Source of the DNA: Omnitrophica bacterium RBG_13_46_9
GTDB taxonomy: Bacteria; Omnitrophota; Gorgyraeia; JABMRN01; RBG-13-46-9
Length of the DNA stretch: 32,935 nucleotides
NCBI GenBank assembly: GCA_001804045.1
Contig: MHFD01000076.1
Location: 10,136 to 43,070, forward strand
Reading direction: 5' to 3'
Shown here: in pieces, positions 1 through 32,935 of the stretch
Numbering within the stretch: the first letter of the stretch is position 1
Layout of the letters: every line of letters starts with the position of its first letter
Translations under genes and position numbers: made by a program
Notes under the pieces: model-generated
What the model was told of the DNA's origin: nothing
Seen by the model: the letters and a program-made list of their open reading frames with translations, nothing else
Databases searched by the model: none

Positions 1-9
1 TCACCTCAT

Positions 10-1131
10 TTATATCTCTATAAACGTCTCTCTTATCGCAAGGGAAGCCCCTCCCTTCACGCAAGCATCCTCTCCTAGAATAGCCGGGACCAGCCTTACC
101 TTATCCAACATTCTCCGCAATATAAATCTGTCTATGCTCGCCTTTAAAGGATCAAAAAACACATTTCCAGCCTTCTCTATGCCTCCGCCTATTATGATGA
201 CTTCCGGCTCAAAAAGATTTATCAAATAAGCTATGCGCACCCCCAGGTTCATACCGGCCATCTTAACCAGATCAACAGCCATCTCATCATGCTCTGCCGT
301 TGCTTTTATCACCGTTTCCAGCGTGATGCGCTCTATGGCACCTCCCGCTATATCGATTATGTTTGTGCCCATACCGCGCTCGACTATCGTCTTTGCTTCG
401 TTGGCGATGCTAAGTCCCTGCCCCCATGACTTAAGATAGGCGTAACCGTTCTTATCATCGCCTGGCTCAAAAAATTCATTGTTGTTAATAAAAACTCCTT
501 GGCCGACGTCTCCAAAAATGTATATGAACCTGCCGGCCTCCCTCACATCCGGATTTAAGCTCTTTTCCCCGAAAGCCGCGCACAGTGCGCTTTCGGCTAT
601 CAACACAGGGACACCCGTCTCTGTCTCTATCAGGTCTTTTACCTTTATAATATCCGCTAAAACATCGCCTGAAACGCCTATCCCTATGTGTTTTACCTGA
701 GTTTTATCTATCTTTGAGGAATCAAGAAGTTTTTTTAATATTTCGTCTATAAAAGATTTCAAGTTTTCCCTCGCGTAGCCCTCAATCGATCCGTCGGTTA
801 ATACTTCCATATCCAAATCTGCAAGAACCCCCTTTATGCGGTCCTTGCATACACTTATACCTATCCCATATCCCCATCCCTTATTCAATTCGATAAGTTC
901 AGGCCTTCTGCCACCGCTTGAAATATCATATCCGCGCTCCAATATAAGACCTTTTTTTAGATACCCGTTGATGTAATTGGATACAGTAACAGCATTAATA
1001 TCTGTAAGTTTGGATAGCTCTGAGCGGGATGTCGGTTTGTGTTTTTGTATTAAATTCAAAAAAAGTAGGTTTTTCTTTTCGCGGTCACTTGAGGGGTTAG
1101 TCGTAAATTTTGTTTTCTTCTTCGGAATCAT
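10..1131 (-). CDS. ROK-family transcriptional regulator (N-terminal HTH plus sugar-kinase-like fold)
   Basis: Complete 373-aa ORF. It has an N-terminal HTH-like segment (RSELSKLTDINAVTVSNYINGYLKKGLI) followed by glycine-rich ROK/actin-fold segments (IGIGVSGD, IIIGGGIEKAG). It is divergent from the downstream operon. Confidence 0.75.
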   Translation of the reverse strand: MIPKKKTKFTTNPSSDREKKNLLFLNLIQKHKPTSRSELSKLTDINAVTVSNYINGYLKKGLILERGYDISSGGRRPELIELNKGWGYGIGISVCKDRIKGVLADLDMEVLTDGSIEGYARENLKSFIDEILKKLLDSSKIDKTQVKHIGIGVSGDVLADIIKVKDLIETETGVPVLIAESALCAAFGEKSLNPDVREAGRFIYIFGDVGQGVFINNNEFFEPGDDKNGYAYLKSWGQGLSIANEAKTIVERGMGTNIIDIAGGAIERITLETVIKATAEHDEMAVDLVKMAGMNLGVRIAYLINLFEPEVIIIGGGIEKAGNVFFDPLKASIDRFILRRMLDKVRLVPAILGEDACVKGGASLAIRETFIEI

Positions 1132-1655
1132 AAGGTTATTATAGCTTCGTCAGCATCTTCCCAAAGTTTCGGAATATCAATATAAAATGAAAATATCAAC
1201 CATAGTCCGCTCATAATCCCATCGTCCAATCGCCTATGAGCTGCAAAACACGGTTTCTCTTATCAACCTGGTAGGTATAGTTATCCTCCAGACTGCTGTC
1301 TAGCAATAGCATTGGCAAGAGAAATGTGCATTAAAAACTAACTTTTGACAAAAAAAGTTTACCATAAAATCAATAAAAAGTCAAATTTAGTCTGGGGACC
1401 ATCCGTATTACATCTGAATACTTTTTGCTCCGCTTAAAACATCGCTACTGAATATAAAAAAATGCCGGCTGTTCCCATAAACAAAGTCTAAGCATAGCTG
1501 CGGTTTCTTGTTTTGTTAGGCTCCGACGTATAGCGCAAGTATCGATCATTCCCTATCCAAATTTCTTGCGCAGCCTTTTGTTTTATGATATATTGAAATT
1601 TGACGCGGTAAAGTCTAACTTATTGTCGAACATCATATGGATATATTATGGTAAG

Positions 1656-3050
1656 ATGAACACTGATAAGGGTAAAATAATTATATTGGGGGCCGGGATT
1701 ACCGGCCTGGTCCTGGCCGAGCGGCTCTCCAGGACGCTTAAGGAGAGGGTAGTAGTGGTCGAAAAGGAAAATTTTTTGGGCGGCCTTGCATCCACCCTTT
1801 CCGACGAAGACCTGTCATTTGATTTGGGTTCCCATAGAATACACAGCGATTTTCCTCCGGAACTCATCGCATATCTCGAGAAGACTATCGGCGTAAAACT
1901 GATAAAAAGATCCAGAAGAGGCGCGTTATACTACAACGGAAAATACCTGCGGTATCCCCCTAATGTATTTAATTTCCTGAAAGTGCTCTCATTCAGAAAC
2001 ACCTTAAGACTCGCCGTCAGCTATCTAAAGAGATTCGACTATTCTCACCGCGACGCGGTAAACTACCAGGAGGCCATGATAAGGGCCGTGGGGAAGAAAA
2101 TATATGTGGCGTTCTACAAGAATTTCGCGCGTAAACTCTGGGGCGTGGACCCAAAAAGGATGTCGATTGACGGGATGAGAAGAAGAAATACCTTTTTGAA
2201 CCTCCAGTCAATAACAAAAAGCGTATGCGGCAAAGACAGGTATTTTTTCTATCCGATACATGGAATAGGCGATATAGCAAAGAAGCTGGAAAGCTCCATC
2301 CTTGAGAATAACGGAAAGATCATAAAAGGCGCGAAGATAAACGGGTTTTCATTAGACAGCGGCAGGGTGACAAGGATCATAATAGAAGGCCTTGACGGCG
2401 CTAAGGACGAGATAGAGAGCTCTATAGTCGCTTCGACCGTTCCCATAGATTCGCTTTTCGGGATCCTTTACGGGCACCACACACCGGCAAGCGGGCTTAC
2501 ATGGAGGGGGTTGAGGATATTGTATATACATATGCGTGAACTTTTGGAAGCCCGGAATGAAACTTTTTACTTTCCCAGGTTAGATATAAAATTCGGCAGG
2601 GTCTCTGATATAGGTAAATTCTCCCCTTACATCAACGCTTTCGCAGGCGGGACCTTATTGACGGTTGAGGTGCCCTGTACGCCGGGAGATAGGCTTTGGG
2701 ACGCGGATGATAAAGAGCTGTTGGACATATGCGTAAGGGACCTGATTAAAACGGGTGTCCTTACGGGTTATCCCGATGTCTCAAAATATTTTTCCATACA
2801 CCTGGAAAAGGCGTATCCTGTATTCGAAATAGGTTGGAGGGAGAAATTTATCGGCATGCATAGCCAGCTGGACAAGATTTTGAATCTTTTCACCATCGGC
2901 AGGAAAGGCTTATTCTTGCATTGCAATATAGACCACTGCATAATCCAGGGATTGGAATTGGCGGATTTTATCCTGCAGGATAAATGGCGCGATAAAGATC
3001 TGTGGAATAAAAAAATGTCGAGGTTCCTGCAATTCTGCGCAAGGGATTAA
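1656..3050 (+). CDS. FAD/NAD(P)-binding oxidoreductase (amine-oxidase / protoporphyrinogen-oxidase-like fold)
   Basis: A Rossmann dinucleotide motif, KIIILGAGITGLVLAE...VVVVEKENFLGGLA, lies right after the ATG at 1656. The TTG at 1566 given by the track adds 30 non-conserved-looking residues, so the ATG at 1656 is preferred. Confidence 0.7.
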   Translation: MNTDKGKIIILGAGITGLVLAERLSRTLKERVVVVEKENFLGGLASTLSDEDLSFDLGSHRIHSDFPPELIAYLEKTIGVKLIKRSRRGALYYNGKYLRYPPNVFNFLKVLSFRNTLRLAVSYLKRFDYSHRDAVNYQEAMIRAVGKKIYVAFYKNFARKLWGVDPKRMSIDGMRRRNTFLNLQSITKSVCGKDRYFFYPIHGIGDIAKKLESSILENNGKIIKGAKINGFSLDSGRVTRIIIEGLDGAKDEIESSIVASTVPIDSLFGILYGHHTPASGLTWRGLRILYIHMRELLEARNETFYFPRLDIKFGRVSDIGKFSPYINAFAGGTLLTVEVPCTPGDRLWDADDKELLDICVRDLIKTGVLTGYPDVSKYFSIHLEKAYPVFEIGWREKFIGMHSQLDKILNLFTIGRKGLFLHCNIDHCIIQGLELADFILQDKWRDKDLWNKKMSRFLQFCARD

Positions 3051-3188
3051 GAGAGCCTAAATGCTTTGCCGGTTTCCCGAGGGGGCATACGGATTTGCTT
3101 CGCTTTTACACGGATTGACGCCGATAAGACGCGGATACCGTGAATAATCTATGTAAAAATAATCGAAATCTTCAAATATAGGAAACCC

Positions 3189-4535
3189 GTGTCTATAGAT
3201 TTTAAAATAAAAGATTTCGCATATCCCGCAGAGATTTTAAAGCTCAGGTCTTTTCTGGAAAAAAGCCAGTGGTTCACGCGGGAGAGGCTGGAATACTATC
3301 AGCTCAAAAGGCTGCGGTTGATGTTAAGCCATGCCTATAAGAACGTCCCGTACTATTCGGAGCTATTCGCCAGATTAAAACTCACCCCATCTGATTTCAG
3401 AAGCATCGAGGACCTGAAGAAGGTCCCGCCGCTTGCCAAAAAAGACTTAAAAGAGAACTTTCATAAGCTGGTGGCAAAAAACGCGAAAAGGTTTAACCCC
3501 ATCCTCTGCAGGACCTCCGGTACCTCGGGACACCCCATAGAGTTCTACCTGGATAAGAATTCCAATATCCTTGAATTCTGCTATTATTGGAGATGCTGGT
3601 CCTGGGCGGGTTACAGACTGGGGATGTCTTTCATGGAATTCTCGTTTCATCATTTTCTGAATACAAGCATAAAAGAAGTCGCCTGCCATTCGTTATTGAC
3701 CAACAGATTGATCATCAATCCCGCGCAAATCTCATGTGAAAGTATCGATAAAATCGTCGGAAACATAAAAAGATATAAGCCCATGTTCGTAAAAGGCACG
3801 CCTTCGGCTATTTACATATTCTCGGTCCTTTTGGAAAAGAAAGGTTGCATGGGGGGCCTACCTTTCAAAGGCGTCTTCACCACCGGGGAGCTGGTCCTTC
3901 CTTATCAAAAAGAAAGAATAGAGAAGGTTCTAAATTGCAAGATACTGGACTCTTATGGGCACATGGAAAGAGCTATAGCTGTCTCTCAATGCCCGCAAGG
4001 GACATATCACATAAACTCCGAATATGGCATTTTGGAAGTAGAGACGGGCGAGAAGCCATCATCCGATAAGGGGATAACCGGTCAGATCATAGGGACTTCC
4101 CTACATAATTTTGCAATGCCGCTTATAAGATATAAAATCGGGGATCTGATAGAACTCGACAGGCGCCATGATAACAGGTGTGTGTGCGGAAGGGGCCTGC
4201 CTGCTATTAAAAAAATATACGGGAGGACCCAGGACGTCATCGTGACTAAAGAAGGGAGATTTATAACGAATATATTCCCTTTTTTCGATCTTTGGAAAAA
4301 CATCCTGTGGTTCCAGCTTGTCCAGGAAGATATCGATAAATTTAAACTAATGCTTGTCAAAGATTCGGGTTTCGAGGATAAAGGCATCGACGAACAGTTA
4401 TACACGCTAAAAAGCATATTGGGTAAGGACGCGAAAATCGAGCTGCGATTTTTTAAATTGGACGAGATAAATATCGAAGGCGGCAATAAGTATAGGCCTA
4501 TTGTCTCGCGGGTAGACGTTGCCAAATTTATATGA
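3189..4535 (+). CDS. CapK / phenylacetate-CoA-ligase-like adenylate-forming enzyme
   Basis: 448-aa ORF with a GTG start. It carries the AMP-binding loop TSGTSGHPIEFY and a later YGHMERA-type core. Its stop overlaps the next start (ATGA at 4532-4535). Confidence 0.7.
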   Translation: MSIDFKIKDFAYPAEILKLRSFLEKSQWFTRERLEYYQLKRLRLMLSHAYKNVPYYSELFARLKLTPSDFRSIEDLKKVPPLAKKDLKENFHKLVAKNAKRFNPILCRTSGTSGHPIEFYLDKNSNILEFCYYWRCWSWAGYRLGMSFMEFSFHHFLNTSIKEVACHSLLTNRLIINPAQISCESIDKIVGNIKRYKPMFVKGTPSAIYIFSVLLEKKGCMGGLPFKGVFTTGELVLPYQKERIEKVLNCKILDSYGHMERAIAVSQCPQGTYHINSEYGILEVETGEKPSSDKGITGQIIGTSLHNFAMPLIRYKIGDLIELDRRHDNRCVCGRGLPAIKKIYGRTQDVIVTKEGRFITNIFPFFDLWKNILWFQLVQEDIDKFKLMLVKDSGFEDKGIDEQLYTLKSILGKDAKIELRFFKLDEINIEGGNKYRPIVSRVDVAKFI

Positions 4536-5581
4536 AACCTCCGGTAGATATTCATAAAACGCCGGATCTTTTGCGAAGATTTGAGCCTCCCGTGCTTATC
4601 GTAAGCACGGTTGTGGGCAGGGGCATGCACAGCATAGGTGAGGCGGTCAGGGAAAGATTTCCGGAAAAATACAAGGTCTGCCATATCCCTATCGAAGAGT
4701 TTTTGCCCGAAAACGCGGTAAACGAAGATCTGAAAAGATATAAAATAATCTCTGACAAATTCACCGCGCTTCTATATCTCATTTATAGTGTCCCTTTTTT
4801 CTATTACAGGAAATATTTAAGGGAAAAATTTTTAAACAGGGCCTCTTTAAAAAGACTAAAAGCGAAGATAGAAGCGTTAAATGCGAAGACGGTCATCTGT
4901 ATAAGCCACCGTCCGGCATTCTGGGTTTCGAGCCTAAAAAGAAAAGAAAAGATGAGATTCAATCTCTGGGGGGTCCTGGGGGAATACGGAAGAAGTCTGG
5001 GATGGAAATATATATTCTGGGAAGAGGTCGATGGTTTTTTGTCTTCTGTGGATAGGCACGAGCTTGATTTTGATTTCCCGCCCCGCTTAGAGTTTATCAA
5101 AACAGATCTTCCTGTCAGACAGAAATTCTATGATGTCTCGGAAACAAAACCCGATAGGAACTCTGTCCTGCTAGTCTGCGGTTTTTGGGGTCAGGGCCCT
5201 TTATATGAGACGGCAAGATCGTTATTACAGAAACTGCCTCAACTTAACATCTATATCATCTGCGGGGAAAACAAAAAACAATACTATAGGCTCAAGGCGT
5301 ATTTTAAAGACAATCCAAATATAAAGGTCTATGCTACCGTGGAAACCCTGGCCCCCTTCATGAAAGAGTGCGCCAGCATAATCACCAAGCCCGGTATCTC
5401 TACGATTTTAGAAGCCTCTGCGGCGCAAAGAAAGATATTCCTGTTGAAAGGCATGCCTGTCGCCGAAGACAACAACGCCAGATACGCGATAGGCAATCTC
5501 AGCGCCGAGTGGTTTGAAATAGAACGCTTTAAAAACTGGTGCATTGACTCCCGGGAAACCGCGGGGTCATGCAAACAATAA
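4532..5581 (+). CDS. GT28-like glycosyltransferase (MGDG-synthase/MurG-type)
   Basis: The N-terminal loop VLIVSTVVGRGMHSIGEAVRE and the C-terminal segment KECASIITKPGISTILEASAAQRKIFLLKGMPVAEDNNARY resemble MGDG-synthase N-terminal and Glyco_tran_28_C regions. The gene is translationally coupled on both sides. Confidence 0.6.
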   Translation: MKPPVDIHKTPDLLRRFEPPVLIVSTVVGRGMHSIGEAVRERFPEKYKVCHIPIEEFLPENAVNEDLKRYKIISDKFTALLYLIYSVPFFYYRKYLREKFLNRASLKRLKAKIEALNAKTVICISHRPAFWVSSLKRKEKMRFNLWGVLGEYGRSLGWKYIFWEEVDGFLSSVDRHELDFDFPPRLEFIKTDLPVRQKFYDVSETKPDRNSVLLVCGFWGQGPLYETARSLLQKLPQLNIYIICGENKKQYYRLKAYFKDNPNIKVYATVETLAPFMKECASIITKPGISTILEASAAQRKIFLLKGMPVAEDNNARYAIGNLSAEWFEIERFKNWCIDSRETAGSCKQ

Positions 5582-6753
5582 ATCCCATGCCTATCCCTTT
5601 AAAATTGTCGGTTTTAAGACTTGTTTATGCCCACCCTCTTTATGCGCGGCATCTTATTGAAAAAAAATTCAGGTTTCGCCGGCGCTTCAGGCGAATAGCA
5701 AAATGTCCGGACAAAGACAACGCTGTCTTGCCGCCTTTAGTGTATAAATTTATCCTGACGTTAAGATGCAACCTGAACTGCAGGATGTGTATGCTCTGGG
5801 GCGAACGCGGCTGGTGTAAAAAAGAACCGCGGGATACGACCTCCGGGGAGCTGGATTGGGACATCGTCAAGCGCATCGTCAGCCAGAGCGGTCATTACCG
5901 CCCTTCTTACATCCTTTCGGGCGGCGAACCGTTGCTCTATTCTCATTTTGAAGATCTGGCGGAATCGTTGGGGAAAACAAGGTCTTTTGCCTATATCTGC
6001 ACAAACGGGCTTTTGCTGGACAGATTTAAAGACACTATCTCCAAAAACCCTTATCTTACTTTTCTGGTATCCCTGGACGGGTTACGGGACGAAAATGACT
6101 CTTTGAGGGGAAAAGGCGTCTACGATAAGGTAGTGGAAAACATAAGTCTTTTAAAGGCCATTAAGAGGCCCCCGTATATAGGGATACAGTTCACGATATA
6201 CCCTGACAATGTGGCTATAATGTATGATTTCTGCAGGGAAATGGCAAGGTTAAAAATCGACTGGATCCTCCTGAACCCATGCTGGTTCATATCAGAGACG
6301 CAGGCAAAGGAATACGAAAGCGTCATGGTGAATGATTTCGGAGTACGGCCCAAAACGCATTCGGGGTACCTGTCCGTTCCCGATTTTGATAAAGAAGAAT
6401 TCGTGAAACAACTCCGGAAAATCAGAGACCGGAGTTGGCCAATGCAGGTCTCGTGTTATCTGAAAGAGCCGGAACATGTTTACACATATGCCGACACCCC
6501 CGAGGTGCCCCCGGGAAACGGGTTTTGTTACAAACAGTGGCTCAGGCTGGATATCGCGCCTGACGGGGAGGTATGTCCCTGCATACAATTTCCGGATCTG
6601 AAGTTCGGCAATTTAAAAGAAAAAAGCGCCTTAGAAATATGGAATTCCCCTTCCTACGAGAGATTCAGGAAAATACTAAGAAAAAGGTGTCTTCCTGTTT
6701 GCAGCAAGTGTGACTGCCTCTATTTATACGACGCCGGCAGAAAATATCTTTGA
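5569..6753 (+). CDS. radical SAM enzyme with C-terminal SPASM domain
   Basis: CxxxCxxC cluster motif LRCNLNCRMCMLWG. C-terminal Cys-rich SPASM pattern: FCYKQW...DGEVCPCIQFPDLKFGNLKEKSALEIW...RCLPVCSKCDC. Overlaps the upstream gene by 13 nt. Confidence 0.85.
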   Translation: MQTINPMPIPLKLSVLRLVYAHPLYARHLIEKKFRFRRRFRRIAKCPDKDNAVLPPLVYKFILTLRCNLNCRMCMLWGERGWCKKEPRDTTSGELDWDIVKRIVSQSGHYRPSYILSGGEPLLYSHFEDLAESLGKTRSFAYICTNGLLLDRFKDTISKNPYLTFLVSLDGLRDENDSLRGKGVYDKVVENISLLKAIKRPPYIGIQFTIYPDNVAIMYDFCREMARLKIDWILLNPCWFISETQAKEYESVMVNDFGVRPKTHSGYLSVPDFDKEEFVKQLRKIRDRSWPMQVSCYLKEPEHVYTYADTPEVPPGNGFCYKQWLRLDIAPDGEVCPCIQFPDLKFGNLKEKSALEIWNSPSYERFRKILRKRCLPVCSKCDCLYLYDAGRKYL

Positions 6754-6786
6754 CGCAAGGGGTTCTTAAATATTTCGGGACTTCCT

Positions 6787-8052
6787 ATGAAGATACTTAT
6801 ATTCTCTTATTACCTGCCTCACAACGACATAGACCAATATACCTTAAGGATACACTTAAAAACGCTCTCTCAGGATAATGAAATAATTTTGGTCTGCGGG
6901 GTGCGGAAGGGAGAAGAAGGCCTGTTAGAGGATACCCGCAAATATTGCGCGAAAGTCTATGCCGTAAAACTGGACCTGCCCAATCTTTCCTGGAGATTAA
7001 AAGACATTTCCGCGGCATTTCTCCTAAGGGGAACGATGAACTGTCTCCGATTTTTGCCTCCCGCCAAGCTCCCCTGGGATAGGTTGCTGATCATGCCTCT
7101 TTTTTTCTTTTTCAGAAAAGAACTGTCCGACAGATTAAAAGAGGCTTTCCAGAGGGAAAAGCCGGATCTGGTCCATTTTCACAAGATAATAACCTCCGCC
7201 CACAGAGAAGACATCCCCCGTCATGTGCCATCGGTCTTTTTTGACGACGACGCAATAAGCAGACTATTCTACGCCAGCATGATCGCTGAAAAATCCTTTC
7301 CGGCCAAGGCGTATTATCTTATAAGATATCTGGGAGCCAAAAAGTGGGAGAAGCTGATACTGCCTTCGTTTAAAAAAGTGGTCATTTTATCGGAAAACGA
7401 CAGAAAATGGCTAACGGGCATCAACCCTTTCCTCTCTAATGTGGAGCCGATACACTATGTGGTGGATACGGAGCTCTTTAAGCCTGCGCCTGTCACGGAA
7501 GATTTTCCTTCGGTAATATTTTTTGGAACGCTTTCTCTTTCCTACAATAGAGAAGCCGCGGAATATTTCGCAGGCGCCATCCTCCCGCTTATCAGAAAGG
7601 AAATCCCGCAATTGAGATTTTACATCGTCGGCCCGGACCCTTCCTTAAAAATAAGAAGCCTGTCCAAAAATCCTTTAAACAAGGTGGTCAGCAAAGTAAC
7701 GGGTCATGCGGAGGACCTTCGCGGCCATATAGCAAAATCCGCTGTCTGCATAGTCCCCCTTAATAAAACCGTAGGCGTTAAATCCAGAATATTGATCGCC
7801 ATGAGCATGGCTAAAACCGTGGTCGCGACAAGCGCGGCCGCGCAAGGGGTGGAGGGTTTAAAAGACGGGGAAAATATAATTATCGCCGATACGCCTTCCC
7901 TATTTGCTGAAAAAGTGGTGTATTTAATAAGAAACCGCGAGGTGAATAACGGGATCGGAGTTAAGGCCCGTGAGCTGATAATCAGGGAATACTGTAGCCG
8001 CAGGTGGAAGGAGCAATGGGAAACCATATACAGGAGTCTTATAAAAACCTAG
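6787..8052 (+). CDS. GT4-family (GT-B) glycosyltransferase
   Basis: 421-aa ORF. The C-terminal half (FFGTLSLSYNREAA, KSRILIAMSMAKTVVATSAAAQGVEGLKDGENIIIADTP) matches the usual GT4 nucleotide-sugar-binding region. Confidence 0.7.
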   Translation: MKILIFSYYLPHNDIDQYTLRIHLKTLSQDNEIILVCGVRKGEEGLLEDTRKYCAKVYAVKLDLPNLSWRLKDISAAFLLRGTMNCLRFLPPAKLPWDRLLIMPLFFFFRKELSDRLKEAFQREKPDLVHFHKIITSAHREDIPRHVPSVFFDDDAISRLFYASMIAEKSFPAKAYYLIRYLGAKKWEKLILPSFKKVVILSENDRKWLTGINPFLSNVEPIHYVVDTELFKPAPVTEDFPSVIFFGTLSLSYNREAAEYFAGAILPLIRKEIPQLRFYIVGPDPSLKIRSLSKNPLNKVVSKVTGHAEDLRGHIAKSAVCIVPLNKTVGVKSRILIAMSMAKTVVATSAAAQGVEGLKDGENIIIADTPSLFAEKVVYLIRNREVNNGIGVKARELIIREYCSRRWKEQWETIYRSLIKT

Positions 8053-8816
8053 GCATCAAGATCGGGCCTATGGTTATGCGCGCTTTAGGATATCTTCCGA
8101 TTACGGAATCCAGTGATGACGACGTATTTATAGTTTCCTATCCGAGGAGCGGAAACAGCTGGCTAGCCCACCTTATCCTGGGTATCTTTTATGACGAAAA
8201 TCCCGAGACTATCCGCTATTCCGCGGTCCGCAACATGATCCCGGATGTGCATCTAAAACGTTGCTACAGGCGTTGCCATAGCCCGATGTTCTTTAAATCA
8301 CACCATCTTCCAAGGCCGGAATATAAACGTGTCTTGTATATTGCGAGAGACGGCCGGGATGTAATGGTGTCATGCTATCATTATTATTCGGCATCTCTCG
8401 GTAAAGATATCGATTTCATGGAGATGATCCGGGGGAAGGGCCTGGATTTCGGCAAATGGCATGACCATGTCGAATCCTGGCTATCAAACCCCTATAAAGC
8501 AAAGATGCTTCTTGTCAAATACGAAGACATGGTGAAAGACACGGTCGGTGAATTAAAAAGACTTTGCATTTTTTTCGGGATAAAAAAGGATATTTCGGTC
8601 CTTGAAACCGCTGCAGAGCGGGCTTCATTCGAAAAGTTACGGCAAAAAGAAATAAAGCACGGCATTGATTACAGGGGTTGGCCGCGGGATAAGATGTTTT
8701 TCCGCAGAGGCAAAGTCGGAAGCTATAAAGATGAGATGCCATGGGACGCGTTGGAGGCGTTTACAGGCGAGGCCGAGGGCACTCTACGAAAACTGGGTTA
8801 TTTATGCGGCGATTGA
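8016..8816 (+). CDS. PAPS-dependent sulfotransferase (Sulfotransfer_1 type)
   Basis: 5'-PSB loop YPRSGNSWLAHL, 3'-PB motif ARDGRDVMVSCYHY, and C-terminal FRRGKVGSYKDEM (the RKGxxGDWKN equivalent). The start is uncertain. The ATG at 8016 follows GGAAGGAG. Alternatives are GTG at 8004 and ATG at 8070. Confidence 0.8.
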   Translation: MGNHIQESYKNLGIKIGPMVMRALGYLPITESSDDDVFIVSYPRSGNSWLAHLILGIFYDENPETIRYSAVRNMIPDVHLKRCYRRCHSPMFFKSHHLPRPEYKRVLYIARDGRDVMVSCYHYYSASLGKDIDFMEMIRGKGLDFGKWHDHVESWLSNPYKAKMLLVKYEDMVKDTVGELKRLCIFFGIKKDISVLETAAERASFEKLRQKEIKHGIDYRGWPRDKMFFRRGKVGSYKDEMPWDALEAFTGEAEGTLRKLGYLCGD

Positions 8817-9865
8817 TCGATAGAACCATATCAAGATTTAGCGCCATTTCCCCGACCGGAAGGGCGGTTTTTCGGAAATCGGGTAAAATGAACGAATTTC
8901 TGGAGAAAAAACCTCTGATGTTAAAACTGGAGACAACTAATATATGTGACGCCCGATGTAATTTTTGCGCATATAAAAAGATGAGGCGCCCCGGACAGAT
9001 AATGTCTCTTGAGCTTTTTGAAAAGACAGCCCGTGATTATGCCGTGATGGGCGGGGGTGCGGTCACGCTGACCCCCTGCGCGGGAGAGCTATTGACAGAC
9101 CCTCATCTCATAGAACGTCTCAGGATATTGACATCATACAAAGAAATCGGGAACATCGGCTTTACCACTAACCTTATAGGGCACATGAGGTTTTCTGACC
9201 GGCAATGGATTGAAATTTTACGCTCCACTTACTATTTACAGGTAAGCTCAGGCGGATTGGACCGCAATACATATCTTAGGATGTTCGGTGTCGATAAAGC
9301 GAAAGATGTGCTTGAAGGCATAGAAAGAATTTTTTTATTGAAGAAAAAGTCCGGCGCTAAAACGATTATCTCGCTTGCATTCAGAACCGATAAGCGGAAC
9401 TATCTAAAGCTTAAACGGAAGGGGCTTTTGGTATTTAATAAAAACGGTGTCTACATATCAAACATAGCGACTTACGGCAATTGGGCAGGCATGCTTGATA
9501 CGAAAGATAAAAAGGGGGCGATCAAAATATCGGAAAGAAGACCCGCAATCCGCTCCGGCCCGTGCGCGGTAATGGCGACAATGATAGGCGTCCTCTCCTC
9601 GGGGACCGTTACGGCGTGCTCCTGCTGTGATTTTGACGGGGCCCTCTTCCCGCTAGGAAACATCGCGGAAAAAGGTTTAGCGGATTTATACGCCGGTTCT
9701 GGCCGAAATGTTCTATTTGAAAAATCGTCAGGCGCCAAAGAACATCTATGTTTTAATTGCTCGCATTACATCGGGTTGGGCTGGATGATACACCGGGGGG
9801 CTCTTGACTTAAAAAACCCTGGTAACATCCCCCTCAAGTTTTACCATTTTTTCAGCGGCGGATGA
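8804..9865 (+). CDS. radical SAM enzyme with Cys-rich (SPASM/twitch-like) C-terminus
   Basis: CxxxCxxC motif TTNICDARCNFCAYKK. C-terminal cysteines: GPCAVM...TACSCCDFDG...HLCFNCSHY. The start is either ATG at 8804 (13-nt overlap with the upstream gene) or ATG at 8888. The track start at 8741 is unlikely. Confidence 0.8.
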   Translation: MRRLIDRTISRFSAISPTGRAVFRKSGKMNEFLEKKPLMLKLETTNICDARCNFCAYKKMRRPGQIMSLELFEKTARDYAVMGGGAVTLTPCAGELLTDPHLIERLRILTSYKEIGNIGFTTNLIGHMRFSDRQWIEILRSTYYLQVSSGGLDRNTYLRMFGVDKAKDVLEGIERIFLLKKKSGAKTIISLAFRTDKRNYLKLKRKGLLVFNKNGVYISNIATYGNWAGMLDTKDKKGAIKISERRPAIRSGPCAVMATMIGVLSSGTVTACSCCDFDGALFPLGNIAEKGLADLYAGSGRNVLFEKSSGAKEHLCFNCSHYIGLGWMIHRGALDLKNPGNIPLKFYHFFSGG

Positions 9866-9912
9866 TGTCGGGAATGGGCACATGAAAACATAATTTTTCG
9901 GAGTCAAATTAA

Positions 9913-11253
9913 ATGAATAACGGAAAGCTTTTGATTTTGAGTCTTGATGGCGCTTCCTGGGAAGGGTTAAAACCTTTTCAGGAACAAGGGAAATTGCCTA
10001 TAATAAGCTCATTGGTGAGTTCCGGCATGTCAGGGCCGCTTTCTTCTATGCTACCGACCTTCACATACCCCAATTGGGGGAGTTTCTGGACAGGACAAAA
10101 CCCCGGCCGACACGGGATATTCGCATTTAAAGAGCTGCGGTCGAGAGGAAGGTTGCACCAACTCGTGGGATGGAACTCACTTAAACTGCCGACCTGGCCC
10201 GAACTAGCGCATAGTCGAGGCTTCAAGATGGTTTCGGTATACGCCCCCCTTACCTACCCTCCGGCAAAACTTAACGGTCTTATCGTAGCGGACCAGCACA
10301 TGAGAAATTCCCGTAATTTCACGCATCCTGCGAGATTGGCCGGAGAACTCCGCTCCAGGTTTGGGAGGGTGTGCCCGCCTAAATCCGAGCAATTTTTCCC
10401 CCCTGGCGGTTTTCGGGACTCAGAATCCATGCGTGAATTTGTCCAAAAGCAAATTCAGAGCGTACTTCAGACCGGGGCAATAGCAGAGTATCTCCTTAAG
10501 AAACCTTCATGGGATATATGCATGGTTCATTTTTTCGCGACGGATCCCCTGCAGCACGCCCTCTGGCATCTTATGGACTCCGGACATCCAGCTTTTAGCG
10601 CAGAGGGACATCAGGAAATAGCGAAGTTCTTTGAGGCGCTGGATACGGCTATCGGGCGATTGATAGAGGAGGTAAAGCCGGGCATGGTCACGTTATTTTC
10701 TGTGCATGGGTTTACAGCTACCCGCGGTATCCTAAATCTATCCCGTTGTCTATTCGATTCTCTCGATAGAAAACCAAGAGGTGTTTTTCTTGATTGTAAA
10801 GCGATATATGTATACAATAAAATACGGGAAAACGGCGCGATTACAGATATTCTTATTCAAGCCCTGCAAAGCTTAAAGGACCCTTCTTCCGGGTCCCATG
10901 TAATACGCAGGGCCTGGCTGGCAAAGGAGTTGTACGGTTTTGTATCGTTCCCGGAGTGGGATGTAATAGTTTTGGAATTCAACGAAGGTTATACCGGCCG
11001 TGACGGTGATTTGAGGGCTCCTCTTTTCAAGATGTGCCGGCCAAATCGGGATTATTTGATCGGTACCCATACCCGGAAAGGTCTCTGGTTATTCTGCGGC
11101 AAGGGAGTACCTGCCCGCGGCGGTCTTCAAACCGGCATTTTAGACCTTCCTCCCACGATTCTAAACTATCTTGGGGTAACTGTCCCGGAATACATGGAAG
11201 GAAGCCCGCTTCCGCTCTTTACTTCTGTTATGTCAGGGCAAAAGACAGAATAA
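9913..11253 (+). CDS. alkaline-phosphatase-superfamily enzyme, nucleotide pyrophosphatase/phosphodiesterase (NPP) type
   Basis: Metal-ligand motif LILSLDGASWEGL. Thr-nucleophile motif PTFTYPNWGSFWTGQNPGRHGI. Later His motifs LFSVHGF and LIGTHTRKG. Confidence 0.75.
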   Translation: MNNGKLLILSLDGASWEGLKPFQEQGKLPIISSLVSSGMSGPLSSMLPTFTYPNWGSFWTGQNPGRHGIFAFKELRSRGRLHQLVGWNSLKLPTWPELAHSRGFKMVSVYAPLTYPPAKLNGLIVADQHMRNSRNFTHPARLAGELRSRFGRVCPPKSEQFFPPGGFRDSESMREFVQKQIQSVLQTGAIAEYLLKKPSWDICMVHFFATDPLQHALWHLMDSGHPAFSAEGHQEIAKFFEALDTAIGRLIEEVKPGMVTLFSVHGFTATRGILNLSRCLFDSLDRKPRGVFLDCKAIYVYNKIRENGAITDILIQALQSLKDPSSGSHVIRRAWLAKELYGFVSFPEWDVIVLEFNEGYTGRDGDLRAPLFKMCRPNRDYLIGTHTRKGLWLFCGKGVPARGGLQTGILDLPPTILNYLGVTVPEYMEGSPLPLFTSVMSGQKTE

Positions 11254-11255
11254 AA

Positions 11256-13463
11256 ATGAAAATCGGACAAAAAGGCGAAAATCTTATCTTCCTTATTTCC
11301 CAGCCGCGGTCGGGCTCAACCATGCTCCAGCGGATCCTGGGAAACCACCATGATATATATACAGTATCAGAGCCATGGCTTATGGTCCCTCCGCTTGTAG
11401 GGCTGACATGTAGATGGTCCAGCCCCGAAGGGAGAGAGGCCCGTTTTGCGCGTGAAAATGTGCGCCGTTTCCTTGAGACATTTCCAGGCGGGCGCGATGA
11501 CTACTTTGAAGGCTTGCGACGCATGTATGTATACCTGTATAACCGTGCCCTTGAAAACTCGGGTAAGCGTTATTTCCTCGATAAAACACCGAGATACGCT
11601 TATTTCATACCCGAACTTTACAGGGTCTTTCCGGAAGCGCGCTACATATTCCTGCTGCGTAATCCGCTGGCAGTTCTATGCTCAATCGTCACAAACTGGA
11701 CGGGTTACGATAAGCGGACGCTTTCGACGGATCACAATGACGACCTGGTAGACGTCCCGCGTCTATTGCTTGAGGGTATGAATATCCTGGATTCAAAAGC
11801 CATAAAAGTCCACTATGAGCGCCTGGTATCCCAGCCGGATGCAGAGATAAGGAGAATCTGTGAAAATATAGGCGTGGGGTTTTACCCGGAAATAATCGAA
11901 TATAACGCGTACGGCCTTCCTCAATGGTGCTTTGGAGACCAATTTGTGTATAAACATACAGCCCCTGATGCGCGGAAATCCGAAAGCTGGAAAGCAGCCG
12001 TCAGAGACCCGCGGATGTGGGGATTCGCCTACAGTTACCTTGGATCTCTGGGTAAAGACCTTGTCGAACACCTCGGGTACTCTTACCGGGAACTGCATGG
12101 AGTCCTTCAGAACTCCCGGCCACATTGGCTCGTGAGAGGGCTGGCAGCTTTAGTGCAATGGCCACGTATACGGTCTTTATACGGTGCCGTAAAATCCGTC
12201 ATTAGAAAGATATCGTCTTTCTTTACCTTATCCTTCATCGCAGTGTTCTTTATGGAACCGTTTTTTTGGTTTCTGGGCCTGCGAGGGAAAAATAGAGACG
12301 TCGGTGCGGGCAGCGCTAAGCGCATATTGGTGGTGCGTCTGGATTCGATCGGAGACTTGGTACTGACAACCCCTTTCCTGAGAGAACTCCGCCGGAATTC
12401 GCCCGGCTCATTTATCACTCTTATAGTCGACCCGCGCGCTTTAAACCTGGTTGATATCTGCCCTTATGTAGATGAGGTGCTGACATACGACTGGAGAGCG
12501 CGGGGCTCCTTTAAAAAATTGAAAAAGTGTTTCCGGGCCGTGAATTTCTCTGCCTTCAACCTCTGGGAAAAAAGATTTGACCTGGCAATAACGCCTCGTT
12601 GGGGAACCGATTATTATCACGGGTCTTTTCTGGCGTATATTAGCGGAGCCAGGGATAGAATCGGCTATTCCGAATATACGAGCGCCGATAAACGCAGGTT
12701 AAACAGGGGGTATGATAATTTTATTACACATTTAATTACGGATGGTCCGCATGAAGCCACTCGGTTTTGCGGCGTTTCCGATTGTGGGGTTCCGTTCCGC
12801 GAAGCCCCGCAATACCGCTGGCACACGGTCAAACATGAGGTAGTACGCAATTTAGACGTGATAAAATTTTTGGGGCGGGAGCCCTCCGGTGACGATCTGG
12901 AATTATGGATAGAAGATTCCGATAAGGTCTTTGCCGGAGAGATCCTAAGGAAATATGAAGTAAAGTCCGGCGAGGCATTGGTCTGTTTCGGCGTGGGGTC
13001 CCAGGAGCCAAAAAAGATATGGCCCATCGGGTATTTTGCCGATTTGGGTGCCTGGCTCATAAAAGAATACGGCGTGCGTATATTGCTTTTGGGGAACGAG
13101 CAGGAAAAGCCGTTGGGAGAAAGGATGGAAAAAGATTTAAAAGAAGGCCCTGTCATCAATATGATAGGAAATACCACCTTACGCCGGGCAGCCGCTTTGA
13201 TAAAACACTGTAAGGCTTACATAGGCAATGACAACGGCTTAATGCACATATCGGCCGCCATGGGAATACCTGTGGTAGAGGCGTCCTGCTGGCCAAAATC
13301 AGGCTCGCTATTTGGCGAGGATAGTCCCTGCCGTTTCGGGCCATGGAAAGTCAAGAATATTGTCGTCAGCTCTCAAAAAATAGCCGGTTCCAAAGACAAT
13401 GGCATATCGCGGGTGACGGTCGAAGAGATGAAAAAGGCGGTAAGGGAGATATTGTCGAGCTGA
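11256..13463 (+). CDS. fusion protein: N-terminal sulfotransferase domain, predicted TM segment, C-terminal GT9 (heptosyltransferase-family) domain
   Basis: The ATG at 11256 lies 2 nt after the upstream stop. The track start at 11034 would overlap the upstream gene by 220 nt. N-terminal PAPS loop FLISQPRSGSTMLQRILGN plus LLRNPLAVLCS. Hydrophobic FFTLSFIAVFFMEPFFWFLGL (about 12210-12282). GT9 signatures ILVVRLDSIGDLVLTTPFLRELR and YIGNDNGLMHISAAMGIPVV. Confidence 0.8.
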   Translation: MKIGQKGENLIFLISQPRSGSTMLQRILGNHHDIYTVSEPWLMVPPLVGLTCRWSSPEGREARFARENVRRFLETFPGGRDDYFEGLRRMYVYLYNRALENSGKRYFLDKTPRYAYFIPELYRVFPEARYIFLLRNPLAVLCSIVTNWTGYDKRTLSTDHNDDLVDVPRLLLEGMNILDSKAIKVHYERLVSQPDAEIRRICENIGVGFYPEIIEYNAYGLPQWCFGDQFVYKHTAPDARKSESWKAAVRDPRMWGFAYSYLGSLGKDLVEHLGYSYRELHGVLQNSRPHWLVRGLAALVQWPRIRSLYGAVKSVIRKISSFFTLSFIAVFFMEPFFWFLGLRGKNRDVGAGSAKRILVVRLDSIGDLVLTTPFLRELRRNSPGSFITLIVDPRALNLVDICPYVDEVLTYDWRARGSFKKLKKCFRAVNFSAFNLWEKRFDLAITPRWGTDYYHGSFLAYISGARDRIGYSEYTSADKRRLNRGYDNFITHLITDGPHEATRFCGVSDCGVPFREAPQYRWHTVKHEVVRNLDVIKFLGREPSGDDLELWIEDSDKVFAGEILRKYEVKSGEALVCFGVGSQEPKKIWPIGYFADLGAWLIKEYGVRILLLGNEQEKPLGERMEKDLKEGPVINMIGNTTLRRAAALIKHCKAYIGNDNGLMHISAAMGIPVVEASCWPKSGSLFGEDSPCRFGPWKVKNIVVSSQKIAGSKDNGISRVTVEEMKKAVREILSS

Positions 13464-13724
13464 AATCTTTTTACCATTTCGAGAATCTTTTTATGTGCAG
13501 AATTATCCGGAACCAATCTCCTTTTCGGATATCTTTTAACCCTTCATGCAAAAGATATATAGGGCGTCTGCAATAAAATTTGATCTTTAACATAATATAT
13601 AATAACCAAGCTAATTTTAGCCGCCTCAATTTCCGATTCGTCAATAAAGACATTTCCTTCGGCGATATGCGGCTTCCCATTGAGGCATGTTGACCAAGCA
13701 AGAAAAATATTCTATTCAAGTATG

Positions 13725-13759
13725 AAAAAGCCTCCTACTTAAAAAGCAGGAGGCTTTTT
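13725..13759. terminator. bidirectional rho-independent terminator-like hairpin
   Basis: aaaaAGCCTCCT-acttaaaaagc-AGGAGGCTtttt. An 8-bp GC-rich stem is flanked by an A-run on the left and a T-run on the right. It lies just downstream of the minus-strand Fic C-terminal ORF. Confidence 0.55.
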
Positions 13760-13798
13760 GCCGAGAATTGGCAACCTTTGGTTCGAAATTGCAAGATA

Positions 13799-14215
13799 TT
13801 ATTTATTACGCAATTTCTCAATTGCTTTTCCTGTCGGAAGAAACAATAGTAGCCGCTTGCCCTCTTTCTCTATTTCAAAAAACCCCTTTATGGCAAGAGC
13901 TATTAAATCCTTACGAGCAGTATCATATGCAATACCGTGAGTATTTTTATGGGCTTCTATTGTATAAATATTATCTGGATGTTGAATAGAGTGATAGATT
14001 AAACTCTTTTGTCGTAAATTTAATCCACGAAACTTATCTAATAGTTCGTTTGCTTTTGATATTTCCCTCTGTTTGTTTTTTAAATATTTTCTCAATTCAT
14101 TCAAAGCAAACCTAATAGCAAGTAAATTGTGAAGCTCCACCGCCTTACAGCGGTGGCTTCTCTTTTTACAGGGTTCCGCTCTATCGGTGGAGCGGAACCC
14201 TGAACCGAAAGCCAT
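13799..14215 (-). pseudogene. Fic-family protein, C-terminal (winged-helix-like) fragment; its first 29 codons are encoded by the inserted element
   Basis: From NLLAIRFALNELRKYL onward it reads as the continuation of the upstream Fic ORF. It is in the same frame as 14249-15277, separated by 33 nt. The ATG and the MAFGSGFRSTDRAEPCKKRSHRCKAVELH leader lie inside the 126-nt element. Confidence 0.7.
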
Positions 14216-14254
14216 TCATCCGCGCCCTTACAGGCGTGGCTTTCTGGTTCATGG
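14129..14254 (-). mobile_element. 126-nt non-autonomous IS200/IS605-like element (PATE/MITE), copy 1, inserted in the Fic gene
   Basis: The reverse complement equals 26779-26904 at 118 of 126 positions; only the 8-nt central loop differs. The left flank on the element strand is TTAC. It has two direct subterminal hairpins with tgtaag loops plus a 13-bp perfect central palindrome. Confidence 0.8.
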
Positions 14255-15277
14255 GTAAACTAGAAAATAAGTCAGATCATTCTCATCATATTCAGTATAA
14301 AGATATCCTCTTACATATTGGCCAGGGGCTCTAAGAAAATGTTTTGAAATAGATAAATATTGAAAAAGTTCATAACCACGGCTCAGGAGATACCAATACA
14401 TCAATGCTCTGGCCGTTCTCCCATTCCCGTCGGTAAAGGGATGATCATACGCTAACCAAAAATGGATCATCGCTCCTTTAATGATGGAATGAATCCAATT
14501 TTCTTCGTCATCTTGATTTACAAACTCAATCAGTTTATTCATCCTGTCCTTTAGCGTATCTGCTTTAGGTGGGATATGCACAGTTTCATCTCTGTATGTA
14601 ACAACAATGTCATCCCTATCCCTAAATTTTCCTGCCTCACTAGGAGATTTCAATGTATCTTGCGTCAAAATAGTATGCAGTTCATAGAGTTTATCTGCAG
14701 AAAAGGGTGTTTTAATATTTTCTCGAATGAATTGCATTGCATGCCAATTGTTAAATATCATCTGCTCATTTTTGTCTTTGGGTTTACGCCCAGACCGTAA
14801 CATTTCTTTTGCAATCCTATACTCTGTTAAGGCCCCTTCTAGCTGGCTAGATGCAATGGCTTCGTCCATTAAAGAGCTTATAATATATTTCTCTTTGGCT
14901 GGAAGGCTAAATGGGTGGTCAGTAATTATTTGTCCCCCAGACCATTTATCAACATCACTTATGCCGCGATGCAGACAATCTGGTATCCAATACGTAAAGG
15001 GTCGATTGTTTTTGTCCATTATAGGTGTAGTTTTCCTGTTTGCGGAACGCCCTAATTTTAAATACGCCCATATTTCTTCAGCCTTGATTTCTATATTATT
15101 CGCTGGCATGCGATGAATAACATCCGACCAATAAAAGTATCGATCGCTGGCTTTGCGTATCAGATTCTGCAGTTCTGGTATTTGACCAATTTTTAGAATC
15201 TTTAAAAAACTTTCCGGGTTACCAAATATACTATTCAGATTTGGAGGTGATTCAACGAGCAAGAAAAAACCTCTCAC
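14249..15277 (-). pseudogene. Fic-family protein (AMPylase-type), N-terminal plus catalytic part, terminated by a stop inside the inserted element
   Basis: Fic motif HPFTDGNGRTAR (14408-14443). Inhibitory-helix-type motif SSQLEG (14834-14851). The ORF ends ...DLTYFLVY-P-stop, with the P codon and TGA contributed by the element. The GTG start at 15277 lies inside a terminator hairpin, so the true start is uncertain. Confidence 0.8.
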
Positions 15278-15298
15278 TTTTTAAGCAAGAGGTTTTTT
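15264..15298 (-). terminator. rho-independent terminator-like hairpin downstream of tRNA-Glu
   Basis: aaaaAACCTCT-13 nt loop-AGAGGTTtttt. It is symmetric with A/T runs on both sides, and lies 13 nt downstream of the tRNA 3' end on the minus strand. Confidence 0.5.
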
Positions 15299-15310
15299 AC
15301 AACGAGTTAG

Positions 15311-15385
15311 CAGCCCCACGGGGATTCGAACCCCGGTCTTCAGAATGAAAATCTGATGTCCTAGGCCGGGCTAGACGATGGGGCC
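15311..15385 (-). tRNA. tRNA-Glu (anticodon UUC), no encoded CCA
   Basis: The minus strand reads GGCCCCA TC GTCT AGCCCGGCCTA GGAC A TCAGA TTTTCAT TCTGA AGAC CGGGG TTCGAAT CCCCG TGGGGCT G. This gives a full cloverleaf with anticodon loop TT-TTC-AT. The D-arm and T-arm closely resemble E. coli tRNA-Glu. Positions 1-72 form a G-U pair. Confidence 0.88.
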
Positions 15386-15516
15386 AAATTTTCGCCTTAA
15401 GAAAATTTGGCACTGAGGAAATGTTGTCAATTCGACCTTATGGGAGAATTGACCATTTCCGAAGTACCTTATCATAGCTAATAGCCATTAGCCATTGGCT
15501 AAGAGCTATAAACTAT

Positions 15517-17952
15517 TTACTCTTCCTCTTCTTTAACGAGCCGCGCTACCGAGGCGACTTTATCGGCTTTCTCCAGTTTGATGATGCGTACGCCCTGGGA
15601 GGAACGGCCGGTGCTGCGTATATCCTTAACGGCGCAACGCACGACCATGCCCTTGGAAGTTATTATCATAATGTCATCCGCGTCTGAAGCCAGATTAAGG
15701 CCTATTACCGGTCCATTTTTTTCGGTTACTTTTATATTGATGACGCCTTTGCCGCCCCTTGACTGGACCCGATACTCCTGGGCCTCCGTCCTCTTGCTGA
15801 ACCCGTTTTCCGTAACGGCCAGGAGCGCGGTCTTTTTATCCGTAATGACCTCCATACCGACGACAACATCCTTCTTACCCAGATTTATGCCCCGTACCCC
15901 TGCGGCGGACCTTCCCATGTCTCTTATGTTATCTTCGGAAAACCGAATGGCCTTTCCGTCTTTAGTCGCTATAAAGACCTCGTCCTTTCCGGAGGTAAGC
16001 TTGGCGGAGATAAGATTGTCGTCCTTGCCCAAAGAAATCGCTATTATACCACTCTTTCTTATGTTTGCAAACGCTGAAAGCTTCGTTTTCTTTACCCTTC
16101 CCGTCTGCGTCATCATCATCAAAAACTTCCCCTCTTCAAAGTCCTTCACGGAAATGCTGGAGGTAATCTGCTCCCCCTGCTCCAGCGAAAGCAGGTTCAC
16201 GATAGCCTTCCCCTTTGCGGTACGGCCCGACTGGGGAATGTCGTAAACCTTTAGGGCATATGCCTTGCCTTTATTGGTAAAAAAAAGGAGGTTATCGTGA
16301 GTCGAGGCGATATACAAGTCTTCTATAAAATCTTCTTCCCTCATCTCCGCTCCCGATACGCCTTTCCCGCCTCTTTTCTGTTTTCTGTAAGCTCCGATGG
16401 GAAGGCGTTTTATGTATCCGGAATGGCTTATGGTTATAACAACGTCCTCCTCCTGTATCAGGTCTTCCATCTCGAGTTCTTCGACAGCCGCCATAAGCTG
16501 GGTGCGTCTCTGGTCTCCGAATTTTTTATTTAATTCGCTCAACTCTTCCTTGATTATCTCAAGGATTTTTTTCTCGCTGGCCAGAATAGAACGCAGAAGC
16601 TCTATTTTTTTGATAAGCTCTATATATTCCTTGTCGATCTTCGCCCTCTCCAGATTAGTGAGCCGCTGCAACTGCATTTCCAGGATCGCCTGAGCCTGCT
16701 TATCGCTCAGTTTGAACTTTTTCATAAGTTCTTCTTTGGCCGTCCCCGGGTCTTTTGATTTTCTGATGATGCTTATCACCCTATCGAGATTCTTAATCGC
16801 TATCTTTAGTCCTTCCAATATATGCGCTCTCGCTTCCGCTTTTTCCATGTCATACTTGGTCCTTTTGACAATGACCTGTTTTCTATAATCGACGTAAAGC
16901 GAAAGTATTTCCTTCAGGTTAAGGACCTGCGGCCTGCTGTTTACCAAAGCCAGCATAATGACACCGTAGGTAGTCTGCATCTGGGTGTGTTTATAAAGCT
17001 GATTTAATACTACCTGGGCGTTCTGGCCCCGTTTCAATTCGACAACAACGCGCATGCCTTCTTTATCCGATTCGTCTCTTAGATCCGCGATGCCCTCTAT
17101 TTTTCTTTCCTGGACTAAAGTCACTATCGATGATATAAGGTTATTTTTATTTACCTGGTATGGAATTTCCGTAATGATGATATTCTCTTTCCCGCCTTTC
17201 AGGCTTTCGACAAACGCCTTGGCATGCACAAGAAGCCTGCCCCTGCCTGTCTCATAAGCTCTTTTTATGCCGTCTTTCCCGCATATAATACCTCCCGTAG
17301 GGAAATCGGGACCCGTGATCTTCTTCATTAAATCCTTTATATCACAGTCGGGGTTATCAATTAAGTACGTTATGCCTTCAACGACTTCGGTCAAGTTGTG
17401 CGGTGGGATATTCGTCGCCATTCCTACGGCTATCCCGCTTGAGCCGTTTAGAATGAGATTGGGCATGGTGGCAGGAAGGATGCTCGGTTCCTTAAGCGAA
17501 TTGTCGAAGTTTGGGACAAAATCGACCGTGTTCTTTTCCAAATCCTCCAGAAGCCAATCGGTTATGCTGTGTAGACGCGCTTCTGTGTACCTCATGGCCG
17601 CAGGCGCATCGCCGTCTATGGAGCCAAAATTGCCCTGCCCGTCTACCAATGGGTACCGCAATGAAAAATCCTGCACCATGCGCACTAATGTGTCATAGAC
17701 CGCCATGTCACCGTGCGGATGGTACTTACCAAGAACCTCGCCAACGATCCTGGCGCTTTTCTTGTAGGCCTTGCCGTATTCCAGATTCAAGTCTCTCATC
17801 GCGTAAAGGATTCTTCTGTGAACCGGTTTCAAACCATCTCTTACATCCGGCAAGGCCCTGCCTACTATTACGCTCATTGCGTAATTGATATAAGAATCCT
17901 TCATCTCCTCTTCTATATGCACAGGGACCACTTTCTCGTTTCTGGTATACAT
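15517..17952 (-). CDS. gyrA: DNA gyrase subunit A
   Basis: 811 aa. It carries the canonical N-terminus with the active-site region [10 protein letters not shown] and the QRDR-like [17 protein letters not shown]. The C-terminus has beta-pinwheel repeats. Confidence 0.97.
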
Positions 17953-18021
17953 AGGACTCCTTCTTTCGGCTTCCGATCTGATTATGCGTCTCTCGAGCGA
18001 CTTGGCTATTTGTATCGCTGA

Positions 18022-20562
<2,541 letters not shown>

Positions 20563-20573
20563 TTAAGCTGCAT

Positions 20574-20589
20574 GCCCTTACAGGCGTGG
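20574..20589 (-). repeat. isolated hairpin module (gcccttacaggcgtgg) identical to the left-end hairpin core of the 126-nt element
   Basis: This 16-mer is identical to 14224-14239 and to the reverse complement of the corresponding core in the 26779-26904 copy. It is embedded in a multi-hairpin spacer between the DUF721 gene and gyrB. Confidence 0.6.
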
Positions 20590-20698
20590 GATCTTTCCTC
20601 TCGCTTCGGCGAAGCGAAGCAACCTCAAAGATTGCTTCGTCGGCCTTAACAGGCCTCCTCGCAATACGAGGCCATTACAAGTATTTATGAGATGGCCT

Positions 20699-21007
20699 CT
20701 ATTTAATTTGGCCGATTCTGAATTGCAGTTCCCTGACTTTTCTTCTGCTTTTTAAATTTTCATTGAACCTTCTTAGCAAACTGTCTTTCTCCAGGGTAAG
20801 CTTGTAAAGCCAGGATGAATCACTTACATTAACAACAAGCCTTTTGGCCCTAAGAAAAGCTGGCCTGGCGTGCTTCGAAGCGCTTTTACCAACCGTTTTC
20901 TCCCATAGTTTTATGATACCCGCTTCATACTCCTCTTTTTTTTTCAGATTTGAAATTATTTTGTTTAATACGCCCTTTAGCGGTTCGGGTTTTTTATCAT
21001 TGTTCAT
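20699..21007 (-). CDS. DUF721 domain protein (DciA-like)
   Basis: 102 aa. It has the typical DUF721 pattern LWEKTVGKSASKHARPAFLRAKRLVVNVSDSSWLYKLTLEKDSLLRRFNENL. It occupies the conserved position between dnaN and gyrB. Confidence 0.7.
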   Translation of the reverse strand: MNNDKKPEPLKGVLNKIISNLKKKEEYEAGIIKLWEKTVGKSASKHARPAFLRAKRLVVNVSDSSWLYKLTLEKDSLLRRFNENLKSRRKVRELQFRIGQIK

Positions 21008-21076
21008 ATTAACTTAATGCATGGTCTGTCTTTTTATGTAGGCCCTTCGCTTGCCAAGTATTTTTAAACCCTGTCA

Positions 21077-22174
21077 TCAGGCGATCTGCATGGGCAAAAC
21101 CACATATGTATATTCGTTGCCGAGCCTTATGACGCCAGGTTTATCGGAGTCCGCCAACTCAAGACTGACGTCTTTTGCCTCAATGTTTTTTAATACTTCT
21201 ATAATATAATAAGGGTTAAATCCCACTGATATGTCTTTCCCTTTATACAATACCCCCAATTCCTCTCTCACCTCGCCCATATAGGGTGTATTTTTAGATA
21301 TGGACATTTTATTTTTGGATATATCGAATTTAACTGTCATAGAATCAGGGTTAACAAGAAGGGACGCCCTTTTAGTCGCTGATAAAAGAGCGTCTCTATC
21401 AACTATTATCTTCTCCTTCGTCTCTTTGGGTATGACTTGCTCATAATTGGGGAATTCACCCTCAATGAGACGGGAAATGATGAGCGTGTCTTTGAGATCG
21501 AATAAGATCTGGTTTTCGTCGAATGAAATCTTGACCTCTCCCTCATCCTGTAATAATCTACTTAACTCCTGGACTGTTTTTGAGGGTATTATGATCTTTT
21601 TCTCCGGGATCGGCTGGGTTGGAAGTTCTTTTTCTATAACAGCGAGTCTTCTTCCGTCAGTGGCTACCAATTTGATTGATTTGTTTTTTATCTCGCACAA
21701 TACCCCGTTTAGCACATACCTCGTCTCATCATGACTCACCGCGAAACTTGTCATGACTATCATGTCTTTGACAAATTTTTGCGGTAAGGTCAACATGTCT
21801 TTATCCGTGAAGTTTGGCGGTTGGGGAAACTCCTCCTTCGGCAATCCTATTATTTTAAAAACTATTTTGTCGCATTCTATAGTGATTATATTATTTTTTT
21901 TTGTGGAGATAGAGATATCGCACTTATCCGGAAGTTCTTTCATGATATCCAGGAATTTCTTGGCCGGAAGCGTCACAGCGCCTTCTACCTCGGATTTTAT
22001 CGGTGTTGTCGAGGATATGCCCATATCAAGGTCTGTGGCTGTTATTTTTACCAGGTCCTTATATGTCTCTAGCAACATGTTTGATAATATGGGTAAAGTG
22101 GTTTTGGAAGATACCGCATTTTGCACTTTTTGAAGAGTTTTAGTAATTTGATCTTTAGTTGTCACAAATTTCAT
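21077..22174 (-). CDS. dnaN: DNA polymerase III beta sliding clamp
   Basis: Three-domain clamp-length ORF, MKFVTTKDQITKTLQKVQNAVSSKTTLPILSNMLLE... The ATG at 22174 is preceded by AAGGGGGTGA. The track start (GTG at 22183) lies inside that SD-like sequence. Confidence 0.95.
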   Translation of the reverse strand: MKFVTTKDQITKTLQKVQNAVSSKTTLPILSNMLLETYKDLVKITATDLDMGISSTTPIKSEVEGAVTLPAKKFLDIMKELPDKCDISISTKKNNIITIECDKIVFKIIGLPKEEFPQPPNFTDKDMLTLPQKFVKDMIVMTSFAVSHDETRYVLNGVLCEIKNKSIKLVATDGRRLAVIEKELPTQPIPEKKIIIPSKTVQELSRLLQDEGEVKISFDENQILFDLKDTLIISRLIEGEFPNYEQVIPKETKEKIIVDRDALLSATKRASLLVNPDSMTVKFDISKNKMSISKNTPYMGEVREELGVLYKGKDISVGFNPYYIIEVLKNIEAKDVSLELADSDKPGVIRLGNEYTYVVLPMQIA

Positions 22175-22183
22175 ATTTATCAC

Positions 22184-22348
22184 CCCCTTATTCTACTTCG
22201 ACTAATAGATATTAATCTTAAAGACAGTAATAATAGTAATAGGGTTAAAAAATGTTGATATTTACATAATATCCATAAAACAAAAGAGTTAGAATAAAAA
22301 ACTTATACACACCTTATCAACATATCCACAGCCACCATTACCACACCA
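22184..22348. promoter_or_regulatory. candidate oriC module (AT-rich unwinding region plus DnaA-box-like 9-mers) in the dnaA-dnaN spacer
   Basis: Very AT-rich stretch at 22200-22300. It is followed by TTATACACA (22303-22311), TTATCAACA (22314-22322) and ATATCCACA (22322-22330). Each is one mismatch from TTATCCACA. Confidence 0.5.
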
Positions 22349-23740
22349 TTAAGAACCACTCTTTATGCTTAAAACCAGTTTATCTATAACCCAACCCATC
22401 TTTTCATCCTTTTTTAAGTCATTTTCAATCTTCTCACAGGCATGAAGGACTGTTGTATGGTCCCTCCCGCCGAAAAAACGCCCTATCTCAGGCAGGGAAA
22501 GATCTGTAAGGTCCCTACTTAAGTACATGGCTATCTGGCGCGGATAAGCCACCGCTTTTGTCCTTTTTTTTATCTTCATGTCTTGCAGATTGATATTAAA
22601 ATATTGAGCCACTTTTTTTTGTATCAGATCGACCCCGACTCTTTTCTCGCCCTCAATAATCATCTCTTTTAATACCTCTTTGGCGAGGTCTATAGTTATG
22701 TCTTTGTTCATCAATTTTGCGTAAGCGACTACGCGTATAAGCGCACCCTCCAGCTCCCTTATATTTGTTTTAACTTTTTCGGCCAACAAGAAAAAGAAAT
22801 CATCGGGCAGGTGTATGGTTTCCGCCTCACATTTCTTTCTTAAAATCGCTATTCTTGTTTCAAAATCGGGCGGCTGGATATCCGTAATCAAACCCCACTC
22901 AAACCTGGATATCAACCTCTCCTCTAAAGTAGGGATTTCTTTGGGCGAACGGTCGCTTGACAGCACTATCTGTTTATGGGCGTCGTACAAAGAATTGAAT
23001 GTATGGAAAAACTCTTCCTGCGTGGCTTCCTTGCCCGCTATGAAATGGATATCATCTATTAAGATCATATCCACAGTGCGGTACTTCTGTCGGAATTTTT
23101 GCGTAGCCCTGTTCTGAATCGCGGATATCAATTGATTTGTGAACTCTTCGCTGGATATATATAATATCTTTGCTCTAGTGTTATTTTTTGCCAGCTCATT
23201 TCCCATCGCGTGCATGAGGTGGGTCTTGCCTAATCCGACACCCCCATATATGAAAAGCGGGTTATACGCTTTGGCGGGGGATTCCGCGATAGCCAATGAG
23301 GCGGCGTGGGCAAATCTGTTGCTCGGGCCCACCACGAAACTGTCAAATGTATATTTTGGATTTAGACCCGTATCTTTTAAAAAAACATCCTCGGCTTGCT
23401 TGGGAAAGACAGACCTGAACCACCCCTTCTTCTGTGTTGGTTTTTTTTCGGATTCCTTTTGGGGCGCCACTTCTTTGACGGCCGAAATAGAGAATTCTAT
23501 ATTTATCTTCTTGTTGGCGATTTCACTCAGGTAGGAACCTAATAGGTTTGAGTATCTTTCTCTGACCCACTCTTTAAAAAATTCATTGGGAACTCCAAGC
23601 GTAAGCGTATCATCCGAAAGAGATACGGGTATTATCGGCGCAAACCATGCATTAAATACCTGCTCACTGACCTCGCTTTTTATGCAGTTCAGGAGGTTGT
23701 CCCACAATTCTTTATGAACATTTTCCACAGGGTTATCCAC
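22349..23740 (-). CDS. dnaA: chromosomal replication initiator DnaA
   Basis: 463 aa. AAA+ Walker A GGVGLGKTHLMHA, Walker B ILIDDIHF, sensor and box VII regions. C-terminal DNA-binding helix GGRDHTTVLHACEKI. The start is GTG at 23740 (alternative GTG at 23728). Confidence 0.96.
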   Translation of the reverse strand: MDNPVENVHKELWDNLLNCIKSEVSEQVFNAWFAPIIPVSLSDDTLTLGVPNEFFKEWVRERYSNLLGSYLSEIANKKINIEFSISAVKEVAPQKESEKKPTQKKGWFRSVFPKQAEDVFLKDTGLNPKYTFDSFVVGPSNRFAHAASLAIAESPAKAYNPLFIYGGVGLGKTHLMHAMGNELAKNNTRAKILYISSEEFTNQLISAIQNRATQKFRQKYRTVDMILIDDIHFIAGKEATQEEFFHTFNSLYDAHKQIVLSSDRSPKEIPTLEERLISRFEWGLITDIQPPDFETRIAILRKKCEAETIHLPDDFFFLLAEKVKTNIRELEGALIRVVAYAKLMNKDITIDLAKEVLKEMIIEGEKRVGVDLIQKKVAQYFNINLQDMKIKKRTKAVAYPRQIAMYLSRDLTDLSLPEIGRFFGGRDHTTVLHACEKIENDLKKDEKMGWVIDKLVLSIKSGS

Positions 23741-23796
23741 AGCTATTCGACCAGTAATTCAATATAAATATACAGTTTATTCACAGGTTATCCACA
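23721..23796 (+). promoter_or_regulatory. cluster of four co-oriented DnaA boxes at the dnaA 5' end / promoter
   Basis: TTTTCCACA 23721-23729, TTATCCACA 23733-23741 (perfect), TTATTCACA 23777-23785, TTATCCACA 23788-23796 (perfect). Confidence 0.65.
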
Positions 23797-24315
23797 AGAG
23801 ATATAGCGGGGGTATTGAGGTGTTATGCTAAAAAAGATAGATTTTATCATTGGATTTAAGCATGGCAGAAAAAGCCGCCCTGCAGACAATAAGCACGGAC
23901 AAACGCCTGGCATTTCTGCCGAAATAAAAAACCCCTGTCAGCGCAAGAAAATTTTATGAAACAATTATATCAAACCAATATTTTTTTGCAAGCGATTTCT
24001 TTGCAAAAGGTGTATTATTTTTAATATTCAATTACGCCTGGAAGAAATGATTATCGTGATTCTTTTGCTTCTAAAAAGGAAATTACGGTTATTCTTTGCT
24101 TATGAAATATGCAATCTAGATTATGAAGATCCGGGTTTCGGTCGCTGTAGTCTATTTTTCATGTTTTTATCCCGGATGAAACTTTCAAGTTCTGGACTTC
24201 TCCGGGGTCCCGGTTAGATTCTTGGGGCGTTTATGCATTCGGGATGCGCATGCGATCCCTGCGGTCACCTTAAGGCCTAACGAGATAATTAAAATAACAC
24301 AAGCCGGTTTTCTGC

Positions 24316-24343
24316 TTGACTATAATTTAAAGTATGTTATAAT
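24316..24343 (+). promoter_or_regulatory. sigma70-type promoter for rpmH-rnpA-yidD-yidC
   Basis: TTGACT (24316-24321), a 16-nt spacer, then TATAAT (24338-24343). The rpmH ATG lies only 10 nt downstream of the -10 element. Confidence 0.5.
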
Positions 24344-24352
24344 CAACCCGCT

Positions 24353-24493
24353 ATGAAAAAAACATTAAGACCAAAATCCAACCTTAAGAGAAAGCGCAAG
24401 CATGGATTCCGGCGCCGGATGCGCACCAAATCCGGTCGGGACGTTTTAAAAAGACGGAGGAGAAAAAAACACAGGGTCTTGACTGTACAATAA
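24353..24493 (+). CDS. rpmH: 50S ribosomal protein L34
   Basis: Hand translation: [46 protein letters not shown] (46 aa). It has the conserved KRKRxHGFRxRM core and the canonical position upstream of rnpA. It is below the ORF-track length cutoff. Confidence 0.92.
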
Positions 24494-24538
24494 CGCTGAT
24501 TTTCTCTACTTTGTTCTCACTTTATCGGCGTATGACCC

Positions 24539-24889
24539 ATGAAAAGAAAGCATTGCCTTAGAAAATCATCTGATTTCAGGAAGATATTCAAAGAGGGCAA
24601 AAGATTTTTAAGCCCTCATTTCGTTTTATATATACGGGAAAACTCGTCCTCGACCACTAGAACCGGCGTATCAATCCTAAAAGGGCATTTTAAGCTCGCT
24701 ACCCGCAGAAACAGATTGAGAAGAATAGCAAAAGAGCTATTTAGAAAAGAAGTGATCCCATTTGTTCAAGGCTATGACTTAGTGATTACTTCTAGGGCGG
24801 GTTTGCCACACTCAAATGCTGGCGAAGCGGAGAATGAGATTAAAAACCTGATATTGGGAATAGATCATCGAAAATACGAAAGTAGATGA
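24539..24889 (+). CDS. rnpA: ribonuclease P protein component
   Basis: 116 aa, basic. LRKSSDFRKIFKEGKRF... and the RNR-type motif ATRRNRLRRIAKE. It sits in the rpmH-rnpA-yidD-yidC synteny. Confidence 0.9.
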   Translation: MKRKHCLRKSSDFRKIFKEGKRFLSPHFVLYIRENSSSTTRTGVSILKGHFKLATRRNRLRRIAKELFRKEVIPFVQGYDLVITSRAGLPHSNAGEAENEIKNLILGIDHRKYESR

Positions 24890-24919
24890 CCGGATAGCTA
24901 TGCATAGACGGAGTATACG

Positions 24920-25141
24920 ATGTTCTCTAATATAATGAGGAATATACTGATTTTTCTAATAAATTTTTATCGTAACTTCTTATCTCCAATGAAGTTACAA
25001 ACTTGCAGATTCTATCCGACCTGTTCAGGATATGCATTGCAATGTCTGAAAGAATTCGGTCTGATCAAAGGAATTATTAAAAGCGTAAAAAGGATACTAA
25101 AGTGTCACCCACTTCATCCGGGTGGGTTTGATCCGGTTTAA
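24920..25141 (+). CDS. yidD: membrane protein insertion efficiency factor YidD
   Basis: 73 aa. It has the hallmark CRFYPTCSGYALQCLKEFG...KRILKCHPLHPGGFDPV. Confidence 0.92.
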   Translation: MFSNIMRNILIFLINFYRNFLSPMKLQTCRFYPTCSGYALQCLKEFGLIKGIIKSVKRILKCHPLHPGGFDPV

Positions 25142-25154
25142 TTTAAATAAGTTT

Positions 25155-26741
25155 ATGGAAAAACGTTTAATAACAGCGATAGTTTTATCGATTTTAGTCA
25201 TTCTCATATGCCAATCTTTGGTTCCCAGACCAAAAGAGCCTATGGCGCGGCCGGTAGCTCAAAAAGTCGATATACCTACCATCAAAAAGGATGCCCTGCC
25301 GACAGAATTTGCCCAGGAGCCGGTTTCTTATAAAGAAAAAGAAACCATTATTGAAACAGAAAAATACATCCTGACTTTTACAGACATAGGCGGCTCTTTA
25401 AAGGAAATAAGATTAAAGGAGTATTTAGACCACGCTACAGGGTCTCCGTTAATTTTAGTTTCTAACGCGGTAGAGAATAGAGCGATATGCTCTATTCAAA
25501 GCGATGCATTAATTAAATTCCTTTACAAAAGAGAATTTTCATTAATCAAACAAGACCCGGACAAGATTGTATATGAATATTTGGTTCCAGGCGCGTTTAA
25601 AGTTACCAAAGAATACAATTTTTATAAGTATAACGATTATATAGAGTTACATATATTAATCTATAATCTTGGCAACATAACAATAAATAAAGATTACGAT
25701 ATATTAGGTGCATCCGGCCTTCAATCAGCAGGACTGACAATGGGAAGAAGCTTTTTGGAGGCAACTTCAATGATAGACGGTAAAATATCGCGGACCACAA
25801 GAATAAAAAACGGAGAACAGCTTATAAAAGGTATTATTTCGTGGACCGGTATCAGAGAAAGATATTTTTGCATAGCCCTCAAACCGCAGCAAGAGTCAGA
25901 AGCAGTCATACTTAAACAATTTGGTAAATCCAACATAGCTAGCGGGGTAAGATCAAAGATAGCTCCTATTTATGCCGGAGGAATAACAGAAGATTCCTAC
26001 TTCTTATATATCGGGCCCAATATCGCGGAACGACTGAAAAAAATAACTCCTGACTTGGATAATATTGTAAATTATGGAATATTTGGCATAATAACCAAAG
26101 GCCTGCTCATTACATTAAGGGCATTTTATAATGTGACAAAAAATTGGGGTGTCGCGATTATAATGCTCACATTTCTCATAAATATAATCGTCTTTCCTTT
26201 AACCAGAAAAAGTTTTCTTTCGATGAAAAAAATGCAAGACATCCAGCCCCACATGGAAAAATTACGCAAACTTCACAAAGATAATCCACAGAAATTAAAC
26301 AAAGAGCTGGCAGAACTTTATAGGCAGTATAATATAAATCCCTTAGGAGGTTGCCTGCCGCTTTTATTACAAATGCCTGTCTTTATTGCACTATATCAAG
26401 GATTGATAAGTTCAATAGAGTTAAAAGGAGCTAACTTCTTATGGATAAAAGACTTATCCTCACCTGACTATATACATATACCAGTAAGTTTACCATTTTT
26501 AGGAAACCAGATTCATATCTTGCCTATCCTTATGGTGGTAGCAATGTTTTTTCAACAGAGGATGTCTACTAAACACACACCAACTACAACAAAGGAACAA
26601 GAGCAGCAGCAAAAGATCATGCTTTTCTTATTTCCGGTATTTTTTGGATTCATATTTTATAGTTTCCCTTCCGGGCTAGTTCTTTATTGGCTCACGAATA
26701 CTATATTGATGGTAGTCGAACACTCTACCATGAAGCATTAG
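25155..26741 (+). CDS. yidC: membrane protein insertase YidC
   Basis: N-terminal TM segment (MEKRLITAIVLSILVILI), a periplasmic domain, then the conserved 60-kDa IMP core (NWGVAIIMLTFLINIIVFPLT, NPLGGCLPLLLQMPVFIALY, GLVLYWLTNTILMV). The ATG at 25155 is preferred over the GTG at 25122, which overlaps yidD. Confidence 0.94.
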   Translation: MEKRLITAIVLSILVILICQSLVPRPKEPMARPVAQKVDIPTIKKDALPTEFAQEPVSYKEKETIIETEKYILTFTDIGGSLKEIRLKEYLDHATGSPLILVSNAVENRAICSIQSDALIKFLYKREFSLIKQDPDKIVYEYLVPGAFKVTKEYNFYKYNDYIELHILIYNLGNITINKDYDILGASGLQSAGLTMGRSFLEATSMIDGKISRTTRIKNGEQLIKGIISWTGIRERYFCIALKPQQESEAVILKQFGKSNIASGVRSKIAPIYAGGITEDSYFLYIGPNIAERLKKITPDLDNIVNYGIFGIITKGLLITLRAFYNVTKNWGVAIIMLTFLINIIVFPLTRKSFLSMKKMQDIQPHMEKLRKLHKDNPQKLNKELAELYRQYNINPLGGCLPLLLQMPVFIALYQGLISSIELKGANFLWIKDLSSPDYIHIPVSLPFLGNQIHILPILMVVAMFFQQRMSTKHTPTTTKEQEQQQKIMLFLFPVFFGFIFYSFPSGLVLYWLTNTILMVVEHSTMKH

Positions 26742-26778
26742 ATTGATAAATAAAGTTATGTGGCAGAAATGTATTTAC

Positions 26779-26904
26779 CCATGAACCAGAAAGCCACGCC
26801 TGTAAGGGCGCGGATGAATGGCTTTCGGTTCAGGGTTCCGCTCTATCGGTGGAGCGGAACCCTGTAAAAAGAGAAGCCACCGCTGTAAGGCGGTGGAGCT
26901 TCAC
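26779..26904 (+). mobile_element. 126-nt non-autonomous IS200/IS605-like element (PATE/MITE), copy 2, between yidC and the Jag_N gene
   Basis: The left flank is TTAC (26775-26778). AAAG (26790-26793) precedes hairpin CCACGCC-tgtaag-GGCGCGG (26794-26813). The central palindrome is at 26831-26864. GAAG (26873-26876) precedes hairpin CCACCGC-tgtaag-GCGGTGG (26877-26896). The element ends in TCAC (26901-26904). Confidence 0.8.
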
Positions 26905-26932
26905 GTCACATCATTTTAAACACGGTGCAAGA

Positions 26933-27133
26933 ATGAAAGAAAGATTTATTGAAGTAGAAGCGAAGACGACCCAAGAAGCAATAAAAATAGCGCTTGAAAA
27001 ACTAAATGTGAAAAAAGAAGATGTCGAGATAAAGATATTGCGCGAAGAACATAAAGGTCTTTTTGGAATGGAAGGCGCAGAGCTAGCCAAGATAAAAGCT
27101 ATAGTTAAAAAAAGATCACAAAAAAACCTATAA
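26933..27133 (+). CDS. Jag_N-domain-only protein (truncated Jag/KhpB homologue)
   Basis: MKERFIEVEAKTTQEAIKIALEKLNVKKEDVEIKILREEHKGLFGMEGAELAKIKA matches the Jag N-terminal domain. The protein stops after 66 aa, with no KH or R3H domain. The track start at 26849 is a GTG inside the element palindrome and is rejected. Confidence 0.7.
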   Translation: MKERFIEVEAKTTQEAIKIALEKLNVKKEDVEIKILREEHKGLFGMEGAELAKIKAIVKKRSQKNL

Positions 27134-27338
27134 TAATTTCACAAATCCACATATATTTTTCTAGCATATGCTATTGACTTTCAGGATCATGTCAGGTAAA
27201 CTTGCTCTAATAAGGAATAGAAACAAAATATGTTTTTTAATACTTAATCAACATATTGAATTTGTTTCTAATACCTTGGATATTTGAAAAGTAGGGTTAA
27301 TTAAATAAACAAAATAGTCAAACAGTGTTTTATATACG

Positions 27339-27354
27339 GTTTCCACGTGGAAAC
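27339..27354. promoter_or_regulatory. parS-like 16-bp perfect palindrome upstream of parAB
   Basis: GTTTCCACGTGGAAAC, compared with canonical parS TGTTTCACGTGAAACA. Each half-site is GTTTCCAC instead of GTTTCAC. It lies about 105 nt upstream of the parA start. Confidence 0.45.
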
Positions 27355-27459
27355 TTTTATAAATTTACAACTTCTGCATATGGCATTGGCGCTTCTCAAT
27401 AATCCGGTATTTGCAGCGTAAGCAGCTAAAACAGATAACCTAAATATAGCGGGGAACAA

Positions 27460-28284
27460 TTGGCAAAAATCATCGCCATTTGTAATCAAAAAGGTGGTAC
27501 AGGAAAAACCACTACTACCCTAAGTTTGGCTTCTTACCTGGCCATAGAAAACAAAAGAACTCTCCTTATAGATCTTGACCCACAATCAAACGCAACCAGT
27601 GGAATAGGTATTAATAAACATTCTGTTACCAGTAGCATTTATAATGTACTGCATGGGTACGTTACATTGGAGAGTGTTGTTGTGCCGACTCAAATTGACA
27701 ATCTAAGCTTGGCGCCTTCCAATCTTGATCTTACCGGTGCCGAAGTAGAACTGGTTAACGTCATGAGCAGGGAATATCGATTAAAAAAATCTATGGAAAA
27801 TATGCTTGTTCCATATGATTTTGTTTTGATAGACTGCCCGCCGTCGCTTGGACTTTTGACTGTAAATGCGCTTACAGCTGCTGACTCTGTAATCATCCCT
27901 ATTCAGTGCGAATACTACGCATTAGAGGGATTATCACAACTTATGAATACTGTAAATTTGATCAAAGAAAATTTGAACAATAGACTTGCGATAGAAGGTG
28001 TACTGCTTACTATGGCAGATTTTCGGACTAATTTAACAAAAGAAGTTATAGAAGAGGTCAATAGATTCTTTGGTGACAAGGTTTATAAGACCATAATACC
28101 AAGGTCAATAAAACTTTCCGAAGCACCTGGATTTGGCAAACCTATTTTGTTGTATGACAAGAATTCCATTGGAGCTTTTGCATATCAAAATCTGGCAAAA
28201 GAAGTTTTAGGAATTTTTACACAACCACTTGAAAATAAAGAGGTTGTAATGGAGGAGGAGCAACATGGAAAAGAGATTAGGTAA
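27460..28284 (+). CDS. parA: chromosome partitioning ATPase ParA/Soj
   Basis: TTG start. Deviant Walker A: IAICNQKGGTGKTTTT. Further ParA motifs: IDLDPQSNAT, VLIDCPPSLG. Confidence 0.94.
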   Translation: MAKIIAICNQKGGTGKTTTTLSLASYLAIENKRTLLIDLDPQSNATSGIGINKHSVTSSIYNVLHGYVTLESVVVPTQIDNLSLAPSNLDLTGAEVELVNVMSREYRLKKSMENMLVPYDFVLIDCPPSLGLLTVNALTAADSVIIPIQCEYYALEGLSQLMNTVNLIKENLNNRLAIEGVLLTMADFRTNLTKEVIEEVNRFFGDKVYKTIIPRSIKLSEAPGFGKPILLYDKNSIGAFAYQNLAKEVLGIFTQPLENKEVVMEEEQHGKEIR

Positions 28285-29107
28285 GGGTTTAAATGCGCTG
28301 ATTCCTGAAAATATTACAACTTCCGAATCTATGGAAAGGATAAACAAGTTAAAAATCAACTCTATAAAACCTAGCCAAATGCAACCAAGAAAAAAATTTG
28401 ACGATGAAAAGTTAAGAGAATTAAAAGATTCAATTATGGGAAAGGGGATAATCCAGCCGATCGTAGTTCGGCCGGTAGACGGTGGGTATGAACTTATTGC
28501 CGGTGAACGTCGCTTTAGGGCTGCAAAAGAACTGGGTTTTGATGAAATCCCTGCGATTGTAAAAGATGTAAGCGATGCGGATAGCCTGGAATTATCTTTG
28601 ATAGAGAATATCCAGCGGGAAGAATTAAACCCTGTCGAAGAAGCTCACGCGTACATGGAGCTTATAGACAGATTTAATTTTTCGCAGGACGATATTTCAA
28701 AGGCTATAGGAAAAGATAAATCGACTGTTTCAAACGCCATCAGGATTCTCGCCCTGCCTAAGCTTATACAGGATTATATTTCCGAAAATCTTGTCTCAAT
28801 GGGGCATGCCAAAGCCATTCTTTCGCTTCCTTTGGACAGAGCGAGAATAAAACTGGCGAAAAAAATTATAAGAAAAAACCTATCGGTCAGACAGACAGAA
28901 GAAGTGGTAAGGCTGCGGCTGCAAAGACCGTTGCGCAAAATGTCCGAAAAGGACGGGCATCTCATCAGTATTGAAGAGGAACTGCAGCATTTTCTTGGAA
29001 CGCGCGTAAAGATCACTCACGGCAAAAAACGCGGACGGATAGAAATCTCCTATTACTCGAACGAAGATCTCGAACGCATCCTGAGGCTTATCAAGAAGGA
29101 CATGTAA
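28265..29107 (+). CDS. parB: chromosome partitioning protein ParB/Spo0J
   Basis: LGKGLNALIP N-terminus. ParB box IQPIVVRP...YELIAGERRFRAAKELG. HTH: QDDISKAIGKDKSTVSNAIRIL. It overlaps the parA end by 20 nt. Confidence 0.94.
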   Translation: MEKRLGKGLNALIPENITTSESMERINKLKINSIKPSQMQPRKKFDDEKLRELKDSIMGKGIIQPIVVRPVDGGYELIAGERRFRAAKELGFDEIPAIVKDVSDADSLELSLIENIQREELNPVEEAHAYMELIDRFNFSQDDISKAIGKDKSTVSNAIRILALPKLIQDYISENLVSMGHAKAILSLPLDRARIKLAKKIIRKNLSVRQTEEVVRLRLQRPLRKMSEKDGHLISIEEELQHFLGTRVKITHGKKRGRIEISYYSNEDLERILRLIKKDM

Positions 29108-29215
29108 GGCGGTCTGTTGCCTACGGCATTGAGCGAAAATCCCGAGAAGTGTTTTGTAATAACCAATTTAAGGAATGATTACGGTGATTTTTTGCTTTTT
29201 AAAAGATGCAACCCG

Positions 29216-29254
29216 GATTACGGCGATTTAGGTTTTAATCGCTGTAATCTTTTT
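29216..29254 (+). terminator. rho-independent terminator after parB
   Basis: GATTACGGCGAT-10 nt loop-ATCGCTGTAATC gives a 12-bp stem with one G-U pair in RNA. It is followed by TTTTT (29250-29254). Confidence 0.55.
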
Positions 29255-29377
29255 CAGATCCCTGTAATCATCTTGGGAAGAAAGTCATTTGACAATTAAG
29301 ATAAGCGGGTAATATCATATTATCGTCGGATATGGCGTAGCCCAGGCTTAAAAAGCTTCCCTATCATATAAAAGAAG

Positions 29378-30073
29378 ATGGAAAACGCGTCGTTTCTAAT
29401 GGCTTTTGTGTCCGGGATTCTTGCTTTCTTTTCACCATGCATGCTGCCTCTTATCCCGGCGTATATCTCATATCTGACCGGAATATCCTTCCACGAGATC
29501 ACCGGCGAGCTTTCAAATGAAAAAAAAGCCAGGATCAAGTTGATGACTGTTCTTCACTCCCTTGGTTTTATAATGGGGTTTACCGTCGTTTTTGTAATTT
29601 TAGGCGCGGGCGCGACCTTTTTAGGAAAACTCCTGGTCCGATATCAGTTTATACTTATGAGGATAGGCGGATTGGTCGTAATATTTTTCGCCCTTGTCAT
29701 TGCAGACGTAATAAAGGCTCCTTTTCTGGAAAGGGAGATGAAGGTTTCATATAGGAAGAATGGGGTTTCCATATTAGGGTCTATATTGGTCGGCGCCACA
29801 TTTGCCGCAGCGTGGACCCCGTGCGTAGGGCTCATTCTGGGTTCGATTCTTATATATGCTTCGAGCACCGCAAGCATGCGGATGGGAGTCTCGTTACTTA
29901 TCGTCTTTTCCTGCGGGCTTGGGCTCCCGTTCCTTTTGTCCGCGCTAATAATGAACTCATTTTTGGCTTATGTCAAAAAAATAGAAAGGCATATGCGCTG
30001 GGTCAGAATTATTTCAGGGATTATTCTTATGATCTTCGGGATTCTTTTATTAATAGGAAGGATGTTTTTATAA
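29378..30073 (+). CDS. ccdA: cytochrome c biogenesis / thiol-disulfide transporter CcdA (DsbD-family membrane protein)
   Basis: 231 aa, polytopic. It has the two conserved Cys-containing helices FFSPCMLPLIPAYISYL and AAAWTPCVGLILGSIL. Confidence 0.85.
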   Translation: MENASFLMAFVSGILAFFSPCMLPLIPAYISYLTGISFHEITGELSNEKKARIKLMTVLHSLGFIMGFTVVFVILGAGATFLGKLLVRYQFILMRIGGLVVIFFALVIADVIKAPFLEREMKVSYRKNGVSILGSILVGATFAAAWTPCVGLILGSILIYASSTASMRMGVSLLIVFSCGLGLPFLLSALIMNSFLAYVKKIERHMRWVRIISGIILMIFGILLLIGRMFL

Positions 30074-30086
30074 GCGGAGAAGGAAG

Positions 30087-30596
30087 ATGAGGACAGATAT
30101 GAGAATAAAAGCAATTTTTCTATTGGCAATTTTTCTGGTAACACTTGTGAGTGGTTGCGGAAACACCCAGGCGGGGGATGTTGACTACGGCAAGGCATTG
30201 GATTTCGAGCTGCAAGATATAAATGGTAATAGACTTAGGTTGTCCGATCGTTCCGGCAGGATAATAATACTGAATTTCTTTGCGACGTGGTGCCCGCCGT
30301 GCCGCATGGAAATGCCGGATTTTAACCAGATAGCGAAAGAGTACAAAAACGACGTGGAAGTAATAGCAGTAAATATCGCAGGCGAGAACCTGTCAATCGT
30401 GCGCGACTTTGTCGATGCTAACAAACTGGAATTCCCCGTGGCGATTGATAACAACACCGCAAACAAATTATACGGACCGATAAACGCAATTCCCGTCACA
30501 GTCATTATAGACAAAGATTTTAACATTGTCAGGCGGTACATAGGGATGCGGACGAAAGAGGTATTTGTCAGGGATATCGAAGAGCTTTCTCGGTAA
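30087..30596 (+). CDS. TlpA/ResA-like thioredoxin-fold thiol-disulfide oxidoreductase lipoprotein
   Basis: Lipobox LVSGC after a hydrophobic signal. Active site FFATWCPPCRMEMP. It pairs with ccdA. An alternative start is ATG at 30099. Confidence 0.85.
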   Translation: MRTDMRIKAIFLLAIFLVTLVSGCGNTQAGDVDYGKALDFELQDINGNRLRLSDRSGRIIILNFFATWCPPCRMEMPDFNQIAKEYKNDVEVIAVNIAGENLSIVRDFVDANKLEFPVAIDNNTANKLYGPINAIPVTVIIDKDFNIVRRYIGMRTKEVFVRDIEELSR

Positions 30597-30740
30597 ACAT
30601 CGTATTTTGCAATATCTTAAACAGGAATCCCTAATGTGTCTCAGCAGATATAGTATCGACGATATCCCGTCCATTCTATCTGCGAGATTTACTTAATATA
30701 ATCAATGCCCCAGATAGTATACCCTGACTTAGAAAAACTA

Positions 30741-30770
30741 TTGGCAAAACCACACAAATTATTGTATAAT
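30741..30770 (+). promoter_or_regulatory. sigma70-type promoter immediately upstream of the 5-formyl-THF cyclo-ligase gene
   Basis: TTGGCA (30741-30746), an 18-nt spacer, then TATAAT (30765-30770). The GTG start codon is at 30776. Confidence 0.4.
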
Positions 30771-30775
30771 TTAAA

Positions 30776-31345
30776 GTGCGTAAGACAAAGGGACAAATCA
30801 GAAAGGAGATACTGGATAAGTTAAATACTCAGAACAGGGAAGAGATCTTGAAAAAGAGCGAAACAATAAAGAAAAAGCTTTTTTCTCTGCCTGAGTTTAA
30901 AAGGGCAAAGTTTGTGATGTTCTACGCCTCGCAAGACAGAGAGGTAAATACCGAAGAGATGATCGATGAGGCAATTAAGATGGGGAAAAAAGTAGCTTTG
31001 CCGTGTTGTTCGAGTCTAAAGACAATAGTTTCTAAAGAGATAACAGATAGACACAGGGACTTAGAAAAAGGCACCTATGGGATAAGCGAACCGCGGAAAT
31101 GTCAAAAGAATATCCAACCTGATAAGATAGATTTGATTGTTGTTCCGGGGATTGCGTTTGACAGAAAAAATAGACGCATCGGCAGAGGTAAAGGCTACTA
31201 CGATAGATTTCTCGGGCGTTTATCCCGGAATAAATGCAGCGTTGGATTAGCTTTTGATTTCCAGATAGTCGAAAATCTGCCTAAAGACTCGCACGACATT
31301 CCCGTCTCAAAAGTCATCACAAACCTAACTGTACAAACACGTTAG
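30776..31345 (+). CDS. 5-formyltetrahydrofolate cyclo-ligase
   Basis: 189 aa, GTG start. Family pattern: KGQIRKEIL..., FYASQDREVNT, VALPCC, GTYGISEP, IDLIVVPGIAFDRKNRRIGRGKGYYDRFL, HDIPV. Confidence 0.85.
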   Translation: MRKTKGQIRKEILDKLNTQNREEILKKSETIKKKLFSLPEFKRAKFVMFYASQDREVNTEEMIDEAIKMGKKVALPCCSSLKTIVSKEITDRHRDLEKGTYGISEPRKCQKNIQPDKIDLIVVPGIAFDRKNRRIGRGKGYYDRFLGRLSRNKCSVGLAFDFQIVENLPKDSHDIPVSKVITNLTVQTR

Positions 31346-31540
31346 CGCATGGCGGCGCATAGTGGGCAGCGCTTTAATGCCTGATCCTGCGCGTGAATCA
31401 TGTTTTGATATTTTTCCATATGCTACACGCGAAACGCCATATGCGATACGTAATGGGGTCTCATAAAGTTACAATTTTTCATGAACAGCCCTGAACGATT
31501 TTTATGAAGGGCTGATACGGGAGATAAGGAGGAAATTCAG

Positions 31541-32935
31541 ATGAGCATTATCAGTCTTATCTACATCGGATTTGCTGTCCTGGGGGCGCTTTTCTTTTTC
31601 GTGATAGGATATGTGCTAAGAAAATATACCGCCCGCATGAAGATAAAACATGCGGAGGAGAAGTCGAAAATCATCGTGGAGGAAGCTAAAAAAGAGGCCG
31701 AATCCAGAAGAAGGGAAGCTCAGCTCGAAGCCAAAGATCTATTGCTTAAGATGAGATCTGATTTCGAGAAAGAGTCAAAAGAAAGACGGGCGGAATTGGC
31801 GCAATTGGAGAGAAGGCTTATCCAGAGGGAAGAGAATTTAGATAGAAGGATAGACCTTTTAGACAAGAAGGAAAAAGAGGTTGAGGCCAAGCTTCAGCAA
31901 TTGCGCGTTAAGGAGAAAGAGATAGTGGAAAAAGATAATAAATTAGCCGCCCTTCTCCAGGAAGAGAGGGAGAGGCTTCAGAAGGTTTCCGGCATGACGG
32001 TGGACGAGGCCAAGCGCATACTTCTAAAGAGACTCGAAAACGAAGTCAAACAGGATTCGGCCTACATGGTCAAAAGGCTTGAGGAAGAAGCCAAAGAAAA
32101 GGCCGATAAGGAGGCGCGCAAGATCATAGGGCTTGCGATCCAGAAGTGCGCGACAGATCACACGGTAGAAACGACAATAAGCGTTGTCAACCTTCCTAAC
32201 GATGAGATGAAAGGGCGGATCATCGGAAGGGAAGGCAGGAACATACGCGCCCTCGAAATGGCCACAGGCATAGATGTCATTATTGACGATACGCCCGAAG
32301 CTGTGATTCTTTCGGGATTTGACAGGGTAAGAAGAGAAATAGCGAGGATTGCCTTAGAGAGGTTGATAGCTGACGGGAGGATCCATCCGGCGCGGATCGA
32401 AGAAGTTGTTGAGAAGATAAAGAAAGAAATGGAGGCGACTATAAGAGAGGAAGGGGAAAAAGCCGTGTTTGATGTGGGCCTCCACGGCATCCACCCCGAG
32501 CTGATCAAGCTTTTGGGCCGGCTTAAATATAGGACAAGTTACGGCCAGAATGTCCTGCAGCACTCAAAAGAGGTGGCCTACCTTATGGGGGTCATGGCAA
32601 GCGAGCTTAAATTGGATTTTAACCTTGCAAAACGCATAGGTTTGTTGCATGATATTGGAAAAGCGGTAAGTCACGAGGTCGAGGGCACTCACGCAAAAAT
32701 AGGCGCTGATATAGCAAGAAAATATAACGAACCCGAAAACGTCATTCACGCCATAGAAGCCCATCACCAGGATGTAGAGCCAAAGACCCTTTTGGCGGTA
32801 CTGGTCCAAGCCGCGGATACGATAAGCGCTACAAGGCCTGGAGCCAGAAGAGAGACTTTAGAGACCTACGTTAAACGTCTTGAAAAACTGGAAGGCATCG
32901 CGGATTCTTTCACGGGAGTCGAGAAGGCATATGCC
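31541..32935 (+). CDS. rny: ribonuclease Y (5' part, runs off the window end)
   Basis: Hand translation from the ATG at 31541, which follows AAGGAGG. It shows an N-terminal TM helix ([26 protein letters not shown]), a long coiled coil, the KH motif [15 protein letters not shown] and the HD motif LLHDIGKA. The frame is open to base 32935 (465 codons). It is absent from the ORF track because there is no stop. Confidence 0.93.

Follow-up and report, generated by a model that had tools for sequence, protein, structure and literature searches.

A candidate sulfated-glycan operon that joins a widespread and a rare gene cassette in an Omnitrophica genome

Layout and setting of the operon

The locus studied here raises the question of what is made by an operon that combines two sulfotransferases, two radical SAM/SPASM enzymes, three glycosyltransferase domains, a CapK-like ligase and an NPP enzyme, and whether its genes serve one pathway. 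Nine tightly packed co-directional ORFs occupy positions 1656–13463 on the plus strand of a 32,935-nucleotide stretch of contig MHFD01000076.1 from the uncultured Omnitrophica bacterium RBG_13_46_9, here called the window. They encode, in order, a flavoenzyme resembling UDP-galactopyranose mutase (UGM), a CapK-like enzyme, a GT28-like glycosyltransferase and a radical SAM enzyme (rSAM1), which form Module A; a GT4 glycosyltransferase and a sulfotransferase (ST1); and a second radical SAM enzyme (rSAM2), the NPP enzyme and a sulfotransferase-GT9 fusion, which form Module B. A preliminary description had given these contents and the tight nine-gene plus-strand operon; every junction in it was verified on the sequence, and searches of Pfam, NCBIfam and the PDB bore out each per-gene domain call. 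Its headline list named the domains correctly but left out the first gene, the flavoenzyme.

The CapK-like and GT28-like genes share an ATGA overlap (4532–4535), 13-nt overlaps join the GT28-like gene to rSAM1 (5569–5581) and ST1 to rSAM2 (8804–8816), and the NPP and fusion genes are separated by 2 nt (11254–11255). GT4 ends at 8052 and ST1 starts at 8016 (alternative GTG start at 8004), an overlap of 37 nt. The only spacer within the operon longer than 100 nt is 3051–3188; after 3188 a terminator scan found neither a terminator nor a long spacer inside the operon. The starts at 1656, 5569, 8804 and 11256 are consistent with the lengths of homologues or deposited proteins.

Upstream lies a divergently oriented gene (10–1131, minus strand) for a NagC/Mlc-type regulator or kinase of the ROK family, which scores 73 bits against Pfam ROK and 77 bits against NCBIfam NagC, where the cut-off is 650. 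A spacer of 524 nt (1132–1655), close to the 520 nt reported earlier, separates it from the operon. This spacer presumably holds the promoter and regulatory region; promoter-like matches occur in it at no higher rate than in shuffled sequence, and a search there for small ORFs or precursor peptides gave no credible candidate. A ROK gene adjoins neither cassette in any related locus examined. Downstream, a bidirectional, intrinsic-terminator-like hairpin (13725–13759; AAAAA-GCCTCCT-loop-AGGAGGC-TTTTT, with an 11-nt loop), read off the sequence and unlisted by the scan tool, separates the operon from the convergent orf138 and Fic genes. The nine proteins have no signal peptide or transmembrane segment, save one hydrophobic linker in the fusion protein, and the cofactors they require (PAPS, SAM, ATP and NDP-sugars) are all cytoplasmic. 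Neither wzm/wzt, a flippase, a polymerase or an initiating phosphoglycosyltransferase nor PAPS-synthesis or nucleotide-sugar pathway genes were found in the window, which is one part of the 50.8-kb source contig.

Module A, a cassette swapped between phyla

Module A (1656–6753) is a self-contained cassette that is swapped between phyla. All four genes occur together in 26 of the 34 related loci (median span 5.3 kb), and the hosts belong to Acidobacteriota, Planctomycetota (including the cultured Saltatorellus ferox), Omnitrophota, Thermodesulfobacteriota, Myxococcales and archaeal MAGs. Taken singly, the flavoenzyme gene is found in 27 of these loci, the CapK-like gene in 29 and the GT28-like gene in 30 (41–65% identity). 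The accessory genes of these loci code for glycan-type proteins such as GT4 and GT2 enzymes, methyltransferases and SDR enzymes; PMT_2/ArnT-like GT-C proteins occur in seven loci, and ABC transporters are seldom present. Module A appears to be a widespread cassette of modifying enzymes for a sugar, with no characterised example in the genomes or literature searched. All operon proteins miss every NCBIfam equivalog cut-off, and the reactions suggested below for both cassettes follow from family membership.

The flavoenzyme (1656–3050) is FAD-dependent and related over its whole length to eukaryote-type UGM, with Pfam matches to NAD_binding_8 and Amino_oxidase and a weak one to GLF. Its family profile aligns with T. 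cruzi UGM 4dsg at E=1.3e-46 (6–446 against 10–457), and scores just 83 bits against protoporphyrinogen oxidase. As in UGM (Glf), the His loop, the YFP Tyr, the diphosphate-binding Arg, a second Tyr and the N-x-DH motif are kept, and, as in pairs of UGM and furanosyltransferase, a glycosyltransferase gene accompanies it in every case. In contrast to UGM, however, it scores 74 bits against the NCBIfam equivalog (cut-off 304) and is sub-threshold for Pfam GLF, His stands in place of one substrate-binding Tyr, Lys or a variable residue in place of the flap Arg, and GSH in place of GGH. The enzyme may act as a mutase on some other sugar, or it may be an oxidase.

The CapK/PaaK-like adenylate-forming enzyme (3189–4535) matches PaaK 4r1l (E=1.1e-23) and the NCBIfam PaaK and DVU_1553 families (95 and 112 bits, both below cut-off), and shows the motifs TSGTSG, YGHME and GD...GR. 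In Vibrio cholerae, the PaaK/CapK-like protein VpsH is needed if the GulNAcA of a bactoprenyl-linked disaccharide is to receive glycine through an amide bond (PMC13463779). By its description in that work, VpsH resembles our protein as a PaaK-like enzyme in a glycan locus, although the VPS locus has neither a UGM-like flavoenzyme nor a radical SAM partner. It offers a closer precedent and suggests a concrete role, in amide formation on a uronic acid, for what was at first called simply a CapK-like ligase (PMC13463779).

The GT-B glycosyltransferase encoded at 4532–5581 is GT28-like (Pfam Glyco_tran_28_C, 23.7 bits). Its donor domain resembles UgtP, MGD1 and MurG, all of which use lipid acceptors, and its acceptor domain is divergent. 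rSAM1 (5569–6753; Pfam Radical_SAM and SPASM) has invariant C67, C71 and C74 and a SPASM/twitch C-terminal domain. Relatives are found in more than 200 clusters at E<=1e-10, with 46–66% identity among the 120 matches listed. Foldseek matches of the AF2 model (pLDDT 88) are SuiB, SkfB, BlsE (TM 0.62/0.74), DesII and anSME, and BtrN matches the C-terminal cluster domain. The sugar-acting enzymes BlsE and DesII are thus among the best structural matches, but TM-scores to sugar-acting radical SAM structures are just ~0.6. The radical SAM core begins at about residue 58 and is not preceded by an N-terminal peptide-recognition domain, for which this start leaves no space.

Module B and the bridging genes

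GT4 and ST1 link the two modules. GT4 (6787–8052), a GT-B enzyme with 70.6 bits to Pfam Glyco_trans_1_4 and 144 bits to NCBIfam TIGR03087 (below the cut-off of 317), is an accessory gene found besides only in L004, the closest relative of Module A (67% identity). ST1 (8016–8816), present in this operon alone among the related loci examined, is a sulfotransferase that depends on PAPS and belongs to the cytosolic-SULT type (Pfam Sulfotransfer_1 126.8 bits). It aligns with SULT 5x2b (E=1.7e-23), with the 5'-PSB loop (SYPRSGNSW), the 3'-PB loop (ARDGRDVMVS) and the RRGKVGSY motif all matched.

Module B (8804–13463) is a rare cassette, found elsewhere on two short contigs only. Its gene order is kept in locus L040 (58/61/63/46% identity) and in part in L043. 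rSAM2 (8804–9865; Pfam Radical_SAM and SPASM) has just eight relatives in a word-indexed search of 5.8e9 clusters and a wider family of 236 representatives at E<=1e-30. In the multidomain members of this family the fusion partners are solely glycan enzymes: Wzt_C (three proteins), ABC_tran (two), GT2 (four), GT1-like (four), GT9 (two) and TylF, CmcI or class-I methyltransferases, which are sugar O-methyltransferase domains. Both radical SAM enzymes of the operon are by family glycan-associated. The NPP enzyme (9913–11253; Pfam Phosphodiest 97.5 bits) is a cytoplasmic member of the NPP/alkaline-phosphatase superfamily, with neither signal peptide nor transmembrane segment. It has the N-terminal Asp and the Thr nucleophile (PTFTYPNW) aligned with NPP1, apparently lacks one canonical metal-binding Asp (read by eye, SVHG/SAHG against the expected SDHG), and has a syntenic homologue with 61% identity in L040. 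The removal of PAP suggested for it earlier is speculative.

The fusion protein (11256–13463; Pfam Sulfotransfer_3 112 bits, Glyco_transf_9 75 bits) consists of a sulfotransferase domain (residues ~1–290), the hydrophobic linker (315–342; nt 12198–12281) and a GT9 domain (~350–735), with PDB matches to GT9 3tov, the CurM sulfotransferase and TPST. This fusion of domains occurs elsewhere only in P0002/L043 and L040, and the linker is conserved at the N-terminus in stand-alone members of the clade. Both sulfotransferases, ST1 and the fusion domain, keep their PAPS-binding residues, with loops intact on alignment, as the sulfation activities proposed earlier would require. Wzm/Wzt polysaccharide clusters are where the closest homologues of the GT9 domain (43–48% identity) are found, frequently with a fused methyltransferase; they adjoin wzm/wzt in four of five distinct loci examined, and in one of these GT9-homologue loci (L046) a PAPS synthase gene adjoins wzt. 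The component families of Module B are thus tied to Wzm/Wzt ABC-transporter polysaccharide pathways.

In such ABC-transporter-dependent O-antigen and capsule systems, the chain-terminating cap added by WbdD in E. coli O9a is reportedly recognised by the Wzt C-terminal domain. The parallels are that the wzt genes next to the GT9 homologues often carry a Wzt_C domain, that Wzt itself occurs as a fusion partner in the rSAM2 family, and that the glycosyltransferase is fused to a modifying domain. In contrast, the modifying domain here is a sulfotransferase instead of a kinase or methyltransferase, wzm/wzt are absent from the window, and a capping role is putative. We know of no counterpart of the radical SAM and NPP partners in characterised capping systems.

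What the operon may make

The envelope-glycoconjugate character proposed for the operon is supported. A survey of 185,579 species at one genome per species, of JGI metagenomes and of the literature searched turned up no characterised locus with this set of genes. The nine genes are not one evolutionary unit: two cassettes, separate elsewhere, are joined here together with GT4 and ST1. By gene content, we read the operon as a mosaic of a widespread Module A and a rare Module B.

On balance, and with moderate confidence, we propose that the operon directs assembly and decoration, at the cytoplasmic face, of a lipid-linked and finally sulfated surface glycan. The best reading of the end product is an O-antigen- or capsule-type polysaccharide or a lipo-oligosaccharide, as opposed to LPS core or a modified peptide. 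The flavoenzyme would isomerise or oxidise a nucleotide sugar, which the GT28-like enzyme would transfer to a membrane lipid acceptor. By analogy with VpsH, the CapK-like enzyme could use ATP to activate a carboxylate for amide or ester formation, and rSAM1 may tailor the sugar by radical oxidation, decarboxylation or epimerisation. The GT9 domain would then add a sugar and the fused sulfotransferase sulfate it, a methyltransferase taking the latter's place in sister proteins; this step may cap the non-reducing end of the chain. ST1 would supply a second sulfate. Against this reading stand the export and precursor genes missing from the window and the scarcity of ABC transporters in Module A loci elsewhere. 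Module A may accordingly yield a different product, for instance a glycolipid or a polyprenyl-linked sugar phosphate that a GT-C enzyme would use, and the two modules may act on separate molecules.

It is possible, if unlikely, that the end product is instead a membrane glycolipid, as first suggested, with the GT28-like enzyme glycosylating diacylglycerol in the manner of MGDG synthase and UgtP and the other enzymes extending, remodelling and sulfating the head group to yield a sulfated, perhaps acylated glycoglycerolipid. The closest solved relatives of the GT-B enzyme are diacylglycerol glycosyltransferases (MGD1 and the processive glucosyltransferase 9wde; family profile E=1.4e-17), but the match to 9wde covers the C-terminal half only, the likeness to UgtP and MGD1 is confined to the donor-binding half, the score against NCBIfam diglucosyl-DAG synthase is 62 bits (cut-off 500), and MurG, with a polyprenyl-linked acceptor, is likewise related. 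There are precedents for a glycosyltransferase paired with a radical SAM enzyme in the remodelling of lipid sugar head groups, namely HpnI/HpnJ, for the cyclitol ether of bacteriohopanetetrol, and the calditol synthase Cds (PMC13459092). Adjacency of the GT28-like and rSAM1 genes in 24 of the 34 loci recalls these pairs, yet rSAM1 is not orthologous to HpnH (77 bits, cut-off 225) and HpnJ is of the B12-binding type. Module A is self-contained and lacks export genes, and every enzyme is cytoplasmic, in agreement with a glycolipid; against it are the ArnT/PMT_2-type GT-C proteins, users of polyprenyl-phosphate sugars, in seven Module A loci and the ties of Module B to polysaccharide export.

That the cassettes are mere neighbours acting on different molecules, co-transcribed by an accident of gene order or assembly, seems rather improbable. 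Module A lacks Module B in all 34 related loci, Module B lacks Module A in L040, L041 and L043, and a chimeric inter-module junction is conceivable in a MAG of ~9x coverage. The NPP and fusion genes show a slight shift in G+C and tetranucleotide usage (49% G+C, with the lowest tetranucleotide correlation of the window, r=0.80). The different compositional origin once suspected for the whole operon is not upheld, however: G+C is 46.7% against 41.5% in the remaining window, but gyrA is at the level of the operon (47.3%, GC3 0.57 compared to 0.50–0.56 in the operon genes) and the true outliers are the low-GC yidC, parA and Fic genes. The 37- and 13-nt overlaps of GT4, ST1 and rSAM2 imply that the inter-module junction is translationally coupled, no terminator or long spacer interrupts the operon past 3188, and cassette stacking is the typical build of glycan loci.

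LPS inner-core synthesis, in which GT9 would be a true ADP-heptose:LPS heptosyltransferase and the operon would decorate the lipid A core, is very unlikely. The heptosyltransferase likeness noted earlier holds for the GT9 fold (the Pfam match, 76–81 bits to NCBIfam heptosyltransferases I, II and III, and E=2.6e-11 to RfaF 1psw) and fails for the LPS-core type: all equivalog cut-offs (134–185 bits) are missed, ADP-heptose and Kdo genes are absent from the window, and the domain belongs to a clade of Wzm/Wzt polysaccharide loci, often with a fused methyltransferase. A RiPP-like pathway modifying a ribosomal peptide or protein is scarcely credible: SPASM enzymes act mainly on peptides, by E-value the Foldseek matches of rSAM1 are headed by SuiB and SkfB and the fused sulfotransferase is distantly like tyrosylprotein sulfotransferases, but there is no candidate precursor ORF within or beside the operon, no protease or peptide exporter and, among ORFs of at least 90 aa, no conserved small gene across the 34 Module A loci, the rSAM1 core excludes a peptide-recognition element, and the wider rSAM2 family is fused to glycan enzymes only.

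The preferred product, a sulfated surface glycan, has parallels in rhizobial NodH, NoeE and LpsS and mycobacterial Stf0, which carry out PAPS-dependent sulfation of envelope or secreted glycoconjugates. The fusion protein matches the NCBIfam NoeE model (86 bits, below the cut-off of 500) with its PAPS-binding loops intact. Unlike these enzymes, it joins the sulfotransferase to a GT9 domain and is accompanied by a second, eukaryote-SULT-like sulfotransferase.

Operon layout and encoded enzymes

The interval 1656-13463 is filled by nine open reading frames on the + strand. Successive genes share an ATGA at 4532, overlap by 13 nt at 5569 and again at 8804, overlap at 8016 as well, and are 2 nt apart before 11256, with 3051-3188 as the sole spacer longer than 100 nt; this is exactly the layout given in the preliminary description, and the chosen starts match the lengths of homologues or deposited proteins. 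The genes are co-directional and translationally coupled and encode cytoplasmic enzymes with intact cofactor motifs. Signal peptides and membrane spans are absent from all nine proteins, save for a hydrophobic linker in the last. A hairpin flanked by runs of A and T (13725-13759) divides the operon from a convergent gene pair, orf138 and a Fic-domain gene, and promoter and terminator scans of the window gave no more matches than shuffled sequence. The domain families first proposed for eight of the genes are recovered by Pfam, NCBIfam and PDB searches, but the title of that first gene list omits the FAD enzyme at 1656-3050. None of the nine proteins reaches an NCBIfam equivalog cut-off, and all reactions are assigned here from family membership.

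Module A begins with this FAD enzyme (1656-3050, + strand), which resembles UDP-galactopyranose mutase (UGM). A profile of 18 family members matches the eukaryote-type UGM 4dsg over the whole length (E=1.3e-46), whereas protoporphyrinogen oxidase is a far weaker match (83 bits). Of the flavin- and diphosphate-binding residues of UGM, most but not all are kept (the His loop, Y305, R315, Y387 and N-x-DH); one Tyr is replaced by His and the flap Arg is not kept. The putative mutase scores 74 bits against TIGR00031, for which the cut-off is 304. The second gene (3189-4535, +) encodes an adenylating enzyme of the PaaK/CapK branch of the ANL superfamily, with intact ATP-binding motifs (TSGTSG, YGHME and GD...GR) and a PDB match to PaaK (E=1.1e-23); it lies below the PaaK equivalog (95 bits versus a cut-off of 646). 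The GT-B glycosyltransferase (4532-5581, +) had been called MGDG-synthase-like. This holds for its donor domain, which is like those of UgtP, MGD1 and MurG, but not for the acceptor domain, for which Pfam, NCBIfam and PDB sequence searches detect no relative, nor for the equivalog score (NF010135, 62 bits versus a cut-off of 500). Only the C-terminal domain matches the MGDG synthase/UgtP type (Pfam Glyco_tran_28_C, 23.7 bits), and a profile match to 9wde spans residues 204-318 only. The module ends with rSAM1 (5569-6753, +), a radical SAM enzyme with a SPASM/twitch domain; both Pfam families score above cut-off, and the cysteines C67, C71 and C74 as well as C320, C338, C378 and C381 are invariant. 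Its predicted structure (pLDDT 88) has no peptide-recognition domain, the core beginning at about residue 58, and is equally like BlsE (TM 0.62/0.74) or DesII and peptide maturases. The anSME model gives it 52 bits against a cut-off of 349.

A GT4 glycosyltransferase (6787-8052, +) and ST1, a sulfotransferase of the cytosolic SULT type (8016-8816, +; Pfam 126.8 bits, above cut-off), stand between the modules. The ST1 loops SYPRSGNSW and IARDGRDVMVS align with SYPKSGTHW and IVRNPKDTAVS of the SULT 5x2b. The last gene of module B (11256-13463, +) fuses a Sulfotransfer_3 domain through the hydrophobic linker to a GT9 domain, and its sulfotransferase part has the loops SQPRSGSTM and LLRNPLAVLCS (Pfam 112 bits, above cut-off). 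The preliminary description had made its reading depend on the PAPS-binding residues. The 5'-PSB and 3'-PB loops are kept in both proteins, and by these motifs ST1 and the N-terminal domain of the fusion are predicted PAPS sulfotransferases.

The other two enzymes of module B are rSAM2 (8804-9865, +) and a member of the NPP family (9913-11253, +). rSAM2 is again of the radical SAM plus SPASM/twitch type (Pfam above cut-offs), with the cluster motif CDARCNFC and conserved C-terminal cysteines; an AF2 model from a 7-sequence alignment (pLDDT 59) was judged unusable. The NPP enzyme matches Pfam Phosphodiest with 97.5 bits (cut-off 23) and has a Thr nucleophile. Residues D12, T51 and N54 align to NPP1 in a 2-sequence profile that covered the N-terminal 70 residues only, and the NPP sequence by itself had no match at E<=0.001 when searched against the PDB. 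Read by eye, D211xxxH215 and H386 are present and the DH dyad reads VH, within SVHG (residues 263-265, window 10701-10709), with SAHG in the related locus L040. Judged from these residues, one canonical metal-binding Asp seems to be lost, which may mean an altered metal site or a function other than hydrolysis.

Separate distributions of modules A and B

The operon is a mosaic of two cassettes with independent distributions. Relatives of rSAM1 form more than 200 clusters at E<=1e-10, with 46-66% identity among the 120 matches listed. A scan with the rSAM1-family alignment of one genome per species, covering 185,579 species, returned 33 loci. These come from Acidobacteriota (Pyrinomonadaceae, Terriglobia and Holophagales), several Planctomycetota including the cultured Saltatorellus ferox Poly30, Omnitrophota (n=7), Thermodesulfobacteriota, Fibrobacter, Chitinispirillaceae, Myxococcales and two archaeal MAGs. 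Co-occurrence was assessed by tblastn and ORF clustering, with a crude ORF caller and a 90-aa minimum, in 34 loci that are a sample of neighbourhoods and in which L006 and L014 are one Omnitrophota locus entered twice. Exactly four window genes recur with the rSAM1 family: those for the flavoenzyme, the CapK-like enzyme, the GT-B and rSAM1 itself. The complete set is found in 26 of the 34 loci (median span 5.3 kb), and most exceptions are truncated contigs; GT-B and rSAM1 are same-strand neighbours in 24 loci. Module A is a frequent and well-conserved cassette, with 41-66% identity across phyla. Apparent GT28-rSAM1 fusions in three high-GC loci (L024, L027 and L030) are not real, as the genes occupy different frames.

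The genes that accompany module A vary: class-I methyltransferases (9 loci), PMT_2/ArnT-like GT-C membrane proteins (7 loci), SDR proteins (6 loci), GT4, GT2, and B12-dependent and MiaB-like radical SAM enzymes. At least two radical SAM genes are present in 19 loci. Omnitrophota loci L017, L029 and L006/L014 have 5-6 each, comprising rSAM1 paralogues and B12-binding types and, in L017, a MiaB-like (UPF0004) type, which suggests extensive radical tailoring of a single scaffold. Module A genes at 43-51% identity are also found on contigs binned as archaeal (L021, an Altiarchaeota MAG, and L026, an uncultured archaeon MAG), reflecting either cross-domain transfer or mis-binning.

Only L004, the nearest relative, shares the window GT4 (67% identity); it has a PAPS-independent arylsulfotransferase (Arylsulfotran_2, 6565-8019) in place of ST1. 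An Arylsulfotran_2 enzyme (427-aa ORF) likewise replaces the PAPS-dependent type in L015; both are module A loci of the Omnitrophota type, so sulfation of the module A product may recur through another enzyme class. Homologues of ST1, rSAM2, the NPP enzyme and the sulfotransferase domain of the fusion were not found in the 34 module A loci.

Orthologues of rSAM2 are rare: 8 relatives came from a word-indexed search of 5.8e9 clusters, two orthologue-level representatives from an exhaustive HMMER search, and from a metagenome scan with the rSAM2 alignment only the contigs L044 and L045, both short and uninformative. The gene order rSAM2, NPP, sulfotransferase-GT9 is found again in L040, with identities of 58, 61 and 63/46%; its rSAM2 has an additional N-terminal domain and the gene follows one for an NDP-sugar epimerase. 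In L043 the C-terminus of an NPP protein precedes the same fusion. The fusion gene co-occurs with rSAM2 in L040; the rSAM1 loci lack the fusion and contain a single 20%-identity match to GT9 (L006/L014).

At E<=1e-30 the wider rSAM2 family comprises 236 representatives, and every fused domain in its 35 longest members is related to glycans: Methyltransf_24/TylF, RMNT_CmcI and class-I methyltransferases, GT2, GT1-like, GT9 and rhamnosyltransferase domains, and a Wzt ATPase with the carbohydrate-binding Wzt_C domain. Homologues of the GT9 domain number in the hundreds at 38-48% identity, stand-alone or with an N-terminal methyltransferase; besides the window protein, just two carry a fused sulfotransferase. 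In four of the five distinct neighbourhoods examined, wzm/wzt is no more than a few genes away from the GT9-clade gene. The module B families are linked by fusion and neighbourhood to ABC-transporter glycan pathways.

In one such neighbourhood, L046 (3356-7873 and 13289-16644), a gene for a bifunctional ATP-sulfurylase/APS-kinase lies directly upstream of wzt, near a methyltransferase-GT9 gene, and two sulfatase genes are found downstream, an independent hint of sulfated glycans around this clade. P0279 and two other proteins combine a Wzt ABC-transporter ATPase, Wzt_C and radical SAM/SPASM in a single polypeptide, an architecture of which we know no description. Giant radical SAM/SPASM proteins also exist: P0262 (2872 aa) has methyltransferase, radical SAM/SPASM, TPR, GT9 and up to five GT2 domains, P0261 (1977 aa) has two radical SAM/SPASM domains, one methyltransferase and one GT2, and P0266 reaches 3352 aa. 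Judging from a domain scan of P0262 and P0261, these giants resemble entire assembly lines for polysaccharides into which a radical SAM module is built.

Candidate pathways and alternatives

Module A would prepare a sugar and tailor it on a membrane lipid acceptor. A UGM-like reaction on a nucleotide sugar would come first, followed by sugar transfer by the UgtP/MurG-like GT-B. The CapK-like enzyme would use ATP to activate a carboxylate, by analogy with VpsH, which is required for glycine addition to GulNAcA on a bactoprenyl-linked disaccharide (PMC13463779), and rSAM1 would then perform a radical step. In module B the GT9 domain would add a sugar, the fused domain would sulfate it, and a second sulfate would come from ST1. 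We speculate that this modification is a cap at the non-reducing end, because methyltransferase and sulfotransferase are swapped within the GT9 clade and because of the Wzt_C context. Removal of PAP is a conceivable role for the NPP enzyme.

A joint reading, which we consider possible but on balance unlikely, is that modules A and B encode two previously unrecognised radical-SAM-dependent glycan chemistries. The product of module A would be a new sugar, remodelled by radical chemistry and carried on a lipid, such as a furanose or one derived from a uronamide, and horizontal transfer would have brought the cassette into at least six phyla of bacteria and some archaeal MAGs. Module B would be a sulfate-capping terminator of glycans exported by ABC transporters. 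The sulfotransferase-GT9 and methyltransferase-GT9 fusions would be interchangeable capping devices of the clade, and the terminal modification would involve a dedicated family of radical SAM/SPASM enzymes, which in other proteins is fused to Wzt.

For module A, the sulfated glycolipid of the preliminary description, if anchored on diacylglycerol, is a plausible alternative. The best PDB relatives of the GT-B use diacylglycerol, and HpnI/HpnJ and Cds are precedents for the remodelling of a lipid head group by a glycosyltransferase and a radical SAM enzyme (PMC13459092). Modules A and B may also yield two unrelated products. We reject synthesis of an LPS core, because the GT9 domain misses the heptosyltransferase cut-offs (RfaC, RfaF and RfaQ; NCBIfam 76-81 versus 134-185 bits), the window has no heptose or Kdo genes, and the context of the GT9 clade is that of Wzm/Wzt polysaccharide loci. 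Maturation of a RiPP is rejected because nothing convincing as a precursor peptide is encoded in the 524-nt and 138-nt spacers or downstream, rSAM1 lacks a recognition domain, and proteins of the rSAM2 family are fused exclusively to glycan-related partners. Pairing of rSAM2 with the NPP enzyme as anSME and sulfatase fails because the nucleophile is Thr, within T-Y-P-N-W at the homologous position, and the (C/S)xPxR motif is absent.

Surface-glycan gene clusters are well known and very diverse, and the operon is therefore a variant rather than a new category. What seems new is the conserved module A cassette, the radical SAM/SPASM families dedicated to glycans and the sulfotransferase-GT9 fusion. 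No characterised locus or paper on either cassette or their combination was found in the 185,579-species scan, the metagenomes or the literature, coverage of the last being incomplete, in keeping with the original impression of an undescribed combination; partial literature precedents are confined to a review of lipid-modifying radical SAM enzymes and the VpsH paper.

To our knowledge, hardly any radical SAM enzymes have been implicated in building the surface polysaccharides of bacteria; the two separate radical SAM/SPASM families described here are linked with glycan machinery through conserved gene order as well as domain fusions. As module A is present in the cultured and sequenced S. ferox Poly30 (NZ_CP036434.1, around 6.40 Mb), its product is open to genetics and mass spectrometry. 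Sulfated envelope glycans are rare in bacteria; the parallel between sulfotransferase-GT9 and the methyltransferase-GT9 of Wzm/Wzt loci suggests a new, testable mode of glycan-chain capping. Omnitrophota are mostly uncultured and often ultra-small or host-associated, and their surface glycan probably matters for cell-cell contact.

Base composition and genomic setting

The G+C content of the operon is 46.7%, compared to 41.5% for the remainder of the window. Spot counts in the preliminary description had been read as a hint of a different compositional origin, which is not supported: gyrA (47.3% G+C, GC3 0.57) matches the operon, whose genes have GC3 values of 0.50-0.56, gyrB and dnaA are at about 0.49, and the compositional deviants are the low-GC yidC, parA, Fic and orf138 genes. 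The NPP and fusion genes stand out slightly (49% G+C, tetranucleotide r=0.80), through GC1/GC2 and hence amino-acid content. Three deposited proteins assigned to Omnitrophica bacterium RBG_13_46_9 are 100% identical to products of window genes. The source is a MAG with about 9x coverage, and the 46 in its name, RBG_13_46_9, is by naming convention presumably the %GC of the bin, in which case the composition of the operon would be typical of its genome.

The window covers the replication-origin region of a bacterial chromosome, with dnaA, dnaN, gyrB and gyrA on the - strand (15.5-23.7 kb) and the rpmH/rnpA region, yidC, parA and parB on the + strand (24.5-29 kb). Matches to the DnaA box (TTATCCACA, at most 1 mismatch) number 20, versus 7.7 expected, and cluster at 22303-22330, in the dnaA-dnaN spacer, and at 23721-23796, just upstream of dnaA; the cumulative GC skew has its minimum at about 23.5-24 kb. 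The region of these clusters is probably oriC.

Between the operon and tRNA-Glu(TTC) (15310-15385, - strand) lie orf138, which encodes 138 aa without a Pfam match (13799-14215, -), and the Fic-domain gene (14249-15277, -). They have the lowest G+C of all genes in the window (0.37-0.38, GC3 about 0.32) and could represent a small insertion, mobile or toxin-like in nature; no att-like direct repeat of the tRNA-Glu that might delimit an island was found. At the right end of the window (31.5-32.9 kb, +), a Lys/Glu-rich open frame of 476 aa with a KH/HD-like C-terminal part runs off the end. It looks like RNase Y, and it accounts for the strong purine skew there.

What the first reader, a model, noticed from the sequence alone, without database searches (positions are those of the whole stretch)
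11256..13463. Single polypeptide fusing a sulfotransferase domain to a GT9 heptosyltransferase-like domain through a hydrophobic segment
Seen: the N-terminal third carries the PAPS-loop SQPRSGSTMLQRILGN and LLRNPLAVLCS. A hydrophobic stretch, FFTLSFIAVFFMEPFFWFLGL, follows. The C-terminal half has the two most diagnostic GT9 blocks (ILVVRLDSIGDLVLTTPFLRELR and YIGNDNGLMHISAAMGIPVV). The GT9 part also has an extra Cys-containing insertion (HEATRFCGVSDCGVPFREAPQYRWHTVKHEVV) just before the usual HEVxRNLD region. Established: GT9 enzymes are normally stand-alone cytoplasmic LPS-core heptosyl or related transferases. Inference: the fusion would couple addition of a sugar to its sulfation, or to sulfation of the acceptor, at the membrane. 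I do not know of a characterised example.
Basis: partly seen in the sequence, partly recalled or inferred. Interest (0 to 1): 0.65.

Follow-up and report, generated by a model that had tools for sequence, protein, structure and literature searches.

The report
Sulfotransferase fused to GT9 glycosyltransferase
An uncultured Omnitrophota bacterium encodes a real, very rare single protein joining a sulfate-adding enzyme to a sugar-adding enzyme; it most likely builds a sulfated surface sugar polymer and is a sulfate version of a common methyltransferase-plus-GT9 pairing.

Summary
Window 11256-13463 (+) is one uninterrupted 735-aa ORF with Sulfotransfer_3 (aa 11-209, E 5.5e-32) and Glyco_transf_9 (E 5.2e-21), and the cofactor-binding and catalytic residues of both are intact.

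The fusion is not an artefact. A 53%-identical ortholog (P0002) occurs in two other assemblies with the same upstream gene.

It is rare. Only the query's own cluster matched both halves among 1.84 billion representatives. None of 185,579 species genomes or 241 million metagenome records carried it.

- The "hydrophobic linker" is the conserved N-terminal helical element of this GT9 clade. It is TM-like only in this one protein.
- The Cys-rich insertion is unique to this protein and modelled with low confidence.
- This GT9 clade is not usually stand-alone. About 37% of evaluable loci have a methyltransferase fused or immediately upstream.

A second lineage (P0124/P0200) independently fuses a different sulfotransferase family to the same clade, inside Wzm/Wzt exporter operons.

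Best reading: a cytoplasmic-face bifunctional enzyme that adds a sugar, probably heptose, and sulfates a lipid-linked glycan. It is a new variant of a known kind, of moderate interest.

The parts
11256..13463 (+). Complete ST-GT9 fusion gene (735 aa plus stop)
   Evidence: ORF and translation; Pfam Sulfotransfer_3 plus Glyco_transf_9; ortholog P0002 with the same architecture.
11256..12155 (+). Sulfotransferase module, aa 1-~300 (Pfam core aa 11-209 plus a conserved C-terminal helical subdomain)
   Evidence: 45-50% identity over aa 1-~300 to stand-alone, TPR-fused or GT2-fused sulfotransferases. AF2 model pLDDT 82.8, pTM 0.83. Foldseek hits are exclusively PAPS sulfotransferases; the best are TPST2/TPST1 and CurM/OLS ST.
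11298..11321 (+). 5'-phosphosulfate-binding loop S15-Q-P-R-S-G-S-T22
   Evidence: S15, Q16, P17, R18, G20, S21 and T22 are invariant in 27 clade members. The loop aligns to the SSPRSGSTL loop of CurM ST.
11370..11372 (+). Glu39 (S-E-P-W), candidate catalytic base
   Evidence: Invariant E39-P40-W41. It aligns with the Glu of the 'PPE' motif of CurM ST. Its role as catalytic base is from my own recollection of the CurM ST literature, not tested here.
11658..11684 (+). 3'-phosphate-binding motif R135-N-P-L-A-V-L-C-S143
   Evidence: R135, N136, P137 and S143 are invariant. The motif aligns to RHPYSVIES of CurM ST.
12159..12284 (+).
   Evidence: Homologous to the N-termini of stand-alone clade members, consensus LTSPxxAxxxGEPxFWLLGxR. 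It is confident (pLDDT 77-96) when modelled with the GT9 domain, but below 50 when modelled with the ST module alone. Hydropathy is an outlier only in this protein.
12315..13460 (+). GT9 GT-B catalytic domain, aa 354-735
   Evidence: Most 10-residue blocks have mean pLDDT above 90, except the insertion. Foldseek: 3tov (GT9) E 3.8e-22, TM-target 0.82; WaaF 1psw; WaaC 2h1h. D367, K587 and D659 align with WaaC D13, K192 and D261.
12744..12821 (+). Lineage-specific 26-aa insertion (GPHEATRFCGVSDCGVPFREAPQYRW; Cys505, Cys510)
   Evidence: Absent from P0002 and from all relatives in the alignments examined (14 sequences; 45 GT9 sequences; pairwise with P0002). pLDDT below 50. The 87-nt stretch around it (12746-12832) is 61% GC against 46% in the flanks, and no donor sequence was found in the window or the loci.
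13368..13403 (+). Site of the lost clade-wide C-terminal Cys/His cluster (consensus PC...C...HC)
   Evidence: The three Cys and one His of this C-terminal stretch are conserved in 38-43 of 43 stand-alone members and kept in P0002. In the window protein they are deleted or substituted (VVSSQK--IAGSKDNGIS). No alternative frame restores them.
9913..11253 (+). Translationally coupled upstream partner: cytoplasmic Phosphodiest/NPP-like alkaline-phosphatase-superfamily protein
   Evidence: Pfam PF01663, E 1.5e-27. The same gene (61% identity) lies directly upstream of, and overlaps, the P0002 fusion gene. A 34%-identical homolog lies 1.8 kb upstream of a stand-alone GT9 in L038.
1566..9865 (+). Rest of the co-directional glycan-type cluster. 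FAD oxidoreductase (UGM/PRK07208-like) 1566-3050; PaaK/F390-synthetase-like adenylating enzyme 3189-4535; GT28_C-like GT 4532-5581; rSAM/SPASM 5569-6753; GT4 6787-8052; stand-alone Sulfotransfer_1 8004-8816; rSAM/SPASM 8741-9865
   Evidence: Pfam and NCBIfam. Genes are tightly packed or overlapping.

Best explanation
The gene encodes a genuine bifunctional enzyme of a glycan (exopolysaccharide or O-antigen-like) pathway in a Candidatus Omnitrophota bacterium. Both modules face the cytoplasm.

The C-terminal GT9 GT-B module transfers a sugar from a nucleotide sugar onto a lipid-linked glycan at the inner face of the membrane. The sugar is most likely a heptose from ADP-heptose. The clade's N-terminal amphipathic/hydrophobic helical hairpin holds the enzyme at the membrane.

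The N-terminal PAPS-dependent sulfotransferase module sulfates the same glycan, probably the residue just added or its neighbour. Evolutionarily this is the 'sulfo' variant of a widespread pairing, in which this GT9 clade works with a small-group transferase (usually a SAM methyltransferase) encoded immediately upstream or fused N-terminally.

Shown: the ORF, the two intact modules, the orthology and synteny, the rarity, the clade-wide pairing, and the independent second ST-GT9 lineage in Wzm/Wzt operons.

Inferred: the donor sugar, the acceptor, the order of the reactions, the membrane association and the cellular destination of the product.
For: - Intact ORF and domains.
- The ST fold and the PAPS motifs are invariant.
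- The GT9 fold and the catalytic D367/K587/D659 are conserved.
- Ortholog P0002/P0121 comes from other assemblies and keeps the same upstream gene.
- Partner census: of 123 evaluable GT9-clade loci, 35 have a methyltransferase immediately upstream and 9 have one fused. The two nearest stand-alone relatives have an overlapping MT-to-GT9 gene pair, and one is followed by an overlapping SIS+cytidylyltransferase (GmhA/HldE-like) gene.
- Clade neighbourhoods among 161 loci: GT2 in 70, GT4 in 51, ABC ATPase with Wzt_C in 41, SIS_2+CTP_transf_like in 28, Wzm in 24.
- An independent Sulfotransfer_1-GT9 fusion lineage (P0124/P0200) lies in Wzm-Wzt-...-ST-GT9-GT28-like operons that carry an additional stand-alone sulfotransferase.
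- The ST clade is itself fused to GT2 modules elsewhere.
- The window cluster holds GT4, a GT28-like GT, a second sulfotransferase and EPS-type accessory genes.
- PF13469 includes the carbohydrate sulfotransferase NodH (PMC11625862), and the best NCBIfam match of the N-terminal module is NoeE-like.
Against: - There is no biochemical evidence at all.
- No Wzm/Wzt, ADP-heptose-pathway or PAPS-synthesis genes lie in the 32.9-kb window.
- The window protein has lost a Cys/His cluster conserved in 38-43 of 43 relatives and carries a disordered insertion. Its GT9 half diverges much faster than its ST half (44% against 68% identity to the ortholog). GT activity could therefore be impaired.
- The closest solved ST structures are protein-tyrosine and polyketide sulfotransferases, not carbohydrate ones.
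- Two rSAM/SPASM genes in the cluster are more typical of peptide maturation.
- The inter-domain geometry could not be assessed.
Confidence: 0.6

Rival explanations
1. The protein is functionally only a sulfotransferase. Its GT9 half is a decaying or non-catalytic module kept as a substrate-binding or membrane-docking scaffold.
For: Most of the clade-wide Cys/His positions are lost: only C678 remains, H679 is Trp, and the three C-terminal Cys and the His are deleted or substituted. There is a unique low-confidence 26-aa insertion. The GT9 half is 44% identical to the ortholog, against 68% for the ST half. The GT9 halves of the two fusions are not even direct sisters in an NJ tree.
Against: All the positions equivalent to WaaC D13, K192 and D261, and the GNDxGxxH block, are intact and clade-typical. 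The 415-aa reading frame is fully open. The domain is modelled with pLDDT above 90 in most blocks. The ortholog keeps the three C-terminal Cys and the His.
Confidence: 0.15
2. It is a classical LPS inner-core heptosyltransferase (WaaC/WaaF/WaaQ-type) that has acquired a sulfotransferase, producing a sulfated LPS core.
For: The best-scoring NCBIfam families for the C-terminal half are heptosyltransferases I, II and III. The nearest solved structures are WaaF and WaaC. Omnitrophota are generally regarded as diderm (my own knowledge). Sulfated LPS is known in Sinorhizobium (LpsS; my own knowledge).
Against: All equivalog scores are far below their cut-offs, for example 81 against 185 bits. The clade is ~425 aa, with an extra N-terminal helical element and a Cys/His cluster. 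It lies in Wzm/Wzt, GT2 and GT4 polymer loci rather than waa clusters. By record title, relatives occur in Heliomicrobium, Bifidobacteriaceae, Chloroflexota and an archaeon MAG. No lpx, kds or waa genes are nearby.
Confidence: 0.1
3. It modifies a protein or a ribosomal peptide. This would combine TPST/RaxST-like tyrosine O-sulfation with TibC/Aah-like O-heptosylation, and the two rSAM/SPASM enzymes would mature the same peptide.
For: TPST1 and TPST2 are the top structural matches for the ST module and are among its sequence matches, which are led by CurM ST. GT9 includes protein heptosyltransferases, and TibC is a weak match. Two rSAM/SPASM genes are in the cluster.
Against: TM-scores to TPST are only 0.55-0.66 at 17-20% identity. 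TibC/Aah is a very weak match (E 0.0011; TM-target ~0.48). The ST clade is fused to GT2 modules, and the GT9 clade sits in polysaccharide loci. rSAM genes also flank the nearest stand-alone GT9 within an obvious glycan locus. No precursor-peptide gene was identified, but this was not searched systematically.
Confidence: 0.08
4. The fusion is an assembly chimera or a sequencing frameshift that joins two adjacent genes.
For: The source is a metagenome-derived contig. ST and GT9 genes could plausibly be neighbours, as MT and GT9 genes are.
Against: The same architecture is seen in P0002 (NCBI assembly) and P0121 (Logan assembly), at 53% identity and with conserved synteny. The alternative frames across the junction contain stop codons. 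A second lineage (P0124/P0200) shows the same kind of fusion on three further contigs.
Confidence: 0.02

Closest known systems
LPS heptosyltransferases WaaC/WaaF (GT9) and the uncharacterised Veillonella GT9 structure 3tov
   Same: GT-B fold (Foldseek TM-target 0.78-0.82). The N-terminal 'R-L-x-x-I-G-D' catalytic Asp, the K-x-W-P Lys and the G-N-D-x-G-x-x-H block are all conserved.
   Different: It is about 100 aa longer, with an N-terminal helical hairpin and, clade-wide, a C-terminal Cys/His cluster. It scores below all equivalog cut-offs. It lies in Wzm/Wzt-type polymer loci rather than waa loci, and it is fused to a sulfotransferase.
Methyltransferase-GT9 fusions and overlapping MT-to-GT9 gene pairs of the same clade (e.g. 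P0005, P0048, P0090, P0122; loci L162, L164, L167, L168), all uncharacterised
   Same: Same GT9 clade (38-51% identity) and same junction position N-terminal of the helical element. The small-group transferase is placed upstream.
   Different: The partner uses SAM (methyl) rather than PAPS (sulfate). These fusions are far more common: 9 fused plus 35 adjacent among 123 loci, against one lineage.
Sulfotransfer_1-GT9 fusions P0124/P0200 (uncharacterised, high-GC metagenome contigs L169-L171)
   Same: Sulfotransferase N-terminal, same GT9 clade C-terminal, same junction. Glycan operons with an extra stand-alone sulfotransferase and a GT28_C-like GT.
   Different: A different sulfotransferase family (PF00685, not PF13469), not alignable beyond the P-loop. 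The Cys/His cluster is intact. They are embedded directly after Wzm/Wzt, which the window cluster lacks.
Carbohydrate sulfotransferases NodH/NoeE (Nod-factor sulfation) and cyanobacterial EPS sulfotransferases (synechan XssA/XssE)
   Same: PAPS-type sulfotransferases acting on glycans. PF13469 is the NodH family (PMC11625862). NoeE is the best NCBIfam hit. [quoted passage not shown]
   Different: NoeE scores 86.5 bits against a cut-off of 500. Those enzymes are stand-alone, and none is fused to a GT9.
Multi-module enzymes of ABC-transporter-dependent O-polysaccharide assembly (WbdD kinase-methyltransferase terminator; K. pneumoniae O7 ORF6 methyltransferase-kinase plus two GT modules; WbbB)
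   Same: They combine glycosyltransferase and small-group-modifying modules in one polypeptide acting on a lipid-linked glycan at the cytoplasmic face. The modification can serve as an export signal read by the Wzt CBM (PMC3482155, PMC11231755). Relatives of the target lie next to Wzt genes carrying Wzt_C.
   Different: There is no long coiled-coil ruler (secondary structure). No sequence homology was seen. No Wzm/Wzt lies in this window. A sulfate terminator has not been described in the papers retrieved in my searches.

Membership tests
Glycosyltransferase family 9 (Pfam PF01075 / CAZy GT9) | Significant match to the family profile | tested here: met
   PF01075 E 5.2e-21, 75.5 bits against GA 22.
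Glycosyltransferase family 9 (Pfam PF01075 / CAZy GT9) | GT-B fold superposable on WaaC/WaaF | tested here: met
   AF2 model with pLDDT above 90 in most blocks. Foldseek: 3tov E 3.8e-22, TM-target 0.82; 1psw 0.78; 2h1h 0.80.
Glycosyltransferase family 9 (Pfam PF01075 / CAZy GT9) | Catalytic and donor-binding residues equivalent to WaaC D13, K192 and D261 | tested here: met
   D367, K587 and D659 align to them. The Asp positions are conserved in 44-45 of 45 clade members, and position 587 is K or R in all 45. The residue roles in WaaC are from my own knowledge.
Glycosyltransferase family 9 (Pfam PF01075 / CAZy GT9) | ADP-heptose as donor | not testable with these tools
   Only indirect: SIS_2+CTP_transf_like (GmhA/HldE-like) genes lie next to clade members in 28 of 161 loci. 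None is in this window.
LPS core heptosyltransferases WaaC/WaaF/WaaQ (NCBIfam equivalogs) | Score at or above the equivalog cut-off | tested here: not met
   TIGR02193 81.2 against 185.3; TIGR02195 80.1 against 134.6; TIGR02201 76.7 against 170.2; PRK10916 61.6 against 569.
PAPS-dependent sulfotransferases (Pfam Sulfotransfer_3, PF13469) | Significant match to the family profile | tested here: met
   PF13469 E 5.5e-32, 112.2 bits against GA 27; also PF00685 at 31.9 bits.
PAPS-dependent sulfotransferases (Pfam Sulfotransfer_3, PF13469) | 5'-PSB loop (PxxGS/TT-type) and 3'-PB motif (R...S) | tested here: met
   S15-Q-P-R-S-G-S-T22 and R135-N-P...S143. All positions except residue 19 (S/A) are invariant in 27 clade members, and both motifs align to those of CurM ST.
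PAPS-dependent sulfotransferases (Pfam Sulfotransfer_3, PF13469) | Sulfotransferase alpha/beta fold | tested here: met
   Model pLDDT 82.8, pTM 0.83. All 50 listed Foldseek PDB matches are sulfotransferases.
PAPS-dependent sulfotransferases (Pfam Sulfotransfer_3, PF13469) | Sulfotransfer activity and acceptor identity | not testable with these tools
   Needs an enzyme assay.
NoeE / NodH Nod-factor sulfotransferases | Equivalog-level similarity | tested here: not met
   NF052394 NoeE scores 86.5 bits against a cut-off of 500, and only aa 10-148 match.
Tyrosylprotein sulfotransferases (TPST/RaxST) | Close structural or sequence similarity, including the peptide-binding groove | tested here: inconclusive
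   They are the best PDB fold matches, but TM-scores are 0.55-0.66 at 17-20% identity. phmmer E-values are ~1e-7. Groove residues were not analysed.
O-polysaccharide chain terminators of ABC-transporter pathways (WbdD-type) | Coiled-coil molecular ruler in the terminator protein (PMC11231755) | tested here: not met
   The predicted secondary structure shows only short helices of 24 residues or fewer and no extended coiled coil.
O-polysaccharide chain terminators of ABC-transporter pathways (WbdD-type) | Genetic linkage to Wzm/Wzt, with a CBM on Wzt | tested here: not met
   No ABC2_membrane, ABC_tran or Wzt_C genes in the window. The feature is met for the parallel fusions P0048, P0090, P0124 and P0200. 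The rest of the 50.8-kb source contig was not available.
Bitopic membrane protein (single transmembrane helix between the domains) | A hydrophobic helix of about 20 residues, conserved in orthologs | tested here: not met
   The Kyte-Doolittle maximum is 1.84 here, but 0.96 in the ortholog and 0.10-1.54 in 41 relatives. The modelled helix is 15 residues (326-340), with the conserved E334-P335 in its middle. No dedicated TM predictor was available.

The most novel reading that the evidence does not exclude
The ST-GT9 fusions, here and independently in P0124/P0200, are capping enzymes. They would add a terminal sugar and sulfate it, creating a sulfated non-reducing-end cap that stops polymerisation and is the export signal read by the Wzt carbohydrate-binding module. 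This would be a new chain-termination chemistry (sulfate, alongside methyl, methyl-phosphate and Kdo), and evidence for sulfated surface glycans in Omnitrophota and other uncultured phyla.
Probability: 0.15. Interest if true: 0.65.

Novelty: new variant of a known kind. Interest (0 to 1): 0.42.

Why it matters
Outside cyanobacteria and rhizobia, bacterial sulfated glycans are considered rare, and the enzymes that make them are poorly mapped.

This fusion, together with the independent Sulfotransfer_1-GT9 lineage, is Rosetta-stone evidence linking sulfation to a large, widespread and uncharacterised GT9 clade. That clade is about 425 aa, has an N-terminal amphipathic hairpin and a Cys/His cluster, and usually pairs with a methyltransferase in Wzm/Wzt glycan loci.

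The fusion gives a compact, clonable two-activity enzyme. It could be used to test what this clade transfers, whether sulfation follows glycosylation on the same residue, and whether Omnitrophota nanobacteria display sulfated surface polymers. Such an enzyme could also be useful for chemo-enzymatic synthesis of sulfated sugars.

Tried and rejected
(1) Full-length structure prediction. MAFFT placed the ST homologues onto the GT9 columns, both with full-length sequences (A2) and with domain-trimmed ones (A3). I used the second job for the ST module alone. Inter-domain geometry and facing of the active sites could not be assessed, because coordinates and PAE are not exposed and only two fusion sequences exist for covariation.

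(2) The metagenome scan with the P0001+P0002 profile chose over-specific patterns and found nothing. It was repeated with A1.

(3) L066, an Omnitrophota MAG whose match began at query residue 270, was checked as a possible third fusion. Its upstream genes are a GT2-methyltransferase and a methyltransferase, not a sulfotransferase.

(4) A hidden frameshift that might restore the C-terminal Cys/His motif or split the fusion was looked for. None exists.

(5) Origin of the insertion: no donor sequence or flanking repeat was found in the window or in 161 loci. A local duplication (HEATRF against HEVVRN) remains only a weak impression.

(6) tblastn of all window cluster genes against the GT9 loci gave almost no shared neighbours, apart from AlkP-like in L001 and L038, PaaK-like in L028 and L097, and Sulfotransfer_1 in L097.

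(7) Promoter and terminator scans were not clearly above the shuffled controls (promoter-like 28 against 22.4±4.6; terminator-like 24 against 15.8±4.5) and were uninformative.

(8) Literature searches for an ST-GT9 or sulfotransferase-heptosyltransferase fusion returned nothing relevant.

(9) A Biopython NJ bootstrap timed out and was replaced by a numpy implementation.


Full report
**Observation.** The region holds a single long frame (11034..13463). The upstream gene stops at 11253, and an ATG follows 2 nt later at 11256. Pfam finds Sulfotransfer_3 at aa 11-209 (E 5.5e-32, 112 bits) and Glyco_transf_9 at aa 574-708 (E 5.2e-21, 75.5 bits). Both are far above the gathering thresholds. The other two frames contain stop codons at the junction, at the insertion and at the C-terminus.

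**Setting.** The window is the replication-origin region of a bacterial chromosome. It carries dnaA, dnaN, gyrB and gyrA on the minus strand and rpmH, rnpA, yidD, yidC, parA and parB on the plus strand. DnaA-box clusters lie beside dnaA, and a cumulative GC-skew minimum lies near 24 kb. All named GyrB relatives, at 67-83% identity, are Candidatus Omnitrophota.

The target is the last gene of a tightly packed plus-strand cluster (1566-13463). The cluster comprises:
- a UGM/PRK07208-like FAD oxidoreductase;
- a PaaK/F390-synthetase-like adenylating enzyme;
- a GT28_C-like GT;
- two radical-SAM/SPASM proteins;
- a GT4 resembling PEP-CTERM/XrtA-system GTs;
- a stand-alone Sulfotransfer_1 protein;
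- a cytoplasmic Phosphodiest/NPP-like protein.

No Wzm/Wzt, heptose-pathway or PAPS-synthesis genes lie in the window.

**Is the fusion real, and how rare is it?** Among 5.8 billion clustered proteins, the only other entry with both domains among the 120 listed hits is P0002 (716 aa, 53% identity, full coverage). P0002 comes from an NCBI assembly and has a near-identical copy in an independent Logan assembly. On its contig, the same NPP-like gene (61% identity) lies immediately upstream and overlaps the fusion gene.

An exhaustive phmmer search of 1.84 billion 50%-identity representatives found nothing matching both halves outside the query's own cluster. The next best score, 323 bits, is a single-domain hit. 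Scans of 185,579 species-representative genomes and of 241 million metagenome records returned 86 and 237 relatives respectively. All of them cover only the GT9 half. The fusion is genuine, orthologously conserved and very rare in this exact form.

**Anatomy.** Stand-alone relatives define two modules that abut without a linker. The ST module is aa 1-~300, at 45-50% identity to sulfotransferases that elsewhere stand alone or are fused to TPR repeats or GT2 domains. The GT9 module starts at ~aa 311.

AF2 models it as two helices (302-323 and 326-340), with pLDDT 77-96 when the GT9 domain is present. With the ST module alone the same region scores below 50. It therefore belongs to the GT9 module.

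Its hydropathy is TM-like only in this protein. The maximum 19-aa Kyte-Doolittle score is 1.84 here, 0.96 in P0002, and 0.10-1.54 (mean 0.88) in 41 relatives. The conserved Glu-Pro pair sits in the middle of a 15-residue helix. A single membrane-spanning helix between the two modules would also separate one of them from its cytoplasmic nucleotide donor. I therefore read the element as a monotopic or interfacial hairpin, or a domain-packing element. This is inference.

**Catalytic integrity.** In the ST module, several elements are invariant across 27 clade members and align with the corresponding motifs of CurM ST:
- the 5'-PSB loop (S15-Q-P-R-x-G-S-T22);
- E39-P-W;
- K110-T-P-R-Y;
- the 3'-PB motif (R135-N-P...S143).

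The ST-only model is confident (pLDDT 82.8, pTM 0.83). It matches only PAPS sulfotransferases in the PDB, with TPST1/2 and CurM/OLS ST first.

The GT9 half is modelled with pLDDT above 90 in most blocks. It superposes best on the GT9 structures 3tov, WaaF and WaaC. D367, K587 and D659 align with WaaC D13, K192 and D261, and these positions are clade-conserved.

Two peculiarities are specific to the window protein. The first is the 26-aa Cys-containing insertion. It is absent from P0002 and from all aligned relatives, has pLDDT below 50, is GC-rich and has no detectable donor. The second is the near-complete loss of a Cys/His cluster that is otherwise conserved in 34-43 of 43 stand-alone members. 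That cluster consists of SCHP followed by PC...C...HC. Only C678 of SCHP remains here, while P0002 keeps the PC...C...HC part.

The GT9 half also diverges faster than the ST half, at 44% against 68% identity between the two orthologs. In an NJ tree, the two GT9 halves are not direct sisters, because P0002 groups first with the stand-alone P0006.

**What the GT9 clade does.** NCBIfam scores for the WaaC, WaaF, WaaQ and TibC equivalogs are all far below their cut-offs. De novo clustering of the genes within 4 kb of clade members in 161 loci, followed by Pfam annotation, gave these counts:

| Neighbour type | Loci (of 161) |
|---|---|
| GT2 | 70 |
| GT4 | 51 |
| ABC ATPase with Wzt_C | 41 |
| SIS_2 + cytidylyltransferase (GmhA/HldE-like) | 28 |
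| Methyltransferases | 28 + 12 |
| Wzm-type permease | 24 |
| Wzx-like flippase (assigned by eye) | 16 |
| Pyruvyl transferase | 14 |

These are polymer-assembly loci, mainly of the ABC-transporter-dependent type. The frequent ADP-heptose-pathway-like neighbour supports a heptosyl donor.

In a census of the position immediately upstream, 35 of 123 evaluable loci have a methyltransferase gene there and 9 have one fused. The two closest stand-alone relatives show overlapping MT-to-GT9 gene pairs. One is followed by an overlapping GmhA/HldE-like gene. The other is flanked by B12-radical-SAM enzymes, a GT4 and a GT2-rSAM fusion. The MT-GT9 fusions P0048 and P0090 lie beside Wzt or Wzm genes. P0048 also lies next to a bifunctional ATP-sulfurylase/APS kinase and two sulfatases. 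In the window, the sulfotransferase therefore occupies the slot normally held by a methyltransferase.

**A second, independent ST-GT9 lineage.** I scanned the long representatives from the exhaustive search with Pfam. P0124 (700 aa) and P0200 (701 aa) turned out to be Sulfotransfer_1 (PF00685) plus Glyco_transf_9. They are 47% identical to each other. Their GT9 half is 38% identical to the window's aa 303-733 and has the Cys/His cluster intact. Their N-terminal domain does not align with the window's ST module beyond the P-loop.

Their contigs are 68-70% GC. The gene order is GT4(s), Wzm, Wzt (Wzt_C faint in two of the three contigs), an unknown protein, a stand-alone Gal-3-O-sulfotransferase-like gene (in two of the three contigs), the ST-GT9 fusion, then further genes. 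In two contigs a GT28_C-like GT follows the fusion directly. Downstream lie CMP-sugar and NeuB-type genes, methyltransferases and, in one contig, GT2 genes.

Two unrelated sulfotransferase families fused at the same site to the same GT9 clade is strong Rosetta-stone evidence that sulfation and this glycosyl transfer act on one substrate. It also means that the architecture class 'ST+GT9' is not unique to the window. Only the Sulfotransfer_3 version is.

**Mechanism (best-supported).** The protein is a cytoplasmic-face, membrane-associated bifunctional enzyme. Its GT9 module adds a sugar, probably heptose, to a lipid-linked glycan. Its ST module sulfates that glycan using PAPS.

Precedents for combining GT and small-group-modifying modules in one polypeptide exist in ABC-transporter-dependent O-polysaccharide assembly. 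Examples are WbdD and K. pneumoniae O7 ORF6 (PMC3482155, PMC11231755). There, terminal modifications stop polymerisation and are read by the Wzt CBM. The target lacks the coiled-coil ruler typical of those terminators, and no Wzm/Wzt lies in the window. A capping role is therefore only the most novel reading not excluded, at about 15%.

**Rivals.**
- An ST-only protein with a decaying GT9 scaffold (about 0.15).
- A true LPS-core heptosyltransferase with added sulfation (about 0.10).
- Peptide or protein modification (about 0.08).
- Artefact (about 0.02).

**Literature.** PF13469 is the family of the carbohydrate sulfotransferase NodH (PMC11625862). Sulfotransferases in bacterial EPS clusters have been functionally tied mainly to cyanobacterial synechan. 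[quoted passage not shown] No paper describing an ST-GT9 or ST-heptosyltransferase fusion was found.

**Limits.**
- There is no biochemistry.
- Only the best 150 hits of the exhaustive search could be inspected, so more distant ST-GT9 fusions may exist.
- Organism labels of MAG loci come from record titles.
- Inter-domain geometry, TM topology and metal binding were not testable.
- The remaining ~18 kb of the source contig was not available.

**Verdict.** The finding is a real and correctly observed fusion, but its interpretation needed correction. The 'linker' is a clade element. The insertion is idiosyncratic. The clade is a habitual fusion partner in polymer loci, not an LPS-core enzyme. 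It is a new variant of a known kind, namely modular glycan-assembly enzymes. It is moderately interesting as an entry point to a large uncharacterised GT9 clade and to sulfated glycans in uncultured bacteria.

Noticed in passing
window 22300-25150: Likely oriC. DnaA-box-like 9-mers (1 mismatch or fewer) cluster at 23721-23788 (upstream of dnaA) and 22303-22322 (upstream of dnaN). The cumulative GC-skew minimum lies near 24 kb. rpmH (24353-24493), rnpA (24539-24889), yidD (24920-25141) and yidC follow.
   Followed up: partly
window 9913-11253 (+); L001 2-505; L038 6890-8236: A cytoplasmic Phosphodiest/NPP-like alkaline-phosphatase-superfamily protein with a Thr-nucleophile-type motif (PTFTYPNW; the nucleophile assignment is my own reading). 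It is translationally coupled to the fusion gene in both fusion-bearing organisms, and a homolog lies 1.8 kb upstream of a stand-alone GT9 in a Chloroflexota MAG. Its role in a glycan or sulfation pathway is unexplained.
   Followed up: partly
GT9 clade, equivalent to window aa 678-716 (nt 13287-13403): The ~425-aa GT9 clade has a near-universal Cys/His cluster: C-H in 'SCHP', then PC...C...HC, in 34-43 of 43 members. This suggests a structural metal site, loosely reminiscent of the TibC iron-finger. The window protein has lost it but has extra Cys at 505, 510 and 692.
   Followed up: partly
window 5569-6753 and 8741-9865 (+); L167 973-3258, 5424-6959, 8656-10698: Radical-SAM enzymes recur in these glycan loci. 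The window has two rSAM/SPASM proteins. Around the closest stand-alone GT9 relative there are B12-binding rSAM enzymes, one of them fused to a methyltransferase domain, and a GT2-rSAM fusion. This suggests radical chemistry on sugars rather than peptide maturation.
   Followed up: no
L162 2572-10094: A methyltransferase-GT9 fusion (P0048) lies in one operon-like run with a bifunctional ATP-sulfurylase/APS kinase (PAPS synthesis) and a Wzt carrying Wzt_C, and two sulfatases lie downstream. This is a second hint linking the GT9 clade to sulfur metabolism.
   Followed up: no
window 13799-15385 (-): A Fic/DOC-domain protein (14249-15277) plus an unannotatable 138-aa ORF (13799-14215) sit beside tRNA-Glu(TTC) (15310-15385). 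The stretch is low-GC (0.39-0.42) and lies between the glycan cluster and gyrA, so it may be a small inserted module.
   Followed up: no
window 9913-13463 vs rest: The NPP-like plus fusion gene pair is the most GC-rich part of the window (0.494, against 0.434 overall and 0.454 for the upstream cluster). This is compatible with acquisition as a two-gene module. The ortholog contig L001 is 0.431 GC.
   Followed up: partly
window 18022-20502 (-) and its homologues: Many closely related Omnitrophota GyrB proteins are ~1215-1360 aa and carry intein domains (PF14890, PF14528). The window's GyrB is intein-free.
   Followed up: no
window 3189-4535 (+); L028 5062-6315; L097 3083-3997: The PaaK/F390-synthetase-like adenylating enzyme of the cluster also occurs near stand-alone GT9-clade genes in an Eisenbacteria MAG and in a metagenome contig. 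The latter also has a Sulfotransfer_1 gene 33% identical to the window's 8004-8816.
   Followed up: no
L005, L031, L041 (GTDB loci): GT9-clade genes occur in records titled archaeon, Heliomicrobium sp. and Bifidobacteriaceae, as well as in Chloroflexota. These are lineages not expected to make LPS, which argues against a dedicated LPS-core role, though MAG contamination was not checked.
   Followed up: no

What the first reader, a model, noticed from the sequence alone, without database searches (positions are those of the whole stretch)
13799..15277. Fic gene split in frame by the 126-nt element, which supplies both the stop and a restart ATG
Seen: the upstream ORF ends ...ENDLTYFLVY then P-stop, with cca-tga being the first 6 nt of the element. 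The element is 126 nt (42 codons) and is read in the same frame as both ORFs. That frame carries three stops (tga, taa, tga) followed directly by ATG (atg gct ttc...). This ATG opens the 138-aa ORF, whose residues from N30 onward (NLLAIRFALNELRKYLKNKQ...) continue the Fic protein. Deleting 14129-14254 joins ...ttt cta gtt tac | aat tta ctt gct..., giving one uninterrupted ORF of about 450 aa. The upstream piece retains the catalytic HPFTDGNGRTAR motif and an SSQLEG inhibitory-type motif. The downstream piece is the winged-helix-like tail. Inference: the gene is either a recent pseudogene or a two-polypeptide Fic system created by the element. The copy is pristine, which argues the event is recent.
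Basis: partly seen in the sequence, partly recalled or inferred. Interest (0 to 1): 0.7.

Follow-up and report, generated by a model that had tools for sequence, protein, structure and literature searches.

The report
Tiny jumping element splits Fic gene
A 126-base mobile DNA element with no genes, apparently of the IS200/IS605 single-strand type, has recently inserted into an otherwise intact Fic enzyme gene of an Omnitrophica bacterium; this is an ordinary and probably reversible gene disruption, not a designed two-part protein.

Summary
A minus-strand Fic gene is cut by a 126-nt element (14129-14254). In the Fic frame the element reads TGA, TAA, TGA and then ATG. Deleting it gives a protein that aligns without gaps to intact 445-aa homologues (up to 84% identity).

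The element is a multicopy mobile repeat. A second copy lies at 26779-26904, and I found 41 independent insertion sites in public data, 33 of them with an identical sequence. Every defining DNA feature of IS200/IS605 "peel-and-paste" elements that I tested is met:
- Similar hairpins sit near both ends, in direct orientation.
- It inserts just 3' of TTTAC (40 of 41 sites), which here is Fic's own Val-Tyr codons.
- There is no target duplication.
- The guide and cleavage tetranucleotides (TTAC/AAAG, TCAC/GAAG) follow the IS608 pairing rule, with compensatory changes in two sister lineages.

No transposase partner was found in the DNA I could reach.

Most likely consequence: Fic is truncated to 337 aa, which keeps the catalytic core and inhibitory helix but loses the winged-helix tail. 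The restart ATG is a by-product of a conserved element motif. The insertion is recent and should be reversible by scarless excision. This is a new member of a known kind, of modest interest.

The parts
14249..15262 (-). Upstream Fic fragment. It runs from the likely TTG start at 15262 to the element-supplied stop TGA at 14249-14251 and encodes 337 aa. It contains the N-terminal domain, the inhibitory motif SSQLEG and the catalytic motif HPFTDGNGRTAR.
   Evidence: ORF list; Pfam Fic E = 2.7e-20; the alignment to homologues fixes the start at MLVESPP. The public record calls only a 286-aa version, OGW74812.1 'hypothetical protein'.
14255..14259 (-). Target pentanucleotide TTTAC (cleavage site CL = TTAC). 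It belongs to Fic, as part of codons GTT TAC (Val-Tyr), and is not part of the element.
   Evidence: The left flank is T/T/T/A/C at 40-41 of 41 independent sites, while the right flank varies. Intact homologues read GTTTAT|AATTTAC at this position.
14129..14254 (-). The 126-nt non-autonomous element (PATE/MITE-type), with its top strand on the window minus strand.
   Evidence: Second copy in the window. 41 unique insertion sites in public contigs, 33 with identical sequence. Fold energy -67.2 kcal/mol, z = -7.6. No Rfam family matched.
14220..14239 (-). Left-end hairpin (CCACGCC-TGTAAG-GGCGCGG). The guide tetranucleotide AAAG lies immediately 5' of it, at 14243-14240.
   Evidence: pairs kept through compensatory changes; AAAG lies 4 nt 5' of the hairpin foot, and the foot is 15 nt from the cleavage point.
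14169..14202 (-). Central perfect 13-bp hairpin (CAGGGTTCCGCTC / GAGCGGAACCCTG) with an 8-nt loop.
   Evidence: The loop is exactly inverted in the second copy.
14137..14156 (-). Right-end hairpin (CCACCGC-TGTAAG-GCGGTGG). The guide GAAG lies at 14160-14157 and the cleavage tetranucleotide TCAC at 14132-14129, which are the last four bases of the element.
   Evidence: The same hairpin ends related elements in MAGs labelled Omnitrophota, Ratteibacteria, Auribacterota, Planctomycetia and Pseudomonadota, and forms the left-end hairpin of the Patescibacteria variant.
13799..14215 (-). Downstream 138-aa ORF. The first 29 residues (MAFGSGFRSTDRAEPCKKRSHRCKAVELH) are encoded by the element. From N30, 109 residues of native Fic C-terminus follow (13802-14128; most of the long connector helix plus the winged helix). 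The stop is at 13799-13801.
   Evidence: Annotated publicly as OGW74811.1 'hypothetical protein'. The structure model shows helix 336-373 followed by an H-H-H-strand-strand winged helix. SoFic aligns across the junction.
26779..26904 (+). Second copy of the element, lying between yidC and jag. It is also preceded by TTTAC, and its central loop is inverted relative to all other copies.
23721..23796 (.). DnaA-box cluster marking the replication origin region. It lies between the two element copies and sets their orientation relative to the replication forks.
   Evidence: Four boxes, two of them perfect TTATCCACA. dnaA-dnaN-gyrB-gyrA run leftward and rpmH-rnpA-yidD-yidC-jag-parAB run rightward. 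The cumulative GC-skew minimum is at 22-24 kb.

Best explanation
A 126-nt protein-less derivative of an IS200/IS605-family insertion sequence (a palindrome-associated transposable element, PATE) has inserted into a normal 445-codon Fic gene of the SoFic type.

Insertion (inferred). A Y1 (HUH) TnpA transposase encoded elsewhere supplied the activity. It inserted the circular single-stranded top strand immediately 3' of TTTAC, the Val-Tyr codons GTT TAC. It found this site by pairing the guide AAAG, which lies 5' of the left hairpin, with TTAC. No target bases were duplicated.

Consequence for Fic (shown from sequence). The element is 42 codons long, so the frame is preserved. But in this phase it carries three stops, so translation ends at ...FLVY-Pro-stop. 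The 337-aa product keeps the N-terminal domain, the inhibitory helix and the catalytic core. It loses all but the first five or six residues of the long connector helix, and it loses the winged-helix domain.

The restart ATG (inferred). It lies in the GGATGAATGG box just 3' of the left hairpin. That box is conserved across type-A variants of the element. I take the ATG to be a by-product of the box, not an adaptation for Fic. At most it allows weak translation of a 138-aa tail fragment.

Reversibility (inferred from the family). TnpA excision is scarless, so the intact gene could be regenerated exactly.
For: One gene, split:
- The repaired protein aligns without gaps to intact homologues across the junction.
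- The DNA of intact relatives reads GTTTAT|AATTTAC at that point.

A mobile multicopy element:
- There are two copies in the window and at least two more in the same MAG.
- There are 41 unique sites in public contigs, 33 with identical sequence.

IS200/IS605 anatomy:
- Similar hairpins sit near both ends in direct orientation, and all three hairpins are kept through compensatory changes.
- The left flank is an invariant TTTAC, the right flank varies, and there is no duplication.
- TTTAC is shown to be host sequence by the Fic codons.
- The cleavage/guide pairs are TTAC/AAAG at the left end, identical to IS608, and TCAC/GAAG at the right end. Sister lineages use CCAC/GGTG, CTAA/AGTT and TCAT/GATA.
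- All of these keep the pairings C1:G2, C2:G1 and C4:G4. The first two are documented for IS608 in PMC5934647 and PMC3201880. C4:G4 I take from IS608's own end sequences and from memory of Barabas 2008.
- The spacing is similarly asymmetric: 15 nt and 8 nt here, against 19 and 10 in IS608.

Orientation:
- The top strand runs the same way as the flanking genes at 35 of 41 sites (p = 5e-6).
- In the window the two copies flank oriC in opposite orientations. Each therefore has its top strand on the lagging-strand template, as reported for this family (PMC5027513).

Genic insertion is the exception: most sites are intergenic.

Precedent: PATEs and scarless excision that restores an interrupted lacZ are described in PMC10055086.

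Structure: the junction lies in helix 336-373, upstream of a winged helix, and the best fold matches are SoFic-type Fic proteins.
Against: - No TnpA or TnpB gene, and no full-length parent with these ends, was found in about 590 kb of fetched loci or in the window. That search used crude sequence motifs. The rest of the source MAG could not be retrieved.
- Two single-copy divergent variants break one pair of the guide rule: the L072 right end and the L054 left flank.
- The guide AAAG can also pair with a downstream CTTT in an extended stem that itself shows compensatory changes. Some of the complementarity could therefore serve folding rather than target choice.
- The orientation bias could instead reflect selection against the terminator-like hairpins that the bottom strand presents to transcription.
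- Nothing here measures expression, so loss of Fic function is inferred, not shown.
Confidence: 0.8

Rival explanations
1. The same insertion event, but mobilised by different machinery. Candidates are a domesticated REP-associated tyrosine transposase (the REP/REPIN-RAYT system), an IS91-type rolling-circle transposase, or another enzyme that inserts next to a fixed short motif. On this view the element is not a PATE of a conventional IS200/IS605 element.
For: - No cognate TnpA was found.
- The element is short, high in copy number, mostly intergenic and built from hairpins, which also describes REP-type repeats.
- IS91-type elements also insert next to a fixed tetranucleotide without duplication (my own knowledge).
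Against: - The two end hairpins are in direct orientation with distinct left and right contexts. They are not an inverted REP pair.
- The left-end code TTAC/AAAG is identical to IS608, and the guide-cleavage covariation holds at both ends in three lineages.
- The cleavage-to-hairpin distances mirror the IS608 asymmetry.
- RAYTs are themselves TnpA(IS200)-like, so the chemistry would be the same in any case.
Confidence: 0.1
2. The split is functional. The truncated catalytic Fic (337 aa) and a separately translated 138-aa winged-helix piece, started at the element's ATG, together form a two-polypeptide Fic system. Alternatively, the element acts as a reversible on/off switch that is maintained because it benefits the host.
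For: - The frame is preserved and neither fragment has any other lesion.
- The ATG follows the last stop directly and sits 9 nt downstream of an AAGGG in the hairpin loop.
- The catalytic core and the inhibitory helix are intact.
- Scarless excision is a known property of the family.
Against: - The stops and the ATG are fixed element sequence, present at every copy and read identically at an unrelated gene.
- The ATG lies in a box conserved across type-A element variants whatever the insertion context.
- All 14 homologues I aligned are uninterrupted across the junction.
- The cut falls inside a long helix, not at a domain linker.
- The copy is pristine, so there has been too little time for selection to show.
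- The AAGGG is half buried in a stable hairpin.
Confidence: 0.07
3. The interruption is removed or skipped after transcription, by a small self-splicing intron or by translational bypassing, so that an intact Fic is still made.
For: The element is exactly 42 codons long, is very strongly folded, and has a stop two codons after the junction. This superficially resembles the phage T4 gene 60 bypass (my own knowledge).
Against: - No Rfam intron or ribozyme family matches, even at permissive thresholds.
- 126 nt is far below the size of group I or group II introns (my own knowledge).
- No matching take-off and landing codons restore the Fic frame. A TAC landing in AATTTAC, or a CCA landing inside the right hairpin, soon runs into a stop (read from the sequence).
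- The same element lies mostly outside genes.
Confidence: 0.02
4. Assembly artefact. The repeat was placed in Fic by misassembly of metagenomic reads.
For: The source is a metagenome-assembled genome, and the element is a multicopy repeat shorter than a typical read pair insert.
Against: - Both flanks belong to the same gene, in the same frame, with not a base missing or duplicated.
- The insertion lies exactly 3' of the family's TTTAC target.
- A chimeric join would not reproduce a perfect transposition footprint.
Confidence: 0.01

Closest known systems
PATEs (palindrome-associated transposable elements): protein-less derivatives of IS200/IS605 elements, first named in Haloquadratum walsbyi (PMC3119063) and also seen in Geobacillus stearothermophilus (PMC10055086)
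   Same: - Short, with no coding capacity.
- Keeps only the left and right end hairpins of a single-strand transposon.
- Multicopy and near-identical, and presumably mobilised in trans.
- Inserts next to a fixed short motif without duplication.
   Different: - The host phyla differ. The MAGs are labelled Omnitrophota, with relatives in Ratteibacteria, Patescibacteria, Auribacterota and Planctomycetia.
- The sequence is unrelated to anything in Rfam or in the searched literature.
- The autonomous partner has not been identified.
- Whether it carries a TnpB guide RNA, as many PATEs do, is unknown.
IS608 of Helicobacter pylori (IS200/IS605 family, TnpA Y1 transposase)
   Same: - The target and left cleavage site are TTAC, and the left guide is AAAG, both identical.
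- The right end obeys the same pairing logic (TCAC/GAAG here, TCAA/GAAT in IS608).
- The cleavage sites lie asymmetrically: outside the element on the left and inside it on the right.
- There is no duplication, and the orientation matches the lagging-strand template.
   Different: - IS608 is about 1.8 kb (my own knowledge) and encodes tnpA and tnpB, whereas this element is 126 nt with no gene.
- The spacings are 15 and 8 nt instead of 19 and 10.
- The preferred target here is the pentanucleotide TTTAC.
- The hairpin sequences are unrelated.
SoFic (Shewanella oneidensis SO_4266, PDB 3EQX/3ZEC) and related Fic proteins with a winged-helix tail: the kind of gene that was hit
   Same: - The catalytic motif HPFTDGNGRTAR.
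- An N-terminal inhibitory SxxxEG helix.
- A Fic core followed by a long helix and a C-terminal winged helix.
   Different: - Only about 19% sequence identity.
- An extra N-terminal domain of about 100 residues.
- NCBIfam SoFic scores 46 bits against a cut-off of 550, so this is not an equivalog.
Rickettsia palindromic elements (RPEs): short palindromic repeats inserted in frame in protein genes and translated (my own knowledge)
   Same: - A hairpin-rich repeat of roughly 100-150 nt.
- Its length is a multiple of three.
- It is found inside a coding sequence.
   Different: - RPEs are read through as extra peptide segments.
- This element has three stops in the phase used in Fic.
- Its open phase is not found inserted in any real protein among 5.8 billion sequences.

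Membership tests
IS200/IS605-family non-autonomous element (PATE) | Hairpins near both ends in the same (direct) orientation, rather than terminal inverted repeats | tested here: met
   The left hairpin is CCACGCC-TGTAAG-GGCGCGG and the right is CCACCGC-TGTAAG-GCGGTGG, both on the same strand. The pairs are kept through compensatory changes across seven variants.
IS200/IS605-family non-autonomous element (PATE) | Insertion immediately 3' of a specific tetra- or pentanucleotide that stays outside the element | tested here: met
   TTTAC precedes the element at 40 of 41 unique sites. At the Fic site these bases are the gene's own Val-Tyr codons, and homologues have GTTTAT there.
IS200/IS605-family non-autonomous element (PATE) | No target-site duplication, and an exact (scarless) footprint | tested here: met
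   The right flanks are unrelated to the left flanks. Removing exactly 126 nt restores a gapless Fic. Actual excision was not observed.
IS200/IS605-family non-autonomous element (PATE) | Cleavage tetranucleotides complementary to guide tetranucleotides lying 5' of each hairpin foot (the IS608 rule) | tested here: met
   The pairs are TTAC/AAAG and TCAC/GAAG. Sister lineages use CCAC/GGTG, CTAA/AGTT and TCAT/GATA, and all keep C1:G2, C2:G1 and C4:G4. The first two pairings are from PMC5934647 and PMC3201880; C4:G4 is read from IS608's own ends and my memory of Barabas 2008. Two single-copy variants each break one pair.
IS200/IS605-family non-autonomous element (PATE) | Active (top) strand on the lagging-strand template | tested here: inconclusive
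   Both window copies fit, given that oriC lies at about 23.7 kb. The top strand runs the same way as the flanking genes at 35 of 41 sites. But two copies are few, and gene orientation is only a proxy for fork direction. Selection against the bottom-strand terminators could give the same bias.
IS200/IS605-family non-autonomous element (PATE) | A Y1 (HUH) TnpA in the same genome, on an element with matching ends | tested here: inconclusive
   None was found in the window or in about 590 kb of loci using motif scans, and no solo end next to a gene was found. The rest of the MAG was not retrievable.
IS200/IS605-family non-autonomous element (PATE) | No protein-coding capacity | tested here: met
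   The element is 126 nt. Only two short spurious ORFs are called on other copies.
TnpB guide-RNA (omega RNA) carrying element | The right-end region is transcribed as a scaffold that guides TnpB to the empty site next to the target motif | not testable with these tools
   There are no TnpB and no expression data. Rfam gives no match.
REP/REPIN-RAYT system | Paired REP palindromes in inverted orientation that form one long hairpin and are associated with a RAYT gene | tested here: not met
   The end hairpins are direct, with different left and right contexts. No RAYT-like gene was found in the fetched DNA.
Fic/Fido AMPylase-type enzymes (the interrupted gene) | Fic domain with the catalytic motif HxFx(D/E)GNGRxxR | tested here: met
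   HPFTDGNGRTAR is present. Pfam PF02661 scores 73 bits against a cut-off of 24.
Fic/Fido AMPylase-type enzymes (the interrupted gene) | Intramolecular inhibitory helix with (S/T)xxxE(G/N), N-terminal to the core (class II arrangement) | tested here: met
   SSQLEG at residues 143-148 is invariant in 15 sequences and lies in a helix of the model. Inhibition itself was not tested.
Fic/Fido AMPylase-type enzymes (the interrupted gene) | SoFic-like C-terminal winged-helix domain | tested here: met
   The profile aligns to SoFic residues 150-351 across the junction. The model shows an H-H-H-strand-strand motif at 379-439. Foldseek finds SoFic with a TM-score of 0.70, and MarR-type winged helices for the tail.

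The most novel reading that the evidence does not exclude
The insertion is a maintained, reversible genetic switch or a functional split. Under this reading, TnpA-catalysed scarless excision would flip a potentially toxic Fic AMPylase between off and on. Alternatively, the element's own AAGGG-ATG would drive translation of the winged-helix tail, so that catalytic and DNA-binding parts act as two polypeptides. A related possibility is that the element's centre and right end encode a TnpB guide RNA. That guide would read into Fic sequence and target the restored allele for cleavage.
Probability: 0.06. Interest if true: 0.55.

Novelty: new member of a known kind. Interest (0 to 1): 0.3.

Why it matters
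For annotation: two 'hypothetical proteins' in the public record (OGW74812.1 and OGW74811.1) are halves of one Fic gene. The interrupting repeat is an unannotated mobile element that recurs throughout this genome and a related one.

For transposon biology: this is a compact 126-nt substrate that uses the same TTAC/AAAG target code as H. pylori IS608. Relatives in MAGs assigned to several little-studied phyla carry re-coded guide and cleavage pairs. That amounts to a natural series of target reprogramming, which could be used to find the cognate TnpA (and possibly TnpB) enzymes.

For the Fic gene itself the finding is ordinary: a recent insertional disruption, probably neutral or deleterious, of an accessory gene.

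Tried and rejected
- **Rfam.** Searches at gathering and at permissive thresholds found only the tRNA-Glu and chance-level microRNA or small-RNA hits.
- **Viral contigs.** A scan with TTACCCATGAACCAGAA gave seven hits. All were chance matches with no hairpin after them.
- **Autonomous parent.** L003 is a solo right end between housekeeping genes. L008 is a 164-nt protein-less variant. L016/L043 is a left-end remnant truncated by a glycosyltransferase gene. A blastn search for unpaired ends found nothing useful. Motif scans for Y1 TnpA and TnpB in all loci and the window found nothing.
- **Rest of the source contig.** Exact-protein look-ups failed for gyrA, two window-edge ORFs, P0121 and P0124.
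- **Synteny.** I looked for an orthologous empty site. The intact homologues sit in unrelated contexts. L077 shares only the tRNA-Glu region.
- **Translational bypass and intron readings.** I rejected both on sequence grounds (see rivals).
- **RPE-like translated insertion.** Rejected, because the open reading phase of the element occurs in no real protein.
- **Literature.** A search for the hairpin sequences found nothing relevant.
Full report
**1. The observation.** The region holds two minus-strand ORFs, 14249..15277 and 13799..14215. Between the Fic-coding parts lies a 126-nt segment (14129..14254), which reads CCATGAACC...GAGCTTCAC on the minus strand.
- In the Fic frame it reads P-stop(TGA)-TRKPRL-stop(TAA)-GRG-stop(TGA)-MAFGSG..., so the ATG at 14215 directly follows the third stop.
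- Removing exactly these 126 nt gives one open frame.
- That repaired protein found 5,817 proteins at E <= 1e-10. The best are 445-aa Fic proteins at 76-84% identity with 98-99% coverage.
- In an alignment with 14 of them there is no gap at the junction (DLTYFLVY|NLL(A/S)IRFALNELRKY).
- The alignment also shows that the real start is the TTG at 15262 (MLVESPP). This makes the repaired gene 445 codons, as in most of the aligned homologues.

**2. What the interrupted gene is.**
- Pfam finds a Fic domain. The motifs HPFTDGNGRTAR and SSQLEG are present and invariant in the family.
- A profile of the family matches SoFic (PDB 3EQX) from the Fic core, across the junction and into its C-terminal domain.
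- An AlphaFold model (mean pLDDT 81.6) places the junction (Y341|N342 in GTG numbering) five or six residues into a long helix, 336-373. That helix leads to an H-H-H-strand-strand winged helix at 379-439.
- Foldseek's best full-length matches are SoFic and a Mycobacterium marinum Fic protein. The tail alone also matches MarR-type winged helices.
- So the upstream product keeps the inhibitory helix and catalytic core. It loses almost all of the connector helix and the winged helix.

**3. What the 126-nt segment is.**
- It is a repeat. A second copy lies at 26779..26904 on the plus strand, between yidC and jag.
- A scan of species-representative genomes with the right-hairpin 20-mer returned 35 loci. 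The MAGs are labelled Omnitrophota, Ratteibacteria, Patescibacteria, Auribacterota, Planctomycetia and others.
- A metagenome scan with the left end returned 41 loci, mostly from one project, Ga0154667.
- After removing duplicates there are 41 independent full-length sites of the window's type. At 33 of them the element is identical, base for base, to the Fic copy.
- Two more copies exist on other contigs of the same MAG. The MAG is Omnitrophica bacterium RBG_13_46_9.
- The element folds into three hairpins (-67 kcal/mol, z = -7.6), and these are kept through compensatory substitutions across variants.
- It matches no Rfam family.

**4. How it moves: anatomy compared with IS200/IS605.**
- *Target.* The five bases left of the element are TTTAC at 40 of 41 sites, while the right flank is variable. 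There is thus a fixed target on one side only and no duplication.
- *Target is host sequence.* At Fic the TTTAC is the gene's own GTT TAC, and two intact relatives have GTTTAT|AATTTAC there. TTTAC is therefore target, not element.
- *Ends.* The two end hairpins are similar and in direct orientation.
- *IS608 reference.* In IS608 the cleavage tetranucleotides (TTAC on the left, outside the element; TCAA on the right, inside it) are read by base pairing with guide tetranucleotides (AAAG, GAAT) that lie 5' of each hairpin foot. Documented pairs include T-4:A+17 and T-3:A+16 (PMC3201880, PMC5934647).
- *Same code here.* The four bases 5' of the left hairpin are AAAG and the target is TTAC, which is the same code as IS608. 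The four bases 5' of the right hairpin are GAAG and the element ends in TCAC, so the T-to-C change in the cleavage site is matched by an A-to-G change in the guide.
- *Sister lineages re-code both partners together.* The Patescibacteria variant has right end CCAC/GGTG. A 113-nt relative in Planctomycetia and Auribacterota MAGs has left end CTAA/AGTT and right end TCAT/GATA. In those two lineages the exact element boundaries are inferred from where copies stop being conserved.
- *Spacing.* The cleavage-to-hairpin distances are 15 and 8 nt, which mirrors the 19/10 asymmetry of IS608.
- *Exceptions.* Two divergent single-copy variants each break one pair.

**5. Orientation.**
- The window contains the origin region. 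dnaA, dnaN, gyrB and gyrA run leftward, and rpmH, rnpA, yidD, yidC, jag, parA and parB run rightward. DnaA boxes lie at 23721-23796, and the cumulative GC-skew minimum is at 22-24 kb.
- The Fic copy is left of the origin with its top strand on the minus strand. The other copy is right of the origin with its top strand on the plus strand.
- In both cases the top strand lies on the lagging-strand template, as reported for this family (PMC5027513).
- Across all 41 sites the top strand runs the same way as the flanking genes in 35 cases (p = 5e-6).
- This fits replication-coupled insertion. But it could also reflect selection, because the bottom strand presents two terminator-like hairpins with T-rich tails.

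**6. What is missing.** I found no TnpA, no TnpB and no full-length parent in the window or in about 590 kb of fetched DNA, and I could not retrieve the rest of the MAG. The element therefore has the anatomy expected of an IS200/IS605 substrate, and it matches the definition of a PATE (PMC3119063; PMC10055086). Full membership still needs the enzyme.

**7. Consequences for Fic.**
- Only a few of the 41 sites are clearly inside a long reading frame. Most lie within a few codons of gene ends or in spacers.
- The stops and the ATG are properties of the element. At an asparagine-synthase-like gene in L077, the same element in the same phase reads ...QFYP*TRKPRL*GRG*MAFGSG.
- The ATG lies in the box GGATGAATGG just 3' of the left hairpin. 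This box is conserved across type-A variants whatever the context.
- An AAGGG lies 9 nt upstream of the ATG but is partly within the hairpin. Some translation of the 138-aa ORF is possible but unproven.
- The most likely state is a recently inactivated or crippled Fic gene. Because excision in this family is scarless, it could revert exactly.
- The public record annotates the halves as two hypothetical proteins.

**8. Rivals.**
- A different mobilising enzyme (RAYT-like or IS91-like) remains possible until the transposase is found.
- A functional two-polypeptide or switch reading is not excluded, but no evidence supports it.
- RNA-level removal or ribosomal bypass is rejected on sequence grounds.
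- Misassembly is very unlikely, given the perfect transposition footprint.

**9. Verdict.** The element is a previously undescribed member of a known class of mobile element. Interest is modest at 0.3. Its main value is correcting the annotation and providing a natural series of re-coded guide and cleavage pairs in phyla that are poorly studied.

Noticed in passing
window 26844-26851 (copy 2), compared with 14182-14189 (Fic copy): The 8-nt loop of the central hairpin is the exact reverse complement in copy 2 (TATCGGTG) of the loop in the Fic copy and all other type-A copies with this hairpin (CACCGATA), while the 13-bp stem is unchanged. This looks like a hairpin 'flip' caused by template switching or recombination within the palindrome.
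   Followed up: partly
window 14137-14156 and 14220-14239, plus strand: On the element's bottom strand, both end hairpins are followed by T-rich tails and score as intrinsic-terminator-like sites. This could explain why the element is almost always oriented with its top strand in the sense of neighbouring genes.
   Followed up: partly
L077 463-588 (minus strand) and ORF 583-2160: The same element, in the same codon phase (TTT TAC|CCA TGA), ends a 525-aa asparagine-synthase-like ORF. Without the element the frame would run 41 codons further. This may be a second gene clipped by the element. Its right flank also starts AATTT, as at Fic.
   Followed up: partly
L086 (904-nt JGI contig), protein P0123: P0123 is a Fic relative that sits in the same 90%-identity cluster as the upstream fragment. 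It diverges abruptly after ...SISKHFL into unrelated AT-rich sequence, about 26 codons before the junction studied here. This may be another disrupted copy of this Fic clade, or a chimeric contig.
   Followed up: partly
window 15254-15277 and 15310-15385: The likely Fic start (TTG at 15262, with a GAGAGG Shine-Dalgarno sequence) overlaps the terminator hairpin of tRNA-Glu. In a related contig (L077, 94% identical over the tRNA region) the DNA beyond the terminator is not Fic. This suggests Fic is an accessory gene next to the tRNA.
   Followed up: partly
window 22303-22330 and 23721-23796: There are two clusters of DnaA boxes, one between dnaA and dnaN and one just upstream of dnaA, with 20 near-matches in the window against 7.7 expected. 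They mark the chromosomal origin.
   Followed up: partly
window 26933-27133 and 27134-27459: The jag gene encodes only the 66-aa Jag_N domain, with no KH or R3H part. It is followed by about 330 nt with no convincing ORF before parA.
   Followed up: no
alignment A3, columns 5-15 paired with 72-81 (element positions about 5-15 and 44-53): An extended stem encloses the left hairpin and pairs the guide AAAG with a downstream CTTT, with compensatory changes in two variants. It may sequester the guide or belong to an RNA form of the element.
   Followed up: no
L001, L005, L011, L020, L025, L026, L035 (the MAG labelled Planctomycetia, CAZOMD01): Many of the 113-nt sister elements sit inside arrays of short GTC(T/A)AA-like repeats (for example AAGTCAAAAAGTCTAAAGGTCTAA), which repeatedly offer their TCTAA target.
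   Followed up: no
window 11034-13463: An 809-aa ORF combines a sulfotransferase domain with a family-9 glycosyltransferase (heptosyltransferase) domain. This is an unusual fusion, immediately downstream of the Fic locus on the opposite strand.
   Followed up: no

Follow-up and report, generated by a model that had tools for sequence, protein, structure and literature searches.

Two copies of a 126-nt element that carries no gene lie in opposite orientations in the 32,935-nt stretch of DNA analysed here (the window), and in one of them, copy 2, the 8-nt loop of a central palindrome is exactly inverted with respect to the rest of the element. We consider it probable, with fairly high confidence, that this element is an IS608-like PATE in which a single rare and energetically neutral template switch inverted the loop of copy 2, without the involvement of any programmed switch.

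Copy 1 has its top strand on the - strand (14129-14254) and lies within a Fic-family gene, and copy 2 has its top strand on the + strand (26779-26904), in the spacer between yidC and jag. The central palindrome, with perfect arms of 13 bp, reads exactly CAGGGTTCCGCTC-TATCGGTG-GAGCGGAACCCTG on the + strand at both loci (14169-14202 and 26831-26864) and forms there a perfect direct repeat (34/34 identical), while the flanks around both palindromes constitute an inverted repeat (14129-14259 versus 26774-26904, 131 nt, 97% complementary). A preliminary reading made before any database search (the sequence-only reading) had pointed to this identical + strand core between inverted flanks, and it was confirmed at these coordinates. 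Read along the top strand of the element, the loop is CACCGATA in copy 1 (14182-14189, - strand), which is the majority and ancestral state, and TATCGGTG in copy 2 (26844-26851, + strand), which is the flipped and derived state.

Pairwise alignment of the two 131-nt arms revealed four mismatches, all of them in the loop and located at the four positions where TATCGGTG differs from its own reverse complement CACCGATA. The loop of one copy is the exact reverse complement of the other, with its length kept and both halves of the stem intact, and the earlier claim that the copies differ solely by the clean inversion of what lies between the arms was borne out by this alignment. No match to the palindrome pattern was found in 100 shuffles of the sequence. 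The probability that four independent substitutions would yield the exact flip and leave the rest of the 131 nt unchanged is about 1/(C(131,4) x 3^4), roughly 1e-9 as an arithmetic estimate; therefore the flip is not a product of ordinary point mutation, as the sequence-only reading had also held.

Insertion site, ends and identity of the element

The Fic-family gene split by copy 1 spans 13799-15277 on the - strand (Pfam match to Fic, E=2.7e-20), with an N-terminal ORF at 14249-15277 and the C-terminal part within ORF 13799-14215. To represent the empty site, the two Fic halves were joined with the 5 nt TTTAC kept and an N-terminal piece of 342 codons, and this query recovered intact homologues of 445 aa with 81-84% identity. 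Fic genes are horizontal movers, and the best named relative of the interrupted gene belongs to Candidatus Omnitrophica. Ten intact homologues were gap-free over the insertion point, where they read DLTYFLVYNLL, and the DNA of an intact homologue reads GTTTAT-AATTTAC, compared to GTTTAC + 126 nt + AATTTAC in the window. Exact removal of the 126 nt restored the Fic frame. The gap-free homologues and the empty site, both of them observed directly, therefore define the mobile unit as 126 nt inserted exactly 3' of TTTAC, without duplication or loss of DNA. This is the length that the sequence-only reading had assigned to the element, and the 131 nt shared by the two copies correspond to the TTTAC target (5 nt) plus the 126-nt element; a candidate element of 131 nt with no target motif was overturned by the Fic frame and the intact homologues. 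Given the exactness of the insertion, a precise excision would return the Fic gene to the form of the intact 445-aa homologues in other assemblies. The TTTAC target of copy 1 (14255-14259, - strand) lies inside the Val-Tyr codons GTT TAC of the interrupted gene, and that of copy 2 (26774-26778, + strand) is flank DNA outside the element.

The ends of the element, CCATGAACC... and ...GAGCTTCAC, are not complementary, so that terminal inverted repeats are lacking, and the junctions have the form TTTAC/CCATGAACCAGAAAG...GAGCTTCAC, where the slash marks the point of insertion. Since the element has neither terminal inverted repeats nor a target-site duplication, its assignment as a classical MITE of a DDE transposon was rejected. 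Instead, both ends carry subterminal hairpins in direct orientation on one strand. On the + strand of copy 2, the left imperfect hairpin CCACGCC-TGTAAG-GGCGCGG (26794-26813) is preceded by the guide tetranucleotide AAAG (26790-26793), which occupies the 4 nt 5' of the hairpin foot. The right end (26873-26904) comprises the guide GAAG (26873-26876), the hairpin CCACCGC-TGTAAG-GCGGTGG (26877-26896) and the cleavage tetranucleotide TCAC (26901-26904). Each guide stands directly 5' of a hairpin foot, with AAAG paired to TTAC on the left and GAAG to TCAC on the right, and the distance from the cleavage site to the hairpin foot is 15 nt on the left and 8 nt on the right. The central palindrome (26831-26864 in copy 2; 14169-14202, - strand, in copy 1) lies 3' of the left-end hairpin.

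This organization was compared with that of IS608 from Helicobacter pylori, which integrates 3' of TTAC with no DNA added or removed, carries subterminal hairpins on its top strand and has guides 5' of the hairpin feet, AAAG for TTAC on the left and GAAT for TCAA on the right (PMC3201880, PMC5934647). The element shares with it the insertion 3' of TTAC without duplication, the direct orientation of the end hairpins and the left guide AAAG, and its right guide and cleavage site obey the same pairing pattern. The pairs between guide base 1 and position -3 and between guide base 2 and position -4 are preserved at both ends of the element (G:C(-3) and A:T(-4)). At the right end, guide base 4 and the -1 base have changed jointly with respect to IS608, from T:A to G:C, and we infer a rule by which guide base 4 would pair with the -1 base. 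A second, smaller hairpin 3' of the left-end hairpin has also been described in the literature for IS608, ISDra2 and IS605. In contrast to IS608, the element is only 126 nt long and lacks tnpA and tnpB, its spacings are 15 and 8 nt instead of 19 nt (left) and 10 nt (right), its right end combines GAAG with TCAC instead of GAAT with TCAA, and it has an extra, invariant T at -5 and a much longer internal palindrome, with 13-bp perfect arms.

On these sequence features, the element is a gene-less, PATE-type non-autonomous derivative of an IS608-like IS200/IS605 transposon, and forms a sequence family that is new, though its kind is known. With no gene of its own, it would need a Y1 transposase in trans. 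PATEs are gene-less IS200/IS605 derivatives known from Haloquadratum and Geobacillus (PMC3119063, PMC10055086), and the present element resembles them in being short and devoid of protein, in having only IS200/IS605-type ends, in its many near-identical copies and in its presumed mobilisation in trans. It differs from them in sequence family and host, and it is too short for the omega-RNA found in many PATEs; no match to it was found in Rfam. REP/REPIN sequences, mobilised by RAYT, are likewise short hairpin repeats present in many copies without duplication and served by a related Y1 HUH enzyme family, but REPINs are symmetric inverted doublets of one REP unit with no fixed flanking target, whereas the element is asymmetric, with distinct left and right ends, and follows TTTAC at 40/41 sites. 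An assignment to REP/REPIN was rejected on the direct, not inverted, orientation of the end hairpins and on the fixed TTTAC target. The central palindrome was also considered as an intrinsic terminator and discarded, as neither strand shows a T-run after it and a terminator scan flagged only the end hairpins, on the bottom strand.

Rfam gave only chance-level matches on it, the tRNA-Glu being the only hit in the window at gathering score, and blastn against plasmids and phages gave no match. No Y1 transposase was found by tblastn in about 350 kb of this organism, a weak negative given that the query was an approximate consensus, and no solo left or right ends marking a full-length element were found in the same about 350 kb.

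Family census and direction of the change

The sequence-only reading had proposed a census of loop orientation over further copies. Metagenome contigs were scanned with the pattern GCGGTGGCTTCN{30,55}AACCGAAAGCC, in which the end hairpins alone serve as anchors and the palindrome is free. Among the 46 loci detected, nine were chance matches in GC-rich coding DNA and were discarded (L101, L103, L107-L110, L117, L120, L122), and the other 37 held 39 complete copies plus two cut by contig ends. Most of the further complete copies (36/39) came from dataset Ga0154667, with L092 and L134 from Ga0154712. Two diverged relatives were found in other datasets, L104 (2362-2494; Ga0265297) with 88% identity and L135 (1065-1193; Ga0180007) with 92%; the element family is therefore not confined to one genome. 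Counting copies 1 and 2 as well, the complete insertion sites number 41, all distinct, and at 33 of them the element is identical to the consensus. TTTAC was observed directly upstream at 40 of the 41 sites, the exception being TTCAC in L104, and no other position of the flanks is conserved. Most copies are intergenic, and the top strand is co-oriented with 46 of the 57 neighbouring long reading frames. In a scan of a genome collection with GGTTCCGCTCN{4,12}GAGCGGAACC, the matches listed were only unrelated GC-rich hairpins of other phyla, with no element among them.

The top-strand loop is CACCGATA in 38 of the 39 near-identical complete copies, and TATCGGTG was found only in copy 2 of the window. 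As the census pattern was not conditioned on the loop, this directly counted ratio of 38:1 is unbiased. The loops of the relatives, AGCCGAAA in L104 and CATCGTA in L135, both resemble the majority loop more closely than its reverse complement, and the stem of the central palindrome is kept in these relatives with one compensatory change, C-G to U-A. The census and the majority-like loops of the diverged relatives therefore indicate that the majority state is ancestral and that the flip arose once, as a derived change. It is a rare event, and not one of two interconverting states. Many unrelated loop sequences, which the sequence-only reading had named as an outcome that would speak against an inversion, were not seen: the loops are either identical or slowly diverging.

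The remaining variation among the near-identical copies amounts to about eight point changes or indels, distributed over five copies. One inversion at one palindrome thus corresponds to a per-site rate well above that of substitution, as expected of a hairpin hotspot, and is rare in absolute terms. The copy at L105 (6028-6157) is decaying, with three substitutions and a 1-nt deletion at its left end, including a change on one side of an arm (U·G). Restoration of reading frames by removal of the element was ambiguous when applied to all copies; the 694-aa frame obtained in L115 joins an adjacent oxidoreductase to lpxB and was rejected as a chance fusion.

The anatomy of the element is a more useful result than the flip, for it describes a previously uncatalogued IS608-like PATE of 126 nt with at least 41 insertions. 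Its TTTAC target, together with the matched change of right guide and cleavage site relative to IS608, provides a natural data point for the guide code used in retargeting such transposons. Moreover, the element inactivates a Fic gene and adjoins the likely replication origin, both of which are relevant to genome annotation.

Possible causes of the loop inversion

The preferred explanation, a single template switch in the hairpin of copy 2, involves the following steps. The element would be mobilised as single-stranded DNA by 'peel and paste', through a Y1 HUH transposase provided in trans, and would insert into the lagging-strand template 3' of TTTAC. Transposition as ssDNA had already been suggested by the sequence-only reading, and it fits an element of the IS200/IS605 type. 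In the copy located in the yidC-jag spacer, one error of replication would have inverted the 8-nt loop: the nascent strand would copy one arm and then switch, through the identical arm sequence, to the complementary strand or to another copy, the loop would be copied from that strand, and a return switch at the second arm would complete the 'loop inversion'.

Comparable events have been described. Monttinen & Loytynoja (2022) reported 69 'loop inversion only' template-switch events, including bacterial ones with loops of 7-8 nt (PMC8794818), and the inversion of spacers between inverted-repeat arms has been described in yeast (PMC8604942; related report, PMC5453318). By the criteria of PMC8794818 the flip of the element falls into this class, as it shows a perfect stem and a loop that is the exact reverse complement, with its length kept and nothing else changed; it also shares with these events their rarity and their place on terminal branches. 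It differs from them in its location inside the internal palindrome of a multi-copy transposon, and because of this setting the 38 sister copies act as an internal control that polarises the flip. A further analogue is offered by the minute hairpin-associated inversions of chloroplast DNA. The flip is in this sense a clean and well-polarised natural hairpin loop inversion in a bacterial ssDNA transposon, with the 38 sister copies and two outgroups as controls; it illustrates a known class of mutation and opens no new question.

The sequence-only reading had also proposed that both isoforms be folded. Folded as top-strand ssDNA, they gave about equal energies (-41.1 vs -41.5 kcal/mol), and the flip is energetically neutral. 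With regard to the mechanisms proposed in that reading, template switching in the hairpin of an ssDNA-transposing element stands as the most plausible, but a site-specific flip does not, the arms being too close for known invertases.

A rather unlikely alternative is ectopic short-patch gene conversion, in which an oppositely oriented copy would align in direct register through the palindromic core, and a tract confined to arm, loop and arm would paste the loop in backwards. The two palindromes do form a 34/34 direct repeat, there are at least 40 possible donors, lying in both orientations, and the outcome would be indistinguishable from that of an intra-locus template switch as a single event. 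However, the homology flanking the loop would be limited to 13 bp per side, which is below the length usual for efficient RecA-mediated exchange. Moreover, the many donors might predict more than one flipped copy, yet only one of the 39 near-identical copies is flipped.

It is also unlikely that the flip is an artefact absent from the cell, made in vitro when a polymerase switched templates at the hairpin while the whole genome or the library was being amplified, or introduced by consensus polishing. Strand-displacing amplification does make inverted chimeras at short inverted repeats, and the locus, and with it the flip, is known from a single assembly: exact-protein look-ups gave no second assembly of the yidC-jag locus, and the window proteins looked up were singletons. 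On the other hand, at every k from 15 up the flipped copy has k-mers found neither in the consensus nor in its reverse complement, and from k=15 up its junction k-mers also occur in no other copy, whichever strand is read. As a de Bruijn assembler could not produce such a flip on its own, the reads must carry it, and an artefact of the assembly graph alone is unlikely. An origin in vitro would furthermore need two precise switches and a dominant coverage of the product at one locus, with the 38 other loci unaffected. The flip is presumed to be real in the cell.

Should the palindrome invert appreciably at every copy, for instance when it is single-stranded during peel-and-paste transposition or lagging-strand synthesis, the 38:1 census would reflect not rarity but a strongly biased equilibrium, or consensus calling that masks minority reads. 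We regard both this frequent inversion and this explanation of the census as very unlikely; if true, the element family would report template switching naturally at many loci, or would be a genuine flip-flop structure.

Finally, a programmed two-state switch, in which a dedicated activity would flip the loop back and forth between states of different function, is highly improbable. In its favour, the inversion is exact and happens to create a GTG at 26849 in frame with jag, but this GTG lies inside a hairpin loop without a ribosome-binding site, and the match to the Jag N-terminal domain starts at residue 36, downstream of the ATG at 26933. The two isoforms are about equal in folding energy, and both outgroups are in the majority state along with all but one of the 39 copies, against the earlier suggestion that the palindrome is a two-state switch carried by the element. 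A site-specific invertible switch of the Hin/Gin or Fim type was likewise rejected on the 38:1 census, and no recombinase was noted among the ORFs flanking both copies in a Pfam scan of ten window ORFs. To our knowledge, an 8-bp spacer between 13-bp arms could not be synapsed by any known site-specific invertase.

The replication origin region around the two copies

The window covers a chromosomal origin region, with gyrA, gyrB, dnaN and dnaA on the - strand and rnpA, yidD, yidC, a gene for a Jag N-terminal domain and parA on the + strand. Two perfect DnaA boxes, TTATCCACA, are found at 23733-23795, directly upstream of dnaA, and the cumulative GC skew is lowest near 24-25 kb; the 23733-23795 region is likely to be oriC. 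In the IS200/IS605 family, the top strand is expected on the lagging-strand template (PMC5027513). Both window copies have this arrangement provided that oriC is the dnaA/DnaA-box region, the replichore of copy 1 being set only by the position of dnaA and the two DnaA boxes, as the local GC skew in the 33-kb window tracks gene orientation. The oriC candidate is bracketed by the two oppositely oriented PATE copies, and homologous recombination between them could invert the span that holds the origin.

The GTG created by the flipped loop (26849-26851) opens a 94-aa ORF at 26849-27133 (+ strand), in frame with the gene for the Jag N-terminal domain, which the consensus loop would not do. This GTG is probably meaningless, and the true start is likely to be the ATG at 26933. 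The gene that begins there, downstream of yidC (26933-27133, + strand), encodes 66 aa with the Jag N-terminal domain only, lacking the usual KH and R3H domains, with parA about 330 nt further on.

A further short repeat, 93 nt in length, was detected at 20609-20701, in the spacer downstream of the start of gyrB, and at 2330-2422 of L100, another contig of the same dataset, with 95.7% identity. The hairpins GGCCTTAACAGGCC and CCTCGCAATACGAGG lie within this repeat, and just upstream of it, at about 20573-20590, lies GCCCTTACAGGCGTGG, which resembles the bottom-strand form of a PATE end hairpin. The repeat may represent a further non-autonomous element that relies on the same transposase. The tRNA-Glu(UUC) gene (15310-15385, - strand) is also repeated with its flanks, positions 15254-15471 being 94% identical to 98-315 of L134. 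The repeat in L134 lies about 150 nt from the PATE copy there, and represents either a second tRNA-Glu locus or a strain variant. In addition, an 809-aa ORF at 11034-13463 (+ strand) encodes a sulfotransferase domain together with a family 9 (heptosyl) glycosyltransferase domain, an unusual fusion, and its long N-terminus, which starts with GTG, may have been over-called.

What the first reader, a model, noticed from the sequence alone, without database searches (positions are those of the whole stretch)
26779..26904. 126-nt structured element present twice, each copy immediately 3' of TTAC: an IS200/IS605-type non-autonomous element (PATE)
Seen: 26779-26904 (+) and 14129-14254 (-) are both exactly 126 nt. 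They are identical at 118 of 126 positions; the 8 differing bases are the central loop (separate finding). Top-strand layout: TTAC(flank) | ccatgaaccag AAAG [CCACGCC tgtaag GGCGCGG] atgaatggctttcggtt [13-bp perfect palindrome] taaaaaga GAAG [CCACCGC tgtaag GCGGTGG] agcTTCAC |. The two subterminal hairpins are similar and in direct orientation. There are no terminal inverted repeats and no target-site duplication. Both copies share the same TTAC on the left flank only. Established (from memory of the IS608 literature): Y1-transposase IS200/IS605 elements move as ssDNA and insert 3' of a fixed tetranucleotide, which is TTAC for IS608. They carry similar left and right subterminal hairpins. They recognise their cleavage sites with a 4-nt guide just 5' of each hairpin (IS608: AAAG for TTAC, GAAT for TCAA). 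Here AAAG precedes the left hairpin with a TTAC flank. GAAG precedes the right hairpin with the element ending in TCAC. The last guide/cleavage position therefore co-varies (T with A in IS608, G with C here). Inference: this is a transposase-less derivative mobilised in trans. No tnpA or tnpB is in the window.
Basis: partly seen in the sequence, partly recalled or inferred. Interest (0 to 1): 0.8.

Follow-up and report, generated by a model that had tools for sequence, protein, structure and literature searches.

The report
Transposase-less IS200/IS605 mini-transposon (PATE)
The 126-base repeat is a small non-coding mobile element of the well-known IS200/IS605 family: it lacks its own transposase, has recently spread to dozens of sites in this genome, and splits one gene in this window. 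It is a textbook-clean example, not a new kind of system.

Summary
Both 126-nt copies exist as described, with small corrections: 122/126 positions are identical, not 118; the shared left flank is TTTAC; the 8-nt central loop is exactly reverse-complemented.

I found 32 near-identical copies in 32 different flanks. TTTAC lies immediately 5' in 31 (the 32nd fits with a 1-nt deletion). There are no target duplications and no terminal inverted repeats.

Copy A interrupts a Fic-family gene. Deleting exactly 126 nt after TTTAC restores a 450-aa ORF that aligns gap-free with intact homologues.

Across about 25 distinct relatives and five autonomous tnpA-carrying IS200-group elements with the same end design, the 4-nt guide 5' of each hairpin predicts the cleavage tetranucleotide by the published IS608 rule (AAAG/TTAC, GAGG/TCAC, AAAT/TTAA, AATA/TTAT, GATA/TCAT).

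The two window copies flank oriC in opposite orientation, each with its active strand on the lagging-strand template.

Not found: a cognate transposase with this exact left-end specificity, or the source genome. The window has no tnpA or tnpB.

Verdict: a new member of a known kind (PATE), with moderate-to-low interest. Open oddities are a covarying extra left-end stem, variants without the IS608-type left hairpin, and recurrent loop flips.

The parts
26774..26778 (+). Target / left cleavage site of copy B: TTTAC (host flank; cleavage and insertion occur 3' of the C)
   Evidence: Shared by 31/32 copies, with T at -5 in 32/32. Shown to be host sequence by the Fic reconstruction at copy A.
26779..26904 (+). 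Copy B of the 126-nt PATE. It lies between yidC and jag, with its top strand on the + strand. It carries the flipped central loop.
26779..26789 (+). Left linker / 5' arm (CCATGAACCAG). TGAACC pairs with GGTTCA at 26827-26832 to form stem P1.
   Evidence: MFE fold. Compensatory changes at 3 P1 pairs across 10 distinct relatives.
26790..26793 (+). Left guide G_L = AAAG, the 4 nt 5' of the left hairpin foot. Predicted to pair with TTAC.
   Evidence: IS608 rule (PMC3201880). Family covariation AxxG/TTAC versus GxxG/TCAC.
26794..26813 (+). Left subterminal hairpin IP_L: CCACGCC-tgtaag-GGCGCGG (one A.C mismatch), followed by AT at 26814-26815.
   Evidence: Four pairs with compensatory change. AT follows the foot, as in the IS608 left end.
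26831..26864 (+). Central hairpin: 13-bp perfect palindrome plus 8-nt loop. The motif GGTTCCGCTC is conserved across the family. The loop is inverted relative to the other 31 copies.
   Evidence: (D5). The IS608 left end also has a second hairpin that aids complex formation.
26873..26876 (+). Right guide G_R = GAAG. Predicted to pair with the terminal TCAC.
26877..26896 (+). Right subterminal hairpin IP_R: CCACCGC-tgtaag-GCGGTGG (7 perfect bp), followed by AG.
   Evidence: AG follows the foot, as with A-10/G-9 in the IS608 right end.
26901..26904 (+). Right cleavage site C_R = TCAC, the last 4 nt of the element, ending 8 nt after the IP_R foot.
   Evidence: The autonomous relatives have the same 8-nt geometry.
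14129..14254 (-). Copy A of the 126-nt PATE, with the canonical loop orientation. Subparts on the - strand: G_L 14243-14240, IP_L 14239-14220, central hairpin 14202-14169, G_R 14160-14157, IP_R 14156-14137, TCAC 14132-14129.
14255..14259 (-). Target TTTAC of copy A. It forms part of codons GTT TAC (Val-Tyr) of the interrupted Fic gene.
13799..15277 (-). Fic-family gene split by copy A. The 342-aa N-terminal ORF ends at a TGA inside the element. The C-terminal ~109 codons (14128-13799) remain in frame once the element is removed.
   Evidence: Pfam Fic. Restored 450-aa ORF. Intact 445-aa homologues at up to 84% identity and 99% coverage. Gap-free junction. Empty-site DNA in L128.
20565..20608 (-). 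Decayed right-end-like remnant of a related element: GGAAAGAT-CCCACGCCtgtaagGGCATGC-AGCTTAAAA.
   Evidence: nhmmer E = 0.0065. Sixteen exact nt shared with IP_L. Weak evidence; reported as a probable relic.

Best explanation
The 126-nt repeat is a palindrome-associated transposable element (PATE). It is a non-coding derivative of an IS200-group (IS200/IS605 family) insertion sequence that keeps only the left and right ends.

Proposed mechanism:
1. On the top strand, in single-stranded form, a Y1 HUH transposase (TnpA) supplied in trans binds the two similar subterminal hairpins.
2. The 4 nt 5' of each hairpin foot act as DNA guides. AAAG pairs with the flanking TTAC, and GAAG pairs with the terminal TCAC.
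3. TnpA cuts 3' of each tetranucleotide, releases a single-stranded circle and reseals the donor.
4. The circle integrates 3' of another (T)TTAC in single-stranded DNA, preferentially on the lagging-strand template, with no duplication.

Shown here: the anatomy, the target specificity, precise insertion without duplication, guide/cleavage covariation, homology of the ends to tnpA-carrying elements, and orientation relative to oriC.

Inferred: catalysis by TnpA in trans, the single-stranded circle, and that the element is still mobile today.
For: - Copy number and flanks: 32 copies at >=94% identity (28 identical) lie in unrelated flanks. TTTAC is on the left in 31/32, the right flanks are variable, and there are no duplications or inverted terminal repeats.
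- Precise insertion: copy A sits between two invariant codons of a Fic gene. Removing 126 nt restores a 450-aa ORF that aligns gap-free with 445-aa homologues. A homologue's DNA reads ttagtttat|aatttac at that site.
- IS608 rule from PMC3201880 (guide position 1 pairs with cleavage position 2, position 2 with position 1, position 4 with position 4, position 3 unpaired). The window fits at both ends.
- Family covariation: about 20 distinct elements with left guide AxxG have flank TTAC. Those with GAAG or GAGG have TCAC. The base after the hairpin foot also shifts from AT to AG in the GAGG subfamily, as the base-triple network predicts.
- Autonomous relatives encoding a full Y1_Tnp (PF01797, E = 3e-29) have the same hairpins and geometry and obey the rule: AATA/TTAT, AAAT/TTAA, AATT/TTAA, GATG/TCAC, AATG/TTAC, GATA/TCAT. 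The L035 right end is identical over 32 nt to the right ends of PATE subfamilies.
- All four helices show compensatory changes: 11 pairs against 4.9 +/- 1.4 in shuffles.
- Orientation: the two window copies flank oriC (dnaA, DnaA boxes, rpmH-rnpA-yidC) in opposite orientation. Each has its top strand on the lagging-strand template, as reported for this family (PMC5027513). In addition, 22/26 copies are co-oriented with the upstream gene.
Against: - No tnpA was found in the window or in about 200 kb of contigs from the likely source genome.
- None of the five autonomous clusters examined has the AAAG/TTAC left-end specificity. The trans-acting partner is therefore unproven.
- The MFE fold pairs the left guide AAAG with a downstream CTTT. 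That pairing would have to open for guide function, and it is invariant, so it is untested by covariation.
- Eight related variants lack the IS608-type left hairpin and guide yet keep the TTTAC|CC boundary.
- Single relatives have flank TGAC (L009) or TTAT (L119).
- One-hairpin mini forms with guide AAAG end in TCAC, which breaks the rule at one position.
- The orientation evidence is confounded with gene strand.
Confidence: 0.9

Rival explanations
1. A REP-like host repeat handled by a domesticated RAYT (REP-associated tyrosine transposase), not a true transposon derivative. It would be maintained for host functions such as mRNA stabilisation or nucleoid organisation.
For: RAYTs are relatives of IS200 TnpA. 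The 43-44-nt one-hairpin mini forms look REP-like. Copies are mostly intergenic and co-oriented with genes.
Against: - The two hairpins are in direct orientation with distinct left and right ends, not inverted REP doublets.
- Copy A disrupts a conserved gene.
- The ends are homologous to those of bona fide multicopy tnpA-carrying IS.
- The left flank is an insertion target and not part of the repeat.
- No RAYT gene was seen, although none was specifically searched for beyond tblastn with TnpA.
Confidence: 0.04
2. The element's main role is as a structured RNA. One option is a PATE carrying a guide (omega) RNA for a TnpB or IscB nuclease acting in trans, as described for some PATEs. Another is an independent small-RNA gene.
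For: The element has strong structure with covariation. Its top strand is usually in the sense orientation of neighbouring genes. Meers et al. note that PATEs often encode omega RNAs (PMC10055086).
Against: - There is no Rfam match even at E <= 10.
- No promoter-like site lies in or upstream of copy B on the top strand.
- The autonomous relatives carry tnpA only, with just 32 nt after the stop codon, which leaves no room for an omega-RNA scaffold.
- No tnpB lies upstream of any right end examined.
- Hairpin covariation is equally expected for single-stranded DNA recognition.
Confidence: 0.05
3. The element is a transposon derivative that is now immobile: a fossil of a past burst, possibly retained as a terminator or insulator for antisense transcription.
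For: No transposase was found. On the bottom strand both hairpins are followed by T-rich tails and score as terminator-like: 2 found against 0.3 expected. The guide may be sequestered in the fold.
Against: Twenty-eight of 32 copies are identical over 126 nt, and one sits in an otherwise intact-looking gene. Both point to very recent movement. The terminator resemblance follows automatically from the purine-rich guides and linker.
Confidence: 0.12
4. The copies were spread by segmental duplication or recombination, not by transposition.
For: None specific.
Against: Identity stops exactly at TTTAC| and at ...TCAC| in 32 different contexts. The excision reconstruction is precise to the nucleotide.
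Confidence: 0.01

Closest known systems
PATEs (palindrome-associated transposable elements) of Haloquadratum walsbyi, e.g. HqIRS46 (Dyall-Smith et al. 2011, PMC3119063)
   Same: - No terminal inverted repeats, near-terminal palindromes in direct orientation and similar to each other, no target duplication, and too short to encode a transposase.
- A 4-5 nt targeting sequence on the 5' side only, and a longer distance from the end to the palindrome at the 5' end than at the 3' end.
- 'Homogeneous' high-copy types.
- 'Terminal-only' ~52-bp versions made by deletion between the two palindromes, which correspond to the 43-44-nt mini forms here.
   Different: The host is a bacterial candidate phylum (probably Omnitrophota) instead of a haloarchaeon. 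The relatives are tnpA-only IS200-group elements, not IS1341/tnpB-rich IS605-type elements. There is an additional covarying P1 stem and a conserved central hairpin.
IS608 of Helicobacter pylori (IS200/IS605 family paradigm; He et al. 2011, PMC3201880)
   Same: - Target and left cleavage site TTAC with left guide AAAG 5' of the left hairpin.
- The same guide/cleavage pairing scheme at the right end.
- AT after the left hairpin foot and AG after the right hairpin foot.
- A second hairpin in the left end.
- Top-strand and lagging-strand-template orientation.
   Different: - There are no tnpA or tnpB genes.
- The right cleavage site is TCAC with guide GAAG, against TCAA and GAAT in IS608.
- The spacing is 15 nt (left) and 8 nt (right), against 19 and 10.
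- There is a strong preference for T at -5 (TTTAC).
- The hairpin sequences are unrelated to those of IS608.
Autonomous IS200-group elements found here in metagenomes (L035, L129, L135, L137-L148; 142-aa Y1_Tnp)
   Same: They have the same hairpin type (C[C/T]A[C/T]NNN-cgtaag-NNN[G/A]T[G/A]G), the same 14-15 nt and 8 nt geometry, AT / AG-type dinucleotides after the feet, and GATGAA after the left hairpin. The L035 right end is identical over 32 nt to that of several PATE subfamilies.
   Different: They carry tnpA. Their left guides and targets differ (AATA/TTAT, AAAT/TTAA, AATT/TTAA). They lack the long P1 stem and the GGTTCCGCTCCAC central hairpin.
PATE-like non-autonomous elements of Geobacillus stearothermophilus ISGst family (Meers et al. 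2023, PMC10055086)
   Same: They are gene-less elements that share left and right ends with autonomous IS200/IS605 elements, are predicted to be mobilised in trans, and show clade-specific target and terminal motifs.
   Different: Those elements belong to TnpB/IscB-carrying clades and often encode omega RNAs. Nothing here indicates that.
REP elements / RAYT
   Same: They are short GC-rich hairpins with a conserved tetranucleotide 5' of the stem, and the associated enzyme is a Y1 HUH protein. The mini one-hairpin forms resemble REPs.
   Different: REPs typically occur as inverted doublets, are not inserted 3' of a fixed target, and lack distinct left and right ends.

Membership tests
PATE (definition of PMC3119063, Table 4) | No terminal inverted repeats | tested here: met
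   The ends CCATGAACCAG... and ...GGAGCTTCAC are not reverse complements. The repeat finder reports only the internal hairpins.
PATE (definition of PMC3119063, Table 4) | Palindromes close to both termini, similar to each other | tested here: met
   IP_L starts 15 nt from the left end and IP_R ends 8 nt from the right end. Both match AAGCCACSSCTGTAAGGSSGYGG. Both are supported by covariation.
PATE (definition of PMC3119063, Table 4) | No target duplication | tested here: met
   In 32 copies the right flank is unrelated to the left flank. The nucleotide-exact empty site was reconstructed in the Fic gene.
PATE (definition of PMC3119063, Table 4) | Too short to encode a transposase | tested here: met
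   The element is 126 nt, with stop codons in 4 of 6 frames.
PATE (definition of PMC3119063, Table 4) | Palindromes and ends related to those of IS200/IS605-type transposons | tested here: met
   L035, L129 and L141-148 carry tnpA (Y1_Tnp) between ends of the same design. The L035 right end is 32/32 identical to the right ends of PATE subfamilies.
IS200/IS605 family (IS608-type mechanism) | Insertion 3' of a fixed tetra- or pentanucleotide that also serves as the left cleavage site | tested here: met
   TTTAC in 31/32 copies; the 32nd (L056) is compatible with TTTAC plus a 1-nt deletion.
IS200/IS605 family (IS608-type mechanism) | Guide tetranucleotide 5' of each hairpin foot, complementary to the cleavage site by the IS608 scheme | tested here: met
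   The window has AAAG/TTAC and GAAG/TCAC. There is covariation across about 25 elements and 5 autonomous relatives. Exceptions are L009, L119, and the mini forms with AAAG and TCAC.
IS200/IS605 family (IS608-type mechanism) | Y1 HUH transposase (TnpA) encoded in the element or available in trans in the same cell | not testable with these tools
   There is none in the window or in the fetched contigs of the likely source genome. Homologous TnpA exists in related elements elsewhere.
IS200/IS605 family (IS608-type mechanism) | [quoted passage not shown] | tested here: inconclusive
   Both window copies have the top strand on the lagging-strand template on either side of oriC, and 22/26 copies are co-oriented with genes. 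This is consistent but confounded with gene strand. No circle junction is present in the held sequence.
MITE (classical) | Terminal inverted repeats and target-site duplication | tested here: not met
   Neither is present.
REP / RAYT system | Hairpins in inverted doublets; a RAYT gene flanked by REPs | tested here: not met
   The hairpins are in direct orientation within one element. No Y1 gene lies near any copy. A RAYT elsewhere in the genome could not be excluded.
TnpB/IscB omega-RNA-bearing element | Right end overlaps a guide-RNA scaffold; tnpB or iscB present in related elements | tested here: not met
   There is no Rfam hit. No tnpB lies upstream of any right end. The autonomous relatives are tnpA-only.

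The most novel reading that the evidence does not exclude
In this clade, left-end recognition may not be purely IS608-like.

A covarying stem (P1) joins the 11-nt linker to sequence 3' of the left hairpin. In the predicted fold it continues into a pairing that sequesters the left guide AAAG. A set of relatives (L003, L008, L017, L027, L045, L073, L103, L123) has replaced the IS608-type left hairpin and guide with an unrelated hairpin, yet keeps P1, the TTTAC|CC boundary, the conserved GGTTCCGCTCCAC central hairpin and the right end.

If those variants are mobile, the left end would be defined by a three-way-junction or P1 architecture, possibly a structural switch gating left-end cleavage. That would be a variant of the Y1 transposition mechanism.
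Probability: 0.12. Interest if true: 0.55.

Novelty: new member of a known kind. Interest (0 to 1): 0.3.

Why it matters
This is a very clean natural example of DNA-guided target choice in single-strand transposition. Within one sequence family, the guide tetranucleotide and the target or terminal tetranucleotide change together (TTAC, TCAC, TTAA, TTAT, TCAT), exactly as the IS608 crystal-structure rules predict.

For annotation, it explains a split Fic gene and dozens of 'orphan' structured repeats in genomes of poorly studied candidate phyla (Omnitrophota, Ratteibacteria, Auribacterota and others). It also provides a marker of replication direction in fragmentary assemblies.

It does not reveal a new type of system.

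Tried and rejected
- Viral contig scan with the hairpin pattern: no hits.
- Rfam at gathering threshold and at E <= 10: only chance-level snoRNA/miRNA hits.
- tblastn for TnpA in all 127 fetched loci and the window: only L035.
- Exact-protein look-ups of the window's YidC and ParA, to find the source contig or an empty site for copy B: not on record.
- PDB search with the reconstructed Fic protein: alignments covered only residues ~130-350 and did not span the junction usefully. I replaced this with an alignment of full-length homologues.
- Five TnpA clusters examined for a cognate left end (guide AAAG, target TTAC): none matched. All had other guide/target pairs.
- Search for tnpB-like ORFs upstream of right ends that lack a nearby left end: only a porin-like protein and a glycyl-tRNA synthetase.
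- Right-end/left-end junction (circle or tandem) in held sequence: none.
- Guide-sequestering pairing P2 (AAAG:CTTT): nearly invariant, so covariation cannot support or refute it.
- Top-strand intrinsic terminator: not predicted. Only the bottom strand scores.
- Integron attC and classical MITE readings were rejected from the sequence itself: no inverted core sites, no inverted terminal repeats, no duplication.
- GC skew as independent support for the origin: it simply follows gene strand in this window. I relied on dnaA synteny and DnaA boxes instead.

Full report
**1. Observation**

Three corrections apply:
- Only four aligned columns differ, so identity is 122/126, not 118/126.
- The two versions of the central loop are exact reverse complements. 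The 34-nt central hairpin is therefore a direct repeat on the + strand, inside an otherwise inverted pair (D5 versus I1).
- The identity block includes five flank bases, TTTAC (I1).

The left hairpin has one A.C mismatch and the right hairpin is perfect. A degenerate pattern that matches both hairpins occurs four times in the window and never in 100 shuffles. As single-stranded DNA the element folds with z = -8.9 on the top strand and -7.9 on the bottom strand.

**2. Copies elsewhere**

One scan of species-representative genomes with the hairpin pattern found nine loci. They are in MAGs labelled Omnitrophota (4), Ratteibacteria (2), Auribacterota, Planctomycetia and Gammaproteobacteria.

Thirty further copies of the same 126-nt element turned up, almost all on contigs of one data set, Ga0154667. 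With the window's two, that makes 32 copies, of which 28 are identical. Every copy lies in a different flank.

- The five bases to the left are TTTAC in 31 copies. The exception, L056, reads TTTAC|CATGAACC, which is TTTAC followed by an element that has lost one C.
- The right flank is variable and unrelated to the left flank.
- There is no target duplication and no terminal inverted repeat.
- Only window copy B has the flipped loop.

**3. A nucleotide-exact insertion**

Copy A lies inside a Fic-family gene (Pfam Fic). The upstream ORF ends at a TGA supplied by the element.

Removing exactly 14129-14254 restores a single 450-aa ORF. More than a hundred intact ~445-aa homologues match it at 99% coverage and up to 84% identity; one is labelled Candidatus Omnitrophica. 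The alignment is gap-free through ...DLTYFLVY|NLL..., and the junction residues are invariant.

The DNA of an uninterrupted homologue reads ttagtttat|aatttac, where the window reads ctagtttac|[126 nt]|aatttac.

This shows two things. The insertion is precise and makes no duplication. TTTAC also belongs to the host (codons Val-Tyr), so it is a target and not part of the element.

**4. The guide rule**

- In IS608 the cleavage sites (TTAC on the left, in the flank, 19 nt from the hairpin foot; TCAA on the right, 10 nt from the foot) are read by the 4 nt 5' of each hairpin foot.
- At the right end C-3 pairs with G-35 and T-4 pairs with A-34. A-2 is unpaired.
- The two bases just 3' of the foot (A-10, G-9) form base triples. 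The left end has AT in the equivalent place.

So guide position 1 pairs with cleavage position 2, position 2 with position 1, and position 4 with position 4.

The window element fits at every paired position on both ends (AAAG/TTAC and GAAG/TCAC). It has AT after the left foot and AG after the right foot, as IS608 does.

Across the distinct relatives:

| Left guide | Left flank | Support |
|---|---|---|
| AAAG, AACG, AAGG, AATG | TTAC | about 20 distinct elements |
| GAAG | TCAC | L030 |
| GAGG | TCAC | L025 group (six loci), plus mini forms |

- Guide position 2 is always A, position 4 almost always G, and position 3 is free.
- In the GAGG subfamily the dinucleotide after the left foot changes from AT to AG.
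- Exceptions are single elements with flank TGAC (L009) or TTAT (L119). One-hairpin mini forms with guide AAAG also end in TCAC.

**5. Autonomous relatives**

In L035 the right-end hairpin directly follows an ORF that is a full-length Y1_Tnp match (PF01797, E = 3e-29), with HUH and catalytic-Tyr motifs. Its right end, GATG-CCACGGCCGTAAGGCCGTGG-AGCTTCAC, is identical over 32 nt to that of several transposase-less subfamilies. A protein search found 795 relatives, mostly 142 aa.

The genomic contexts of five clusters show tnpA-only elements of about 540-600 bp with the same design. That design is a cleavage site, 14-15 nt including the guide, the left hairpin, AT..., tnpA, the right guide, the right hairpin, then 8 nt to the end.

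| Element | Left guide → left cleavage site | Right guide → right terminus |
|---|---|---|
| L129 / L035 | AATA → TTTAT\| | GATG → TCAC\| |
| L135 | AAAT → TTAA\| | AATG → TTAC\| |
| L141-148 (at least six different flanks) | AAAT → TTTAA\| | GATG → TCAC\| |
| L137-139 | AATT → TTAA\| | GATA → TCAT\| |
| L140 | AATT → TTTAA\| | not determined |

The rule predicts the cleavage tetranucleotide in every case. None of these elements has the AAAG/TTAC left end, so the partner of the window element is not identified.

**6. Structure**

On ten distinct relatives of the 120-126-nt class, a composite structure has 93% of cells paired, against 35-52% when the partners are slid. It has 11 pairs with changes on both sides, against 4.9 +/- 1.4 in shuffles (0/500 shuffles reached 11).

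| Helix | Pairs with compensatory change |
|---|---|
| P1 (outer stem: linker TGAACC with GGTTCA 3' of the left hairpin) | 3 |
| Left hairpin | 4 |
| Central hairpin | 2 |
| Right hairpin | 2 |

The MFE fold also pairs the left guide with a downstream CTTT. This pairing is invariant, so covariation neither supports nor refutes it.

The IS608 left end likewise has a second hairpin whose deletion lowers complex formation. P1 is weak or absent in the autonomous relatives I examined.

**7. Genomic setting**

The window holds the chromosomal origin.
- Leftward on the - strand: dnaA (22349-23740), dnaN, gyrB, gyrA, tRNA-Glu and the Fic gene.
- Rightward on the + strand: rpmH (24353-24493), rnpA, yidC, jag, parA and parB.
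- A cluster of DnaA boxes lies at 23721-23796.

Copy A (- strand) is on the left replichore and copy B (+ strand) on the right. In both, the active top strand is the lagging-strand template, the orientation reported for this family (PMC5027513). Among the other copies, 22/26 are co-oriented with the upstream long ORF and 19/25 with the downstream one, and most are intergenic. This is consistent with the model but confounded with gene strand.

No tnpA or tnpB is in the window.

**8. Comparison with what is known**

Dyall-Smith et al. 2011 (PMC3119063) defined PATEs by four features: no terminal inverted repeats, near-terminal palindromes, no target duplication, and being too short for a transposase. 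They showed that PATE palindromes match those of IS605-type transposons. They also described 'terminal-only' ~52-bp forms, made by deletion between the two palindromes.

The window element meets all these criteria. The 43-44-nt one-hairpin forms in the family (L001, L005, L016, L018 and others) are the same phenomenon. Meers et al. 2023 describe comparable gene-less elements in Geobacillus.

This is therefore a new member of a known kind. It differs from IS608 in:
- the right cleavage site (TCAC instead of TCAA);
- spacing (15 and 8 nt instead of 19 and 10);
- the preference for T at -5;
- the P1 stem;
- affiliation with tnpA-only IS200-group elements.

**9. Rivals**

- A REP/RAYT reading is disfavoured by the direct orientation of the hairpins, the distinct ends, the gene disruption and the homologous autonomous IS.
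- An RNA or omega-RNA reading lacks any support: no Rfam hit, no tnpB near any right end, and only 32 nt after tnpA in the relatives.
- A 'fossil' reading cannot be excluded without the genome, but 28 identical copies argue for very recent movement.
- Bottom-strand terminator-like features are a plausible by-product of the purine-rich guides and linker.

**10. What remains open**

- The cognate transposase.
- The meaning of T at -5.
- Whether P1 and guide sequestration regulate left-end cleavage.
- How relatives that replaced the IS608-type left hairpin with another hairpin (L003, L008, L017, L027, L045, L073, L103, L123) keep the same boundaries.
- The recurrent inversion of the central hairpin (window copy B; L013 versus L059/L071). 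The most economical explanation is a hairpin-mediated minute inversion at a perfect palindrome. This is an inference and was not tested.

Noticed in passing
window 26831-26864 vs 14169-14202; L013 vs L059/L071: The central hairpin is inverted (loop reverse-complemented) in window copy B only, 1 of 32 copies. The same kind of flip occurred independently in another subfamily: L013 has GCTCAAACCGTGGAGC, while L059 and L071 have GCTCCACGGTTTGAGC. A likely cause is a hairpin-mediated minute inversion or template switch at a perfect 13-bp palindrome.
   Followed up: partly
window 23721-23796, 22303-22330, 24353-24493: This is the chromosomal replication origin region. Four DnaA boxes (two perfect TTATCCACA) lie just upstream of dnaA, a second cluster lies between dnaA and dnaN, and rpmH-rnpA-yidC-jag-parA-parB run on the other side. 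The window has 20 boxes with at most 1 mismatch, against 7.7 expected.
   Followed up: partly
window 20609-20700 (-): A separate ~92-nt structured repeat (three short hairpins) lies between gyrB and the upstream ORF. It is 96% identical to L042 2330-2421 (contig Ga0154667_121). It is unrelated in sequence to the 126-nt element, and its nature is unknown.
   Followed up: partly
window 20565-20608 (-): A decayed right-end-like remnant, GGAAAGAT-CCCACGCCtgtaagGGCATGC-AGCTTAAAA, shares 16 exact nt with the left hairpin of the 126-nt element. It is probably a relic of an older family member, in the same orientation as copy A.
   Followed up: partly
window 26877-26896 and 26794-26813, bottom strand: On the bottom strand both subterminal hairpins are followed by T-rich tails (CTTCTCTTTT, CTTTCTGGTT) and score as intrinsic-terminator-like: 2 found against 0.3 expected. 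They could stop antisense transcription.
   Followed up: no
L035 1864-1869: The tnpA of L035 has an in-frame TGA (...YLKRTI*AISRYY...), while its 90%-identical relative P0121 is intact. This is either a pseudogene or a recoded stop.
   Followed up: no
L003, L008, L017, L027, L045, L073, L103, L123: These relatives keep the TTTAC|CC left boundary, the P1 stem, the central hairpin and the right end. In them the IS608-type left hairpin and guide are replaced by an unrelated hairpin, often TCCCG...CGGGA. L008 shows a pseudoknot-like crossing of two stems.
   Followed up: partly
L084 vs L040 vs L121 (same flanks): The same insertion site in different samples carries elements of 75, 137 and 159 nt. 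These are internal deletion variants arising in place.
   Followed up: no
window 3189-4535 (+): A 448-aa ORF inside a glycosyltransferase / radical-SAM gene cluster has no Pfam match.
   Followed up: no
L001-L009: Closely related elements (about 90% identical over 120 nt) occur in MAGs assigned to different phyla: Omnitrophota, Ratteibacteria, and a Gammaproteobacteria-labelled bin. This reflects either horizontal spread or mis-binning.
   Followed up: no
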